A stretch of 64,000 nt of DNA from Minisyncoccota bacterium (lineage in GTDB: Bacteria; Patescibacteriota; Minisyncoccia; Phycocordibacterales; UBA2100): NCBI GenBank assembly GCA_043780835.1, contig JAYWCB010000005.1, forward strand, positions 125,945 through 189,944. Reading direction: 5' to 3'. Below, piece after piece: positions 1 through 64,000 of this stretch. A model generated the notes under the pieces. It was not told the DNA's origin. It worked only from the letters and a program-made list of their open reading frames with translations, and did no database searches. The translations under genes were made by a program, and so were the position numbers. The number at the start of each line of letters is the position of its first letter. Position 1 is the stretch's first letter.

Positions 1-622
1 AATATCCGTCGAAGCTGTCTGTTCGTATGCGGAAGGAATTGATGCCCATATCTTTTAAAAGAGACGAGGTGGTCTTTACCATTTCCGTCGGGCCGGCAAC
101 ATAATAGAGATCAGCATTTTTCCACATTGTCTCCTGATACAGCTTCACTCGATCCTTTCGCTTGAGCTCATCGGTTCGTATGTAGTGGAGATCAAGACGT
201 AATTCATTCTTCCACTCATTGAGTTCGTCTTGAAACAGAAATATATCGCTCTTATTAAAATACAGAAGCTGCACCTGGTTACCGCTTCGTTCGTCATACA
301 TCTCCTTAAGCATGCTTCGAAACGGTGCAATGCCGATACCGCCCGCGATGAATACGCTCGTGCGGTTATCTTTGACATAGAAGTCATAGGAATTGCCGTA
401 CTGACTGACATTGAGTATGTCGTCATTTTTCCGCGATTGAAGGTATTGTTTGAACGGACTCCTGCCAAACCTGAAGCTGATCATGATGCTGTCCTCTGTT
501 GGAGAGGATGCAATGGAGTATGTCTTTCCACCGCGAGGCACGCTCTCTGCTGTCATGAAAAAATCCAGCCAGTCTCCGGCCTTGTAAGAGAAGCCGTTGG
601 GACGCTTGAAATATATATTCAT
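1..622 (-). CDS. FNR-like FAD/NAD(P)-binding oxidoreductase, N-terminal ~207 aa; gene continues beyond window start
   Basis: Manual reverse-complement translation from ATG at ~620-622: MNIYFKRPNGFSYKAGDWLDFFM..GKTYSIASSP (R-x-Y-S FAD motif)..VFIAGGIGIAPF (GGxGxxP NAD(P) motif). Not in ORF track because no stop codon inside window; table ORFs 145..468(-) and 230..658(+) are off-frame/antisense artefacts of it. Confidence 0.6.
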   Translation of the reverse strand, partial: MNIYFKRPNGFSYKAGDWLDFFMTAESVPRGGKTYSIASSPTEDSIMISFRFGRSPFKQYLQSRKNDDILNVSQYGNSYDFYVKDNRTSVFIAGGIGIAPFRSMLKEMYDERSGNQVQLLYFNKSDIFLFQDELNEWKNELRLDLHYIRTDELKRKDRVKLYQETMWKNADLYYVAGPTEMVKTTSSLLKDMGINSFRIRTDSFDGY

Positions 623-870
623 AGAGTCAGAGATGCGCTCGGTGCGGATAACTTTTAACGTACATGGATTTCGTATTACTGACATGTTTGAAAAAGAATT
701 CTACACATAAACGACCTTGTTGCTGCAGGATGTATCTAATTACAGCCTCCGTCAATTTGAACCTGCTTATTGACCGCCAGTTGAACTTTATAGAATTCTG
801 TTGTAACATATTTTTTGGATTGAAATGCCCGTGCTACCAGGTTCGTATCCAGAAAACAGGGAGAATTCCT

Positions 871-1254
871 ATGCGATATTTCGTCTCTCGTATCCAATCC
901 AAGGCATGGAGACACCCGTTAGTCGAACAGGTAGTAAACGCCGCAATGCTCGGCACGGAGACCGAGCTCCAAAAGGAATTGAAGACAGTCGTCTTCGACA
1001 GTGGGTTGTGGACACCTTTCCTCCCCATTCCGTTCACTGCCGATTCCCAACTGGGTCAGCGCATATCGGAGGCACTTGTCCAACTCAAAGCTGAATTTCC
1101 TCAACGGGCTACGGTGGCAGAATTCGACTTTAGGTTCTGGCGGCCCCACTCAGATGCCTTAGACTCCATGCTGGTTGACGATGCGATCGAGATTGATGCT
1201 CAGAGGCGGGGTGTCCAAGTCACTACCACAACGTTAGTTGAAGTTTTCAACTAA
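871..1254 (+). CDS. hypothetical protein (~127 aa)
   Basis: Tail of table ORF 664..1254; likely start MRYFVSRIQS.. preceded by AGGGAG; balanced composition versus Arg/Pro-rich overlapping frames. Confidence 0.4.
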   Translation: MRYFVSRIQSKAWRHPLVEQVVNAAMLGTETELQKELKTVVFDSGLWTPFLPIPFTADSQLGQRISEALVQLKAEFPQRATVAEFDFRFWRPHSDALDSMLVDDAIEIDAQRRGVQVTTTTLVEVFN

Positions 1255-1269
1255 CCAGTTCAACGTTCT

Positions 1270-1310
1270 ATGGCCGGCCCCCTCACGGGTATCCGGCCAT
1301 TTCCTTTTAT
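1270..1310 (+). terminator. rho-independent terminator
   Basis: ATGGCCGG-N13-CCGGCCAT stem followed by TTCCTTTTATT. Confidence 0.5.
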
Positions 1311-1414
1311 TCAGTCATGTTTAACCCTCCATTTACCGTCTGACTGAATTGAACCATAGTGGGGTAGCACATAGCTAAAGTGGAGCCCGTGGTATCGTTT
1401 CAATACAAATTTTT

Positions 1415-2002
1415 ATGGAGAAGATTGAAATACAGCAATTACTGAATTTTTCAGAACTTATATATGCATTCGAGCGTGTAGCCCGCATGGATGTAGTGCC
1501 CGGAACTGATAGACATGAAAATGATGCTGAGCATTCCTACCATCTCGCAATGCTCGCATGGTATATATCCGATGTATATAAACTAGATTTAGATACAGAA
1601 AAGCTTTTAAAATATGCCCTAACCCATGACTTGGTAGAAGCATATGCCGGCGATACACCCGCGTACGGAGGTAATCAAAGTCTTGTTACAAAACATGATC
1701 GTGAAGCGAGTGCACAAATGCAAATACAGAAAGAATTTCCTGATTTCTATGAACTCAATTCTTCTATTGATATGTACGAAAAACGAAATGATCCAGAAAG
1801 TGCATTCATATATGCATTAGATAAAATCATTCCAATACTTGTATGCTATGCCGGCAAAGGAAAGGCATGGAAGAAGTGGGATGTAACATTCGAAAAAGTT
1901 TGTGACGTTAAAAGGTCTAAAGTCGGCGATCACGACTTGAGATTGGTGCTTGAAGACATCCTTTCCATTGTCGAAAAAGAAAGAGTTACACTTTTTAACT
2001 AG
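1415..2002 (+). CDS. HD-domain phosphohydrolase (YfbR-like 5'-deoxynucleotidase family)
   Basis: H..HD..E..GD pattern: AEHSYHLAML...LTHDLVEAYAGD. Confidence 0.65.
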   Translation: MEKIEIQQLLNFSELIYAFERVARMDVVPGTDRHENDAEHSYHLAMLAWYISDVYKLDLDTEKLLKYALTHDLVEAYAGDTPAYGGNQSLVTKHDREASAQMQIQKEFPDFYELNSSIDMYEKRNDPESAFIYALDKIIPILVCYAGKGKAWKKWDVTFEKVCDVKRSKVGDHDLRLVLEDILSIVEKERVTLFN

Positions 2003-2311
2003 AATTTTGTGACCTAATAAGGTTTCACCTCGTACCAAACACCCATCAAGAGGACCAACTTCTTGCGACAATGTCTTGTCACGCTTGCCGCCCTTCTCAT
2101 TCAGTGCACTTTTTCTGGATCAGAAGAATTAGTGACAAAACCATCGACTCTTCATCGAAAACAAGACGCGCCGCCTATACACTAGTCGAGTTCTAACTGC
2201 ACTCTGAATTGCATCAGGTAAGTCTTCCACATCCCAAAGGATCTGATGACTGAAATCGTGCAGCTAAAGCTTTAGTGGCTGTCTGAAAAAATTCATTAAA
2301 TAATAAACTAT

Positions 2312-2536
2312 ATGCAAAAAACGATGCTTCAAAGATTGGCAAGCAAGTCAGCGGATGAGTTTGATATGGCATTCATTGAGATGATGACAAAGCATCACAA
2401 TGAGGCTATAGAGATGGCTGGGCTGGCTAAAAAGAAAGGTGCACACAAGGAGATATTAAAACTTGCGGAAAATATAATCTATGCTCAAACAAAGGAAATT
2501 AAACAAATGAAATTATGGAAATCTGAATGGAAGTAA
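2312..2536 (+). CDS. DUF305-like small protein (single ferritin-like half repeat), paralog of 17754..17981
   Basis: FDMAFIEMMTKHHNEAIEMA..AENIIYAQTKEIKQMKLWKSEWK; second copy has the same C-terminal WKSEWK. Confidence 0.55.
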   Translation: MQKTMLQRLASKSADEFDMAFIEMMTKHHNEAIEMAGLAKKKGAHKEILKLAENIIYAQTKEIKQMKLWKSEWK

Positions 2537-2571
2537 TCCAAGGAGCTAGGTCTTAATGATTGCCTGCTAAA

Positions 2572-3015
2572 TCATTTAAACAACCCCATGGCAATGGCAG
2601 CGATTGCCAAGTATCGGCCAAGCTTAGCTAAAAACACCAGAGCTATAAAAATAGCTAACGGCTCCCTGAGGAATCCGGCAACGAGCGTGATGGGGTCTCC
2701 GATGATTGGAGCCCAACTCAACAGCAGTGACCATTTACCGTATCGCCTATACCACGCCTCAGCTTTTTCGATTGTCGTCCGTTTTTTTATGGGAAACCAC
2801 GTGTACTGCTCAAGATACGCGATATTCCTGCCAATGAACCAATTGATTAATGATCCGAGTGTGTTTCCCGCAGTTGCAACCAGAACGAGAATCCACCATG
2901 AATACTTTCCTGATAGAAGTAGTCCGAAAAGGACCGCCTCTGACTGAAATGGGAATACTGTAGCCGCTAGTAATGCTACCCAGAAGAGGCTTACATAGAC
3001 CAAAAGAGAGCTCAT
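2572..3015 (-). CDS. DedA/YqaA-family (VTT domain) membrane protein
   Basis: Multi-TM 147 aa; typical DedA core ...YGKWSLLLSWAPIIGDPITLVAGFLR... Confidence 0.6.
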   Translation of the reverse strand: MSSLLVYVSLFWVALLAATVFPFQSEAVLFGLLLSGKYSWWILVLVATAGNTLGSLINWFIGRNIAYLEQYTWFPIKKRTTIEKAEAWYRRYGKWSLLLSWAPIIGDPITLVAGFLREPLAIFIALVFLAKLGRYLAIAAIAMGLFK

Positions 3016-3083
3016 AGATGTATCTTAGCTTTGGATTATAAGAACCAATGCCACGAGGGTGGCATTATTTCCTAATCATTCGA

Positions 3084-3980
3084 CTACTCCAGCTGATTAT
3101 TAATATCAACTGCCGCAATAGCGGCCTGGCCCATAGCTACACTTATCTGATTAAGTGCGTTCGTAACGTCTCCAACTGCATAGATGCGCGGGATAGAGGT
3201 GCGGCAATGGTCGTCAACGACAAGCGCACCCTTTGAATCAACGTCGGGTTTGAACTGCTCGACAAGGTCGGCGCGCACCTTTGCACCCAGAGCTGAATAA
3301 ATGGTGTCGAACTCGAGCTCTTGGCCCCGTGCTTCAAACGCACATATTTTGTCTCCGTTCATAACAACTTTCGTCACAGGGTCTTCTACAAAATGTATTC
3401 CTTCAGCAGTTAACACCTCGCGCTCCTCATTTAGAATATGCATCGGTTTGCCGAGTGACAATATGGTTAGGTCTTTTGCGTAGCGTTTTAACAGCAGGCT
3501 CTCCCGCAAATTCGCTTCGCCATAAAATATGACGCCAACTTTTTTATCGATTACCTCGAACCCGTCACAAATGACGCAATGACGGATCAGGCCGCGCGCA
3601 ATCGCTGCCTCGACATTAGGCAAATCCGGTTCGATATCGACGACACCAGTAGCCAGGATTACAGTTCGCGATTCGAATGTTCCTGCCCCAGTGGTTGCCA
3701 AGAATGTGCCATCGACACTCCGTATTAAATCTCTTACAGCATCCGTAATGATCTCAGCGCCGTATTTTTGCGCCTGCCGGCGCATCCGTTTGACGAGGTC
3801 GGGACCAGAAATGCCGTCGGGGAAACCTGCGTGGTTATGTGATGTGGGGATGAGCGATGCGCGACTCTTGCCGTTGTCGATAACGAGGAAGCTCCGACGG
3901 AAGCGCGCGAGATATATGGCCGCGGTCAATCCTCCTGGACCTCCGCCAATAATGAGAGAATCCAGAATTTTCCTTTGCAT
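3084..3980 (-). CDS. thioredoxin-reductase-like NAD(P)/FAD-dependent disulfide oxidoreductase
   Basis: [17 protein letters not shown] motif, redox CxxC (HCVICDG), GxGxxA NAD motif, C-terminal AVGDV. Confidence 0.7.
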
Positions 3981-4091
3981 CCATCAATGATAATTGGCGT
4001 GGGTAAGTTTAATATGAAGCATTTCAACATGGGCAGACAGCGAAATGGAATTCATGCGCCTGAAAAGTTCCCAAAGCTGATCAGAATAAAA

Positions 4092-5252
4092 TCATCCAAA
4101 TGTAAACGTATACGCTTGCAATCCGGGATTGTTTACGATTATCTCGATTGTATGTTCACCATAATCTATGCCTTCGACTAATTTGTAGAGCCGGTTTTCT
4201 TGAATCGTCATCGTGCCGTCCGCAGATACATCCGATCCTCTCCCAACCGTTATCGGTTTACCATCCAACATAACTGTGACGTTCACAGGTTTAGCGGCCG
4301 TACCAACGAGGTACACATTCTTCGATTTGTATTTATAGACAATTTTTGCACCTATGGACGTGTTTTCCGCATATTCATTTTGTAAGTTCCACGTGCCATC
4401 GAGGTACAACTCATTTGAGTGAATAGTGGTGTGCACCGTAAGCTTTTGCGTGCCCACAGTGCCCACAGTGCCCACAGTGCCTCGTGTGCCGTTTCCAAGG
4501 TACTCATTTCGAGAAGCGCCAAAATATGTTTCTGGACTTTGGACTCCGTTATTGCTAACCGTGATCACACCTGCGGGGTTCACTGTGCCGGTGGGCACCG
4601 TATCTGGAAGTCCGAGCACTTGGTCGCGCTCTTTCAATGCTGTCTGAATTTTTTGCTCGGTCTTATCATAATTACCCTCGCCAAAATGGGTATCAGCGAT
4701 ATAGCCGTCAATATCGATCAGGTATTCCGCTGGCCAATACTGGTTTTGGTACGCCTGCCATGTCGCCATTTCATTATCCTGCATAACTGGATACTTGATC
4801 CCATATTGGCCGTTGACGGCTTTGAGTACATTGTTGTAATCCTTCTCGAATTCAAATTCCGGCGAATGGACACCGACTATGACAAGACCCTGATCTTTGT
4901 ATTTCTCGTACCACGCGTTCACATACGGCGCGGAGCGTAAACAATTGATGCACGTATACGTCCAGAAGTCGATAAGTACTACTTTCTTGCCGATTAGATC
5001 TTTCAGTTTGAATGGCTCCGAATTTATGAATTTTCCACCAGGAATAAGTTCGACTGCCGGAGATAAAGTCGAAGCTTTTTGTTTGAGTATCACGGCTCTC
5101 TCTTGAGTTGTCGGTGTTGACGAAGATGTGGCAGTACGAGCGACAGGTGTACCAGCGACCGCAGGTGGCTTCGTTGACTCAATATACCAAATTGCGCCGG
5201 TGATGAATATGACTGCAATCATCAATAAAGTGTTTTTGTTCGACAAATTCAT
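4092..5252 (-). CDS. membrane-anchored TlpA/ResA-like thioredoxin-fold protein with DipZ-C-terminal-like beta domain
   Basis: N-terminal TM, Thr/Ser-rich linker, thioredoxin motif VVLIDFWTYTCINCLRSAPYV..VIVGVHSPEFEFEKD, ~170-aa C-terminal beta-rich domain; start overlaps upstream stop (ATGA). Confidence 0.7.
   Translation of the reverse strand: MNLSNKNTLLMIAVIFITGAIWYIESTKPPAVAGTPVARTATSSSTPTTQERAVILKQKASTLSPAVELIPGGKFINSEPFKLKDLIGKKVVLIDFWTYTCINCLRSAPYVNAWYEKYKDQGLVIVGVHSPEFEFEKDYNNVLKAVNGQYGIKYPVMQDNEMATWQAYQNQYWPAEYLIDIDGYIADTHFGEGNYDKTEQKIQTALKERDQVLGLPDTVPTGTVNPAGVITVSNNGVQSPETYFGASRNEYLGNGTRGTVGTVGTVGTQKLTVHTTIHSNELYLDGTWNLQNEYAENTSIGAKIVYKYKSKNVYLVGTAAKPVNVTVMLDGKPITVGRGSDVSADGTMTIQENRLYKLVEGIDYGEHTIEIIVNNPGLQAYTFTFG
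4450..4487. repeat. 9-bp tandem repeat (gcccacagt x3 plus a degenerate unit) encoding GTVGTVGTVGT inside the TlpA-like CDS
   Basis: Directly visible tandem periodicity in sequence and protein. Confidence 0.6.
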
Positions 5253-6049
5253 ACGTCTTGTTTTTTGATACTCGACTCCGCCAAGTATGAAAGGAATCCT
5301 GGAATGATTGGCAATACACAGGGGCTCAGGAATGATGCAAGGCCAGCGAAGAGAGCGACTGCAAGATTAACAATGCTCAGCGATGAAATACTTCCACCTG
5401 CGCTCGTGCCTAAATGGAGAGCGGTGAGAATGCTCGTCAGAAATTGTACATTTGCTACTTTACTCAACTCGCCGGTGAAGATAAAAATGCCTATGATAAT
5501 GAGTACTACGCCAAAAAAGTACTCGACATACGTGAGCCATGCTCCAGCGCGATTGATGAACTCCTGTGCCTGATTCGTAAATGCGCCGACGATCAAAAAC
5601 GGAATGCCGAGACCAAGAGTATATGCGAAGAGAAGCAGGAATGCGCTGCTGGGGTTTACTGCCGCGAGAGCTAAAATTGCTCCGAGTGCCGCGCTTACGC
5701 AGGGTGTCCATCCGACAGCAAATGCCGCGCCGAAAACAAACGCAGTAATGTACCGCGACTTAAACTTTCTTCGTATAAGAATTTTGTGATCGCGCTGAAG
5801 AAAGCGCGGCGTGAATAGTCCGAGAACGAAGAGTCCGAACAGGATGATGATAATGCCGCCGATCCTACCCAGCCACATCTGTACGTCGTGAGAGGAATGT
5901 ACCAGAACTGTCCGTAGCATCACTCCTACAAGCGAAAACACGACGGAAAATCCGAGCACAAAAAATACACTGGTGAAGAAAACGCCCCAGTCTCTTTTTT
6001 CATGTGCGAGGGCGAATTCGGGCTCCATATGTATGAAGTGTACTACCAA
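5249..6049 (-). CDS. CcdA/DsbD-core-like thiol-disulfide transporter with apparently circularly permuted helix order (TM2-TM6 then TM1)
   Basis: GWTPC motif (FAVGWTPCVSAALG) precedes SFLSPCVLPIIPGFLSY motif, which lies at the extreme C-terminus; N-terminus aligns with CcdA TM2; table start is TTG at 6049 with in-frame stop just upstream; ATG (MEPEF..) at ~6028 more likely. Confidence 0.6.
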   Translation of the reverse strand: MVVHFIHMEPEFALAHEKRDWGVFFTSVFFVLGFSVVFSLVGVMLRTVLVHSSHDVQMWLGRIGGIIIILFGLFVLGLFTPRFLQRDHKILIRRKFKSRYITAFVFGAAFAVGWTPCVSAALGAILALAAVNPSSAFLLLFAYTLGLGIPFLIVGAFTNQAQEFINRAGAWLTYVEYFFGVVLIIIGIFIFTGELSKVANVQFLTSILTALHLGTSAGGSISSLSIVNLAVALFAGLASFLSPCVLPIIPGFLSYLAESSIKKQDV

Positions 6050-6063
6050 ATTTTAGATAGGCT

Positions 6064-6495
6064 ATGTATACTACGATGCATATGAGGCTCGGAACGCATG
6101 CTCAGATCCTCGTGCTTTTCGTGCTCGCGGCACTCATCGTAATGAGTCTTTGCGGAACAGTTCTCAATGTGAGAATGGAAAAAGATGCACAAACATCAAC
6201 ATCTGGATGCATGTTCAGCGCCATTGCCATTTGCACGCTGTCCCCCCTGGCGCATTTTGCTGTGGGGCAGAGTATGTTCACCGGGACAGCTTTCGATGCA
6301 GTTCGTGCACTTGCTCTCCTGTTAGCTGCGGCAGTTTTTGCAGTATATATAACAAGGCGGTTACTGTTTGATGACGTTCTCAATTTTCTAGAGACACGTC
6401 AAAGATTGCGTTTTGAGCACTCGCTCGCGATTGTCCATATAAGTTCGTTCCAGGAAGCTTTTTCACGCGGCATTCTAAATCCGAAGGTTTATTAA
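6064..6495 (+). CDS. hypothetical Cys/His-containing membrane protein
   Basis: ORF divergent from ccdA-like gene; hydrophobic segments; no recognisable domain. Confidence 0.3.
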   Translation: MYTTMHMRLGTHAQILVLFVLAALIVMSLCGTVLNVRMEKDAQTSTSGCMFSAIAICTLSPLAHFAVGQSMFTGTAFDAVRALALLLAAAVFAVYITRRLLFDDVLNFLETRQRLRFEHSLAIVHISSFQEAFSRGILNPKVY

Positions 6496-6563
6496 TTTCT
6501 CTTAACGAAAGACCCTCAATGAAGTTGAGCGGTTTTCTATTTATAAGGTCAAGAGAAATTAAC

Positions 6564-7082
6564 ATGAAAACAAAATACATTATTGGCTTCATTGTTGGAG
6601 CGGCGGTACTGCCGTTGCTCGCAATTGTATTAATCCCCACTCCGAAGCCGCAGGCGGCGAGACCTCTGATGGGCGAGAAAATGACTGATCAGACTGCCAC
6701 ACACATCGAACGTGGGGCGGCACATGCGGCATACAACTCGGATCCGCCGACGTCAGGCGTACATTGGGGAGATGGCGTCGCGGGAGCTGGCATTAAGACT
6801 GAACAGGTCCCTGATGAACTTGTGCTACACAGTATGGAGCACGGTGCGGCAGTTATTTGGTACAAGGCAGACCTTGCAAAAGACGAGATTGCGAAAATTC
6901 AGGGCGCGTTCGATGCAGCAAAGATCGCGAAGAAAATCATGGTGCCCCGTACAAATCTCGACGTACCCGTCGCGCTCGTCTCGTGGGGCTACCTGCTGAA
7001 GCAGAAAACGTTAGATCCTGCACAAATCACTGCATTCTTATTGTCGAACAATGGACGCGGTACGGAAAACTCACCAATCTAG
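6564..7082 (+). CDS. DUF3105-like membrane-anchored protein
   Basis: N-terminal TM then HIERGAAHAAYNSDPPTSGVHW...LHSMEHGAAVIWY; internal Met of table ORF 6519..7082 taken as start. Confidence 0.45.
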   Translation: MKTKYIIGFIVGAAVLPLLAIVLIPTPKPQAARPLMGEKMTDQTATHIERGAAHAAYNSDPPTSGVHWGDGVAGAGIKTEQVPDELVLHSMEHGAAVIWYKADLAKDEIAKIQGAFDAAKIAKKIMVPRTNLDVPVALVSWGYLLKQKTLDPAQITAFLLSNNGRGTENSPI

Positions 7083-7128
7083 ATGTGCGATGCGTGATTA
7101 TTAAATTAGAAGTTAAGATGAAATAACT

Positions 7129-7848
7129 ATGGAGACTGAATCGCAACAAAATAAATTACTCATTCCTGGCGCGATAGTCATTGCTGGATTTTTAATCGCT
7201 GGAGGACTTCTCATTGGACTTCGTGGAAACAGTTCGGCGCAAGTCGGTGCGACGCCTCCAACCGGCCAACAACCAACACAGGCGGCGGATGTTAGCAAGG
7301 TCAAGATCGCTGGTGAACCATATATTGGAAAGGAGGACGCTCCAGTCACGATGGCGTACTGGTTCGATTACCAGTGTCCGTTCTGTCAGCGCAACGAGAT
7401 TGATGTCATGCCGCAGCTCGTTAAAGAATACGTGGACACCGGCAAGGTTAAGATTGTATTCAAAGATTTCGAATTTTTAAGCGAGGATTCGCAACGACTT
7501 GGCAAAGTAGCGCGTGCTGTCTGGGATACTGCTCCGGATAAATTCTATCAATGGCACAAGGCTGTCTTTGAGAATCAGGGTAAGGAAAATACAGGCTGGG
7601 CAACAGACGCGAAGATCCTCTCAATTACGACGAGCGTACTTGGCGCAGCAGATGCGCAAAAAGTAATGGCACTGGCGATTAAGAATTCAGATGCGTATCA
7701 AAAAGAGATGGACGATGACAAAGCCGAAGGAGGGGCAATGGGCGTAAGCGGTACGCCAGGCACGATCATTGGTAAACAGTTTATCAATGGAGCTCAGCCA
7801 TACGCAGCATTTAAGCAAGTCATTGATCTTACCCTTGCGGGAAAGTGA
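7129..7848 (+). CDS. DsbA/BdbD-like thiol:disulfide oxidoreductase, membrane anchored
   Basis: N-terminal TM; thioredoxin-fold active site YWFDYQCPFCQRNE (CPFC); C-terminal GVSGTPGTIIG. Confidence 0.7.
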   Translation: METESQQNKLLIPGAIVIAGFLIAGGLLIGLRGNSSAQVGATPPTGQQPTQAADVSKVKIAGEPYIGKEDAPVTMAYWFDYQCPFCQRNEIDVMPQLVKEYVDTGKVKIVFKDFEFLSEDSQRLGKVARAVWDTAPDKFYQWHKAVFENQGKENTGWATDAKILSITTSVLGAADAQKVMALAIKNSDAYQKEMDDDKAEGGAMGVSGTPGTIIGKQFINGAQPYAAFKQVIDLTLAGK

Positions 7849-8384
7849 TTATGATTGCGAGCGCGTTCACGACAGTATTCAAAAAGTGGCAGTATGTGTT
7901 ACTTGCCGCTGCTGTGGCGCTGTTTATGACTGTGTTTGCAACATGGCTGCCGAATCTGCGACTCCTATTGTCGATTCTTGGAAATCCCGCAGTAGCTCTC
8001 GCCGACAAATTAACTTTGCCGGTTAATCTTGCCACGTCGATCACGACAAACTTCACGGTCCGTGCCGCTCTCTACATCATTGCGAGCGCCGTGCTCGCTG
8101 GTATCAATGTCTCGCTCATTACGTACTACATTAATAGACAGAGACGTGTATCAGGAGCTGGCGCGGCAGCGGGTGGGCTCGGACTCATAAGTGGAGTCCT
8201 TGGAGTCGGATGCGCTGCATGTGGCTCGCTGGTAGTCATGTCCGTATTCGGCACAGCGGCGGGTGCAAGCATCATCACCTTTTTACCGCTCAAAGGTGAA
8301 GAATTCGGAATCGCTGGAGTAACGCTGCTTGGTATTTCGGCGTACATTTCGGCGAAACAAATAACGAAGCCCCTTGTGTGCTAG
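7845..8384 (+). CDS. polytopic membrane protein with intramembrane CAAC motif, translationally coupled to dsbA-like gene
   Basis: ATGA overlap with upstream stop; ~5 TM; GVLGVGCAACGSLVVM; no DsbB/VKOR signatures. Confidence 0.5.
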   Translation: MIMIASAFTTVFKKWQYVLLAAAVALFMTVFATWLPNLRLLLSILGNPAVALADKLTLPVNLATSITTNFTVRAALYIIASAVLAGINVSLITYYINRQRRVSGAGAAAGGLGLISGVLGVGCAACGSLVVMSVFGTAAGASIITFLPLKGEEFGIAGVTLLGISAYISAKQITKPLVC

Positions 8385-8524
8385 TCACAACATTGTCCTA
8401 CCTTTCCATACCCTAAGGGATGACACTAGATGCCCTAGGGCGTCAAGAGCGTCCTGAGTAGCCAAGGTGTTGGTAACTAAAATGTGCCGAAAAGCACTGA
8501 AAGCGGGTTGGATAAATGAGTAGC

Positions 8525-8569
8525 AAACGACGGCCACATTTGGTAAGTGGCCGTCGTTTTATTTTTCTT
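8525..8569 (+). terminator. rho-independent terminator
   Basis: AAACGACGGCCAC..GTGGCCGTCGTTT stem then TATTTTTCTT. Confidence 0.5.
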
Positions 8570-8667
8570 AATAATTCCAATATATAGATCCAATATACTT
8601 AGCTCGACTTCTTAAATACTTGTTGTAATCTTCTATCTAGAAGCAACCATTTTAGAGAGGTCTAAAC

Positions 8668-9426
8668 ATGCGTGGGCAAGCACTGCCAACCGAAGTCGTT
8701 TCGCTACTTCGATCCTCGGAAAGGCTTGAGAAACTTACCGGGGTTAGAAAAGCAGGCCAACTTATGGCCTTCTGCAATTCACTTCAGGAATCTGCCGCGC
8801 TGAAAATGTTTAGCAGTACAGATTGGTTTCAGATCAATACGCTTCCGGAGCGTATTTACGAATTGCTATTCTCTAGTGATCATGACGTTGCACGCGAAGC
8901 CGCATTTGTTTTGGTGGCAAACGCAACGAAATACTCGAACTGTTATCAGAACAGTAAGTGTTTTTTTGAATTGTCGCAGACAGAGCGCTCTGTCTTTGCC
9001 ACTCAGCTCCTTGAGCTTGTGGAAGATTTTGGGCTCGAATATGTAGTCCAAGGCGAGTTACATTATGACGGAGAAACTGAGGAGGATTACAAGATCAAGG
9101 GAACGTTTTGCTTCATGGATAGGCTGCACTTTAAAATTGACGATCTGCCACTTATCTTAAAAGAGCAGAAAGTATTCGATAACCACCTAAGTGTGGGAGT
9201 GCCTCCCGGTTCGGCTGGATGTGTAATTTCTCACGCAAGAATTGAACTGACCGCTCAAGACATCAAGGGCGGAGTCGTGGCCAAAGGTACTGCTAATCTG
9301 TCGACCTCAAAAGAGGATTGGCGAAACTATAACAGTCGGACCTTTCCTGTGGTTTTATACTTCAACAGGTCGGTGGACTGCATTGAACTCCCAATCATAG
9401 GCTTGCCTGAATTGGTAAAAACTTAG
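8668..9426 (+). CDS. hypothetical protein (252 aa)
   Basis: ORF with upstream promoter-like motif shared with 10113..10547. Confidence 0.45.
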   Translation: MRGQALPTEVVSLLRSSERLEKLTGVRKAGQLMAFCNSLQESAALKMFSSTDWFQINTLPERIYELLFSSDHDVAREAAFVLVANATKYSNCYQNSKCFFELSQTERSVFATQLLELVEDFGLEYVVQGELHYDGETEEDYKIKGTFCFMDRLHFKIDDLPLILKEQKVFDNHLSVGVPPGSAGCVISHARIELTAQDIKGGVVAKGTANLSTSKEDWRNYNSRTFPVVLYFNRSVDCIELPIIGLPELVKT

Positions 9427-9430
9427 ACTT

Positions 9431-9465
9431 AAAGCCGCCCTTCAAAAGGCGGTTTTTCTTTTGGT
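9431..9465 (+). terminator. rho-independent terminator
   Basis: AAAGCCGCC-loop-GGCGGTTTTTCTTTT. Confidence 0.5.
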
Positions 9466-9590
9466 TAGAATGTCTTAAACTAAAACCACTCGGATATAGT
9501 CCCACAATCCCAGCCAAGTTGAGCGTGGGTTTTTGGGCTCAGTCGGGTTGATAATAGTTCCAACTTTGTACCAAGCAACCTTCACCCTAT

Positions 9591-10004
9591 ATGTCAAAAG
9601 TAGAAGTAGCACTCATTTTGATAATGAACTCAAAAGGCGAGTTTTTCGTGCATCAACGCTTGGCGTCAAAAAAGAAATTTCCAAACAAATATGGAATAGG
9701 TGCGGGTGGTCATGTCGACGCAGGCGAGGTGCCACAAAACACTGCGGTAAGAGAGTTATTTGAAGAAACAGGATTAAAAACACTGGTGAAGTATTTGTTT
9801 ATGGAAGATTTTGATACTCCAGATTTCCAGCAAATTTCTCACGCATATATTACAGAAACTGATGACGCGCTGCAGACAGATAAGACCGAGTGGCAATGGT
9901 CGGGATGGATGAAGAAAGAAGAAGTTGACCGTCTTTTGATTGAGAATAAACTTTGTACGGACACAGGCGTCATTTATGAAAGGTATCTCCGGTCTCTTTC
10001 ATAG
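9591..10004 (+). CDS. NUDIX hydrolase
   Basis: Nudix box GGHVDAGEVPQNTAVRELFEETGL. Confidence 0.7.
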   Translation: MSKVEVALILIMNSKGEFFVHQRLASKKKFPNKYGIGAGGHVDAGEVPQNTAVRELFEETGLKTLVKYLFMEDFDTPDFQQISHAYITETDDALQTDKTEWQWSGWMKKEEVDRLLIENKLCTDTGVIYERYLRSLS

Positions 10005-10112
10005 TTGGTTCCAACTTCGTACATACACCCAGCTCGACATTCTTAATTTTCTATTGTAATGTACTTTTGTTCGGTTCTTTGAAACCGTTTTCATGTCCCA
10101 AAGGAACTGCTC

Positions 10113-10547
10113 ATGTCTAACCATGATCAGCTGACGGTCCGCGACATTCGTGGCCCGTACATGCAGCTTTTGACTAACCTCCAGGGTGAGAATGGCCGCG
10201 AGTGGCTTGATGCACTCAAGGTGTTCAATTCACGCAAAAACCCCTGGACTGAAAGCACTTCGAGCGAAGACGATTGTTGGCACAAAATCAATACTCTTGT
10301 GACAATAATGAAAGAGGGAAATCAGTTACATCAGGCTCTTCGATCGCTTGCGGGGGTATTGCAGCACTGGTTTTCAATTGCCAGCTCAACAGATGGCATT
10401 GAAAACTCTGCTTCGCTTGATTACATCATGCGCGCTGTTGAGGTTGCTATTGAAGATCTAGGTGTATATGAAAGTCGAAAAGGCTATATCATCGGAAATT
10501 TACAGCAAGGGCTTGATGGCTTAGAAAAGAATCTAAAAGGAACCTAA
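10113..10547 (+). CDS. hypothetical protein (144 aa)
   Basis: ORF; shares upstream AGCTCGACaTTCTTAA..TTGTAAT motif with 8668 gene. Confidence 0.45.
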   Translation: MSNHDQLTVRDIRGPYMQLLTNLQGENGREWLDALKVFNSRKNPWTESTSSEDDCWHKINTLVTIMKEGNQLHQALRSLAGVLQHWFSIASSTDGIENSASLDYIMRAVEVAIEDLGVYESRKGYIIGNLQQGLDGLEKNLKGT

Positions 10548-10552
10548 ATTTA

Positions 10553-10582
10553 GGCCCGCGTTAAGCGGGCCTTTTCCTTTCT
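10553..10582 (+). terminator. rho-independent terminator
   Basis: GGCCCGC-gttaa-GCGGGCC then TTTTCCTTTC. Confidence 0.55.
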
Positions 10583-10670
10583 AAAAAGTCTCTATTAAGT
10601 ACCATGTGTGAGCTAGTGACTTATACTCAATAGTTGTTATCTTTGAATCAGATCGCAACAGGAGGATATT

Positions 10671-11063
10671 GTGACAGAACCTACGGAGCAACGATGGCTC
10701 GTTAACGATAAAACGGTTTGGAAAAAGGCATGCCGACCGGCGATAGCAAAAATCCGCTATTATCTCGAAGGGTTTTTGGGAGGCGTCGGATCAGTTGACT
10801 GGATGGGTACATACTTTCTTATCACTCTACCCGGTACACCGTCGCAACTTCACTACGACCTCGATGAATTTCGACCTGAGCCCAGTAGGTACACCACCCG
10901 AGAAATTCATATCACTTTTCACTCCACGAACGGCCTAGTGGTTAGTTGTGCAGTGCAGGATAACTTTACGTTGCGTACCGCAGAGGCCATTTCACGGATG
11001 TTTTATGGCATTCAAGGATACGCAGATCTAGCTCTCGTCGAAAACCAAGAGAACCGTTCTTAA
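10671..11063 (+). CDS. hypothetical protein (130 aa), GTG start
   Basis: Strong SD (CAGGAGGATATTGTG) then ORF. Confidence 0.45.
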   Translation: MTEPTEQRWLVNDKTVWKKACRPAIAKIRYYLEGFLGGVGSVDWMGTYFLITLPGTPSQLHYDLDEFRPEPSRYTTREIHITFHSTNGLVVSCAVQDNFTLRTAEAISRMFYGIQGYADLALVENQENRS

Positions 11064-11496
11064 AATCCATATCTGCTGACAGCAGTACCGAAACAAAATC
11101 ACTCTTATTGAGTGATTTTGCTTTCGTTCCGTAACGTCATCAGCCTTGCGTGTATGGTTACGCAACAAGACCTGGGTGATTCACGATTGTCTCAACGGGG
11201 CAACCTTGTTTCGGATCAGTCTTGCCAATGCAAATTGCAACATTGGTGCTGATTGTTTTTCTCGCGTTACTTACTCGTTTTACATCCGCAGGAACATGAG
11301 CCATCAGCCTGTGTGTGTTCGTGATTGCAGCTTGAACAAGTACCAGATTTTGTATCCATAGTAGTTTAATTAGGTTGATATAAGCACTTCACATAGTGTC
11401 ATGCCCGTAATGTGATTTACATGAGGAATACTCAGGCACGCGCGGAAGGATTAAATCCCATTTTCCTATCCTCATCGACGTTCATGTGTATCACAT

Positions 11497-11513
11497 ACCC
11501 CTAGGGGGTATAC
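11497..11513. promoter_or_regulatory. CsoR-type operator (perfect palindrome ATACCCCTAGGGGGTAT)
   Basis: 17-bp perfect inverted repeat ~8 bp upstream of csoR start; matches the GC-rich CsoR box type (ATACCC.A.GGGGGTAT) of Bacillus copZA operators; overlaps a TATACT -10-like hexamer. Confidence 0.6.
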
Positions 11514-11520
11514 TGTGTGA

Positions 11521-11793
11521 GTGAGAGCAGATATTAAGCGCAAAACTATACGAAGGCTGAAGTTGATTGAAGGACAGGTGCGTGGCCTTCAGCGTATGGT
11601 TGAAGACGAAAAGTATTGCGTCGACATCATTATCCAAGCCTCTGCCATCAAGGAAGCGCTTTCCGGTGTCAAAGATCTGGTACTGGAGAATCATCTTTCT
11701 ACTCACGTCATCGAGCAGATTAAGGCCGGCAAAGAAAAGAAATCTGTAGACGAGATCCTTAAGATCTATAAGTTGGCGCAAAAGAAAAGATAA
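11521..11793 (+). CDS. csoR: CsoR/RcnR/FrmR-family copper-sensing transcriptional repressor
   Basis: RLKLIEGQVRGLQRMVEDEKYCVDIIIQ..H..C pattern typical of CsoR; GTG start. Confidence 0.75.
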   Translation: MRADIKRKTIRRLKLIEGQVRGLQRMVEDEKYCVDIIIQASAIKEALSGVKDLVLENHLSTHVIEQIKAGKEKKSVDEILKIYKLAQKKR

Positions 11794-11797
11794 ATCT

Positions 11798-13930
11798 ATG
11801 GATCACTCACATCACAACCATGGCGAGCATCATACAGATTCGACTGGAGAATCGTATAGCTGCCCCATGCACCCGGGAGTTGTGCAAGACAAACCAGGTA
11901 TGTGCCCCGAGTGCGGCATGAATCTTGTGCCTATAAAAAAGAAGTCGGCTGCGGAAATGAGTGAAATTAAGCACGTTGGTCACAACACCTTTTCATTTTT
12001 GCAGAAGTTCTGGATTTCACTTGCGCTCACCATACCCATCTTCTTTTACTCAGAAATGGCGCTATCGGTCTTTGGAATTCACGGACCTGAGTTCCCCGGA
12101 TGGCAGTACGTACTACTCTTGCTCGGATCAGCTGTATTTTTTTACTGTGGATGGATCTTTCTTAGTAGTGCATACCGTGAGCTTCGGGCACGGATGCCGG
12201 GAATGATGACGCTGATCGCACTTGCGATCATTGCGGCATATCTGTATAGCTTCTTCTCTATCATCCTTGGAACGGGTCACGATTTGCTTTTTGAACTCTC
12301 AACACTGATAGCCATTATGCTTCTTGGCCACTGGATCGAGATGCGCTCGGTGCAAGGTGCCAAAGGAGCTCTTAAAGAACTAGCTAAACTTCTCCCCGAT
12401 ACCGCAGACGTAATCCGCAACGGTAAAACCGAAACTGTCTCACTGAGCGACCTGCGTGCAGGCGATAAAGTGCTCGTTAAACCGGGTGCAAAAATTCCGG
12501 CTGACGGACGAATTGTTGAAGGACAGTCAGAAATAAACGAGGCAATTATCACCGGAGAATCGAAACCTGTTTCTAGAACGACGGGAGCACAAGTTATAGC
12601 TGGCTCTATTAATGGAGACGGAAGCCTCACGGTTGAAGTAACACATATTGGCGACAAGACTTTTCTGGCAGGAATCATGCGACTTGTCGCTGATGCCGAA
12701 GCGTCTAAATCCAAATTGCAGATGCTCTCGGATCGAGCAGCGTTTTATCTCACCATTATTGCGATTGTCGCAGGAGTCACAACATTTATTGCATGGCTCT
12801 TGGCAAACGCAGGCGTAGGAACTGCTACAGAGCGTCTTGTCGCTGTTCTCGTCATTACGTGTCCTCACGCCCTGGGTCTAGCAATTCCGCTCGTTGCGTC
12901 GATCTCTACGACCATGGCTGCACGAAATGGACTCTTAGTGCGCCGCCGCATGGCTCTGGAAGAAGCCCGAAATATTAATACGGTTTTATTTGATAAGACA
13001 GGCACCCTGACTAAGGGAGAATTTGGCATAGACGCGATTGTTGCAAACGAAGGTGTTACGGAGGAGCAAGTCCTCAAAACGGCCGCCTCAGTCAATAGTC
13101 AATCAGAACATCCATTGGCTAGTGCAATGGTCAAAGAGGCGCAAAAAAGAAACATCGCTTTGATTGGTATAAAAGACTTTGCACGTATTGGAGGCCGCGG
13201 CGCAAAGGCGCAGATGGAAAATAGCGAAGTGTATGTTGGCAACGAATCTTTTCTTGCAGAAAATAATATACAAGTACCATCAGAGTATCAAAACAAAATA
13301 GATATCCTCTCAAAACAAGGAAAAACGGTGATATTTGTTGTCGTTGATAAAAAACTCATCGGTAGCATCGCGCTTGCCGACGTTATTCGAGAAGAGTCAC
13401 GAGAAGCAATTAAAACCCTTAAGGCTCTTGGTATTCGTACCGCTATGGTTACGGGCGATTCCGAAGATGTTGCCGCGTGGGTAGCCAAGGAAATAGGTAT
13501 TGATGAATATTTTGCAAAAGTCATGCCTGACCAAAAGGCAGAAAAAGTAAAACTTCTGCAAAGCAAAGGCCAAAAAGTAGCTATGGTCGGCGACGGGGTG
13601 AATGATGCGCCCGCGCTTACGCAAGCAGACCTTGGTATAGCAATCGGTGCAGGTACAAATGTTGCGATTGAGTCAGCGGGAATTATCCTCGTAAAAAGTG
13701 ATCCTCGCGATATCACGAAAATCTTTAACCTATCGCGCCTTACCTACAACAAGATGATCCAAAATCTTTTCTGGGCTACAGGCTACAACGTCGTGGCGAT
13801 TCCCTTGGCTGCCGGAACGCTCGCGTCGTACGGAATCATTCTGCAACCCGCACTTGCTGCCGTGTTTATGTCAGTAAGTACCGTGATAGTTGCATTCAAC
13901 GCAGTGCTATTGAGACGACAAAAAATCTAG
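11798..13930 (+). CDS. copB: copper-translocating P1B-type ATPase, CPH (CopB/P1B-3-like) subtype with His-rich and CxxC N-terminus
   Basis: N-terminus MDHSHHNHGEHH + YSCPMHPGV..CPECGM; TM CPH motif (ITCPHALGLA); DKTGTLT, TGD, GDGVNDAP motifs. Confidence 0.85.
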   Translation: MDHSHHNHGEHHTDSTGESYSCPMHPGVVQDKPGMCPECGMNLVPIKKKSAAEMSEIKHVGHNTFSFLQKFWISLALTIPIFFYSEMALSVFGIHGPEFPGWQYVLLLLGSAVFFYCGWIFLSSAYRELRARMPGMMTLIALAIIAAYLYSFFSIILGTGHDLLFELSTLIAIMLLGHWIEMRSVQGAKGALKELAKLLPDTADVIRNGKTETVSLSDLRAGDKVLVKPGAKIPADGRIVEGQSEINEAIITGESKPVSRTTGAQVIAGSINGDGSLTVEVTHIGDKTFLAGIMRLVADAEASKSKLQMLSDRAAFYLTIIAIVAGVTTFIAWLLANAGVGTATERLVAVLVITCPHALGLAIPLVASISTTMAARNGLLVRRRMALEEARNINTVLFDKTGTLTKGEFGIDAIVANEGVTEEQVLKTAASVNSQSEHPLASAMVKEAQKRNIALIGIKDFARIGGRGAKAQMENSEVYVGNESFLAENNIQVPSEYQNKIDILSKQGKTVIFVVVDKKLIGSIALADVIREESREAIKTLKALGIRTAMVTGDSEDVAAWVAKEIGIDEYFAKVMPDQKAEKVKLLQSKGQKVAMVGDGVNDAPALTQADLGIAIGAGTNVAIESAGIILVKSDPRDITKIFNLSRLTYNKMIQNLFWATGYNVVAIPLAAGTLASYGIILQPALAAVFMSVSTVIVAFNAVLLRRQKI

Positions 13931-13963
13931 TATGGCAAATTACTCGCAAAGAATTCTTAAAAT

Positions 13964-16543
13964 ATGAATACCGAAAAACTTACAGAACGCTCGCGAGAGG
14001 CACTAGAGAGAGCGCTTGATATCGCACACAGCGCGCGGCATTCGAGCATTGAACCGATGCATCTCCTTGCCGCTCTTCTTGAGCAGAACGATACGGTGGT
14101 TCGCCCTCTTATTGAAAGTCTGAAAATTGATGTTGAGGGACTCCGCGATACGGTAGCAGCAGCACTTAGTCACTTGCCCATTCTCCAACACGACACGTCG
14201 CCGAGGCTCTCGCCCGAATTACAGCAGGTGCTAGAAAAAAGCGTTACAGAAGCTGGGGCACTTTCGGACAGCTATGTAAGCACCGAACATCTGCTCCTTG
14301 CAATTCTCGACGTTGCAAGCAATACAAAGGTGATTTTGAACGAACTTGGTGCGCGATACGCAGATATTAAGAGCAATCTTCCGAAAGTCCGCGGCGCGGG
14401 CAACGTACATGATCCAAATCCTGAAACAAAATATAATGTATTAAAAAAATACGGACAGGATTTTACAGAACTCGCTCGTCAGGGAAAACTCGATCCAGTC
14501 ATCGGGCGAGATGACGAGATCCGTCGCGTGATGCAGGTGCTTTCACGCCGCCGCAAGAACAATCCGGTCCTTATCGGAGAACCCGGCGTTGGTAAGACGG
14601 CAATTGTCGAGGGGCTGGCGCAACGGATAGTTTCGGGAGACGTACCTGATTCGCTCAAGAATAAGCAGCTACTTGGCCTTGAGATCGCATCGCTGCTTGC
14701 TGGCGCAAAGTTTCGTGGAGAGTTTGAGGAGCGTCTACAGGCGGTGCTCAAGGAGGTGGAGAAAGCGGAAGGAAGCATCATCTTGTTTGTCGACGAATTG
14801 CACACGATTGTTGGCGCTGGAAAAGCGGACGGCGCGGTCGATGCAGCAAACATGCTCAAGCCACTTCTTGCACGCGGGAAACTTCATATGATCGGCGCAA
14901 CAACCTTGAACGAATATCGCCAATACATCGAAAAAGACCAGGCGCTTGAGCGAAGGTTCCAGCCAGTATTCGTCGGGGAGCCGTCTATAGAAGACACTAT
15001 CGCAATATTGCGGGGTCTCAAGGAGAAATACGAAGTGCATCACGGCGTAAAGATTACGGACGAGGCCCTCGTAGCCGCCGCACGGCTCTCTGAGCGGTAC
15101 ATCACCGAGCGATTCCTGCCGGACAAAGCGGTAGATCTTATAGACGAAGCAACGTCAACGCTTAAGATGGAAATTGAGACCATGCCTATTGATCTTGATG
15201 CGATGCATCGCAAGATCTTGAAGTTTCAGATAGAAAAGGAGGCGCTCAAGAAGGAAAAGGGCGCCGAGAGCAAAAGCCGACTCCAAGAGGTCGAAAAAGG
15301 CATCGCGTCACTCAAAGAAGAATTCGACGGGAAAAAGGTTCGATGGGAAAAGCAGCGGGAGCTTGTAAGGAAACTTCGAGCACTTTCAAAAGACATCGAC
15401 GAGTTACGAATACAAATGGAGCGGGCGGAACGCTCCGGCGATCTCTCCCGCGCGGCCGAGATCCAATACGCTACGCTTCCCGAAAAGCAGAAGGCGATCA
15501 AGAATGTAGAGAAAGAAATTAGCGCTATTCCGGAAGCAGAGCGCTTGGTCCGCGAAGAAGTAACCGAAGAAGATATTGCTCGCATGGTGGCACGCTGGAC
15601 AGGGATACCTGTTTCGAAACTTTTAGAAACCGAATCGCACAAATTGGCTCACCTCGAGGAAGAGCTCTCGAAGCGCGTGGTGGGACAGGAAAAAGCGCTG
15701 TCCGCAGTGGCGCGCGCGATCCGTCGCGCACGAGCTGGCCTCAAATCGAAAGGTCACCCTATCGGCTCATTCCTATTTCTCGGCCCTACGGGCGTGGGAA
15801 AGACTGAATTATCACGAGCGCTCGCGGAAATTCTTTTTGATAACGAAGACGCGGTCGTTCGGATAGACATGAGTGAATATATGGAACGTCACTCTGTGTC
15901 CCGGCTCATCGGAGCTCCGCCCGGGTATGTCGGATATGAAGAAGGAGGTCAGCTTACCGAGCCGATACGACGACGTCCCTATGCGGTCATACTTATCGAT
16001 GAAATTGAAAAGGCACATCCCGATGTCTTCAACGTCCTCTTGCAGGTATTGGATGCGGGCAGACTCACCGATGGTCAGGGTCGTACCGTCAATTTCACAA
16101 ACACGCTTATTATCATGACCTCCAATCTGGGAAGCGAGTTGCTGCTCGAAGAGAAAAACGGAAAAGACGTTGAACGCGATGTAATGGCCATTGTCCGAAA
16201 AAATTTCAGACCGGAGTTCTTAAATCGCATCGATGAGATCGTTTTCTTCAACGCTCTCGACAAAGCGGTACTGAAAGAAATCGTCACACTTCAAGTCAGC
16301 GAGCTTCTCCGGCTGCTTCTGGAAGAAAAGAGAATCATCCTTGATGCAGATAGCTCCGTGTACGACCTGTTACTCAAAAAAGGATACGACCCGGCATTTG
16401 GGGCTCGTCCGCTCAAGCGAGCCATACAAACGGAACTCATGGACACGCTTGCTATGGCGATCATTGATGGTTCTATCGCCGAAGGTGATCGGGTCAAGGC
16501 GACGGTGGATAAGGGGGGTGAAATTATCTTCAAGAAAAAATAA
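13964..16543 (+). CDS. clpB: ATP-dependent chaperone ClpB
   Basis: 859 aa, two AAA+ modules (GEPGVGKT; GPTGVGKT), coiled-coil middle domain, ClpB N-domain. Confidence 0.9.
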
Positions 16544-16545
16544 TA

Positions 16546-16958
16546 TGGATACGTTTCTAACCCAAAAACAACAGATCGTGGTACGAGGACTTCTTGAAGA
16601 TTCCGGCGAAATTCTGATTACTGTAGACCAAAGATATGCACCATCATATTTAGAGTATTACAACCTACCGGGAGGAGTGGTTCCATTCGGTCGCGAACCT
16701 GCCGAAGTTCTTCAAGATATCTTTTTTGAACAAACGCATGTTCGCGTAAAGGTAGATGCACCGCTGCGCACCATAAACAGGATCCTTGATCGTGGTAGCA
16801 GCCAGATACTTGAGATCATTTACCGTGTGGAGAAACAGGAAATTCAGAGCGTTGCATCGCAAAAGTCGCAATGTCTTTGGGTACAGATTGATGAGAGAGG
16901 ATATTTCTTGTCCAGCTGTATTTCAGAGACGCTCAGTGACTTCAGAAAAGAAAAGTAA
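16546..16958 (+). CDS. NUDIX-fold-like protein with degenerate Nudix box
   Basis: Starts right after clpB stop; LPGGVVPFGREPAEVLQDIFFEQT resembles the Nudix box but lacks REx2EE glutamates; table ORF 16341.. is an over-extended start inside clpB. Confidence 0.4.
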
Positions 16959-16974
16959 GCCGAAATAGTATTCT

Positions 16975-17724
16975 ATGGATCCTTCAATGATAATGACAAA
17001 TACGAATAAAAGCGGTTCGTTTTTGGACACCGCGCTTGTCATTTGGTTTATTCTTACTGCGATCTCGGTGGTCTACGTTGCATGGGATGCGTATCACAAT
17101 AATCCCGAGTTGAAAGTAATGCGTGTTGGATGGATTCTCGTAACCGCATACACAGGAGTCATCGGTGCCGCCTTGTATGTGCTGTCTTGCAAACCGCCTA
17201 AGGTTAGTGAGCACGAGAAATTTATTGCACCTGTATGGAAACAGTCGCTTGGTTCCACAATTCATTGCATGGCAGGAGATGCGACTGGAATCATAGTTGC
17301 GGCAGTCATTACGGTGGCGCTGGGGCTACCAATGTATCTCGATGTAGTCTCAGAGTACTTTTTTGGGTTCGCCTTTGGCCTGCTTATCTTCCAAGCGTTG
17401 TTTATGCAAAAAATGCTTGGTGGCAGTTACGTCGCAGCAGTAAAGAAATCTTTTATGCCCGAATGGCTCTCCATGAATGCAGTCATGGCAGGCATGATAC
17501 CCGTGATGGTTATTCTCATGAGTTCGGACATGAGAGCAATGGAGGCAACGGACATCAGGTTTTGGGGTGTGATGTCTTTGGCGACCTTGGTTGGACTTGT
17601 CATCGCGTACCCCATCAATTGGTGGCTCGTAGCCAATAAGCTAAAGCATGGCATGGGAACAGAAGCAGTGATCGGCAAAGGAGGAGAAAAGCAGAGTGTA
17701 AATCAAAGTGGCATGCAAATGTAA
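16975..17724 (+). CDS. DUF4396-like membrane protein
   Basis: Multi-TM with GSTIHCMAGDATG motif; sits in copper gene array. Confidence 0.45.
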   Translation: MDPSMIMTNTNKSGSFLDTALVIWFILTAISVVYVAWDAYHNNPELKVMRVGWILVTAYTGVIGAALYVLSCKPPKVSEHEKFIAPVWKQSLGSTIHCMAGDATGIIVAAVITVALGLPMYLDVVSEYFFGFAFGLLIFQALFMQKMLGGSYVAAVKKSFMPEWLSMNAVMAGMIPVMVILMSSDMRAMEATDIRFWGVMSLATLVGLVIAYPINWWLVANKLKHGMGTEAVIGKGGEKQSVNQSGMQM

Positions 17725-17753
17725 CTTATAAATTAATAAATATAGATAAGAAT

Positions 17754-17981
17754 ATGAAAAAAAACGAAACAATGAACTCGCTAGCAAGCAAAACTGAAGC
17801 TGCATTCGACAAGGCTTTTATCGTGGCAATGACGGCGCACCACAACGAAGCAATTGCAATGGCTAAAATTGCGGAGAAGAAAAGTAAACGCAAGGAAATA
17901 CTAAAACTTGCAAAAAATATTATTACAGCTCAGTCGAAGGAAAATGCACAAATGAAAGTATGGAAATCTGAGTGGAAATAG
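17754..17981 (+). CDS. DUF305-like small protein (paralog of 2312..2536)
   Basis: FDKAFIVAMTAHHNEAIAMA...MKVWKSEWK; immediately upstream of multicopper oxidase. Confidence 0.55.
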   Translation: MKKNETMNSLASKTEAAFDKAFIVAMTAHHNEAIAMAKIAEKKSKRKEILKLAKNIITAQSKENAQMKVWKSEWK

Positions 17982-17991
17982 TCTGCTAAAG

Positions 17992-19677
17992 ATGGCGAGA
18001 AAAATGAAACGTAATATGAAAAACAAAGCAATGAAAATGAAAAAAGGAAATGTGACGAGGGCGCAGCTCATGGCGGTGACGGTGCTATCTCTCGCAGCGC
18101 TCACTATCGGCGTATTCATCTCTGGAATCTTTGGCAACTTCTCCATGCGTCCAGGTGACATGAGCGGCACTCAACGGGGTCCTTTTTCGCAATCTACTAC
18201 AGGTCTTAGAGAGGCAACCTCTTCTGAAGTGGTTGAGCTAAAAAATGGCTACACCTACAGTCTCACCGCATCTATCGTGAAAAAAGTAATCGGTGAGACA
18301 GCAGTAAAAATGCTCGCATATAACGGCATGATCCCGGGACCGCTGCTAAAGATTCCTCAAGGTGCGGAAATTACGGTGAATTTCAAAAACGAGACTGATG
18401 TTCCAACCACACTTCACTCTCACGGTATCCGCTTGGAAAATGCCAATGATGGTACGCCTCCGATAACGCAAAAGGAGGTACCGCCAGGCGGCTCTTTTAC
18501 GTACAAGATCAAATTCCCCGATGCTGGGATGTACTGGTACCATCCGCATGTACGCGAAGATTATGCACAAGAACTCGGCCTCTACGGAAATTATTTAGTG
18601 ACGCCGGCGAGCCCGAACTATTGGAATCCTGTCAATCGCGAAATGCCCCTCATTCTTGATGATATTTTAATTGAAAATGGTGCAATTGCCGCTTTCGATA
18701 GAAAAACAGCAGATCGCACGCTTATGGGCCGGTATGGAAATACCTTTCTAATCAATGGCGACGATCGCTACAGTCTGCAAGCAAAAACAGGAGAAGTGAT
18801 CCGCTTTTATGTCACGAACACTGCTAATGCCAGGCCATTTAACTTCGCTATATCGGGAGCAAAAATAAAACTCGTCGGAAGCGATAGTGGTGCATATGAA
18901 AAAGACCAGTGGATCGACGCCGTAACGCTGGGACCATCAGAGCGTGCCGTAGTAGAAGTACTATTCGATAAAGCTGGAACATATGCGATTCAAAACAAGA
19001 CACCGGATATAACGAATCAACTTGGCACCGTGATTGTCTCAGGAAGTCCGATCACCCCATCGTATGCACGCTCCTTTGCAACCCTTGCGACTCACATAGA
19101 TGTTGTTAAAAGCATCGACCACTTCCGAGCGGATTTCAGCAAACTGCCGGACAAGCAACTCAAGCTAACTGTGGACTTAAAGGGCGCTATGTCGAGCATG
19201 ATGAACAGCGGAAACAGCATGGCCGGGATGGATATGAGTGGAGGCTCGATGGCGATGGGGGCGCCAAAAGACGGCATCGAATGGGACGACACGAGCGGAG
19301 GTATGGGACAGATGAATCAGATGTCGAATGCAGATACCGTTGCGTGGAAAATAGTTGATACGGGAACTGGTAAGGAAAATATGAACATCGATTGGAACTT
19401 TAAAGTCGGTGACAAAGTAAAAATACGAATCACGAATGACCCGAACTCACCGCATCCGATGCAACACCCCATACACTTCCATGGCCAACGATTTTTGGTA
19501 CTTGATCGCAATGGTGTCGAACAAACGGATCTCGTATGGAAAGACACGGTACTTGTTCCTTCAGGTCAGTATGTCGATATTCTCCTTGATGCGTCCAACC
19601 CTGGCACATGGATGGCGCACTGTCACATCGCAGAGCACCTTGAGGCGGGCATGATGTTTAGCTTTACGGTCAAATAA
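17992..19677 (+). CDS. multicopper oxidase (CueO/laccase-like) with Met-rich segment
   Basis: HSHGIRL, WYHPH, HPIHFHG, HCHIAEHLEAGMM copper-site motifs; Met-rich MSSMMNSGNSMAGMDMSGGSMAMG insert; N-terminal signal/TM. Confidence 0.85.
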   Translation: MARKMKRNMKNKAMKMKKGNVTRAQLMAVTVLSLAALTIGVFISGIFGNFSMRPGDMSGTQRGPFSQSTTGLREATSSEVVELKNGYTYSLTASIVKKVIGETAVKMLAYNGMIPGPLLKIPQGAEITVNFKNETDVPTTLHSHGIRLENANDGTPPITQKEVPPGGSFTYKIKFPDAGMYWYHPHVREDYAQELGLYGNYLVTPASPNYWNPVNREMPLILDDILIENGAIAAFDRKTADRTLMGRYGNTFLINGDDRYSLQAKTGEVIRFYVTNTANARPFNFAISGAKIKLVGSDSGAYEKDQWIDAVTLGPSERAVVEVLFDKAGTYAIQNKTPDITNQLGTVIVSGSPITPSYARSFATLATHIDVVKSIDHFRADFSKLPDKQLKLTVDLKGAMSSMMNSGNSMAGMDMSGGSMAMGAPKDGIEWDDTSGGMGQMNQMSNADTVAWKIVDTGTGKENMNIDWNFKVGDKVKIRITNDPNSPHPMQHPIHFHGQRFLVLDRNGVEQTDLVWKDTVLVPSGQYVDILLDASNPGTWMAHCHIAEHLEAGMMFSFTVK

Positions 19678-19680
19678 TGT

Positions 19681-20328
19681 ATGTGTTTCTCTGCGACAGC
19701 AAGTTTCGTAGCTGGAGGGGCGCTCAGTGCGGCGGGAGTTTTGACGATTGCGCAGGTGAAGAAGAAATCCGAACTACCCTTTGCCAGTATTCCGCTTTTG
19801 TTCGGAATCCAGCAGGCTATTGAAGGAGTGGTGTGGGTTTCTTTTGGTTCCCCAATTTTGAATGCCATAGCCACGTACGGATTCTCTTTGTTTTCACATG
19901 TCCTCTGGCCGATACTTATTCCTGTTTCGGTTTTGTTGATGGAGACAGATGAGACTCGTCGGAAAATTCTGTGGGGCTTTTCAGGCATCGGCATCGCTGT
20001 CGGATTATATCTTCTGTATTTCATCGTCACCGAGCCGATTACATCGCAGATTGTAAATAACAGCATCGCGTATAATTCTCCTCATCTTTTCTTGTATCCG
20101 ATGCTTGCACTGTATCTGGCGGCTACATGTGTCAGCTGTTTCTTTTCCAGCCATAGATTTATAAAAGTATTCGGAGTTTTCGCACTCATATCTGCGTTTA
20201 TTGCAGCATGGTTTTTTAGTGAGACATTTCTATCCGTGTGGTGCTTCTTCGCAGCAATTCTGAGCGTACTAGTCTTCTGGCACATCAAAAGAAAATCTGT
20301 TGCCGTAAGGTTAATCAAAACAGGTTAG
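19681..20328 (+). CDS. hypothetical polytopic membrane protein
   Basis: Starts 4 nt after MCO stop; 6 predicted TM. Confidence 0.4.
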   Translation: MCFSATASFVAGGALSAAGVLTIAQVKKKSELPFASIPLLFGIQQAIEGVVWVSFGSPILNAIATYGFSLFSHVLWPILIPVSVLLMETDETRRKILWGFSGIGIAVGLYLLYFIVTEPITSQIVNNSIAYNSPHLFLYPMLALYLAATCVSCFFSSHRFIKVFGVFALISAFIAAWFFSETFLSVWCFFAAILSVLVFWHIKRKSVAVRLIKTG

Positions 20329-20362
20329 TTATCAGTTCATTTAATAAATAAAAGTAAAAATT

Positions 20363-20584
20363 ATGAAACTATCAAAAGTAATGCACGTAGTTAGTGTTGT
20401 TGTGGGGGTTGTTGGAGTAGGTATGTTTGTTGGTGCAATTCGGATCGGGTCGAACAAAATGGTATATGGGATCACAAAGATGAACGCACTTGCGTGCGTT
20501 GCCATCCTCATTCTAATCGCTACGTGGCTTCAGATTGCGACGATCCATCACATGATGCTTGAGAAGAAAGGAGAGATTGTCTAG
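20363..20584 (+). CDS. small hypothetical membrane protein (73 aa)
   Basis: Two hydrophobic helices; weak. Confidence 0.3.
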   Translation: MKLSKVMHVVSVVVGVVGVGMFVGAIRIGSNKMVYGITKMNALACVAILILIATWLQIATIHHMMLEKKGEIV

Positions 20585-20595
20585 AATTTGTACCC

Positions 20596-20961
20596 ATGGA
20601 CATCGGCAATTTGCTCAAGCTAGCGATTCCTCTTTTTGTCGCCCATGCGATAGAAGAGTATAGTACCGGCCTTCTTGGCCTCGACCCTCTCTTCCGTTCC
20701 ATAACCGCGCACCATTTGCCCACAATTACTCTATACATTGTCGAACAGTTACTATTGGTAGCAATTTTGCTGTGGACAATTTATCAACCGAAGCGATGGC
20801 TTCTGGTTTTTATCGGACTACTCTTTATTTTCGAAGTGAGTCATGTCATTCCTGCGTTAGCCCAAACGTCGTATTACCCAGGGCTTGTAACAGCGATACT
20901 ATTGCTTCTTTTGGGACTTTTTTATTGGAGGGCCGTAATGATACGATTTACCAGGAGGTAA
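20596..20961 (+). CDS. HXXEE-domain membrane protein
   Basis: VAHAIEEY (H-x-x-E-E) motif in first helix, 4 TM. Confidence 0.55.
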   Translation: MDIGNLLKLAIPLFVAHAIEEYSTGLLGLDPLFRSITAHHLPTITLYIVEQLLLVAILLWTIYQPKRWLLVFIGLLFIFEVSHVIPALAQTSYYPGLVTAILLLLLGLFYWRAVMIRFTRR

Positions 20962-20998
20962 GGTAATCTTGTCTTGCGCTTCTTAATACATACAAACC

Positions 20999-21517
20999 AT
21001 GAATACAAAAGTCATTATTGGTCTCGCGGCGGTCGTTCTTATTACGGGTGGTGCGTACTATTTTTCAACGACAAAAACGGGCGACTCTTCGGGCATGAAT
21101 ATGACACCCGAGCAGAGGGCGGCCATGCATCATTCTTCCGGTAATGCTTCCAATACATCGCCGATGCTCGCTGAGCCGAATGCTGTCGTAGTGACTGATC
21201 AGCGACCAGGTAAGGTGGTAACAGGCACCGTGTATCTTGCAGCTCCCGGATATCTCGTTATCCACGACGAGTCAGGCACCGTGCTTGGATCAAGTGCACT
21301 TCTCCCCGCAGGACAAAGTAATAACGTCAAAGTAGTGCTCTCACGTGCAAGCAAAAACGACGAGAAGCTCATGGCCATGCTGCACTCAGATACAGACGGC
21401 AACGGTTCGTTCGACGCATCGAAGGATGTGCCCGTCCAGAGCAAGCTTGGCGGAGCCATTCAGGGCTCTTTCCAGGTGTCATCAAGAGCGGGCGCAAACA
21501 CCCCGGTGAGCATCTAA
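20999..21517 (+). CDS. membrane-anchored periplasmic hypothetical protein with Met/His motif
   Basis: N-terminal TM, MTPEQRAAMHHSSG; beta-rich remainder. Confidence 0.4.
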   Translation: MNTKVIIGLAAVVLITGGAYYFSTTKTGDSSGMNMTPEQRAAMHHSSGNASNTSPMLAEPNAVVVTDQRPGKVVTGTVYLAAPGYLVIHDESGTVLGSSALLPAGQSNNVKVVLSRASKNDEKLMAMLHSDTDGNGSFDASKDVPVQSKLGGAIQGSFQVSSRAGANTPVSI

Positions 21518-21566
21518 CTTCTGGCGAAACACTGCTAAATATTCCATCTTAATTTTAGAACTTGAT

Positions 21567-22292
21567 ATGGTCATCCTCATTGCAATTGCTGCATTCTGTT
21601 CAACACTTTTGGGAGGCTGGTTTGCGCTTCGCCTCAAAGATCGTTTACATCTCATTCTTGGATTCAGTGCGGGAGCTGTGATAGGCGTCGCTTTCTTCGA
21701 CCTTATACCGGAAGCGATTGATCTTGTGGGAAAAAGCAATGGAACGGCATTCGCCACTTCCATTATCGCTTTTGGTTTTGCCCTATATCTGGCGCTCGAC
21801 AGACTCTTTGTTTTGCATCGACATCACGAAGACGACACGCACGAGCACGCACACTCCGAGCGCGGTGTATGGGGTGCGAGTACGCTTTCACTGCATAGTT
21901 TTCTTGATGGAGTTGGTATCGGTCTTGCTTTCAAAATTTCTCCTGCGATCGGTCTCGTCGTTGCTGCGGCTGTTTTAGCACATGATTTCTCCGACGGCAT
22001 CAATACGGTAAATATGATTCTGAAGAATGGTGGCAAACGAAGACGTGCTTTGCGCTGGCTTATTATTGATGCTCTTGCCCCCGTAGCAGGTGTTCTCATC
22101 ACCCTTCTGTTTTCTGTTACAGAAGGAAGTCTGGGCATTCTTATCGCGCTTTTCTCTGGTTTCTTTCTGTATATAGGAGCAAGCGATCTTCTACCAGAAA
22201 GCCACCATGCACATCCTAAGCGCTGGACGACCATCTCAACAATTGCTGGCATGGGATTTATCTACACCATCATTAAATTAGCCGGAGCCTGA
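21567..22292 (+). CDS. zupT: ZIP-family metal (Zn/Fe) transporter (ZupT-like)
   Basis: HEDDTHEHAHSE His-rich loop, HSFLDGVGIG and HDFSDGINT signature helices. Confidence 0.8.
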   Translation: MVILIAIAAFCSTLLGGWFALRLKDRLHLILGFSAGAVIGVAFFDLIPEAIDLVGKSNGTAFATSIIAFGFALYLALDRLFVLHRHHEDDTHEHAHSERGVWGASTLSLHSFLDGVGIGLAFKISPAIGLVVAAAVLAHDFSDGINTVNMILKNGGKRRRALRWLIIDALAPVAGVLITLLFSVTEGSLGILIALFSGFFLYIGASDLLPESHHAHPKRWTTISTIAGMGFIYTIIKLAGA

Positions 22293-22317
22293 TACGTATA
22301 TCTCCTGATACGTCTAC

Positions 22318-23454
22318 CTAATGACGATGGGACGAGTGCCCGCTGCTCGAGGGTTTTGAATTGCCTGAAAGCATATATGTCGCGATCAGCGTTGTGATTG
22401 GAACGCCGAGGACAAGTCCGATCGAACCGATAAGAATACGCACGATCTCGGTTGCGAAGATCTCGTTATTGATCGCATAGCCGACACCGTACGTCGCGTG
22501 TTGTACGAGGAGCAACAAAGGCAGTGCTGCTCCTACATACGCAATGGCAAGTGTATTCACGAGAGCGCCAATGTGTTCTCGACCGATTCGAATTGCGCGT
22601 TCATATACCTGAATACGAGTCATGTGCACACCAGCTCTGAATAATTCTTCTACCGCTATCGCTTGTCCGATCGCGATATCGTACAAAACACCCAGAAGGC
22701 CGATCATGATCCCGCCATAGAGAAGACCGACGAGATCTATTGAACCGTTCGTGCTAAAGGTGAGATATCGCGATTCTTCGTTGTTATATCCGGTCAACTG
22801 CGCCGCATGCACTACGTAATAAGCACCAAGACCTGTTATCAATACGGTACCAATCATGCCCAAAACGGCGGCTGTTGTGGTGCGGTTAAAACCGTGCGTA
22901 ATATATGAACCGGCAACGATAATAAGAGATGAGACGCCAATACTTACAAAGATTGGCGAATAACCGTGGAGCATACCTGGTAGGAGTACGTAGAAAATCA
23001 AAATAAGACTTCCACACAAACTCGCGAATCCTCGGATGCCCTGAGTGCCACCAAAAATGATTATGAGGACAAGGAACGCGGCGGCAAGCCCCCAGAGCAC
23101 ATTGAGTCGGTACGGATCGGATACCGAGTAGTAATCCACTGGATCCACAGAGCTCGTTGTATGGCGAAGATAAAATATATTTCCTACAGACATTTGAATG
23201 TATTCGTTATCGAATGTGACGACCGATCCAGCATCAGGTCCATCAAGAACTTTTACCCTGAGAGTTTGCATCTTCGTAGACTTGTCTGTTCCCAGAAGGG
23301 CCGTTTCCTTTTGATTCGTCACTTCAAGCACCTGTGCCTTTTGAATTGTTACCGTGTCCTGTACAAGTTCCGACTGAGCGTATGCAAAAATGGGACTCAA
23401 TAATTGAAGCGCCAAAATGAGGAATGTAATATTTTTCGCCACTTTCATAACCAC
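22318..23454 (-). CDS. YibE/F-family-like membrane protein
   Basis: Signal peptide + ~120-aa extracytoplasmic domain + 6-7 TM; family call from memory. Confidence 0.45.
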   Translation of the reverse strand: MVMKVAKNITFLILALQLLSPIFAYAQSELVQDTVTIQKAQVLEVTNQKETALLGTDKSTKMQTLRVKVLDGPDAGSVVTFDNEYIQMSVGNIFYLRHTTSSVDPVDYYSVSDPYRLNVLWGLAAAFLVLIIIFGGTQGIRGFASLCGSLILIFYVLLPGMLHGYSPIFVSIGVSSLIIVAGSYITHGFNRTTTAAVLGMIGTVLITGLGAYYVVHAAQLTGYNNEESRYLTFSTNGSIDLVGLLYGGIMIGLLGVLYDIAIGQAIAVEELFRAGVHMTRIQVYERAIRIGREHIGALVNTLAIAYVGAALPLLLLVQHATYGVGYAINNEIFATEIVRILIGSIGLVLGVPITTLIATYMLSGNSKPSSSGHSSHRH

Positions 23455-23645
23455 TAGTATACGCTCAACGTTTGGTTTCCATGGCTCTTATTCTAGTATA
23501 TTTGCCTGTTGGTAAGTCCCTTCGCAAAACCCTGAAATCTGCTAGGGTGCAAATTGATAGCCTAAAGTGCTATCATGTTCTTGCAGACAATTAAATAAAA
23601 GCCGACCTAACCCCTTTGGAATTTCCAGAGGATATGGTTGCAAAC

Positions 23646-23797
23646 CCCGCTAGAGATCAAAGGACTCCTCGTCAGAGTCACTCTAGCGGGTTATATCGGG
23701 AAACCGGTATAGGTGGGAGCCGAAAGGTTCTCATCGCGATGGCGAGGGGCCTTTTGATTACCTGAAGGTTCCCACCACTAAAATCCCGCTAGATTTT
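23646..23797 (+). promoter_or_regulatory. structured 5' leader with mutually exclusive helices (possible cis-regulatory RNA) upstream of 23798 gene
   Basis: CCCGCTAGAG (23646-55) and CCCGCTAGA (23785-93, followed by TTTT and the ATG) can both pair with CTCTAGCGGG (23681-90); internal GAAA-tetraloop hairpin and GGTGGGA..GGTTCCCACC helix. Confidence 0.3.
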
Positions 23798-24394
23798 ATG
23801 GCTACGAAGTTTCTCTACTCCGCTACCGGAGTAGCTGTTCTCGGTTTTGTTTTATTGCTAGTCATCGGCCTGAATACGCCTCAGCCAATTAAACAGGCTC
23901 AGCAAAGCGCACTCATGCAAAATCCTGTAGTTGTCGCAACCTCGTCTGCTCCGGACAATCAGAAAATTGCTGCGATTCTTTCAGCAAGCGTTACATATTA
24001 CACGCAGTTATTTGTCACGGGTAAAGCAGCACTTGGCACCGCGCAGTATGCAGACGCGAACGCGGGACTAAAAGCATTTAATGATCCGAATTCTGCAGCT
24101 GTTCACTTCGGTACGTTCAGAACAAACACGTGCCTCAAAAATGATCCTGGGGCGAATGCGATAAGCGCATACCAAGAGGCCGATAATTTATACACAGACT
24201 CCTCACCAGACGCTCTAAGTAAATGGAACGAAGACATCAACAATACGGCAAGCGATATCTGTCTCTGGGCTGCAGATGCAGTTGGCTGGCAAATCAAGGA
24301 AATATCAAGCGCCAAATTACATACCGATGAACAGAAGGTTTCTGAAGATATTGCCAAAGCAGAGGTAGACATTAAGCAGATACCGGCCAAGTAA
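23798..24394 (+). CDS. hypothetical secreted/membrane-anchored protein
   Basis: N-terminal TM/signal; Ala/Ser-rich; no domain recognised. Confidence 0.45.
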   Translation: MATKFLYSATGVAVLGFVLLLVIGLNTPQPIKQAQQSALMQNPVVVATSSAPDNQKIAAILSASVTYYTQLFVTGKAALGTAQYADANAGLKAFNDPNSAAVHFGTFRTNTCLKNDPGANAISAYQEADNLYTDSSPDALSKWNEDINNTASDICLWAADAVGWQIKEISSAKLHTDEQKVSEDIAKAEVDIKQIPAK

Positions 24395-24445
24395 CTGTCG
24401 ATAACTTGCTTCGCAGACTCCGCTTTTTGAGATAGGAATGAGTCG

Positions 24446-24634
24446 ATGGCAATTCTCTCAAAACAAAGCGCTACAGAACTTCGCCGTATCATCAAGGAGG
24501 CTACAGGTCGCAACATTTCAGTCGGCGAAGCGTATGCCATCTGGCACTATCTTCTGAAACTACTACAGTTACTGTGGAGGATAGAAAAGAGACAAAAAAT
24601 CCAACCGCAATCAGATCAGTTGAGTCTTTTCTAG
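24446..24634 (+). CDS. small hypothetical ORF (62 aa) at edge of phage-derived segment
   Basis: ORF only; contains the ATAGAAAAGAG repeat. Confidence 0.2.
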   Translation: MAILSKQSATELRRIIKEATGRNISVGEAYAIWHYLLKLLQLLWRIEKRQKIQPQSDQLSLF

Positions 24635-26178
24635 AAAATACCAGGAATTCTCGAACGAACAGTAATTTCTGTATCGGGATCAATAATGTCATCCGGAAAC
24701 CGTCTCGGTGTACCGTACGATGTTGGACCACGCCAGGTGTCGCTACTACTGTATCCCATGAATTTTGTAAGATGAATGACGAGCATGGTGAGAGCGTCAC
24801 AGAGATCATCGTGATTCTCTAACCCAAAATTGACGGCTTGGTTAATGATCTCTTCGCATCCTCGATGGAATACTATCTGCCCATTTTGAATCAGTGCACC
24901 AATGCTCATAAGGCGCTGCTCCTTGCTTCCGTATATGTTGGGATAGAACTCAGATACCGGATAGCCTTGGTGATTGAGGTCTTGGAAGATATATACCTGC
25001 GCCTGCACTGCCTCTACAACGATTTGAGTTCTCAGGCCAGCAGCTCCCTTAGTCGATATTTCTTTTATCTTTTTAATAATATCTCCGAAGTCGAGTCGGT
25101 CGTTATAGTAGATGGGCGAGATATAAATCTTCGCCTTGTTGCCTGACCCATAGAGATGGCCATGCACGATCGCAGTAGGGTCAGTGCCTTCTTTGTTCTT
25201 CGTACCCGGATCAACGGCAGTCACAGACATCCGGTATCGGAGAACGGGATCATTTTTATCAGGGAGAACGTCGTAGTACGTAATCCAGTCGCGTTTGATG
25301 ATCTGGTCATCATCAGCGATCACTTGCAGCAGGTACTCGCGGAACCACGTCTTGTCATTACCAATGCGCTTACGTTCGGCTTCAATTTCTGCCATCGTCG
25401 GAAATTTACCTGGCCACATACTCTCGCCGTTGCGACCTATAAGCACATACTCTCGGTAGATGCCTGTAGTCATACCGTCGCCGATCTCTTGCTTGAGTCG
25501 CATGACAAGACAGTGTTCGTGTAAGACGTTCCCAATCACGATGAATCGTGTGCGTTTCGATCCGAGCGGCATAACCTCGCCTTTGAACCAGTTATATATC
25601 TTCTCTCGACCTTCTTTCGTACGTGCCGACTGAAGGTCCTCGGGGTCATCGATAATCACGAGATCTGGGCGATGTTGGAGATGCTTGATGCCTCGAATAG
25701 CCTCACTGACAGAGGCTACTGAGATACGTGCTCCAAGCTTAGTGAAGACTATGGTGGATGCGCCCCATGTGTCTGTTTCCTCCCGAAATGGCCCCAGCGT
25801 GCGCCGCAGAACCTCATTGTGCTCAAGAGCACCACGCAGGTTCATCATGTGCTGTTTTGCCTGGCTCTGGGTTTGAGCGACTATGAGCACGAACTTCTTT
25901 TGCTGGATACCCAAGATCGCCCACAGCACATACGAGAGTGTAAGCAGTGTACTTTTCGCACTGCCACGAAATGCGACAAGGCACAGTAGATTCCAGTCCG
26001 TCCGCTCGGTAAGTGCAAATATCTCATACTGGAACGGAGCTGTTTCGTACTCGACGTATTCTGCAAAGAAGATGTTGAAAAACCATAGGTGAGATCGTCG
26101 AGTCACGTAGCTTCGCACGAGTTTGTTCTTGCAGATCATTTCAAGAACGTCCTGCCGGAGTGTTTTATTGCTTTTCAT
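24631..26178 (-). CDS. phage terminase large subunit (Terminase_6-like ATPase + RNaseH-like nuclease)
   Basis: Deviant Walker A AFRGSAKST, Walker B LVIIDDPED, C-terminal nuclease Asp cluster (AVDPGTKNKEGTDPTAIV). Confidence 0.75.
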   Translation of the reverse strand: MKSNKTLRQDVLEMICKNKLVRSYVTRRSHLWFFNIFFAEYVEYETAPFQYEIFALTERTDWNLLCLVAFRGSAKSTLLTLSYVLWAILGIQQKKFVLIVAQTQSQAKQHMMNLRGALEHNEVLRRTLGPFREETDTWGASTIVFTKLGARISVASVSEAIRGIKHLQHRPDLVIIDDPEDLQSARTKEGREKIYNWFKGEVMPLGSKRTRFIVIGNVLHEHCLVMRLKQEIGDGMTTGIYREYVLIGRNGESMWPGKFPTMAEIEAERKRIGNDKTWFREYLLQVIADDDQIIKRDWITYYDVLPDKNDPVLRYRMSVTAVDPGTKNKEGTDPTAIVHGHLYGSGNKAKIYISPIYYNDRLDFGDIIKKIKEISTKGAAGLRTQIVVEAVQAQVYIFQDLNHQGYPVSEFYPNIYGSKEQRLMSIGALIQNGQIVFHRGCEEIINQAVNFGLENHDDLCDALTMLVIHLTKFMGYSSSDTWRGPTSYGTPRRFPDDIIDPDTEITVRSRIPGIF

Positions 26179-26614
26179 GGTCTTGTTTAAGTTGGCTTAG
26201 GCCTTCTTCCAAAACGAGCGATGAGAGCCGCAATGCTTCTTCTGCCGCAGCTTGCTCCTGTACGGTAAGGTCTTCGCGCGTATGGTGAATGTTTCCGCTT
26301 ATCTCCAGTTTCGATGAATACGCGGGGTGATGCGTCTTGAGCCACAGCGAAATGGCCGACATGTTTTTGTCTCGAATGGCAGATACTAAAAATCCTTCCG
26401 CGACATCATTTACTAGAAGTGACCCGTCGTAGATCGCTTCGTCCGCTGCCTTTGCGAATTCCGGATCTTCTTTGCGCCATCGATAATAGCTGGCGCGTCC
26501 GATGTTTGCTTTCGCGCATGCCATCTCGACGATAGGGGTGGACTTTAGATGTTCGAGTAGAGTTTGCTTGTCCCGGGCGACTCGTTTTTCAACTGCTGTT
26601 TGTTTCTGTTCCAT
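26165..26614 (-). CDS. terminase small-subunit-like HTH protein
   Basis: HTH segment IGRASYYRWRKEDPEFAKAADEAI typical of phage small terminase/HTH_23-like proteins; overlaps terL start by 14 nt. Confidence 0.5.
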   Translation of the reverse strand: MEQKQTAVEKRVARDKQTLLEHLKSTPIVEMACAKANIGRASYYRWRKEDPEFAKAADEAIYDGSLLVNDVAEGFLVSAIRDKNMSAISLWLKTHHPAYSSKLEISGNIHHTREDLTVQEQAAAEEALRLSSLVLEEGLSQLKQDHEKQ

Positions 26615-26615
26615 A

Positions 26616-27890
26616 TTATATTTTCTTCGCTTTGATACCCGTCAGTGCCTCGAAGCGGTTTTTGATGAGATCACAAAAGATCGGCTCTACCTCAACGAGA
26701 TATGCTGAGCGTTTGAGCTGTTCACAGGCCACCAATGTGCTTCCAGAGCCGCCGAACAAGTCCAATACAACATCGTTTACCTTTGAGCAGCGCTTCAGTG
26801 CCTTTTCGTGGAGCGTAGGTGGCTTTTCGGTTGGATGGGTGTATTGCTGTCCCGGCAGGCGTTTGACGAGCCAGATGTCGAGGAGGCTGAGAACATCTTC
26901 AATGAGGTCATTGCCGGTGCCGATTTCTTTATTCATTACTTCGGTAAGATTGTAATGATTCTTGGAAAGATAGGGCGATCCGCGAGTTCCATACACGCAT
27001 GGTTCGTACACCTTGTTGAATGCAACCTGAGGTACAACATTCTGATTATTTTTAATCCATAAACAGGTGCGCTTGTTCTCAATACCGAGCGAGTGATATA
27101 TGTCTTGAATCATTCCGACATAATTCTGGTCACACCAGTAGAAGTAGTGAGCGTCGCTCTTTGAAAAAGTAATAGCGTTTTGTATTGTCTTCTTTAGGAA
27201 TAGTTGGTATTCATCGAACGATTTATTGTCGTCTGTCTTGCCACCGTACTTTCCCTTAGTACCGACTCCCTTGTCGTAGCTGAGGTTTATATTAAAAGGT
27301 GGATCTGAATACGTGACATCCACCTTTGTATTGCCCAGAAGTTTTTTGAGAGACTCTGGATTAGTCGAGTCTGCGCAGATCAGACGGTGTCGCCCAAGCT
27401 GATACATTTCTCCTAGCTTCGTAACTGGTTTCTTTATCGCTGTGAGTGCCTCGTCCACGTCGAATGAGTCATCTTTTATTTCGAGTGCTTCATCCCAAAT
27501 GTTGTCGAGCTCCTCCGTGCTGAACCCGATGTCGGCAAGAAGGCTTGTATCGAACTCCCGTAGCTTCTCAATATCCCAGGCTCCGACATTTTTATTCAAT
27601 CGAATATTGAGTATCTTCTCTTTCTCAATATTAGGTATGTCGAGGAAGATCACAGGCACTTCTGTATACCCGAGGTCTTTTGCGATCTTGAGGCGAAAGT
27701 GACCCCCGATCACCGTGAACTTCCGCTTCGGTGCCTTGTTTACCAGAATCGGATCAACAAAACCATTCTGTGTGATGCTTTCTGTAAGTTGTGATATTGC
27801 CGAGGTATCCCACGTGCGCGGGTTATACGCAGCGGGCTTTAGAAGATTTATAGGTACGTACTCAATTTGGAGATTATGTAGTTTGGTCAT
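26616..27890 (-). CDS. ParB-like nuclease N-terminal domain fused to DNA N6-adenine/N4-cytosine methyltransferase
   Basis: N-terminal ParB/Srx motif (IIGGHFRLKIAKDLG), motif IV SDPPF then C-terminal motif I LDLFGGSGST (beta-class order). Confidence 0.75.
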   Translation of the reverse strand: MTKLHNLQIEYVPINLLKPAAYNPRTWDTSAISQLTESITQNGFVDPILVNKAPKRKFTVIGGHFRLKIAKDLGYTEVPVIFLDIPNIEKEKILNIRLNKNVGAWDIEKLREFDTSLLADIGFSTEELDNIWDEALEIKDDSFDVDEALTAIKKPVTKLGEMYQLGRHRLICADSTNPESLKKLLGNTKVDVTYSDPPFNINLSYDKGVGTKGKYGGKTDDNKSFDEYQLFLKKTIQNAITFSKSDAHYFYWCDQNYVGMIQDIYHSLGIENKRTCLWIKNNQNVVPQVAFNKVYEPCVYGTRGSPYLSKNHYNLTEVMNKEIGTGNDLIEDVLSLLDIWLVKRLPGQQYTHPTEKPPTLHEKALKRCSKVNDVVLDLFGGSGSTLVACEQLKRSAYLVEVEPIFCDLIKNRFEALTGIKAKKI

Positions 27891-28249
27891 GTCTCTTTAG
27901 CTATGTAGTAATAGAAAAGAGCCGAGTGATCTGGCTATTGCTTCCTGATGCGGAGCCTCATCAGTACTCTAATTCGACCTACTTATGATTGGTTAACTGC
28001 TAAACTCCTCGGGCTCTTCTCGATAGAAAAAGTCTAAACGAGCTGACTGTTTATATCCGTACGAAGACCGTACGAAGGGCGAGCTCTTATAAATAACTAT
28101 ATCGGAACGCACTTCAGGCGATAGGGTTCAAAATAAGGAACTGTGGATAACAACACGCTTGTAATTCCTTGTCAATCCTTGTGAACTGGCGCTTATCCCT
28201 TATAGCCAAGTACGGCCTCTTCGTATAAGTAGAGATATACTGCAACTTA

Positions 28250-28747
28250 ATGATTCGTGCGTGGTGGGTAATGTATTACTTTGTTCACTACGACGGTACT
28301 TCTGATGTCAGTGTGCCTCACTGGCATACGGACATAGAACGCGGGGCTTTGCTCCATCACTTGATCGTGCGAAAGTATTTCAGAGAGGATGTTGTAGATA
28401 CATTTGAACGTTGGTGGTACACATTTGTACTACGTCGATCAATCATACAAGAAAGTCCCGCAAGGAAGCGTAGGGTCGAAAAGAGATTTCAAGAAGTGAA
28501 TGATGCAATTGATAAAACAATTGACCTTAAATATATATTTCCAGTGCCCGGTCAAAGTACTCATACTCTTTCATACAGGGTACGACTCGATCATAATTTC
28601 AAAGGTCGCGAGTTCATAAAGCCACACTACTTCCTAAAAGCTTGTCTGCAAGAATTTGACCCGGTTCTGAGGTTCTTTTTAGGTGGTAGTGTCGGTGCGA
28701 TGATAGTCGCAGGTATCTGGTTGTATAATCACTTCAATGTCCGCTGA
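28250..28747 (+). CDS. hypothetical protein (165 aa)
   Basis: ORF only. Confidence 0.3.
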   Translation: MIRAWWVMYYFVHYDGTSDVSVPHWHTDIERGALLHHLIVRKYFREDVVDTFERWWYTFVLRRSIIQESPARKRRVEKRFQEVNDAIDKTIDLKYIFPVPGQSTHTLSYRVRLDHNFKGREFIKPHYFLKACLQEFDPVLRFFLGGSVGAMIVAGIWLYNHFNVR

Positions 28748-28941
28748 GAGGCTAAGATACGCGTAGGGACAAGATGGAAAGTAAGACAGATCAAAAGTAG
28801 CCCTTAAAGTAGCCCTTACTGTGTCTCATTTGTCTCATTAACAAAAGTCGACCCTGCTGTTGACTCCTCGGTAAACAACGGCAAAAATAGCCAGAAAACC
28901 CTTGTGGGGCTTGGAGGCCTGAGTACTAACTGCGGACGGCC

Positions 28942-28970
28942 CGCAATGACTCAAAAAACGCGCCGCAGGG
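28942..28970. terminator. bidirectional rho-independent terminator hairpin
   Basis: AAAAAACGCGCC-gcag-GGCGCTTTTTTG. Confidence 0.5.
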
Positions 28971-29317
28971 CGCTTTTTTGATTCATCATTGCGAGTAAGA
29001 GAGAGGGATTTGAAAGCGAGCCCTGGGGCCCCATCAGTAGATGGGGATGGGCGAGCAGGGCTGAGAGGAAAAACTTTGCGACGGCAAAGTTTTGAGCTCT
29101 TGGCCAAATCTCTCTCAAATAACGCCGAGTTGGGGTCGCACAAAATTGCAGCAGCGATTTATGAGTGACCAAATCCCTCTTCATATATCAAGTTCTTGAG
29201 TTGTCACTCCGGAAGCCGGAGCTGGAAAGTGAGCGGAAAATATCATTCAATCGGTAGATCAATGAATGAGTTGTTGTAATCGTGGAAGCATGGCACTGAT
29301 ATACTCAAGCAAACGCC

Positions 29318-30151
29318 ATGTTCCGTATTTTCCGTAAAACGAGCACATATATGCTCCTGTGCATCGCGATGCTCATAGGACTTTATGTTGTCTTTGCATT
29401 CATCACCCACCCGTCGCTTGACCGTAATTGGACACCTGATCAGAGTGTACTCGCGCGCGCAAAAATCAATGGATCGTTAGTCAATATAAAAAATATCCGA
29501 AACATTAACTATCGGAGTGTGTCTGACTACGACGTTCGCTACTATGACAAAACCTTTAATGTAAATGATATCGAATCTGCATGGTTCGTCGTTGAGCCGT
29601 TTTCAGGTCATGGATTTGGTGCGGCACATACGCTGGTTTCGTTCGGTTTTAAGGGTGGAGAGTATGTGGCGATTTCCGTGGAAATCCGCAAAGAAAAAGG
29701 GGAATCGTTTTCACCGATCTTGGGAGTGCTGCGTCAGTACGAAATCGTGTACGTGATAGCCGACGAGCGCGATGTCATAAAATTGCGAACCAATTACCGC
29801 AAAGACGATGTCTTTTTGTATCCGATACATACCACAAAGGAAAATATGCGTAAAATGTTCCTGTCGATGGTTACGAGGGCTAATACTCTTGCCACGTACC
29901 CCGAGTTTTATAACACGCTCACGAACACGTGTACGACAAACCTCGTCGCCCATGTAAATGAAATCGTGCCGGGACGAATTCCGTTTAGTTATAAAATTTT
30001 GATGCCTGCATATTCAGATGAACTAGCCGAGAAACTCGGTCTGATCGATTCAACGCTGCCGATCACCGCATTGCGCGCGCAGCACCTGATAAATGAGAAA
30101 GCATTGCGCTATGCTGATGACCCGCTTTTTTCTGAAAAGATTCGACAATAG
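29318..30151 (+). CDS. DUF4105-like membrane-anchored protein
   Basis: N-terminal TM; DRNWTPDQ...VEPFSGHGFGAAHTLVSFGF...AISVEIRKEKGESFSPILGVLRQYEIVYVIADERD pattern recalled for DUF4105/Lnb-N. Confidence 0.5.
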   Translation: MFRIFRKTSTYMLLCIAMLIGLYVVFAFITHPSLDRNWTPDQSVLARAKINGSLVNIKNIRNINYRSVSDYDVRYYDKTFNVNDIESAWFVVEPFSGHGFGAAHTLVSFGFKGGEYVAISVEIRKEKGESFSPILGVLRQYEIVYVIADERDVIKLRTNYRKDDVFLYPIHTTKENMRKMFLSMVTRANTLATYPEFYNTLTNTCTTNLVAHVNEIVPGRIPFSYKILMPAYSDELAEKLGLIDSTLPITALRAQHLINEKALRYADDPLFSEKIRQ

Positions 30152-30232
30152 TTTCGCCATTGCGATACAAGCAGTACCTGGCGACGCCATTTTTCATTGC
30201 GACTTTGCATATAGGCAGTACCATTCATATAT

Positions 30233-30625
30233 ATGACAATAGATCTCTGGTACCTCGCCTTCACGGCAATGCTCACCGCGACTCTTTGGATTCCATACAT
30301 CGTCTCACAGGTCATGGCCAATGGACCACTGAAGCCGGCCAATTATATAGACCCGACCCCGCGCCCTACCGCTCTCTGGGGCCAACGTGCACATCGGGCA
30401 TATTTGAATGCAATTGAAGTGTTCGCTCCGTTTGCGGCACTCGTATTAATTGCGCACATTACCGGCACGGCAAACGGTATGACTGCGCTGTGGTCAATGG
30501 TGTTCTTTTGGTCACGCGTGGTACACGCAGCGGTATATTATGCGGCCATTCCATATATTCGGACGCTCTCGTTTACGGTTGGGTTTATCGCCGTTGCAGG
30601 AATATTTTTGCAGGTAATTCGGTAG
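30233..30625 (+). CDS. MAPEG-family membrane protein
   Basis: 130 aa, 3-4 TM, RAHRAYLNAIEVFAPFAALVLIA motif. Confidence 0.6.
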   Translation: MTIDLWYLAFTAMLTATLWIPYIVSQVMANGPLKPANYIDPTPRPTALWGQRAHRAYLNAIEVFAPFAALVLIAHITGTANGMTALWSMVFFWSRVVHAAVYYAAIPYIRTLSFTVGFIAVAGIFLQVIR

Positions 30626-30743
30626 GCTACTCCGACGGTGAAACGGTTGACCGAGGCAACTCGGTGGGCCGCCATCTCTTCCAGCGGCAATTACGTATAA
30701 ATTTGAAACCACTGAACAGTTATACAGTTCGAACTCTAAGCTT

Positions 30744-31973
30744 TTATTGACCAGCTGACTGTTCTATAAATTTAGTTAACGAATCGTTCATTGTAGATAT
30801 TGACGGCTGTATGTGAGCCGTACCCCATTGCGTGAGTGTTACCGAATACAGGGAGTGTGTATCTTTTTCTGCCAGTACTGCTGAAACAGAGGCTGAGCCG
30901 TCTATATCTCTATAGGGTCTTACGGATTTGCAAATAGAAATCCCATAGATCCCTTCATTTTCCGGATAGGTTCCCGTCGACTCCTTAGTGGTCACGCGAC
31001 AATCATCGGTCACGGGATCGTATGCGAGCGCACAGCGACCCGCGTCCATCGCGCATGCGGCAAAGTCCCATTTTAAAAGCTGAATAACAGTGCTCTTGTC
31101 TTGGTTGTTCTCTTTATCGATTCGCCATGCCTTTACTATGTGAGGATTCTGATCCATTGCGTCATTGTCGGGAACAAGGAGATAACCAGTTGGAACAAAT
31201 ACAGGTAAATTTGTAGATACTTGCCCTTCGCGTTCGCGTAAACAGCTTGTACGCACCCGCCCCACAAAAAGGTCCGCGTATTGACCATCAATCCGCTTAC
31301 GTATTGCACACGTTTTTGAATCCAAAATTTCAGTATCAGAGTACGCAATACACTCTATTTTGTTCACTTCACTCACGCGTCTGCATATCGAAGGATCCTT
31401 TTTTAAAAATGCCAATTTAGAGTACAGGGCATCTTTTCGATATTCTTTTGTGGCTAGTTTCAATTGCAGTTCAATAAGCGCCGTGCTACCTGTCGCTTGC
31501 TCAATTGCATCGAACATTTCGTTCATAACGCTACTTCCGTTGAACAAAACAAACATTATGACCGGAATGATAAGCGCAGAAAGTCCTAAAAGAATGTCTT
31601 TAAATCCGGCAGCGCGCAACTGTAGCGGATCAATTTTATCTTTCACTACCCATCCTTTTGCGGCGGAATATTGTAATAAGGCAAGAATAAAAATAACAAC
31701 GGCAGATAGAATGTTGCAGAATACTAACAGCGGTACAATAAACAACGCAAAGCCGGCGGTAACAACGATCGCCACAAGTGACAGTCCGAAGAATATTATC
31801 TGGCTTACCGCGAGAATGCGAAATGCAAACGTCAAACGAGAATCGAGCACGCTACTTTTTTGAAATTGTTTCCGCAAAGCGCGCCATCCAAAAAAGCTGG
31901 ACAAAAGATACAAAATTATAGTTTCTATGCCTACGTAAAGGAATATTGGCGCAAATGACTTTAATATTTCCAT
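30744..31973 (-). CDS. hypothetical membrane protein with Cys-rich C-terminal extracytoplasmic domain
   Basis: 4-5 N-terminal TM then ~220-aa soluble domain with 10 Cys. Confidence 0.45.
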   Translation of the reverse strand: MEILKSFAPIFLYVGIETIILYLLSSFFGWRALRKQFQKSSVLDSRLTFAFRILAVSQIIFFGLSLVAIVVTAGFALFIVPLLVFCNILSAVVIFILALLQYSAAKGWVVKDKIDPLQLRAAGFKDILLGLSALIIPVIMFVLFNGSSVMNEMFDAIEQATGSTALIELQLKLATKEYRKDALYSKLAFLKKDPSICRRVSEVNKIECIAYSDTEILDSKTCAIRKRIDGQYADLFVGRVRTSCLREREGQVSTNLPVFVPTGYLLVPDNDAMDQNPHIVKAWRIDKENNQDKSTVIQLLKWDFAACAMDAGRCALAYDPVTDDCRVTTKESTGTYPENEGIYGISICKSVRPYRDIDGSASVSAVLAEKDTHSLYSVTLTQWGTAHIQPSISTMNDSLTKFIEQSAGQ

Positions 31974-32039
31974 AGGATCATTCCATTCACGTTAGCATGA
32001 CTTTCACCGATTGTTTTCCTGATATGCTTACCCTGACGT

Positions 32040-32444
32040 ATGAAATATGATGGCGGCAAAAAGGTGCTTCTCCTCGACGACGAAAAATTGCTCGTGGATA
32101 TTTATAAACAAAAGCTCGAACAGAGCGGCTACAGCGTAGCTCCATTTTATTCAGGAGATGATGCGCTGACCGCGATGCGCTCAGGGTATACGCCAGATGT
32201 CATACTGTTCGATATAACCATGCCGCAAGGCATGAGCGGATACGAATTTTTGGAACGCGTACAGAGTGAACAGTTGGCCGTACACAGTTATAAAATAGCA
32301 CTGACCAATGATGGCCAAGATGCAGAGATTATCCGATTAATGGAGCTCGGCGCACATGCGCATTGGATGAAATCGGAACTCCTTCCAATCGAGATCGTAG
32401 CCGGTGTCACAAACGTGCTCGCCGAATCACACAGTCGGGAATAG
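32040..32444 (+). CDS. single-domain response regulator (CheY-like receiver)
   Basis: VLLLDDEK.., phospho-acceptor ILFDITMP, downstream T/K positions conserved. Confidence 0.7.
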   Translation: MKYDGGKKVLLLDDEKLLVDIYKQKLEQSGYSVAPFYSGDDALTAMRSGYTPDVILFDITMPQGMSGYEFLERVQSEQLAVHSYKIALTNDGQDAEIIRLMELGAHAHWMKSELLPIEIVAGVTNVLAESHSRE

Positions 32445-32708
32445 TTAAGATCTTTTTAATTCGCACTCATGCGCGAATGGATTTTAAAGTATATTATGGC
32501 GCTTTCTTACACTTGGTATACTTACGCCTATGATTGATTATTTGTTCGCGTCTAAGCCATACTATTTATGGCTTGCGCTCGCACTTCCCGTGCTCTCCTC
32601 CGTATTTCTTATTTCGAAAATCGATGACTTCAGTCGTCATTTTGTTACTTCAACACGCGTGCCCGGGTCCGAACTGACGATCGATCCCAATGGGCTATAA
32701 ACGACGGT

Positions 32709-33425
32709 TTGTATTTAATAATTGAAGCGTATACTGTCGCGATGAATCGGTACCGCTGGTGCCTCGTTGCGCTTTTTTCCGTGTCGTGGATTCTTGCGGC
32801 AGTGAATCCGGTCGATCGCGGTACATGGGCAGTAGAGAATATACTCGTGGTCATTTTCGCGTTCGTACTTATTTCATTAGGACGGTATTTTAAGCTGTCC
32901 GACGTCTCGTACACATTTATAACGCTTTTCCTTATTCTCCATCTGATTGGGGCGCATTGGACGTACGCAAACGTTCCGTTCGGCTATTACTTGCAGGACC
33001 TCATTCATTCACCGCGCAACATGTATGACCGCGTCGTACATTTTTCGTTCGGGTTTCTCATGGTGTATCCGATACGCGAAGTGTTTGTACGCGTGACCGG
33101 TGCGAAGGGCGTATGGGGATACTATTTTCCACTCGATGTGGTGATGTCATTTTCTGCGATATACGAAATCATTGAATGGATCAGCGCTTTTGTGGCAGAT
33201 CCTGTAACGGCGTCATCGTTTATGGGATCGCAAGGGGATATATGGGATACACAAAAGGACATGGCGGCTGCTGGAGTGGGTGCGCTTATCGCGGTCGCGA
33301 TTGTGTTCTCGATCAATTATTTTTATAATCGGAAACTCGGAGAGGAAATGCGCGAAAGCCTTCGGATCAAAGATCCGAACCCCCACGGAGAAGAAAGTTT
33401 CTGGAGCAGATCACCGTTTATATAA
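32709..33425 (+). CDS. DUF2238 (YjdF-like) membrane protein
   Basis: HLIGAHWTYANVPFG...YDRVVHFSFGFL...SAIYEIIEW pattern; a 58-aa ORF (32530..32706) just upstream could be a split N-terminus. Confidence 0.5.
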   Translation: MYLIIEAYTVAMNRYRWCLVALFSVSWILAAVNPVDRGTWAVENILVVIFAFVLISLGRYFKLSDVSYTFITLFLILHLIGAHWTYANVPFGYYLQDLIHSPRNMYDRVVHFSFGFLMVYPIREVFVRVTGAKGVWGYYFPLDVVMSFSAIYEIIEWISAFVADPVTASSFMGSQGDIWDTQKDMAAAGVGALIAVAIVFSINYFYNRKLGEEMRESLRIKDPNPHGEESFWSRSPFI

Positions 33426-33569
33426 GTCGAACGGGGCTTATGACGTTTACGGTTCAGGTTTAGGAGCGGGATTCAGTGTAATAGTGATAGGTCGCCTACA
33501 ATTGAATTCTGCCTTACGTGTGGTAGGCTCGCGGCAGAAGAAAGTAACATATGAGAAAAGGGCTTAACA

Positions 33570-34679
33570 ATGCTTTCCAAGAAGATCATAGCGTACCTCT
33601 TTCGTCGGGCTGGGGTCGTTATTAATGGGTCTCATGATCGGGATCCGCAAATCCATGATGAGCGATTCTATCGTCGGGTACTCTTTCAGGGATCAGTTGG
33701 TCTCGGTGAGTCGTATGTCGACGGCTGGTGGGACTGCAAGCGGATCGATTTGTGTATCGACATGCTGCTGAGAAGCGGTATTGCAGATCTCGTACCTCGT
33801 GGTGATGCGTGGTGGCTTGCCATCCAAAATACGATTACCGATCGACAAAATCGCAGTCGCTCAATTCGTGTCGCGGAAAAACATTACGATACGGATCCGA
33901 ACTTCTTCGTCGACTACATTTTAGGGCCCACGAATAGTTACACCTGTGCGCGCTGGAATGGTGTTCGCGACCTTGATGCAGCGCAGACTCAGAAAATGGA
34001 ACTGCTTTGTCGAAAGGCGAAGTTGAAACCGAATCAAACTGTACTCGATATCGGGTGCGGATGGGGAGGATTCCTTGCCCATGCATCCGCAAACTACGGG
34101 ACACAGGGCATCGGATTAAGCATATCGAAGCCGCAACTCGATTTTGCGCGGGAGCGATATCGAAATTTGCCGGTTGAATACCGTATGCAAGACTATCGGG
34201 ATTTCGATGGGACCGCTGACGCTGCGGTTTCGATCTGCATGGTTGAACACGTGGGCCATACGCACTTGCGTGAGTACTTCGACATGGTTCGCAATGCGCT
34301 TCCTTCTCGCGGGTACTTTGCATTGCAATGCATCGTTGCGCGTGCGGCCAGTTCGGTTCGCGACGCGTGGCTCGATAAGCACATCTTTCCGGGAGGAGAT
34401 CTGCTGACGATTGATAGTCTGAAGAAGGCTACGCGGGGCTTGTTCCATATTCTCGACACTGAAGAATTCGGAGAAGACTACGTGCGAACCCTTCGTGTAT
34501 GGCACGCGAATCTCGTAAAGCATCGCGATGCGATCATAAAAAAATACGGCCTCCGGCATTTCCGCACGTATGAGTACTACTTCCTTATGTGTGCAGGTGC
34601 GTTCCTTTCGGATCGCATTACGGTTATGCAGATCGTACTGTCCCCCGAACGTCGCGAGTACACGATAGAGAGACTCTAA
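33570..34679 (+). CDS. cfa: cyclopropane-fatty-acyl-phospholipid synthase
   Basis: SAM-binding VLDIGCGWGG; full-length Cfa architecture. Confidence 0.85.
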   Translation: MLSKKIIAYLFRRAGVVINGSHDRDPQIHDERFYRRVLFQGSVGLGESYVDGWWDCKRIDLCIDMLLRSGIADLVPRGDAWWLAIQNTITDRQNRSRSIRVAEKHYDTDPNFFVDYILGPTNSYTCARWNGVRDLDAAQTQKMELLCRKAKLKPNQTVLDIGCGWGGFLAHASANYGTQGIGLSISKPQLDFARERYRNLPVEYRMQDYRDFDGTADAAVSICMVEHVGHTHLREYFDMVRNALPSRGYFALQCIVARAASSVRDAWLDKHIFPGGDLLTIDSLKKATRGLFHILDTEEFGEDYVRTLRVWHANLVKHRDAIIKKYGLRHFRTYEYYFLMCAGAFLSDRITVMQIVLSPERREYTIERL

Positions 34680-34698
34680 ATAGCAAGGCGCGGCCCAT

Positions 34699-35214
34699 GT
34701 GGCCGCGCCTTTTGTTTGCCGGCAGTTAGTACATACTAGATGTATGCAGCAGGCGACTATTTGTTATTGCATCAACGATAGCCGGGTGTTACTCGGTATG
34801 AAAAAAGCCGGGTTCGGAAAAGGGAAATGGAACGGCTTCGGCGGCAAAATTGATGCAGGGGAAACCAACGAAGAGGCAGCCGCGCGCGAATTATTCGAAG
34901 AGGCGAGCATTGCGACCGATCCACACACGCTTGAAAAGATTGCGCAAATTAAATTTTATTTCGGTACGAAGCCGAAGTTTGAATGTCATGCCTATATTGC
35001 GCGCTCATGGGAGGGAGATCCTACGGAAAGCGATGAAATGGCACCTCAGTGGTTTGATCTTGAGTCCATGCCGCTCGCGCATATGTGGATTTCAGATTCC
35101 GTGTGGCTCTTGCCTGCACTTCATGGCGAGCACGTGCGAGGAGCAGTCCATTTTGATGACGCAGGTTCTCATGTGGTGCGCATCGAACTTGAGCCCGTGT
35201 CGTTTTCCTCATGA
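34699..35214 (+). CDS. NUDIX hydrolase (MutT-like)
   Basis: Nudix box GGKIDAGETNEEAAARELFEEASI; start may be internal Met (~34744). Confidence 0.65.
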   Translation: MAAPFVCRQLVHTRCMQQATICYCINDSRVLLGMKKAGFGKGKWNGFGGKIDAGETNEEAAARELFEEASIATDPHTLEKIAQIKFYFGTKPKFECHAYIARSWEGDPTESDEMAPQWFDLESMPLAHMWISDSVWLLPALHGEHVRGAVHFDDAGSHVVRIELEPVSFSS

Positions 35215-35225
35215 GCACATGACCT

Positions 35226-36077
35226 GTGATAGGATCACGTCCAATGGTGCGCAATTTCCGCGACATGCTCGAAAAGAACTGGGCGGCGGGTAAATTTCTT
35301 TGTGTTGGACTCGATCCGGACTTTGAGAAAGTTCCTGAACACTTGAAGCGGCACGGCATTCATGACGCGCTGCTCGCTTTCAATCGAGGCATTATTGATG
35401 CGACTGCAGATATTGCCGGCTCATACAAACCCAATACGGCGTTTTATGAGGCATACGGAGATATTGGATGGGAGGTACTCCGAGAGACTATTCAATATAT
35501 ACGTGAGAATGCACCGGATGCACCGGTTATAGCTGACGCAAAGCGCGGCGACATCGGAAATTCAAATAACGGATATGTGGATGCAATCTTTAAGCATTTG
35601 CAGGCGGACGCGATTACCGTGCACCCGTATCTCGGCGCTGAAGCGCTCAAGCCGTTTCTCGAACAATCGGACAAAGGGGTAATCGTGCTCTGTCGTACGT
35701 CCAACCCGGGAGCTCGCGAGGTGCAAGATCTGCTCGTGGGTGACATTCCGCTCTATCAAGCGGTTGCCCGGATGGTTGCGGACTCATGGAATGCAAACGG
35801 CAACTGTGCACTTGTAGTCGGAGCTACGTATCCGAACGAACTCGCGCTCGTGCGCTCGATTGCGCCTGATCTGCCGATTCTGATTCCGGGAGTCGGCGCG
35901 CAAGGTGGTGATGTAAAAAAGACGATTGAAAACGGTCGTGATGCGCGAGGTTGCGGTATGATCATCGCGTCGTCACGCGCTATTATGTACGCTTCGAATG
36001 GTACAGATTTTGAGGAAGCGGCGCATCGCGCTGCATACGCGCTGGATAGCGCTATTCGAGAAGCGGCAGTACGATAG
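35226..36077 (+). CDS. pyrF: orotidine 5'-phosphate decarboxylase (type 2)
   Basis: FLCVGLDPD, ADAKRGDIGNS motifs. Confidence 0.85.
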   Translation: MIGSRPMVRNFRDMLEKNWAAGKFLCVGLDPDFEKVPEHLKRHGIHDALLAFNRGIIDATADIAGSYKPNTAFYEAYGDIGWEVLRETIQYIRENAPDAPVIADAKRGDIGNSNNGYVDAIFKHLQADAITVHPYLGAEALKPFLEQSDKGVIVLCRTSNPGAREVQDLLVGDIPLYQAVARMVADSWNANGNCALVVGATYPNELALVRSIAPDLPILIPGVGAQGGDVKKTIENGRDARGCGMIIASSRAIMYASNGTDFEEAAHRAAYALDSAIREAAVR

Positions 36078-36092
36078 TTAAAATTTAACCGT

Positions 36093-36722
36093 ATGAATGA
36101 GTCAGACATACTCGATATTCTGCAAAAAGTTGGTGCGTTTCGCTCCGGACATTTTGTATTTGTTTCCGGATTACATGCGGATACGTATGTGAACAAAAAC
36201 GCGATGTATCCGTACACTCGCGAAATGTCGAAGCTGTGCCTCGACGTCGCTCGTCGCTTCGTGGGAAAAAATATAGACGCAGTGGTCGGTCCCGCAACTG
36301 GTGGGGTTATTTTATCGCAGTGGGTTGCATACCATCTTTCGGAGCTTGAAGGGCGGGAAGTATACGGCATCTACGCGGATAAAGATGCGGACGGATTTGT
36401 TATAAAGCGCGGGTACAACGATCTGATCAAGGGGAAAAATGTACTCGTGGTTGAGGATCTTGTTACAACCGGCGGCTCTCTTGCCAAAGTAATTGAAGCG
36501 GCTCGATCAGAAGGTGCCACCGTTATCGGCGCGGTCGCGATATGCAACCGTGGCGGTGTCACCGGAGAGATGATCGGAAATCCGCCGGAGTTCGTATCGA
36601 TGCTCAGTGTTGATCTGGATCAGTGGCCCGAGTCAGACTGCGATCTTTGCAAACGCAATATCCCGATTAATACCGATGTGGGTCACGGCAAGGAATTCTT
36701 GGCAAATAAGCACGCCGCATGA
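36093..36722 (+). CDS. pyrE: orotate phosphoribosyltransferase
   Basis: PRPP-binding VLVVEDLVTTGGS. Confidence 0.85.
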   Translation: MNESDILDILQKVGAFRSGHFVFVSGLHADTYVNKNAMYPYTREMSKLCLDVARRFVGKNIDAVVGPATGGVILSQWVAYHLSELEGREVYGIYADKDADGFVIKRGYNDLIKGKNVLVVEDLVTTGGSLAKVIEAARSEGATVIGAVAICNRGGVTGEMIGNPPEFVSMLSVDLDQWPESDCDLCKRNIPINTDVGHGKEFLANKHAA

Positions 36723-37084
36723 GCAAAAAGATAGTATTCGCCATTCTCTCTATTATTATATTGAGTAGTGGTCTGTATCTTTGGGTATCGCACAGCGATA
36801 CGCGCACCGTAGTTGCAAAAACAATGCCTCCGGTAACGGCGTATTCAGGTCCGATCACGCTCGCGATGGTAGCCTCACATAACACGCAGACAAGTTGTTG
36901 GACGGTGATCGATGGCGGCGTATACGATCTGACAGGGTGGATTCCAAATCATCCCGGCGGAGAGCGTGCCATTCTCAGTTTGTGCGGACACGACGGAAGC
37001 GGCGCATTTCATGGTCAACATGATGACGCAAAGCGACAAGCAGATATTCTTGCAACATTTAAAATCGGCACGATAACGCAGTAA
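36719..37084 (+). CDS. membrane-anchored cytochrome b5-like heme-binding domain protein
   Basis: HNTQTSCWTVIDGGVYDLTGWIPNHPGG (cyt-b5 HPGG motif); ATGA overlap with pyrE. Confidence 0.6.
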   Translation: MSKKIVFAILSIIILSSGLYLWVSHSDTRTVVAKTMPPVTAYSGPITLAMVASHNTQTSCWTVIDGGVYDLTGWIPNHPGGERAILSLCGHDGSGAFHGQHDDAKRQADILATFKIGTITQ

Positions 37085-37164
37085 TAAACTCACGCTGTCT
37101 TCATGAATGGTAGTGATATACTGGTTGTAACTCGTTTACGAATATAAAAATATAAAAAATTGTT

Positions 37165-37677
37165 ATGCGAAATCTTCTATGGATTATTGTTGCGATTGTT
37201 ATCATCGGCGGAGGATTTTGGTGGTGGAATATGTCCGGAAATACTTCTTTGAGTAATACCAATACCGCAGTCAATGAAAATGCCGCATCAAACGCACTGG
37301 TGGCGACCACAACTGCAAATACTTCTGTTACCACTCCGGTTGCGACACCGCCGGCACAGCCAACAACCGTCACGATTGCCTACGACGGCAAGGTTTTCTC
37401 GCCGAAAACAGTCACGGTGAAAGTTGGTGATACTGTCATGTTTCAGAATTCGACGAAGAAAAATATGTGGATTGCGTCTGACGAGCATCCAACGCACACG
37501 GAATTCGACGGCACATCTCGCACAACGCACTGCGCAGCCAACTACACTGGTGCTACGCCGTTTGACCAGTGCAAGCCTGCAACGACTGACTACTCCTTCA
37601 CATTCACTAAGGCGGGAGCGTTCTCATTCCATGACCACTTGAATGCAAGTGCGAGCGGTACAGTGACAGTGCAGTAA
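37165..37677 (+). CDS. membrane-anchored cupredoxin-like domain protein (putative)
   Basis: TM, Thr-rich linker, beta domain VKVGDTVMFQN...HPTH...C...FHDH; ligand spacing atypical. Confidence 0.35.
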   Translation: MRNLLWIIVAIVIIGGGFWWWNMSGNTSLSNTNTAVNENAASNALVATTTANTSVTTPVATPPAQPTTVTIAYDGKVFSPKTVTVKVGDTVMFQNSTKKNMWIASDEHPTHTEFDGTSRTTHCAANYTGATPFDQCKPATTDYSFTFTKAGAFSFHDHLNASASGTVTVQ

Positions 37678-37681
37678 GTCT

Positions 37682-38038
37682 ATGAATAGGGAACGGTTCG
37701 CTGACTTTGTGCTCCGTGCAGGACTTGCGTTTGCATTCCTGTATCCGCCGATCAATGCGATATTCGACCCCAACGCATGGATAGGCTATTTTCCCTCGTT
37801 CCTGCGAGGGCGTGTGGAAGATCTCGTGCTCCTGCATACGTTCGGCCTCATAGAAGTCATCATTGCGCTCTGGATACTCAGCGGTAAACGAATTTTCTGG
37901 CCCTCAGCTGCGGCATTCGTTATGCTCATCGCCATCGTGACAATGGACTATACGGAGTTTCAAGTCGTATTTCGCGACCTCTCGATCGCCACCATCGCGC
38001 TCTATCTCGCGATACGAAACTATCCCCGTTCGGCATAA
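37682..38038 (+). CDS. small membrane protein (DoxX-like?)
   Basis: 118 aa, 3-4 TM. Confidence 0.3.
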   Translation: MNRERFADFVLRAGLAFAFLYPPINAIFDPNAWIGYFPSFLRGRVEDLVLLHTFGLIEVIIALWILSGKRIFWPSAAAFVMLIAIVTMDYTEFQVVFRDLSIATIALYLAIRNYPRSA

Positions 38039-38052
38039 CAATTCGAACATAA

Positions 38053-38082
38053 GAAAAACCCGTGGTACCACGGGTTTTTCTT
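38053..38082 (+). terminator. rho-independent terminator
   Basis: AAAAACCCGTGG-TA-CCACGGGTTTTTCTT. Confidence 0.6.
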
Positions 38083-38098
38083 ATGACATAGTGTTCCA

Positions 38099-38644
38099 AT
38101 GATGTTCGAAAATGCAGGTCGCGAATATAAAAAGCGACTCGAAAGTAATCGGGAACGTTTTGAGAAAGCAGGCGAATCAATTAAAACAATACAAGAAATG
38201 GAGAACCTTTTTCATGAGCATGAGGCTCTTTTGCAGAGAGCTTCAACGGGAGAAATTGATACGGAAACCTATATGCTAGAAAAAGAGCGGCTGGATACGG
38301 CGCTCGGCGCCGTCGAAGTCGACTCAATCATGGAGCTGCGTACGCTTTTAATCGAGGCTGGTTATGCGGATGAAGAAGCTGACTATTGGGCTGCACACGA
38401 AAATGCTCACGCGAATAAGGCCCAAGAGCTCGGTCTGCCAGTGCAGTACCAGGTCTTTCGAGCGACACATCGGGACGCAGATGGCACCGTTACACGAAAA
38501 ATACTGCCCGCTGTCTCGGTCGGATATAACGCTGAACAGACGCATGCGGAACGTGCAAAAGACAATCGCGCTGTAACATCCGCGCCAGACGAATTGAGTG
38601 AGGGTGATAAGCGCGTGCTCGGGTCATTCGATAAAGGCAACTAG
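38099..38644 (+). CDS. hypothetical protein (181 aa)
   Basis: ORF; acidic, helical. Confidence 0.4.
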   Translation: MMFENAGREYKKRLESNRERFEKAGESIKTIQEMENLFHEHEALLQRASTGEIDTETYMLEKERLDTALGAVEVDSIMELRTLLIEAGYADEEADYWAAHENAHANKAQELGLPVQYQVFRATHRDADGTVTRKILPAVSVGYNAEQTHAERAKDNRAVTSAPDELSEGDKRVLGSFDKGN

Positions 38645-39585
38645 CTTCCTTTGTGTACGAACAGGTAGATGTCCTCAAGCGCTTTGACGGCGTCGCCAGC
38701 GGCGATGTTGTTCTGGTGATAGACGCCGTCGGTAATATCGCCTGCAGCCCATACGCGCGGGTGTGAGGTGCGTTGTGTGCGTGGATTGACTTTGATTTGT
38801 CTTATTTCATTCATATCGACATTTTCGCCGACCCATCCGGAATTCGGAATGAGTCCGATTTCCACGAAGATTCCCGAGACCGGTAGCAGTGTTTCAGCAC
38901 CCGTTGCGTCTTTGTATTTGATTCCGGAGACGAAACCTGTGCCCACCACTTCGCTTGGCGACACATTGGTAATGACTTTAAAATTCGGCTTTGCTTTAGC
39001 GGCAGCGACAGTAATCTCATCGGCGCGAAAGGAATCAGTGCGGTTCAGGAGTGTTACGGTTTTGCAGTACGCGAGTAGCTGGAGCGCGGTTTCAAATGCC
39101 GCATTACCGCCTCCTATGACCGCCACATCCATACCGCCAAAGAGCGGCCCGTCACAGGACGCGCAGTAGGTGAGGCCTTTATTGTCAAACTCTACCGCAC
39201 CGGTCACATCAAGCTTTCTGCGCTGTGCTCCCGATGCCACAAGAAGGGATTTTGCAGAGTATACCGTGCCATCGTCGAGCGTAACTTCTACATGATCATC
39301 AAAGGTCTTGAGTGATGTTGCGAGCCCGGGTGAGACCACTTCCAGAAAATCGCCCTTGTACGCCTCGACGTGCTTCTTTAGTGCCTCTGCGAGTTCAGTG
39401 CCATGAATGGCCGGTGTGCCGACCCAGTTCTGGATTTCTGTTGAAACAACGCTCTGTCCTCCCCATTCGGAAGTAATTTGAATAGTTTTCAGCTGCTTTC
39501 GCGCTGCATATATTGCAGCCGAAGTTCCCGCAGGTCCGCCTCCGATGATGATGAGATCGTGCATACCCGTCACACGAAACGGCAT
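38641..39585 (-). CDS. trxB: thioredoxin-disulfide reductase
   Basis: IIIGGGPAGTSAAIY, redox CASCDG, GGGNAA, AAGDIT motifs. Confidence 0.8.
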   Translation of the reverse strand: MPFRVTGMHDLIIIGGGPAGTSAAIYAARKQLKTIQITSEWGGQSVVSTEIQNWVGTPAIHGTELAEALKKHVEAYKGDFLEVVSPGLATSLKTFDDHVEVTLDDGTVYSAKSLLVASGAQRRKLDVTGAVEFDNKGLTYCASCDGPLFGGMDVAVIGGGNAAFETALQLLAYCKTVTLLNRTDSFRADEITVAAAKAKPNFKVITNVSPSEVVGTGFVSGIKYKDATGAETLLPVSGIFVEIGLIPNSGWVGENVDMNEIRQIKVNPRTQRTSHPRVWAAGDITDGVYHQNNIAAGDAVKALEDIYLFVHKGS

Positions 39586-39755
39586 CGTCTCTGTATGCCG
39601 TATGAAATTAATAATGAGAACAAGATTTTTTCAGTTTTGATATTCATAGGTGAAATGATTCGACGCATACAATGCCGTTTCGTGTGAACGGGCATAGTGT
39701 AAAGAGAATACCACGCGGTCGAGCGCTCGCCGTGTGGATAATTGTAAAGTCAGCT

Positions 39756-40967
39756 TTACTTACGACGTAGGAACGAAGGAAGACCACCCCAACTGTCATC
39801 CTCGTCGGTAACAGGCTCCACCGACGTGTCCTGGACGCGCACGTCCGGCTTCTGGTCAACCCGCATCTGCGCCTTTTCTGTTGCAAGTGCATCAATGATT
39901 TTTTTCGGTTCAGGTCGAGGAATTTGCTGTACCGGTGGCACATCGGCATCTTTGCCGCGCGACGGAATAACGCGTGTTGCAAAAGTGGCGCCTGCAGGTC
40001 GGGCCGGCGTTTCAGGAAAACCGGTTGCAATAACAGTCACACGCACCTGGCCCTTCTTGAGCGACTCATCGGTGACTGCACCGAAAATAACTTTGGCCTC
40101 AGGATCGATGGCTTCGGTAATCACGTTTGCGGCATCCTGCACTTCGAGCATGCCCAAATCGTCTCCGCCTGCGATTGAGAAAAGTACTCCTTTTGCGCCG
40201 GTAATCGATACTTCGAGCAGCGGGGAATTAATTGCCGCGCGTGCAGCGTTTTCTGCACGCTTTTCGCCGACCGCTGTTCCGATTCCCATGAGCGCACTGC
40301 CAGCATTGGCCATGATCGCGCGCACATCGGCAAAGTCGACGTTGATGATACCTGTTTGTGTGATGAGGTCAGAAATTCCTTCAACAGCCTGCTTGAGGAT
40401 GTCGTCGCACATTGCAAATGCGTTCTTAATACCGGTTTCGCGGGATACGATTGCGAGCAGTTTGTCGTTGGGGATGATGATAGACGCATCGACTGCTTTA
40501 CGGAGCTCGGCAAGTCCTTGTTCGGCCAAACGAATTCGCTGTTGTCCTTCGAATGCAAATGGGCGAGTCACTACGCCGATGGTGAGTGCGCCGAGTTCAC
40601 GGGCAATTTTTGCAACGACCGGTGCTGCGCCGGTACCGGTACCGCCGCCCATACCGCAGGTAACGAACACCATATCCGACCCTTTAATTGCGTCTTGAAT
40701 TTCCTCGCGAGTCTCTTCAGCAGCCTGTTTACCCATATCCGGGTTCATGCCGGTTCCCAAACCGCGCGTCAGCGTCTTTCCGATGTGAATTTTATGTTTT
40801 GCTTTGGACTTGTGCAGATCCTGGGCGTCGGTGTTAACTGCAATGAAATCTACCCCCTGAACGCCGGTTGTAACCATGTGGTTGACCGTATTTCCACCCG
40901 ATCCGCCGACTCCAATAACTCGTATTCGTGCGAATGATTCTACTTCGGGCTTCACTTGCTTTGACAT
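39756..40967 (-). CDS. ftsZ: cell division GTPase FtsZ
   Basis: GVGGSGGN tubulin signature, T7 loop; table ORF starts at upstream TTG (41003) - ATG at ~40967 preferred. Confidence 0.9.
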
Positions 40968-41090
40968 AGTGGGAACATCATAGCATTTCTGCGCCCAGGG
41001 CAACGTTGACTCGCGTAATCAATCATGTCTGAATCGGGCCCGAAAAACACAGGGATTCCGTGGTTTTTTCGACATTATGAAGTTTCTAAA

Positions 41091-42260
41091 TTAGGGAAGC
41101 AGTGATCGGAAGCCCGACTTCAATGTGCTCCAACCCGCCGACAGAACTTCGCCGAGTGTCGAGCCTTTATCCGACGCGTCTTCCGCAAAAGCCCACCGAC
41201 ACAATCCGTATGCAACTGCCCATGTGGCGTCAGTCGATGCAGTACGAGCGACATTTGCCATTTGTCCGATTTGCGACGGTAATTTTAAAACCGCTTTTGC
41301 TATTTCTGCCGCTGAAGTTGATCCCGAACCGCCGCCGGTAATCACGATGCCGGCGGGCAATAATTTCTGACGATTGATGGTTTTTAAATGGCCGTTGATA
41401 AGGGTGAACATATCTTTGAGTCGCGCGCTCACAATCGTGTCTGCTTTTTTTTGCGGAACATCGGCACCGGTTACACCACCGCGTTTTAATTGCTCTGCCT
41501 CTGAGAGCGGAATTTGAAAATTAAGCGCAATCATATTGGTGATATCACCCGAGCCGACAGGAAATACCTTGAGCGAGATAGGCGTATCGTTGTCAAACAC
41601 GATAATGGAAAGTGTTTCAGCTCCGATATTTGCCAAGCACACACCTGCCATTTTTTGCGCCTTGGTGAGTGAAACGAGGCTCGCCGCGAGCGGTGAAGCC
41701 ATGACGCTCTCCACTTCCACTCCTGCGGCCTCCACGGCTTCGATGAGGTCGTCGTGATGCTGAGAAAGCAGTGTGATGAGAAGCGTGTCGACGGAAAGTT
41801 TCGTGCCTTGGAGATGCGCTGGTTTACCGAATACACGATTGCCATCTACGCGGTATTCGAGCGGTATAGTATGAATAACGACGCGGTTAACAAGCTTTGG
41901 AGTCGCACGTTTTTCGCTATCTTGCATCGCGCGCTCAATGTCGCGCTCCGTCACAATGCCGCCTGATTGCGTGAGGGTCACGTCACCGGTGGATCGGATG
42001 TCGTCCAGCCCTACGCCACCTAACGCAAGGCGAGCGCTTTTGACCGTGACCTTTGCCGCACTTTGTGCACGAGAAAGCGCTTCGCGAATTGATCGAGTCG
42101 CCTCCGCGCGATCAACGATGTACCCGTGACGCATGCCTTTGGAAACGGCAGTGCCGGTACCAATAATCTGCATCGGTGCTTCAGGGTTTTCTGCAGGTGC
42201 AGCAATAACAACCTTCACATTGAACGTTCCGATGTCGATACCGGTATAAAAAGTCCGCAT
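41091..42260 (-). CDS. ftsA: cell division protein FtsA
   Basis: Actin-fold DIGT..VKVV N-terminus; upstream of ftsZ. Confidence 0.85.
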   Translation of the reverse strand: MRTFYTGIDIGTFNVKVVIAAPAENPEAPMQIIGTGTAVSKGMRHGYIVDRAEATRSIREALSRAQSAAKVTVKSARLALGGVGLDDIRSTGDVTLTQSGGIVTERDIERAMQDSEKRATPKLVNRVVIHTIPLEYRVDGNRVFGKPAHLQGTKLSVDTLLITLLSQHHDDLIEAVEAAGVEVESVMASPLAASLVSLTKAQKMAGVCLANIGAETLSIIVFDNDTPISLKVFPVGSGDITNMIALNFQIPLSEAEQLKRGGVTGADVPQKKADTIVSARLKDMFTLINGHLKTINRQKLLPAGIVITGGGSGSTSAAEIAKAVLKLPSQIGQMANVARTASTDATWAVAYGLCRWAFAEDASDKGSTLGEVLSAGWSTLKSGFRSLLP

Positions 42261-42388
42261 TGTAAGCCAAGTATACCGCGAAGACGCAGTTTTTATCGCT
42301 TAAAAAGAGGGGATTTCTGTCGGCGACGTAGGGCGAGGGAAATACGAAGGCGCAGCTTTTGAATTTTCGAGCCGTGGAGCTGCGTCGT

Positions 42389-42784
42389 TTACGATTCGGC
42401 GAGATGGAATCGTTGCAGTATGAGTTGCTCTTGCGCTTCCATTCGATCTGAGTGATCCATGCCGCGCAGGTGAAATAATCCGTGTACAAAGAGGAGCGCC
42501 GTGCGTTTGATGACGGGCGTATCCATTTGGCGGGCTTCACGAGCGGCTTTGCGGATATTGAGAAAGATTTCGCCGTCTTTTTTGTCGAGGGGGAATGAAA
42601 GCACGTTTGGAACGTATGTTTTGTTGCGATATTGCTTATTCATGCGTTGCGCCAAATGGTCACCGCAGAGAACGAGCGAGAGCGTGTAGTTTGTGCCAAG
42701 TACGGCGTGGGCCATCTCTACAAACGGAATCCGCGGCACTGAGCCGCGGATTGTCGTTTTGATATCTATGGTGGGCGAACCCAT
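42389..42784 (-). CDS. ybeY: endoribonuclease YbeY
   Basis: HGLFHLRGMDH metal-binding motif; internal Met (MGSPTIDIK) taken as start because upstream part of table ORF overlaps rpsU. Confidence 0.75.
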   Translation of the reverse strand: MGSPTIDIKTTIRGSVPRIPFVEMAHAVLGTNYTLSLVLCGDHLAQRMNKQYRNKTYVPNVLSFPLDKKDGEIFLNIRKAAREARQMDTPVIKRTALLFVHGLFHLRGMDHSDRMEAQEQLILQRFHLAES

Positions 42785-42788
42785 GAGG

Positions 42789-43130
42789 TTAGCGGGCGAT
42801 CGGAGTCGATTCACCAAAGCGTGCCGGTCCGGTGTTTTGTTCTGCCTTATTTGCCTGCGCCTGACTCTGATTCGCGTCGCGGTTGTATCCACGGCGAGTC
42901 GGTGCTTCCGTAACCTTGCCCTCTTTGAGGAGCTGTTTGAAATCAGCACGGCGTTTTATGAGTTTCAGTGCGCGCTTCTTTTGTACTGATTTGGAGGCAT
43001 TGCGTTCGTAGTAGCGCGTTTTGCGAGCGTTCTTAACGAGGCCAGTGCCCTGCACTCTTCGGCTGAACTTACGAATGACCGCAATAGAGGATTCGTTACC
43101 GACTTTCGTGACTTCTGCGTTTAGTGACAT
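42789..43130 (-). CDS. rpsU: 30S ribosomal protein bS21 with basic/Gln-rich C-terminal extension
   Basis: MSLNAEVTKVGNESSIAVIRKFSRRVQ..YYERNASK.. resembles S21 core; ~45-aa extension. Confidence 0.55.
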   Translation of the reverse strand: MSLNAEVTKVGNESSIAVIRKFSRRVQGTGLVKNARKTRYYERNASKSVQKKRALKLIKRRADFKQLLKEGKVTEAPTRRGYNRDANQSQAQANKAEQNTGPARFGESTPIAR

Positions 43131-43579
43131 GTGGGCAGAGATTACCATAGCCCTTGGCAAATGGGAAGGCCGCGTTTCGACTTCACTTGACATTCACTCA
43201 GGACATAGCAATATATTGCTCGGTACTTCAAAGAAAGTACTTTCTTGATAGAGGATGTTCTTATGACGCAGCACACCGATTCCGCCGAGGAAGCACAAAA
43301 GATTGAAGCCTCACTTGAGGTACTCGATCAAAGGCTTGCACTCCTTCGAGGGACTCGTATGCATTCTGCAGGTCGCATGCCGGCAACACCGCATCGCACC
43401 CGGGATACAACCACACGTTCACGACAGTCGGATAGTTAGTTCTGCGTCTACCGAAAGGCCTCCGCGTTTTACGCGGAGGCCGTATTGTTGTCCTACACAC
43501 AAACTTTGTAACACCGTTTGACCTCGTACCTCGATTTGGCTAGGGTGCTGACAGGATCGAACAAGAAGGAGCCAGATCG

Positions 43580-44077
43580 ATGACCGTACCCAAAATCGTG
43601 AACATGGTGAACTCATGCGGTGAATGCCCGAATTACGGGTATTACAGTGGCCGGGTTTATCGATGCAATCTCGTCGAAGAGGCCGTGCTCGAAAAGGATC
43701 GGATCGCCCCCTTTTGTCCACTACCTGATTACCCGTCGCGGGTAATCAAGGAAATGGAGATTACCGTCCTCGGCCTGCAGAAGAGCGTCGACTATTCGTA
43801 CCCGTTTGCACTTTTTACATTCATCGCGGCAAAGCTCAAGCGTACAGTAAGTGCGAATGGTTCCACAATCAGGATCCCGTGTCGCGACGGCGAGGTGTGC
43901 TTGCAGTACGACCACATCCGGGATCTCACATTGAATCCGTTTAGCATCCGGTTTCTTGATGCAGACAAGACATACGTGCTATGCGTCGACGGAATCGCCG
44001 GACCATCTCTCAGTGAAGTTGTTCGCCGGGAGGGAATTGACGAAGAATTGTTCCACCAGATTTATCTCGCTGCATGA
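43580..44077 (+). CDS. hypothetical Cys-motif protein (165 aa)
   Basis: SD AAGGAG; CGECPNY..C..C motifs. Confidence 0.5.
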   Translation: MTVPKIVNMVNSCGECPNYGYYSGRVYRCNLVEEAVLEKDRIAPFCPLPDYPSRVIKEMEITVLGLQKSVDYSYPFALFTFIAAKLKRTVSANGSTIRIPCRDGEVCLQYDHIRDLTLNPFSIRFLDADKTYVLCVDGIAGPSLSEVVRREGIDEELFHQIYLAA

Positions 44078-44089
44078 ATGGGGCGAAGC

Positions 44090-44124
44090 AAAAAAAGACC
44101 CGCTGCGAGGCGGGTCTTTTTCTT
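44090..44124. terminator. bidirectional rho-independent terminator
   Basis: AAAAAAGACCCGC-tgcgag-GCGGGTCTTTTTC. Confidence 0.6.
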
Positions 44125-44132
44125 TGGAATTT

Positions 44133-45344
44133 TTACAAGGTGGGCGAAAGCGCTTTCCACGTGCCCATGCGTCGGCGGCGGAGGTAGTTTGCAAGTTCGT
44201 CCACGGGGACTGCGTCTTGCGAGTTCGTTGCAACTTCGCGCACAAGAATCGTGTTTTCCATAGCCTCCTTGTATCCCATGATAAGGATGTAGGGGACCGC
44301 AAGTTCTTTGGCTCGCAGCATTTGTTCTCCGATTTTGTCGAACAGGAGTGATTGATGCACCGGAATTTCGGCGCGTCGCAGGCTCTCCAGCACCATGAGT
44401 GCCCGGCGTCGAGCCTCAGGACCGAGGTGCGCAAAATATATCGAAGGCATAGCGCGAACTTCTTTTTTGAATGTAGTTTTTCCGCGGACTTCACAAGAAA
44501 TCGAGATCATCGCTGCGGGAATGTGTTTCGCGGCAAAGCGCGTTGCAAGCGGATCGTAGCGCCCACCCAGGGCAAACCCGACGCGCGCACCTGTTTCAGG
44601 ATCATTTGATGAGATTTCATACAGTGAATGTGCCCAGCAGTCGCGCGACCCCAACACGTGTGGAGAAAGTTCGTACGGCAAACCGAAGACCTCGAGGTAT
44701 TCAAGCAAATCCCAAAACTTGCGACGCTCGTCTTCGGTAAGGTATTCCATGGATTGCGGCGCCCTCGGTGCTGCGGGATGACCCTTTTCTATTAACTGCA
44801 CGAGTGTACCCAACGGATCGGTTGCGGCGCGCGGGCGTAGTGTGGGAGAAATGGATTCGATGTGTTTGCGTAAATATGAACCGATGTCGCGCACAAACCG
44901 ATTCGACGACTCATGCGATCCGATGTTGTTGATCGAAAGATAGCGGTCTTTAATGCCACTCTCCTGTGCAATGGTATTTGCAACGACGAGCAGAATCGCT
45001 TCTGCAATGGCGGCTTGCGAACCCAGAACGTGTAGTTCGAGCGACATCGTCGGACCGTCGCTTTGTCCCTGCGCGACACGCCATGCAAGAAGCGTGCCTT
45101 GTTGCGCACGGGCAACAGATACTGCGCGGCGTGCGACAGACGCCAAGGCTCGCTCATCTTTACGGGCGTAGGCAATTTCGGTTTCGCTTTTGGCCACTTG
45201 TACTTTGCGCGCTGCTTCATCGCGCTCTTTTGTCTGACCTTTCATGTCGTCGAGCGGCACAAAACCGTAATATTCTGCGATTCGAATCGCGTTCTGCAGA
45301 AACTCCGCTGTGTTTGCGTGTCCCGTATCTTTCAGCCGTATCAT
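44133..45344 (-). CDS. hisS: histidyl-tRNA synthetase-like class II aaRS (HisS or HisZ-like)
   Basis: Class-II motif 2/3 region with GGRYDPL, C-terminal anticodon-binding-like domain; atypical N-terminus. Confidence 0.55.
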   Translation of the reverse strand: MIRLKDTGHANTAEFLQNAIRIAEYYGFVPLDDMKGQTKERDEAARKVQVAKSETEIAYARKDERALASVARRAVSVARAQQGTLLAWRVAQGQSDGPTMSLELHVLGSQAAIAEAILLVVANTIAQESGIKDRYLSINNIGSHESSNRFVRDIGSYLRKHIESISPTLRPRAATDPLGTLVQLIEKGHPAAPRAPQSMEYLTEDERRKFWDLLEYLEVFGLPYELSPHVLGSRDCWAHSLYEISSNDPETGARVGFALGGRYDPLATRFAAKHIPAAMISISCEVRGKTTFKKEVRAMPSIYFAHLGPEARRRALMVLESLRRAEIPVHQSLLFDKIGEQMLRAKELAVPYILIMGYKEAMENTILVREVATNSQDAVPVDELANYLRRRRMGTWKALSPTL

Positions 45345-45353
45345 AAAGCAGGG

Positions 45354-46019
45354 CTATGACTTAACATTTGTAATGGAGGAGTCGTTGTTGTATCGCACTG
45401 TGCCGGGAAGTATGCCTATTTTATCGAACGGAAAGAGTCGCAGTGCCGCGCGTCCGACAATATCTTGTCGTGGAAGCACGCCCCATGAGCGAGAATCAGC
45501 AGAGACCCGGCGATTATCACCCAGTACATAATACTGATCCGGACCGAGCGTTACTTTCATATCAGTAGGGCCACCAAGATTTTGCGGATCGAGATACGGC
45601 TCATTCAGTACGAAACCATTGGGATGAGCGGCGTTCACGATCGTGACCTCGGTACCTGAGAGGGAGATTGTTTCTCCGGGGAGCCCGATAACGCGTTTAA
45701 TGAGTGCCCGTGAGGTATCTTGCGGCAAATCAAGCACGATCACGTCGCCTCGCTGCGGTGTTTCGAATCCGTAGGATACGCGATCAATAATCAGGTAGTG
45801 ATAGTCGTAAAAGGTCGGAATCATCGACGCGCCCGATACGACATATGGAGCTGCAATGAAGAATCGAATGAAAAATGCGAGTGCGAGCGCGACGATTGTA
45901 TACACAATCAGAGATCGCGCAGATGAGCCGTCGTTTTTCGCGACAGGATGCGGTGCGCCTTCGTGGTGCGTCCCGTCCGAATGAGTGTGGAATGTATCGT
46001 TCATAGCAATACCATTCAC
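45354..46019 (-). CDS. lepB: signal peptidase I
   Basis: GASMIPT (Ser box), KRVIGLPGE (Lys box), GDNRRVSADSR. Confidence 0.8.
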   Translation of the reverse strand: MNGIAMNDTFHTHSDGTHHEGAPHPVAKNDGSSARSLIVYTIVALALAFFIRFFIAAPYVVSGASMIPTFYDYHYLIIDRVSYGFETPQRGDVIVLDLPQDTSRALIKRVIGLPGETISLSGTEVTIVNAAHPNGFVLNEPYLDPQNLGGPTDMKVTLGPDQYYVLGDNRRVSADSRSWGVLPRQDIVGRAALRLFPFDKIGILPGTVRYNNDSSITNVKS

Positions 46020-46235
46020 TCGGTGAGTGAGATTCCATCAGAACTACATCCAACGGATTTCATGTGCGAGCACTATAACCTCGCGATGCCGTTGACACAA
46101 AGTGTTTGTCATCGCGCACCGCTGTTTTTTCTCATTTTCAAATAATTTTTCAAAAAAATTCGAGAAAAAATCCAAATAAAAAAATGTGATCAAAAATTAT
46201 CTCAGACAAATCGCATTTACTATAATTTTTCCTGT

Positions 46236-46264
46236 GGATTACAAAATGAATTGCGGTGGTATGA
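46236..46264 (+). promoter_or_regulatory. putative sigma70-like promoter for pth (TTACAA-N15-TATGAT), ~10-nt leader
   Basis: Hexamers read directly; A/T-rich UP-like region upstream. Confidence 0.3.
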
Positions 46265-46273
46265 TACGGCCCA

Positions 46274-46864
46274 ATGGCATGGGTCATCACAGGGCTTGGA
46301 AATCCCGGACCGGAATACGAAAACACGCGTCACAACGCGGGCCGTATGGCCGTGATGCATTTTGCGAAGTATGCAGACGCTCCTGCGTGGAAAGAAGACA
46401 AGAAATCGCAGTCGCTCACAACTGGTGCGACGGTTAAAACGACACTTCTTGCCCTGCAACTGCCAAACACCTTTATGAACAAGTCCGGTAGTGCCGTTTC
46501 AAAGCTCGTAAAAAGCGCGAAAGCAGCTGAAAAGCTCATTGTGGTCTATGACGACCTGGATCTGCCTATCGGTAAGATTAAATTATCCTTTGATCGTGGT
46601 TCCGGAGGTCACAAGGGCATCGAGTCGATTTCAACGGCACTGCGTACAAAGAAATTCACTCGCATACGCATCGGTATCTCACCGGAAACACCCGGAGGGA
46701 AGATAAAAAAGCCGGAAGGCGACTCGGTGGTCAATGATTTTATCCTCAAGAAATTCAAAGAGTCAGAAATGGATACTCTCAAGAAAGTGTTTAAGCGAGT
46801 CGCAGAGGCGATCGACGTAATCGTGGCCGAAGGCCCGATGATCGCGATGAACCACTTCAATTGA
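46274..46864 (+). CDS. pth: peptidyl-tRNA hydrolase
   Basis: VITGLGNPGPEY N-terminus, catalytic His. Confidence 0.85.
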   Translation: MAWVITGLGNPGPEYENTRHNAGRMAVMHFAKYADAPAWKEDKKSQSLTTGATVKTTLLALQLPNTFMNKSGSAVSKLVKSAKAAEKLIVVYDDLDLPIGKIKLSFDRGSGGHKGIESISTALRTKKFTRIRIGISPETPGGKIKKPEGDSVVNDFILKKFKESEMDTLKKVFKRVAEAIDVIVAEGPMIAMNHFN

Positions 46865-46865
46865 T

Positions 46866-47297
46866 ATGGGGTGCGTATTTTGTGAGCAAGAAGATATTCA
46901 GGCCCGCGTTATTGTCGACACGGGTCTCGCTCGCGCGTTTCCAACCATTGTTCCGATTACACCCGGGCATACGCTTGTTGTACCAAATCGCCACGTCGGA
47001 TCGATCGCAGAATTGACCGTCGATGAGCGGAATGCGGTATTCGATCTCGCCGAGATGGTTAAACAGGCACTCCGCACGAGCGTGCGGGCAGAAGGCTTCA
47101 ATCATGCGTGGAATGAAAACGAAATGGCAGGGCAATCCGTTTCTCATTTTCACCTGCATATCGTCCCTCGTACGACAGGGGATGCGGGCGTACTCACCTA
47201 TGAGCCGCGTGATTTCCTGTACCGACCCGGTTCGCGGGCGGCAACGCCGCAGGCGGAACTACTCGAGGTCGCGTCGCTCATTCGGGACGCGCTCTGA
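46866..47297 (+). CDS. HIT-family (histidine triad) hydrolase
   Basis: HFHLHIVPR. Confidence 0.8.
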   Translation: MGCVFCEQEDIQARVIVDTGLARAFPTIVPITPGHTLVVPNRHVGSIAELTVDERNAVFDLAEMVKQALRTSVRAEGFNHAWNENEMAGQSVSHFHLHIVPRTTGDAGVLTYEPRDFLYRPGSRAATPQAELLEVASLIRDAL

Positions 47298-47317
47298 TTC
47301 GTTTACCTCCAGCAGCC

Positions 47318-47345
47318 TCCGCATCAAGGCGTCGCCTTGATATTC
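47318..47345. repeat. REP-like palindrome (left end of RAYT element)
   Basis: GCATCAAGGCG-T-CGCCTTGATAT. Confidence 0.55.
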
Positions 47346-47995
47346 GAGGCATAGAACTCACGGGCTTCACTCAACATTGCCTCAGGGGCGCGCTGGGTTT
47401 CAATAGAAAATATATCTGCACCCAGCAGTTTTCTGACTGGATGTTTCAAATCAAGAAAAGCTCCATAGCTCGAATAGGGATACATCTGTAATGCCTTTGT
47501 AAGTTTGACCATATTTTCCACGCGGCCAACTTTCCATCCGGGCTCCGTTATTTCAGCTGGATTACAGTGAATATATTGGAGTACCCATTGGAAATATGTA
47601 TCGTCGTGGACATGACGAGATCGAAATGGTTTTACAAACAATCCACCAGTTCGCGAATGCTTGAGATTAAAATACATCGTGTATGCAGTGCCGAGTTTTT
47701 GCATAAATGTCGAAATTCCATTTTCAGTAACTTCTTTTAAAAGGAGATGGAAGTGGTTGGACATAAGACAAAAAGCACCGATAGAAACGAGTTGATCTCC
47801 GCGCTCAAGCGCAAAAATATCACGGAGAGATTTATTCCGTTGATTGCTGATGTGTACGCGTTTGGAACTGTTTGCTAAATAGATCAACGCCACAAAACGC
47901 TCGTAATCCTCTTTTGATTTAAATGTGTTGCGTTTGTCGATGCCTCGGCCATAACAGTGAAACCACTCGTCGACCGCAAAAGGATCCCGTTGCAT
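47324..47995 (-). CDS. IS200-like / REP-associated tyrosine (Y1, HUH) transposase
   Basis: FHCYGRGIDKRNTF, HUH motif SNHFHLLL, catalytic-Tyr region YTMYFN..QYIHCNPA. Confidence 0.75.
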   Translation of the reverse strand: MQRDPFAVDEWFHCYGRGIDKRNTFKSKEDYERFVALIYLANSSKRVHISNQRNKSLRDIFALERGDQLVSIGAFCLMSNHFHLLLKEVTENGISTFMQKLGTAYTMYFNLKHSRTGGLFVKPFRSRHVHDDTYFQWVLQYIHCNPAEITEPGWKVGRVENMVKLTKALQMYPYSSYGAFLDLKHPVRKLLGADIFSIETQRAPEAMLSEAREFYASNIKATP

Positions 47996-48005
47996 GAGTG
48001 CATTA

Positions 48006-48040
48006 TATCACGCATCAAGGCGTCGCCTTGATGCGTGATA
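48006..48040. repeat. REP-like perfect 17-bp-arm palindrome (right end of RAYT element)
   Basis: TATCACGCATCAAGGCG-T-CGCCTTGATGCGTGATA. Confidence 0.6.
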
Positions 48041-48189
48041 TTCGCCGTCGACTACAAGAAATCAGGCGCGTCCTGGTACGCGTCGTTATAAACAAAGACG
48101 GGACCTTGCTGTATTACAGACAGGATGAGCTCGAAAAGGTGGTGTAAAACGGAGGACAGCATGATTTATTCTGTCGCCCAAAAGAAAAA

Positions 48190-48235
48190 AGTCCGGTCAG
48201 CGTGAATGCGAACCGGACTTTTCTGTTTGCGTCAT
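48190..48235 (-). terminator. rho-independent terminator (for 48279..48854)
   Basis: AAAAGTCCGGT..ACCGGACTTTT hairpin, T-run on minus strand. Confidence 0.5.
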
Positions 48236-48259
48236 GTGCAAGGTGTCATCTTGCACACA
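48233..48259. repeat. REP-like palindrome variant (ATGTGCAAG-gtgtcat-CTTGCACAcAT)
   Basis: Shares GTGCAAGGTG core with 60551 and 62342 copies. Confidence 0.45.
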
Positions 48260-48278
48260 TCACATCTCACTTGTTTTT

Positions 48279-48854
48279 TTAGTGAGGAGCAAATCGGTGG
48301 TCGAACAGATGGGGCACGACTGCGCAACGAACTGCCCACGAAAGGAGTTCCGTCCGATCTATAGAGCCGCAGGAGAAGTACGCCATCGGATTTTTGTCAG
48401 GGGCACCTCGTTTCATAACCACGGTACCGAGTTCGCTCTGCCGTGCTTCGTGCGCGGCCCATTTCGGTATCGGGAATCCGGGACCGAAGCCGACGCTTTC
48501 TCGACCGTCGCGTGCAATTATTACGGCGATCGCGGGATCGAAAAAAAGATCCTGAATTTCCACAATGCCGCTCTCGAGCCCAAGACCGAAATCTGCGCGA
48601 ATGGCCAATTGCAGTGCAGTATTCGCTCGAGCACGGGCGCCCGACAGCATTTCATCGAATCCTTCGGGCTGATCTGCGACGCCGCTCTCAACGGTTTGTG
48701 GAAGAACCACGACTTCATAGTTGAAATGTCGGAAGCCCGTAATGACTGCCTTAATTTTGAGCGCACTTGTGCTTCCAAGTGCAACGACGCAACGTTTGCT
48801 GAATGTTTCCGACACAGTACCTCCACGGTTTGGAATGGACCCGCGCCGAATCAT
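48279..48854 (-). CDS. inosine/xanthosine triphosphatase-like (NTPase_I-T / YjjX family)
   Basis: VALGSTSALK..SGVADQPEG..ADFGLGLESG pattern; real start probably internal. Confidence 0.45.
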   Translation of the reverse strand: MIRRGSIPNRGGTVSETFSKRCVVALGSTSALKIKAVITGFRHFNYEVVVLPQTVESGVADQPEGFDEMLSGARARANTALQLAIRADFGLGLESGIVEIQDLFFDPAIAVIIARDGRESVGFGPGFPIPKWAAHEARQSELGTVVMKRGAPDKNPMAYFSCGSIDRTELLSWAVRCAVVPHLFDHRFAPH

Positions 48855-48887
48855 ACGTAGGGGTATCGAGGTGTCAACGATTCAAAT

Positions 48888-48925
48888 AAAAAGACCCGGA
48901 TTGCTTCGGGTCTTTTTATTTTGAG
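48888..48925 (-). terminator. rho-independent terminator downstream of rpsA
   Basis: AAAAAGACCCGG..CGGGTCTTTTTATTTT. Confidence 0.55.
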
Positions 48926-48936
48926 TCGTTTGTTTG

Positions 48937-50052
48937 TTAAACAACCGGCTTGAGTGTCATGCGACGCTCCTTCGGTTCGAAGAAGGTGATCGTAAACGGG
49001 TACACCTTGCCGAGTTCAAGTTTTGCGCGCAATTCGTCTTCGCTGCCGAATTCGGAGATATGCACCAAGCCTGCAACACCTTCCTCGATTGAGGCGAGCG
49101 CGCCGTGCTTGTTGTACTTGATAACCACGGCTTCCACCTGCTGATCCTTCTTGTACTTCGCCGCAGCTGCCTTCCATGGGTCATCCACGAGTGCCTTGAT
49201 AGAAAGTGACACCTTGTCGTCCTTTATTTCAATAACCTTCACTTTGACCGGTTCGCCAACCTTGTAGCGAGTCTTTGGGTTTTCAACGAGCGCCCAGTCC
49301 ATTTCAGAAATGTGCACGAGTCCTTCCAAGCTGTCCTCAAGCTTCACGAAGACGCCGAATTCAGTCGCACCGGTGACGACGCCGTCGAGGACGTCGTTTA
49401 CGTTGTACTTGCCAACGAGCGATGCGCGCTCAGATGTGCCTGCACCCTTTTCGGAGAAAATAAGCTTCTGCTCCTTGGGATTTGCGGTAATAACCATCAC
49501 TTCGAGCTTCGTGCCGATCATTTTCTTCAATTCAACGAAGATCTTGTCCTTATCGCCATCCGGAACACGAGGATAGTGTGCCGGTGAAAGCTGCGATGCG
49601 GGGAGAAAGCCCTGGATTCCATTCCAGCTGATGATGAGACCGCCTTTGTTTGCATCCGTGATAGGAAGCTCAAACACGGTCTTCTTCTGCGATGCCTGTT
49701 CGGCTTCGTTCCAGATAAGTGCCTGACGAGCTTCGCGGAGCGACAATTCAATGTAGCCCTCAACGTTTTCATTGCCGACGACCTTCGCGGTTACGAGATC
49801 GCCGATGTTGACGTTCTTGAGTGTCTCGCGTGCCGAGAGGTATTCGCGACCATAAATAATACCCGTCCCGAACGGGTGGAGATCGACGAATACGCGTGCG
49901 CGACCGATCGCAACGACCGGTCCTTCAACCACGTCGTCCATGACCGGTACCTTTGGTGCCGTCAAAAGCAGTTCCGCCATCGGACCCTTCTTTTCCTGTA
50001 CAACCTCGACGTCGGTATCCTCGACGTCTTTAACTACTTCTTTTTGAGCCAT
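48937..50052 (-). CDS. rpsA: 30S ribosomal protein S1 (short, 4 S1 domains)
   Basis: Repeated S1 OB-fold segments (GDLVTAKVVG.., GKYNVNDVLDGVVTG.., GEPVKVKVIEI..). Confidence 0.8.
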   Translation of the reverse strand: MAQKEVVKDVEDTDVEVVQEKKGPMAELLLTAPKVPVMDDVVEGPVVAIGRARVFVDLHPFGTGIIYGREYLSARETLKNVNIGDLVTAKVVGNENVEGYIELSLREARQALIWNEAEQASQKKTVFELPITDANKGGLIISWNGIQGFLPASQLSPAHYPRVPDGDKDKIFVELKKMIGTKLEVMVITANPKEQKLIFSEKGAGTSERASLVGKYNVNDVLDGVVTGATEFGVFVKLEDSLEGLVHISEMDWALVENPKTRYKVGEPVKVKVIEIKDDKVSLSIKALVDDPWKAAAAKYKKDQQVEAVVIKYNKHGALASIEEGVAGLVHISEFGSEDELRAKLELGKVYPFTITFFEPKERRMTLKPVV

Positions 50053-50219
50053 TGTGTTTGGTGGATACGGCGCTCCGCCCCTTACGCTACCGTGCCTTTC
50101 GGAGGGGGAGTATGAACCGTTTCCATTAACTAATAAATGGTCCGCACACTATATATAGAGCGAGACCGCTGTGCAAGGCTTGATGTAACGGTGACTGAGT
50201 CTGTGATAATATCGTCCTC

Positions 50220-50690
50220 ATGAAACGAGTGGCAGAACTGCAGGAAAAGGTAGGGAAACAAGCAGGGGGATTTTTCAGTGAATTTTGGGCCTTTGCCGCA
50301 AAAGGGAATGTATTTGATCTCGCGGTTGCGGTGATTTTGGGCAATGCATTCGGTGCGGTCGTCAATTCATTTGTGGCGGATGTGGCAATGCCGTTACTTT
50401 CTATCGCAACGGGCAATCTGCAGGATCTGAGCGGGCTCAAATACACCTCGCCCGGCGCACGTGTCGTCATAAGCTACGGACACTTGCTTCAAGTGTTCAT
50501 CAACTTTATCGTGATTGCGCTTTCGATTTTTGCGATGTTTAAACTCATCACCGGCGTTCGAGCGCGTCTTGCCCGAAAAGAAGAGGCAAATCCGGAAACA
50601 AAGCCAGAACCGACAGAAGATCAGAAAATTCTCATAGAGATCCGTGATGCGCTCATGCAGCATCTTGATTCGCATCACCGCGAGTCCTAA
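50220..50690 (+). CDS. mscL: large-conductance mechanosensitive channel
   Basis: EFWAFAAKGNVFDLAVAVILGNAFGAVVNSFVADVAMPLL. Confidence 0.85.
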   Translation: MKRVAELQEKVGKQAGGFFSEFWAFAAKGNVFDLAVAVILGNAFGAVVNSFVADVAMPLLSIATGNLQDLSGLKYTSPGARVVISYGHLLQVFINFIVIALSIFAMFKLITGVRARLARKEEANPETKPEPTEDQKILIEIRDALMQHLDSHHRES

Positions 50691-50743
50691 AAGGAAAATT
50701 CCCGAGAACGAGTCCCGGGAATTTATTTGTGTGCATCGGAACG

Positions 50744-51082
50744 TCAGTTCCGGTTGGTGTGCGCGATCGCGGTCGGTTCGGCGTATTCAGGTATATACAC
50801 GGTGCGTCGTACGACCGTAACACCGTCTTCCGATTTCAGTCGGGATTGCTTCTCGCGAAGCAGCGGTTCGACCGTATCGGGATAAAATGCGATTTCACAG
50901 AGTGAGATTGCTTCTGCTTGATCGTGAGCATCGATCGACGCGCGAAGTGCCATGATCGAGCCTGTGGAAGTTGCGAACAATTTCCAACAGGCGTAGGTCC
51001 GCTCTCCGTCCTCAACAGCGTGTGCCGCCAAGGGAAGAAGTGCGGTAAGCGTTACTCCCAACAGTAGTTTTTTCATTTTCAT
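50744..51082 (-). CDS. small secreted hypothetical protein
   Basis: Signal peptide MKMKKLLLGVTLTALLPLAAHA. Confidence 0.45.
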   Translation of the reverse strand: MKMKKLLLGVTLTALLPLAAHAVEDGERTYACWKLFATSTGSIMALRASIDAHDQAEAISLCEIAFYPDTVEPLLREKQSRLKSEDGVTVVRRTVYIPEYAEPTAIAHTNRN

Positions 51083-51234
51083 TACCCCAAGAGTGCCACC
51101 CATGGGACTTATCCTGTCATCCGGTGGTGGAGAACAGGTACTAGGCTACACGGTAGGACTTAATGGCACGCTTGTCAACTATGTATTGGATGTACAGATA
51201 CGTTGCCACGAAGGTTTCTGTTATACTGCGGCGC

Positions 51235-51855
51235 ATGATTTTGACATTCCACGACGGCGCATGCATTCGCGCGAGCGCAGGAGACACTGCGATTGTATTC
51301 AGTCCTATTTCAAAGCAGTCGAAAAATTACAAGCCGACAAACTTTGGTGCCGATGTTGCATTCATATCGCTCAATCACCCAGACATGAACGGGTCCGAAG
51401 AAGCCGGACGTGGCGAAAAACAGCCGTTTGTCGTTTCGGGTCCGGGCGAATACGAGGTGAAAGAAATTACAGCATCCGGATATCCAGCCGGTTCTATGTA
51501 TAGAGGTGAAGGTCGCATCAATACCGTGTACTCGATTCACTTTGATGGAATTTCAGTTTTGTACTTGGGTGCGCTTGGCGATATGGACCTCCCCTCAGAA
51601 GTGCTGGAAATGGATTCGCCCGATATTTTGATAATTCCAATTGGTGGCGAGGGCACATTGAATGCCGCAGAGGCGGAGAAGCTTGGGGTAAAACTCGAAG
51701 CAAAAATTGTGATTCCTATTTTGTACGACGAAAAAACGCTCAAAACGTTCCTGAAGGAAGCGGGGTCTGAGAGCGTAAAGCCGGTGGATAAATTGACCAT
51801 CAAGCCGCGCGATATCGCAGGTAAACAGGGAGAGGTGGTCGTTCTGTCAGCATAA
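51235..51855 (+). CDS. MBL-fold metal-dependent hydrolase (Lactamase_B_3-like)
   Basis: Internal Met of table ORF 51163..51855; LTFHDGACIRA..AFISLNHPDMNG..ILIIPIGG pattern. Confidence 0.5.
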   Translation: MILTFHDGACIRASAGDTAIVFSPISKQSKNYKPTNFGADVAFISLNHPDMNGSEEAGRGEKQPFVVSGPGEYEVKEITASGYPAGSMYRGEGRINTVYSIHFDGISVLYLGALGDMDLPSEVLEMDSPDILIIPIGGEGTLNAAEAEKLGVKLEAKIVIPILYDEKTLKTFLKEAGSESVKPVDKLTIKPRDIAGKQGEVVVLSA

Positions 51856-51907
51856 TGGCAGCATAACTGCTTAGTTTGTCGCTCAGTTGGGTGCATAATA
51901 GACATAT

Positions 51908-52234
51908 ATGGTTGTTCAGCGGACACTCGCAAAGATTGAAGAGCTCAAAGAGCGACCGCATCACGAACGTCGTACGATCGCGCTGTATTGGGCGGTCGGA
52001 ATCGTCGCAGTGCTCATCGTTTTCTGGGGATTTTTTGCAGTTCGCACAATCGGCCGCACAGCAATTGAATTAACGCGCCAACAAAATATACCGAAGTCGT
52101 ACGCTGAAACCGCCTCCGCAGCTGCTGCGGATAGTGTAATGCTCGGTGCGCCACCCGAACTCACTGCAAGCTCTACAAATGGATATATAGATCTGATTCC
52201 AGCGTCTCAGTCTGCACCCCACGCGGCGAAATAA
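51908..52234 (+). CDS. hypothetical membrane protein
   Basis: One TM, Ala-rich tail. Confidence 0.35.
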   Translation: MVVQRTLAKIEELKERPHHERRTIALYWAVGIVAVLIVFWGFFAVRTIGRTAIELTRQQNIPKSYAETASAAAADSVMLGAPPELTASSTNGYIDLIPASQSAPHAAK

Positions 52235-52376
52235 TTGACCGGACACGGTAAGAGGGCGCTCCATCGCTGAGACCGCGCGCACGCGATTCACACCTGACAC
52301 GTCGCGTTAAATAAGGGTTTTTCAGACATTTCTTTACTGGCACAGAGGCTTCATTCTTGATACACTTCTCCAACTT

Positions 52377-54887
52377 ATGGCGCGCGCAAAAAAAGATGAA
52401 ATCCCTTCAGATGATAAGGGTGCAGTTCCGGCAGTGCATCAAAACGTAATTCCACGATCAATCACGGTAGAAATGCGCGAATCGTATCTCGATTACGCAA
52501 TGACTGTGATCACCGGTCGTGCGCTTCCTGATGTGCGTGACGGATTCAAGCCCGTGCACCGTCGCATTATGTATGCCATGCAAGAAGCCGGACTGACTGC
52601 CAACGCGAAAACCCGTAAGTCTGCAACAGTGGTAGGAGATGTGCTTGGTAAATACCACCCGCACGGCGACGCCTCGGTGTACGATGCGATGGTGAAAATG
52701 GCACAGGATTTTTCTATGCGATATCCGCTGGTGATCGGTCAGGGTAACTTCGGATCAATCGACGGTGATGGCGCGGCAGCTTATCGTTACACTGAAGCAA
52801 AAATGTCGCGCATCGGCGGGGAAATGCTTCGCGATATCGATAAAGATACAGTGGATTTCCGCCCGAACTACGACAACACGAAGCAAGAACCAACCGTGCT
52901 TCCGACAACCATTCCGAACTTGCTGCTCAACGGCACACTCGGCATCGCGGTCGGTATGGCATCAAACATTGCGCCGCATAATTTGCGCGAAGTGGGCGGT
53001 GCGGCAATCCATATGATTGAGCACCCCGATGCAACAACCGAAGACCTGCTGCAATTCGTTCAAGGGCCGGATTTCCCAACCGGATGCATTGCATTCAATA
53101 AGCGCGACATTGTGCAGGCATATACGACGGGTCGCGGGCCGGTTGTGGTGCGTGGTAATGCGGAAATCGTTGAGGGCAAAAAAGGTGATTACCAAATCGT
53201 CGTGACCTCGATTCCGTATCGCGTCGTGAAATCTGATCTCATCATAAAGATCGCTGACTTAGTACAGGAGAAAAAGCTCGAGGGCATCCGCGACATTCGT
53301 GATGAATCCACAAAAGACATTCGCATTGTCATCGAGCTCAAAAACAACGCTAACGCGCAGACTGTGCTCAACTACCTCTACAAGCACACGCAGCTCGAAG
53401 ACACATTCCACTACAATATGGTGGCGCTTGTTGACGGCGTGCCTCAAACGCTCTCGCTCAAGGCGATGCTTGAGTACTACATCGCGCACCGCAAAGAAGT
53501 GGTCACGCGTCGTACGAAGTACGATCTGCGTATTGCAGAGGCGCGCGAACACATACTGCTGGGTCTCAAAAAAGCGCTCGATCACCTCGACGAGATCATT
53601 TCACTGATTCGTAAATCAAAGACAGTGGACGATGCGCGTCTGGGCCTGATGAAAACATTTAAGTTTTCTGAACTGCAGGCACAGGCCATTCTTGATCTGC
53701 GTTTGCAGCGTCTCGCCGCACTCGAACGACAAAAGATTGAAGACGAGCTCAAAGAAGTCCAGGCGCTCATCGAAGAATTGCGCGCGCTCCTCAAGAGCGA
53801 AAAGAAGCTGATGGATCTGATCAAGAAGGAGATTAATGAGGTTGTCGAAAAATACGGTGACGACCGACGCACCAAGATAATGAAAGGCGGAGCAACGATA
53901 CTCTCTGCAGAAGATCTCGTTGCAGACGATGAGTCGGTGCTTGTACTCACCTCCGGCGGGTACATTAAGCGCACGAATCCAAGTGAATACCGTCGACAGA
54001 AGCGCGGCGGTGTGGGGGTGGTTGATTTGGATACAAAAGAAGAGGATTTTGTGACGCAGTTTTTGACCGCGAGCGCGCATTCCGATCTTTTGTTTTTTTC
54101 AGACCGTGGCAAAGCGTATCAACTCAAAATGTATGAACTACCCGAAGGCAAGCGCGCAACAAAAGGGAAATCTATCATGAATTTCTTGTCGCTGGAGCAA
54201 GGTGAGCAGATCACATCCATTTTGGCGATGCCGAAAGAAAAAAAGGCAGCCGACGATCTTTCCCTCATTATGGCCACACAAAACGGTACGGTGAAGCGTG
54301 TAGCCGCGAGCAATTTCAAAGAAGTGCGACGATCCGGCCTCATTGCGATCGGACTCGATAAGGGCGACTCATTGATTACAGCGGAATTTGTACGTAAGGG
54401 CGATGATGCATTGCTTGTAACTGCCAAAGGTCAATCCATTCGCTTTGCGACCGACGACGTGCGAGAAATGGGACGGCAAGCTGCGGGCGTGCGCGGCATG
54501 AAGCTCGCGGCGGGCGACACAATTGTGGGTGCTGGCGTAATTCCACACGGTTCAAAAGACGCAGCGTTGCTCGTGATCTCCTCGTCCGGGTACGGCAAGA
54601 AAACAAAGCTCTCTGAATACAAAACGCAGGGTCGCGGTGGCAGCGGTATCAAGACCATGTCGATCACGGCAAAAACCAAACAGCTCGTCGGCGGGTACGT
54701 GCTTGTTAAAAAAGGCGGTGAACTCGTAGCGATGTCAAAAAAGTCACAAACAATTCGTACCGGACTGGACGAAATTCCTACACTTTCTCGCGCGACACAG
54801 GGAGTGCGTGTTATGAAAATGCGAGATACAGACACGGTGGCATCGTTCGTTGTGTTTGAAGCAGACGACACGGACGTGGCTGAGTAA
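52377..54887 (+). CDS. gyrA: DNA gyrase subunit A
   Basis: [11 protein letters not shown] active-site Tyr region, GyrA box, C-terminal beta-pinwheel repeats. Confidence 0.92.
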
Positions 54888-54973
54888 GTCATCCCCATCA
54901 ACTCCTGTAACTTGAGGATACCGTCATTTTGTGACGGTATACTTATACATAATGACGAATCCGTTCATCGCGT

Positions 54974-55609
54974 TTGAGATATGCGCGGGATGCCAGGAGG
55001 ATTCGTATTTTTGATATGACCCATACCAATACCAACGAGCCCGATGTCCGCTCTCATGGGGCGAGGACGGCTAATTTTGCGCATCCTTTGCGCAACGTCG
55101 CCGCTATGGAAATAGAACCTGGCATGATTGTTGCTGACTTTGGATCCGGTTCGGGTGCATACGTGCTCGCCATTGCTGAGCGGCTTGCGCACGCGGGTCA
55201 TGTGTACGCAATTGATGTGCAGCAAGATTTGCTTCGACGAATCAAGAATGACTCGCACAAACGCGGATACAAAAACGTGGAAATTGTGTGGTCCGATTTA
55301 GATCGGCCCTATGGTTCAAAACTTGCCGATGCGCACGTGGATCGCGTACTGATTTCCAATCTTCTTTTTCAATTGGACGATAAAAACGTGATTATGAGCG
55401 AAGCGTATCGAATTCTCAAACCGCACGGCCTGCTTGTAATCGTAGATTGGAGCGAATCATTTGGTGGACTCGGTCCGCAGAAAAAAAGCGTTGTGAACAA
55501 AGATGCGGCGAGTGTGCTTGTGCACAAGGCAGGGTTTGAATCGTTGCGCGATTTCGATGCCGGTGCGCACCATTACGGATTAATTGCGCTTAAACCCGCG
55601 CACGTATGA
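54974..55609 (+). CDS. class I SAM-dependent methyltransferase
   Basis: Motif I VADFGSGSGAY; start uncertain (Met1 or Met15). Confidence 0.65.
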   Translation: MRYARDARRIRIFDMTHTNTNEPDVRSHGARTANFAHPLRNVAAMEIEPGMIVADFGSGSGAYVLAIAERLAHAGHVYAIDVQQDLLRRIKNDSHKRGYKNVEIVWSDLDRPYGSKLADAHVDRVLISNLLFQLDDKNVIMSEAYRILKPHGLLVIVDWSESFGGLGPQKKSVVNKDAASVLVHKAGFESLRDFDAGAHHYGLIALKPAHV

Positions 55610-56940
55610 AAGGCGGCGTATCGATGTTTCAGGTCATCTTGCTCTGCGTATTCGGGGCATGCGCAATCGCGGGAGTGCTTATCTTTGCGCTCGCCGTTGG
55701 AAAAGGAAATGCAAACACCATAGGCAGTGTAGTGATTTGGGGGACACTTGATGAAAACACTTTTACCGATATTTTGCGCTCCGCGAGCGACGAGAACCCA
55801 TCTCTCTTGGGGGTCACGTACATTCAAAAAGATGGGGACTCCTACCTCTCGGATATCACCAATGCACTCGCGAGCGGAAAAGGTCCGGATCTTTTAATAC
55901 TGCGGCAAGACGACGCGCTGACGCAAGAATCGCGTCTGGTTAAAATTCCGTATACGGAACTCACCTTACAGGATTTTAAATCACGTTTTGTCGAAGCAGC
56001 ATCTCCATTTCTTACCACCGACGGTATTCTTGGAATTCCGATCCTCGTTGATCCACTGATATTGTATTGGAACAAAGATATGCTCAATACCGCGGGCTAC
56101 GCTGACGCGCCCCAGTACTGGGACGAAGTGCAGGACATGGCTCAAAAAATAACAAAACGCACGGAAAGCGGCGTCATCACGAAAGAGACCATTCCGTTCG
56201 GACAATACAAAAACGTAAATAACGCAAAAGAAATTCTCTCGATGCTCGTCATGCAGGCGGGCGGTGAGATTACAACGCGTGATTCGGACGGTGTATTACA
56301 GGCGGCACTCGCGCCATCGCAAGCTAATGTGGCTCAGGCATCGCTGGCGGCACTTCGTTTTTACACGGAATTCGCTGATCCGGCAAAGCCCGGCTACTCA
56401 TGGAATGCCTCACTCCCTGAGGCGCGCAAGGCATTTATTGCAGGGGACCTTGCGCTCTATGTCGGACTGGTCAGTGAGCGACCTCTGATTGCCGCCGCGA
56501 ATCCCAACCTCAATTTTGGCGTCGCGCGCGTTCCACAACGGCGAAGCGTACAGGCAGCGATTGATTCCGGATATACCTACGCTTTTGCGATTCCGCGCAC
56601 GAGTAAAAATGCGGGTGGCGCCAGAGCCGTCGCCTACTTACTTGCTGCACCCAATATTGCATTCTCCATCTCAAAGCGCTTTCAAATCCCAACTGCACGA
56701 ATAGACGTGATTAAACTCGCAACGACCACCGATTTGGGATTTTATAACAAACAGGCGATCCTCGTACGTTCATGGACTGATCCCAATCCTGCCCAGACCA
56801 GCGAAATTTTTCGAGCTATGATTGAAGACACGGTCTCCGGATCGTTCTTGCTCGGCGAAGCCGTGCAGCGTGCTGATCGGCAAATCGCAGCCCTCCTCGA
56901 GGCATATAACCAAGCTAAAAATCAAGAGCAAATACAATGA
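55606..56940 (+). CDS. membrane-anchored extracellular solute-binding-protein-like protein (family 1)
   Basis: N-terminal TM, ~400-aa periplasmic alpha/beta domain; no adjacent ABC permease/ATPase. Confidence 0.4.
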   Translation: MKGGVSMFQVILLCVFGACAIAGVLIFALAVGKGNANTIGSVVIWGTLDENTFTDILRSASDENPSLLGVTYIQKDGDSYLSDITNALASGKGPDLLILRQDDALTQESRLVKIPYTELTLQDFKSRFVEAASPFLTTDGILGIPILVDPLILYWNKDMLNTAGYADAPQYWDEVQDMAQKITKRTESGVITKETIPFGQYKNVNNAKEILSMLVMQAGGEITTRDSDGVLQAALAPSQANVAQASLAALRFYTEFADPAKPGYSWNASLPEARKAFIAGDLALYVGLVSERPLIAAANPNLNFGVARVPQRRSVQAAIDSGYTYAFAIPRTSKNAGGARAVAYLLAAPNIAFSISKRFQIPTARIDVIKLATTTDLGFYNKQAILVRSWTDPNPAQTSEIFRAMIEDTVSGSFLLGEAVQRADRQIAALLEAYNQAKNQEQIQ

Positions 56941-57308
56941 TCAACTTTCGACGATTTCTCTCATACGTACTCCCTGGGGTCGTACTTTGGTTCGCTGTCT
57001 TTGATGTCGCCTTTGCGGCATGCCCAGGCGGAGGCGGCGGTTTGTGCAATCCGCTGAGTGATAGCGTCAGTACCATTCCGCAGTTTATTTCCGGTGCGTT
57101 AAAGGTGATGGTGATGGTGGCGCTTCCGATCATTACACTGTTTATGGTGTATTCGGGTTTTCTTTTTGTGTTTGCGCAGGGGAATCAGGAACAGCTCGCA
57201 AAAGCAAAAACAAATTTCGTTTACGTGGTTATCGGCTCGATTTTGATTCTTGGCGCATGGGTCTTTGCCTCGCTCATTGGAGGCACTATTTCGCAATTGA
57301 CGGCTTAA
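56937..57308 (+). CDS. TrbC/VirB2-like pilin-family small membrane protein, paralog 1
   Basis: Signal peptide, Cys pair (CPGGGGGLCNPL), two TM helices. Confidence 0.4.
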   Translation: MINFRRFLSYVLPGVVLWFAVFDVAFAACPGGGGGLCNPLSDSVSTIPQFISGALKVMVMVALPIITLFMVYSGFLFVFAQGNQEQLAKAKTNFVYVVIGSILILGAWVFASLIGGTISQLTA

Positions 57309-57309
57309 T

Positions 57310-57687
57310 ATGAAACACGCTCTGCGAATTGCGCCATTCATAGTGCTTATGCTCCCGTTCGTAGCGCTTGCTGCTGTGCCGACAACATTGAAAGATCTTG
57401 TAGGATCAATAGTCAATCTCCTCAATCAAGCGACAACGGCGCTTGTTGCAACCGCCCTCGTCGCCTTTTTATACGGCGCGGCATACAATATGCTGAAAGC
57501 AGGCGAGCGTGGCTCGGGTGCGCTTCGACAATTCCTTGTGTGGGGCGTCATTATTCTCTTCGTCATGGTTTCGATTTGGGGAATTCTCAATGTGCTGCAG
57601 CAAACGTTATTTGGAGCCGGCGGTAGCGGCGCCTCGGGTGGTTCATCGTCGCGTTCATCTGACTCGTCAAACATTCAAATTAATTAA
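57310..57687 (+). CDS. pilin-like small membrane protein, paralog 2
   Basis: Signal peptide + 2 TM; VMVSIWGILNVLQQTLFG; Gly/Ser-rich tail. Confidence 0.4.
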   Translation: MKHALRIAPFIVLMLPFVALAAVPTTLKDLVGSIVNLLNQATTALVATALVAFLYGAAYNMLKAGERGSGALRQFLVWGVIILFVMVSIWGILNVLQQTLFGAGGSGASGGSSSRSSDSSNIQIN

Positions 57688-57694
57688 TGCACGT

Positions 57695-58021
57695 ATGGGA
57701 CTCACCACTGTCGTTGCGTTGTTCAATATCATCGTCGGATTGATGCTCGTTTTCTCGATACTACTTGTCGGCGGAGGACTGATGCAGTGGTATGTTCGTC
57801 TCGGGACCTATCCCACCTATCGCGACGAATCCATCGACATGATGCAGTGGGGAGTCGCCGTCTTGTTTGTGCTTACGGTGCTGCTTGGTATTGCGCAATT
57901 TGTGCAAACACACATGGCGGCGTCGATGTTTGCTATCGGCGCAGTTATCGCCGCCGTGGTTGTATATTTTGTCGCTACGACCCTGCTTGCAGGCGGAGGC
58001 CGCGAAGAAGAGGAGCATTAA
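57695..58021 (+). CDS. pilin-like small membrane protein, paralog 3
   Basis: Internal Met of table ORF 57509..58021; 2-3 TM; acidic REEEEH tail. Confidence 0.35.
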   Translation: MGLTTVVALFNIIVGLMLVFSILLVGGGLMQWYVRLGTYPTYRDESIDMMQWGVAVLFVLTVLLGIAQFVQTHMAASMFAIGAVIAAVVVYFVATTLLAGGGREEEEH

Positions 58022-58114
58022 AAGCTATCCACATTCGTGCTGTAGAGGCCTTGTACTCGGCCGCACAGAAGATACGATTGATGAACTAGTACTAAACGTC
58101 ATTTTCATTATTTT

Positions 58115-58498
58115 ATGCGCGCAAAGCTTACTCGGATTTCATTGCAACTCGGCACAACAGCAGCAACCATCGCGTTTGTGGGCCTACCATCTATCGTAGC
58201 GGCGCAGCAAACTGCGGCACAAGGACTTTTGGGTACGCTCGCGCTCGCCAACCGTATCCTCAATGGCATGGTCGGTCTCCTCATTCTCGTGGCGATCCTC
58301 GCGTTCTTCTGGGGCTTGGTCAAATACTTGTTCTCCGGCGGTGGTGAAGACAAGTCAGAGGGTCTCAAACTGATGTTCTACGGCGTTATCGCCATCTTCG
58401 TGATGGTTTCGATTTGGGGCATCATACGTCTGCTTCAGAACACGTTCGGCGTCACACAAAACACCTCAATCACGCCAGACGGCATTCGATCGTTCTAA
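58115..58498 (+). CDS. pilin-like small membrane protein, paralog 4
   Basis: Signal peptide + 2 TM; VMVSIWGIIRLLQNTFG. Confidence 0.4.
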   Translation: MRAKLTRISLQLGTTAATIAFVGLPSIVAAQQTAAQGLLGTLALANRILNGMVGLLILVAILAFFWGLVKYLFSGGGEDKSEGLKLMFYGVIAIFVMVSIWGIIRLLQNTFGVTQNTSITPDGIRSF

Positions 58499-58521
58499 GC
58501 TCGCGCTAATCTTGCGAGTGT

Positions 58522-58827
58522 ATGCAAACTGCATCCGTCATTGTGAATCGGCTGGTTGATCTCATCATCAACCCGCTGATTCTTTTGGTGTTTGCAGGGG
58601 GTTTCTTCTTCTTTATGTACGGACTGGTCAATTTTCTATGGAATTCGCGCGAAGGGGAAATCGCAACTGAGGGAAAACAACACATGCTGTGGGGAGTGGT
58701 GGGCATGTTCATTATGGTCTCTGTGTACGGGATCATTACCATCATTACCGGCACATTCGGGATCAATGGTCAGAATGCTACCGACACGAGCAATGCCGGG
58801 AGTTACAGCAACATTCAGTTTAAGTAA
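58522..58827 (+). CDS. pilin-like small membrane protein, paralog 5
   Basis: 2 TM; IMVSVYGIITIITGTFG. Confidence 0.4.
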   Translation: MQTASVIVNRLVDLIINPLILLVFAGGFFFFMYGLVNFLWNSREGEIATEGKQHMLWGVVGMFIMVSVYGIITIITGTFGINGQNATDTSNAGSYSNIQFK

Positions 58828-58989
58828 AGACTCGGTCATGCGCTCAAAAGTTTTTAATGTACCGCGCAGGGAAAGACTCGGTCACAGATAATTTCTTCGC
58901 CGCCGCTCGGAAATTTCCGCGACCCCGACTCGCGGTTCGGCCTGCTAGCCTCACATCCGCTCCGTCCTTCGAGTCTCCCTCCGCCCTCC

Positions 58990-59030
58990 AAAAAGCAAAA
59001 ACCGACGCTGCGCGTCGGCCTCTGCTTTTT
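58990..59030. terminator. bidirectional terminator (pilin array on + / tRNA-Leu on -)
   Basis: CCGACGC-tgc-GCGTCGG flanked by A-run and T-run. Confidence 0.55.
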
Positions 59031-59033
59031 CTG

Positions 59034-64000: not shown

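Follow-up and report, generated by a model that had tools for sequence, protein, structure and literature searches.

A conserved five-gene array of TrbC/VirB2-superfamily pilin-like genes, coupled to a methyltransferase and a solute-binding protein, in a Kaiserbacteria-like member of Patescibacteria

On the plus strand of the 64-kb stretch of DNA analysed here (the window), five adjacent small genes lie at 56937-58827, all of them where the earlier note had placed its five consecutive open reading frames (ORFs). Their products, of 123, 125, 108, 127 and 101 aa (a length range previously given as 101–125 aa and corrected here to 101–127 aa), are predicted to be helix-loop-helix membrane proteins built as two-helix hairpins. 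We refer to the genes as O1 to O5. Judged by their sequences, they are five conserved pilin-like genes of the TrbC/VirB2 superfamily (PF18895) in a chromosomal operon, and the host is, on similar grounds, a Kaiserbacteria-like member of Patescibacteria. Homologs of the array were found in Candidatus Kaiserbacteria and in other Paceibacterota.

The paralogs differ in their architecture. In O1 (56937-57308, + strand; 123 aa), a predicted signal peptide (VAFA↓A) precedes a two-helix hairpin, and the loop is basic. O1 orthologs share a mean pairwise identity of 0.52; a reading of O1 as a lipoprotein, based on “FAAC” in the window copy, was dropped because the Cys is not conserved in orthologs. O2 (57310-57687, + strand; 125 aa), a pilin paralog of what we call the VMVSIWGI subfamily, combines a signal peptide (VALA↓A) with a hairpin and a Gly/Ser-rich tail. 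O3 (57695-58021, + strand; 108 aa from its ATG) is a leaderless derivative of the same subfamily, with a hairpin, a conserved RLGTWPxYR loop, a third, C-terminal transmembrane (TM) segment and an acidic C-terminus (EEEEH). The mechanical ORF list starts O3 at a GTG at 57509, overlapping O2, and relatives back the 108-aa form; O3 is leaderless in most genomes, and 65% of loci leave no room for a leader. O4 (58115-58498, + strand; 127 aa) is the most conserved paralog and also belongs to the VMVSIWGI subfamily; it is built from a signal peptide (IVAA↓Q) and a hairpin and ends in an invariant tail (..TF.V....P.G..), P121 and G123 being invariant in a 45-sequence family alignment. An AF2 model of O4 places helices at residues 4-31, 38-74 and 80-111, that is, a signal helix followed by a hairpin, with pLDDT of 76-90 over the hairpin. 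O5 (58522-58827, + strand; 101 aa) is leaderless and has nothing beyond the hairpin: its first residue falls roughly where mature O4 begins, and the O4-O5 gap is below 60 nt in 89% of loci, which leaves no room for a leader. The VirB2/TraA-type layout of a cleavable signal peptide and two helices with a short loop, which the earlier note had read in all five products, is therefore found, judging by AxA sites, hydropathy and the AF2 model, in O1, O2 and O4, but not in O5 or, mostly, in O3. As both of these leaderless proteins are clear homologs of O4 by BLASTP and hhalign, a reading of them as VirB3/PrgI-like was rejected. None of the five N-termini carries a class III signal peptide (G↓F(M)xxxE); the leaders are AxA-type or absent. 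VirB2-type pilins are cleaved by signal peptidase I, so that a prepilin peptidase, none of which occurs among the ORFs scanned in the window, is irrelevant to their processing; a signal peptidase I gene (Peptidase_S26) lies in the window at 45354-46019.

The resemblance to the CPR-type T4SS-pilin families proposed in the earlier note is upheld by PF18895 (T4SS_pilin; gathering cut-off 26.6 bits), which is passed by window O1 (36.5 bits) and O4 (35.3 bits). Window O5 scores 18 bits, below the cut-off, and window O2 and O3 have no Pfam match; that these three copies fail the cut-off themselves counts against the explanation that we favour below. Across the ortholog groups (64 members per group, E<=0.01), PF18895 is the top Pfam family for all five genes, with matches in 64/64 orthologs of O1, 55/64 of O5, 18/64 of O3 and 13/64 of O2. 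TrbC/VirB2 (PF04956; cut-off 27.9 bits) stays under its cut-off for window O1 (21.8 bits, E 2.3e-4) and is matched at E<=0.01 by 59 of the 64 O1 orthologs (best E 8.7e-9); orthologs of O2 to O5 are essentially without a match to it, the exception being two of the 64 O2 orthologs. NCBIfam offers O1 and O4 a single match, to NF045849, which O1 reaches with 25.7 bits and O4 with 22 bits against a cut-off of 40 bits. When PDB sequences were searched with profiles of the O4 and O1 families, no pilin came up. Among the paralogs themselves, pairwise BLASTP joins O4 to O5 (E 3e-16), O2 to O4 (1e-14), O2 to O5 (8e-13) and O3 to O4 (2e-7), and hhalign links the O3 group to the O4 family with 98.1% probability (E 7.5e-14). 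The second helix VMVSIWGI..L..T.FG, which had been described as common to all five, is present in O2, O4 and O5, degenerate in O3 and absent from O1. Because hhalign of O1 against the O4 family is not significant and the VMVSIWGI motif is missing from it, O1 forms a separate subfamily; hhalign likewise gives no link between O1 and O3, and O1 is joined to the other paralogs, as far as sequence comparison goes, only via the Pfam model. Identities to O1 in the five-way alignment are 10-24%, similar to the low average of 25% between array members reported in the available part of Quinonero-Coronel et al. 2025 (PMC12102498).

In 66 distinct (non-identical) arrays the genes keep one order and fall into five 1:1 orthologous groups, with all five ORFs intact and of conserved length. 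The order O1-O2-O3-O4-O5 is intact in 63/86 loci, the remainder being truncated or carrying one extra copy, and it is conserved down to ~46% O4 identity. For each of the five genes dN is far below dS, as expected under purifying selection, with dN/dS values that are approximate because dS is saturated in every comparison. O4 is the most constrained: its dN is 0.04-0.09, whereas the same comparisons give 0.16-0.31 for the other four genes, and its tail has a dN of 0 in comparison with five relatives. Fast tail evolution is limited to O2 (tail dN 0.46-1.06; dN/dS ~0.7 where measurable). The diversified tails described earlier are thus real between paralogs and for the O2 tail, but the O4 tail is invariant among orthologs.

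Conservation of this kind already refutes the idea that the ORFs are chance hydrophobic frames or functionless gene remnants. The missing or sub-threshold Pfam matches of window O2, O3 and O5 would agree with such an idea, as would the lack of Shine-Dalgarno-like sequences upstream of the starts, but intact ORFs, dN far below dS, the strong BLASTP E-values between paralogs and the PF18895 matches of the ortholog groups leave it with practically no probability. Both a pilin model match and conservation in relatives were found, and the earlier view of the paralogs as a pilin family stands. It is also very unlikely, in our judgement, that the array is a variation cassette, that is, a set of interchangeable major pilins whose exposed tails adapt the pilus to host strains or evade recognition. 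Such an idea has been proposed for the multi-VirB2 loci of Bartonella and Anaplasma, and the available part of PMC12102498 states it for Patescibacteria as a suggestion; it would account for the strong tail differences between paralogs, for the fast O2 tail and for the extra O1-like or O4-like copy seen in a few loci. However, 1:1 orthologous groups that keep one order across 66 distinct genomes and are under purifying selection do not behave as a shuffling cassette, the O4 tail is invariant, and the different architectures (a leader or none, a third TM segment in O3) argue for distinct roles rather than interchangeability.

The array is part of a tightly packed unit. Its first gene (54974..55609, + strand) encodes a class I SAM-dependent methyltransferase (MT; Pfam Methyltransf_31, _11 and _25; no NCBIfam model above its cut-off), with an uncertain start, either a TTG at 54974 (ORF list) or that of a 197-aa form (gene caller). 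The MT stop overlaps by 4 nt the start of a gene (55606..56940, + strand) for a membrane-anchored extracellular solute-binding protein (SBP), assigned by Pfam to the sugar (CUT1/MalE-like) type (SBP_bac_1, 6.6e-19; also SBP_bac_8). Its closest solved relatives are sugar-binding proteins (4r9f MBP1, 2e-11), and its stop codon shares the sequence ATGA with the start codon of O1. Of 61 loci, 64% have a spacing of -4 or -1 nt between MT and SBP, and 84% one of at most 10 nt; of 65 loci, 66% show a spacing of -4 or -1 nt between SBP and O1, and 88% one of at most 10 nt. MT, SBP, O1 and O2 are translationally coupled, the overlaps being kept in about two thirds of loci. The SBP is found in every locus that extends upstream of the array; its absence from two of them (L059 and L077) was considered and rejected, the gene being there but interrupted by N runs. 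Among the 120 matches listed, the SBP homologs are all from the same clade, at 49% identity or more. Part of the gyrA-MT-SBP-array synteny could reflect the general conservation of gene order in the clade. At the other end, a GC-rich hairpin of 7 pairs, of which 6 are GC, with a T-rich tract behind it (59002..59018, + strand), possibly closes the operon as a terminator; it is supported only by a match to the consensus, and terminator-like sites in the scan do not outnumber the shuffle expectation. A convergent tRNA-Leu gene (59033-59115, − strand) lies directly beyond it.

A conserved spacer separates O3 from O4 (58022..58114, + strand; median length across loci 103.5 nt). In the window it holds a DnaA-box-like motif, CTATCCACA (58025-58033), a -35-like TTGTAC (58051-58056), a -10-like TACGAT (58073-58078), all on the + strand, and an A/T-rich leader. 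The motif TATCCACA occurs on the coding strand of this spacer in 56/66 loci, 32 of them with the perfect TTATCCACA, and only 22 occurrences of the DnaA-box-like motif were found in the other 923 kb, outside the spacers. The arrangement of a DnaA-like box followed by TTG-N19-23-TAnn[AT]T recurs in 52 of the 66 spacers, and a generic sigma-70 scan makes no call at the site. We propose the spacer as a putative internal promoter for O4 and O5, on the basis of cross-species conservation only. Placed before the candidate major pilin, the DnaA-box-like element suggests that expression may be coupled to the cell cycle.

Type IV secretion machinery was sought around the array, as the earlier note had advised. 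No VirB4, VirB6, PrgI or other T4SS gene is present in the 64-kb window, and in 85 related loci none is closer to the array than 10 kb, so that neither set of sequences associates the array with VirB4 or other mating-pair-formation genes. At the level of whole genomes, Table S1 of PMC12102498, in its available part, reports VirB4 in four of the seven named Kaiserbacteria metagenome-assembled genomes (MAGs) that carry the array and lists the other three, which are incomplete assemblies, without it. No pilus has been demonstrated for any Patescibacterium (PMC12857230), and we infer pilus formation by O1 to O5 from sequence.

In the explanation that we consider the best, and hold to be probable though far from certain, the operon encodes pilins that a T4SS encoded elsewhere assembles into a short pilus or conduit. 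O1, O2 and O4 would be inserted through Sec and then processed at their AxA sites by signal peptidase I, and the leaderless O5 and O3 would insert directly as hairpins, giving membrane-resident subunits whose two ends face outwards and whose loop faces the cell interior. A monoderm-type T4SS elsewhere in the genome (VirB4, VirB6-like, PrgI/VirB3) would extract and polymerise these subunits, and the polymer would form the short pilus or conduit towards the host cell. The major subunit would be O4, which may have a promoter of its own, is the most strongly constrained and has an invariant tail that would be exposed; O1, O2 and O5, each with a different exposed tail, would initiate assembly or be present in low abundance, and the three-TM O3, with its cytoplasmic acidic tail, would stay behind as a membrane-bound base or assembly factor. 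In the most speculative step, the co-translated, membrane-anchored SBP would probably act at the same envelope site and bind host-derived carbohydrate or a surface glycan. Conservation and gene order are our only grounds for assigning the major and minor subunit roles, including that of O4 as candidate major subunit, and for the part proposed for the SBP.

The same operon can be read without a secretion system. The hairpin proteins and the SBP would then form a T4SS-independent membrane complex for unconventional SBP-dependent uptake or sensing, with the VirB2-like proteins as its membrane part. The translational coupling and the constant presence of the SBP would suit such a complex, and no ABC permease or ATPase partner for the SBP was found in the window or flanks; the distance from any T4SS gene, the three MAGs listed without VirB4, the three TM segments of O3 and the missing leaders of O3 and O5 point the same way. 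Yet the operon contains no energising component, the proteins are clearly related in sequence to TrbC/VirB2 pilins and PF18895, the homologous array of Southlakia sits inside a T4SS cluster, and the VirB4-negative MAGs are incomplete. We know of no precedent for VirB2-like proteins as transporter subunits, and regard the membrane complex as unlikely. Doubtful to a like degree is a broader proposal, in which pilins detached from the T4SS cluster and placed in an MT-SBP-pilin operon would constitute a nutrient-scavenging organelle (either a T4SS-assembled conduit or a T4SS-independent complex) that obtains host carbohydrates in direct cooperation with a tethered SBP, its major subunit expressed from a DnaA-controlled promoter.

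The array can be set beside several known systems. TrbC/VirB2/TraA pilins of diderm bacteria (PF04956; RP4 TrbC, Agrobacterium VirB2, F TraA) are of similar size and have a long signal peptide that signal peptidase I removes, two hydrophobic helices and a short charged loop, and O1 orthologs match TrbC. Diderm T4SSs normally have one pilin gene beside virB3/virB4, and the pilin is sometimes cyclised (TraF) or acetylated (TraX). Here, in contrast, there are five paralogs, two of them leaderless, in a monoderm-type cell, with no maturation enzyme found and no detectable similarity to solved pilin sequences. The Mbov_0395 family of Mycoplasma ICEs (NF045849) likewise comprises small pilin-like proteins that belong to a monoderm T4SS of the MPF-FATA type, and the available part of PMC12102498 relates the VirB4 of Patescibacteria to this class, but the ICE copy is a single gene in a mobile element and the present locus a chromosomal five-gene operon. 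With type II secretion and type IV pilus sets (GspG and GspH-K) the likeness is one of analogy only, of about five distinct conserved subunits with one abundant; the family is unrelated, and the class III signal peptide, prepilin peptidase motif and globular head are absent here.

The closest comparison is the array SEML1_0014-0019 of Southlakia epibionticum ML1, six pilin genes that are essential in that species (Wang et al. 2023, PMC10633639). Both arrays consist of tandem small PF18895 proteins (103-185 aa in Southlakia), some also matching TrbC PF04956, on a Patescibacterium chromosome, and in both the paralogs are divergent in sequence and share the hairpin design. The six Southlakia genes, however, lie in a T4SS cluster beside VirB4, PrgI and VirB6-like genes (PMC10633639), whereas the five genes here have no T4SS gene near them and share an operon with the MT and SBP genes. 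The lineages also differ (Saccharimonadia, as against Kaiserbacteria-like Paceibacteria), and the essentiality result belongs to the Southlakia array only. The available part of PMC12102498 catalogues 441 VirB2 arrays of 2-11 genes from 383 assemblies, finds them to be commonest in Microgenomatia and Saccharimonadia, and considers variation in host range. An array is defined there as at least two PF18895/PF04956-type pilin genes, in tandem or one gene apart, in Patescibacteria, and the present five consecutive genes fall within that definition. Because tandem VirB2-like pilin arrays of Patescibacteria have already been published, the locus adds no new kind of element. What we add is the fixed five-member order, the coupling to MT and SBP and the DnaA-box-like element before O4, none of which is described in the available part of that paper.

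The role of T4SS and pilin arrays in Patescibacteria has been called “completely unknown” (PMC11665869), reviewers speculate on the uptake of molecules from the host (PMC12857230), and such arrays are essential in the one species tested, Southlakia. The locus offers three testable handles on this role, namely the subunit set, the SBP/MT coupling and the DnaA-box-like element; if none of them holds, it is one more described array. Five ancient, individually conserved and architecturally different subunits favour a hetero-oligomer with O4 as major subunit over a variation cassette. Clade-wide co-translation with an orphan sugar-type SBP and an MT is a first gene-context hint of a link between pilins and nutrient capture, and if the nutrient-scavenging organelle proposed above were real, its deployment would be tied to replication initiation and the cell cycle.

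Five consecutive pilin-like genes on the + strand, O1 to O5, lie at 56937-58827, as the earlier note had described. They are O1 (56937-57308, 123 aa), O2 (57310-57687, 125 aa), O3 (57695-58021, 108 aa, from the ATG at 57695), O4 (58115-58498, 127 aa), and O5 (58522-58827, 101 aa). In a mechanical ORF list, O3 begins at a GTG (57509) and so overlaps O2 by 180 nt; the 108-aa form matches the gene-caller form in relatives. With HMMs of the five groups, no additional pilin copy was found in the 64-kb window. A hairpin of two hydrophobic helices is common to the five proteins, but the signal-peptide/TM-loop-TM architecture once ascribed to all of them holds in hydropathy profiles for O1, O2, and O4 only, which carry a signal-like N-terminal segment; O5 has the two helices alone, and O3 adds a third, C-terminal helix and an EEEEH end. 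The absence of a leader in O5 is robust, since the space 5' of the gene is <60 nt in 89% of loci, and O3 is leaderless in a majority of loci (65%).

The proposed CPR-type T4SS pilin identity is supported by HMM searches and by the origin of the homologs in Candidatus Kaiserbacteria and other Paceibacterota (Patescibacteria/CPR). In Pfam, O1 (36.5 bits) and O4 (35.3 bits) exceed the cut-off of 26.6 for PF18895 (T4SS_pilin), O5 falls short of it at 18 bits, and neither O2 nor O3 of the window has a Pfam match. For each gene, all members of a set of 64 orthologs taken from related loci were scanned, and PF18895 was the commonest family in each set, with matches in 64/64 O1, 55/64 O5, 18/64 O3, and 13/64 O2 sequences. 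TrbC/VirB2 (PF04956) scores 21.8 bits for O1 of the window, below its cut-off of 27.9; of the 64 O1 orthologs, 59 match it, with a best E of 8.7e-9. NCBIfam gave only sub-threshold matches, of O1 and O4 to NF045849, a family of pilin-like proteins for conjugal transfer in Mycoplasma ICEs. By BLASTP, O2, O4, and O5 are strongly linked (1e-14, 3e-16, 8e-13), O3 and O4 more weakly (2e-7), and the similarity of O1 to the other four is marginal; a profile-profile comparison relates O3 to O4 family members at 98.1% probability (E 7.5e-14) and gives no link of O1 to O4 or O3. The array therefore holds two subfamilies: the VMVSIWGI-type sequence reported earlier as shared marks O2-O5, in degenerate form in O3, and does not extend to the TrbC-like O1.

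We compared 85 related loci, 5 found by exact look-up and 80 drawn from a set with a single genome for each species. After start-codon trimming, the order is exactly O1-O2-O3-O4-O5 in 63 of 86 sources including the window, and the remaining arrays are truncated at contig ends or have one additional copy. Many automated MAG records with the Kaiserbacteria-type operon (L006, L007, L010, L012, and others) are titled "uncultured Candidatus Saccharibacteria bacterium", which is probably a submission-pipeline labelling artefact. An additional O1-like or O4-like gene lies 3' of O5 in L014, L016, L075, L083, and others, with extra copies also in L028, L042, and L081; the five-gene core can therefore occasionally gain members. 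Across 66 non-identical arrays, each position forms its own orthologous group, with mean pairwise identities of 0.61 (O4), 0.52 (O1), 0.51 (O5), 0.43 (O2), and 0.37 (O3). In comparisons with seven relatives, all five genes have a dN far lower than dS (dS being saturated) and are thus under purifying selection. Chance ORFs, for which the earlier note had predicted a lack of conservation in relatives, are excluded.

O4 has the lowest dN, at 0.04–0.09 vs 0.16–0.31 for the other genes with the same partners; dN in its tail is zero in five comparisons, and tail residues P121 and G123 are invariant in the family alignment. The fastest-evolving part is the Gly/Ser-rich tail of O2, with dN/dS of about 0.7 where measurable, dS being saturated. 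The suggestion of diversified, variable tails thus fits the differences between paralogs and the O2 tail but fails for O4. It is very unlikely that the array is a variation cassette, since one-to-one orthology, fixed gene order, purifying selection, and the invariant O4 tail all contradict this.

In the related loci, the array is preceded everywhere by genes for a class I SAM-dependent methyltransferase and an N-terminally anchored, sugar-type solute-binding protein (SBP). In the window these occupy 54974-56940 and are chained to the pilin genes via 4-nt stop/start overlaps, an arrangement found clade-wide. The methyltransferase stop overlaps the SBP start in 64% of 61 loci, and the SBP stop overlaps the O1 start (ATGA) in 66% of 65 loci, with a spacing of <=10 nt in 88%; the median spacing is 2 nt between O1 and O2 and 103.5 nt between O3 and O4. 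Two loci seemingly lacking the SBP do have it, interrupted by N runs. The protein matches SBP_bac_1 (Pfam, 6.6e-19) and is closest, among proteins of solved structure, to sugar-binding proteins; neither an ABC permease nor an ATPase was found near it. In the spacer between gyrA and the methyltransferase gene, a perfect 9-bp inverted repeat (54916-54942, ATACCGTCA ... TGACGGTAT, then TATACTTATACATAATG) could serve either to terminate gyrA transcription or as an operator of the operon, and a similar hairpin is present in L007.

The search for virB4 and virB6 that the earlier note had proposed came back empty: VirB4, VirB6, PrgI/VirB3, VirB8, coupling protein, and relaxase were all missing among scanned window ORFs of >=150 aa, and the large flank ORFs in the 85 loci encode GyrA, IF-2, a class-V aminotransferase, ClpB, S1, and helicases. 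Together with the methyltransferase-SBP-pilin coupling, the missing T4SS neighbours would suit a T4SS-independent membrane complex linked to the SBP, but such a complex would be without known precedent and without an energy source, and we consider it unlikely.

The O3-O4 spacer is conserved and promoter-like. The 8-mer core TATCCACA occurs on the coding strand of this spacer in 56/66 loci, and only 22 times in the other 923 kb. Among the 56 spacers with the core, 32 carry the perfect 9-mer DnaA-box consensus TTATCCACA and 18 carry CTATCCACA; the window has the latter at 58025-58033, within the spacer at 58022-58114. Downstream of the box, a TTG...TAnn[AT]T arrangement of −35-like and −10-like hexamers is found in 52/66 loci; a generic sigma-70 scan did not call a promoter in this spacer. 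We read the spacer as a putative internal promoter for O4-O5 with a DnaA-box-like operator upstream, and the motif pattern suggests DnaA-linked control of these two genes. Outside this spacer, the window has perfect TTATCCACA boxes at two sites only: at 28142-28150 (-), about 250 nt upstream of a ParB-N6/N4 DNA methylase gene (26616-27890, -), and at 39733-39741 (-), between the stop of ftsZ (39756) and the start (39585, -) of a thioredoxin-reductase-like gene.

Elsewhere in the window, the ParB-DNA methylase fusion lies in a stretch (24631-31973) with an Lnb_N-domain protein and two large ORFs without Pfam match (24631-26178, -, 515 aa; 30744-31973, -, 409 aa), which may be a mobile or defence-related island. 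A LOOT RNA (Rfam RF03000, 73 bits vs a gathering score of 46.4) is located at 23604-23732 (+), with the gene for a YibE/F-like membrane protein on one side and an unannotated 198-aa ORF on the other. The copper/redox stress cluster at 11798-20328 (heavy-metal P-type ATPase with HMBD domain, ClpB, DUF4396, multicopper oxidase, DUF6629) is a notably large commitment for a Patescibacterium with a small genome. A 223-aa ORF at 47324-47995 (-) has an IS200-like Y1 transposase domain (PF01797, 1e-7).

On balance we favour, with moderate confidence, the reading that O1-O5 are T4SS-dependent pilin-like subunits with non-redundant roles; the roles of individual members are proposed with less confidence. 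O3 and O5 would insert directly, and O1, O2, and O4 would enter via Sec and be cut by signal peptidase I. Their AxA leaders are probably processed by the signal peptidase I encoded at 45354-46019 (-; Peptidase_S26, 8e-42), a member of the S26 family, which also takes in the TraF cyclase of RP4 TrbC. A T4SS encoded elsewhere would then extract and polymerise the subunits, with O4 as the major subunit and O1, O2, and O5 as specialised minor ones. O3 has three TM segments and an acidic end on the cytoplasmic side, and may be a membrane-retained base or assembly factor; the substrate of the SBP, acting at the same site, may be a sugar or glycan derived from the host.

Arrays of this kind have been published, so our main observation is already known in kind. 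In a search of 3,035 Patescibacteria genomes based on CONJScan profiles and the Pfam models PF04956 and PF18895, Quinonero-Coronel et al. 2025 (PMC12102498) found 441 "VirB2 arrays" of 2–11 genes each in 383 assemblies, with a within-array identity of about 25% and a suggested role in adaptation to different hosts. Table S1 of that study lists VirB4 as present in 4/7 named Kaiserbacteria MAGs among our array-carrying loci. In Paceibacteria, virB4 is usually near dnaA and dnaN. In Southlakia epibionticum, Tn-seq found six consecutive PF18895 genes (SEML1_0014-0019) essential for epibiotic growth (Wang et al. 2023, PMC10633639); unlike our array, they lie inside a T4SS cluster. A 2025 review (PMC12857230) describes Patescibacteria pilins as the sole VirB2-like pilins of monoderm T4SSs and speculates that a pilus could form a conduit through which molecules are taken up from the host; the role of the Patescibacteria T4SS is otherwise described as completely unknown (PMC11665869). 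In the accessible parts of the Patescibacteria T4SS literature searched, solute-binding proteins and DnaA boxes are not mentioned in this connection, and we found no published description there of the clade-wide five-orthogroup architecture, the translational coupling of methyltransferase and SBP, or the DnaA-box-like promoter element. These three features are testable leads on the role of the T4SS pilins of Patescibacteria.
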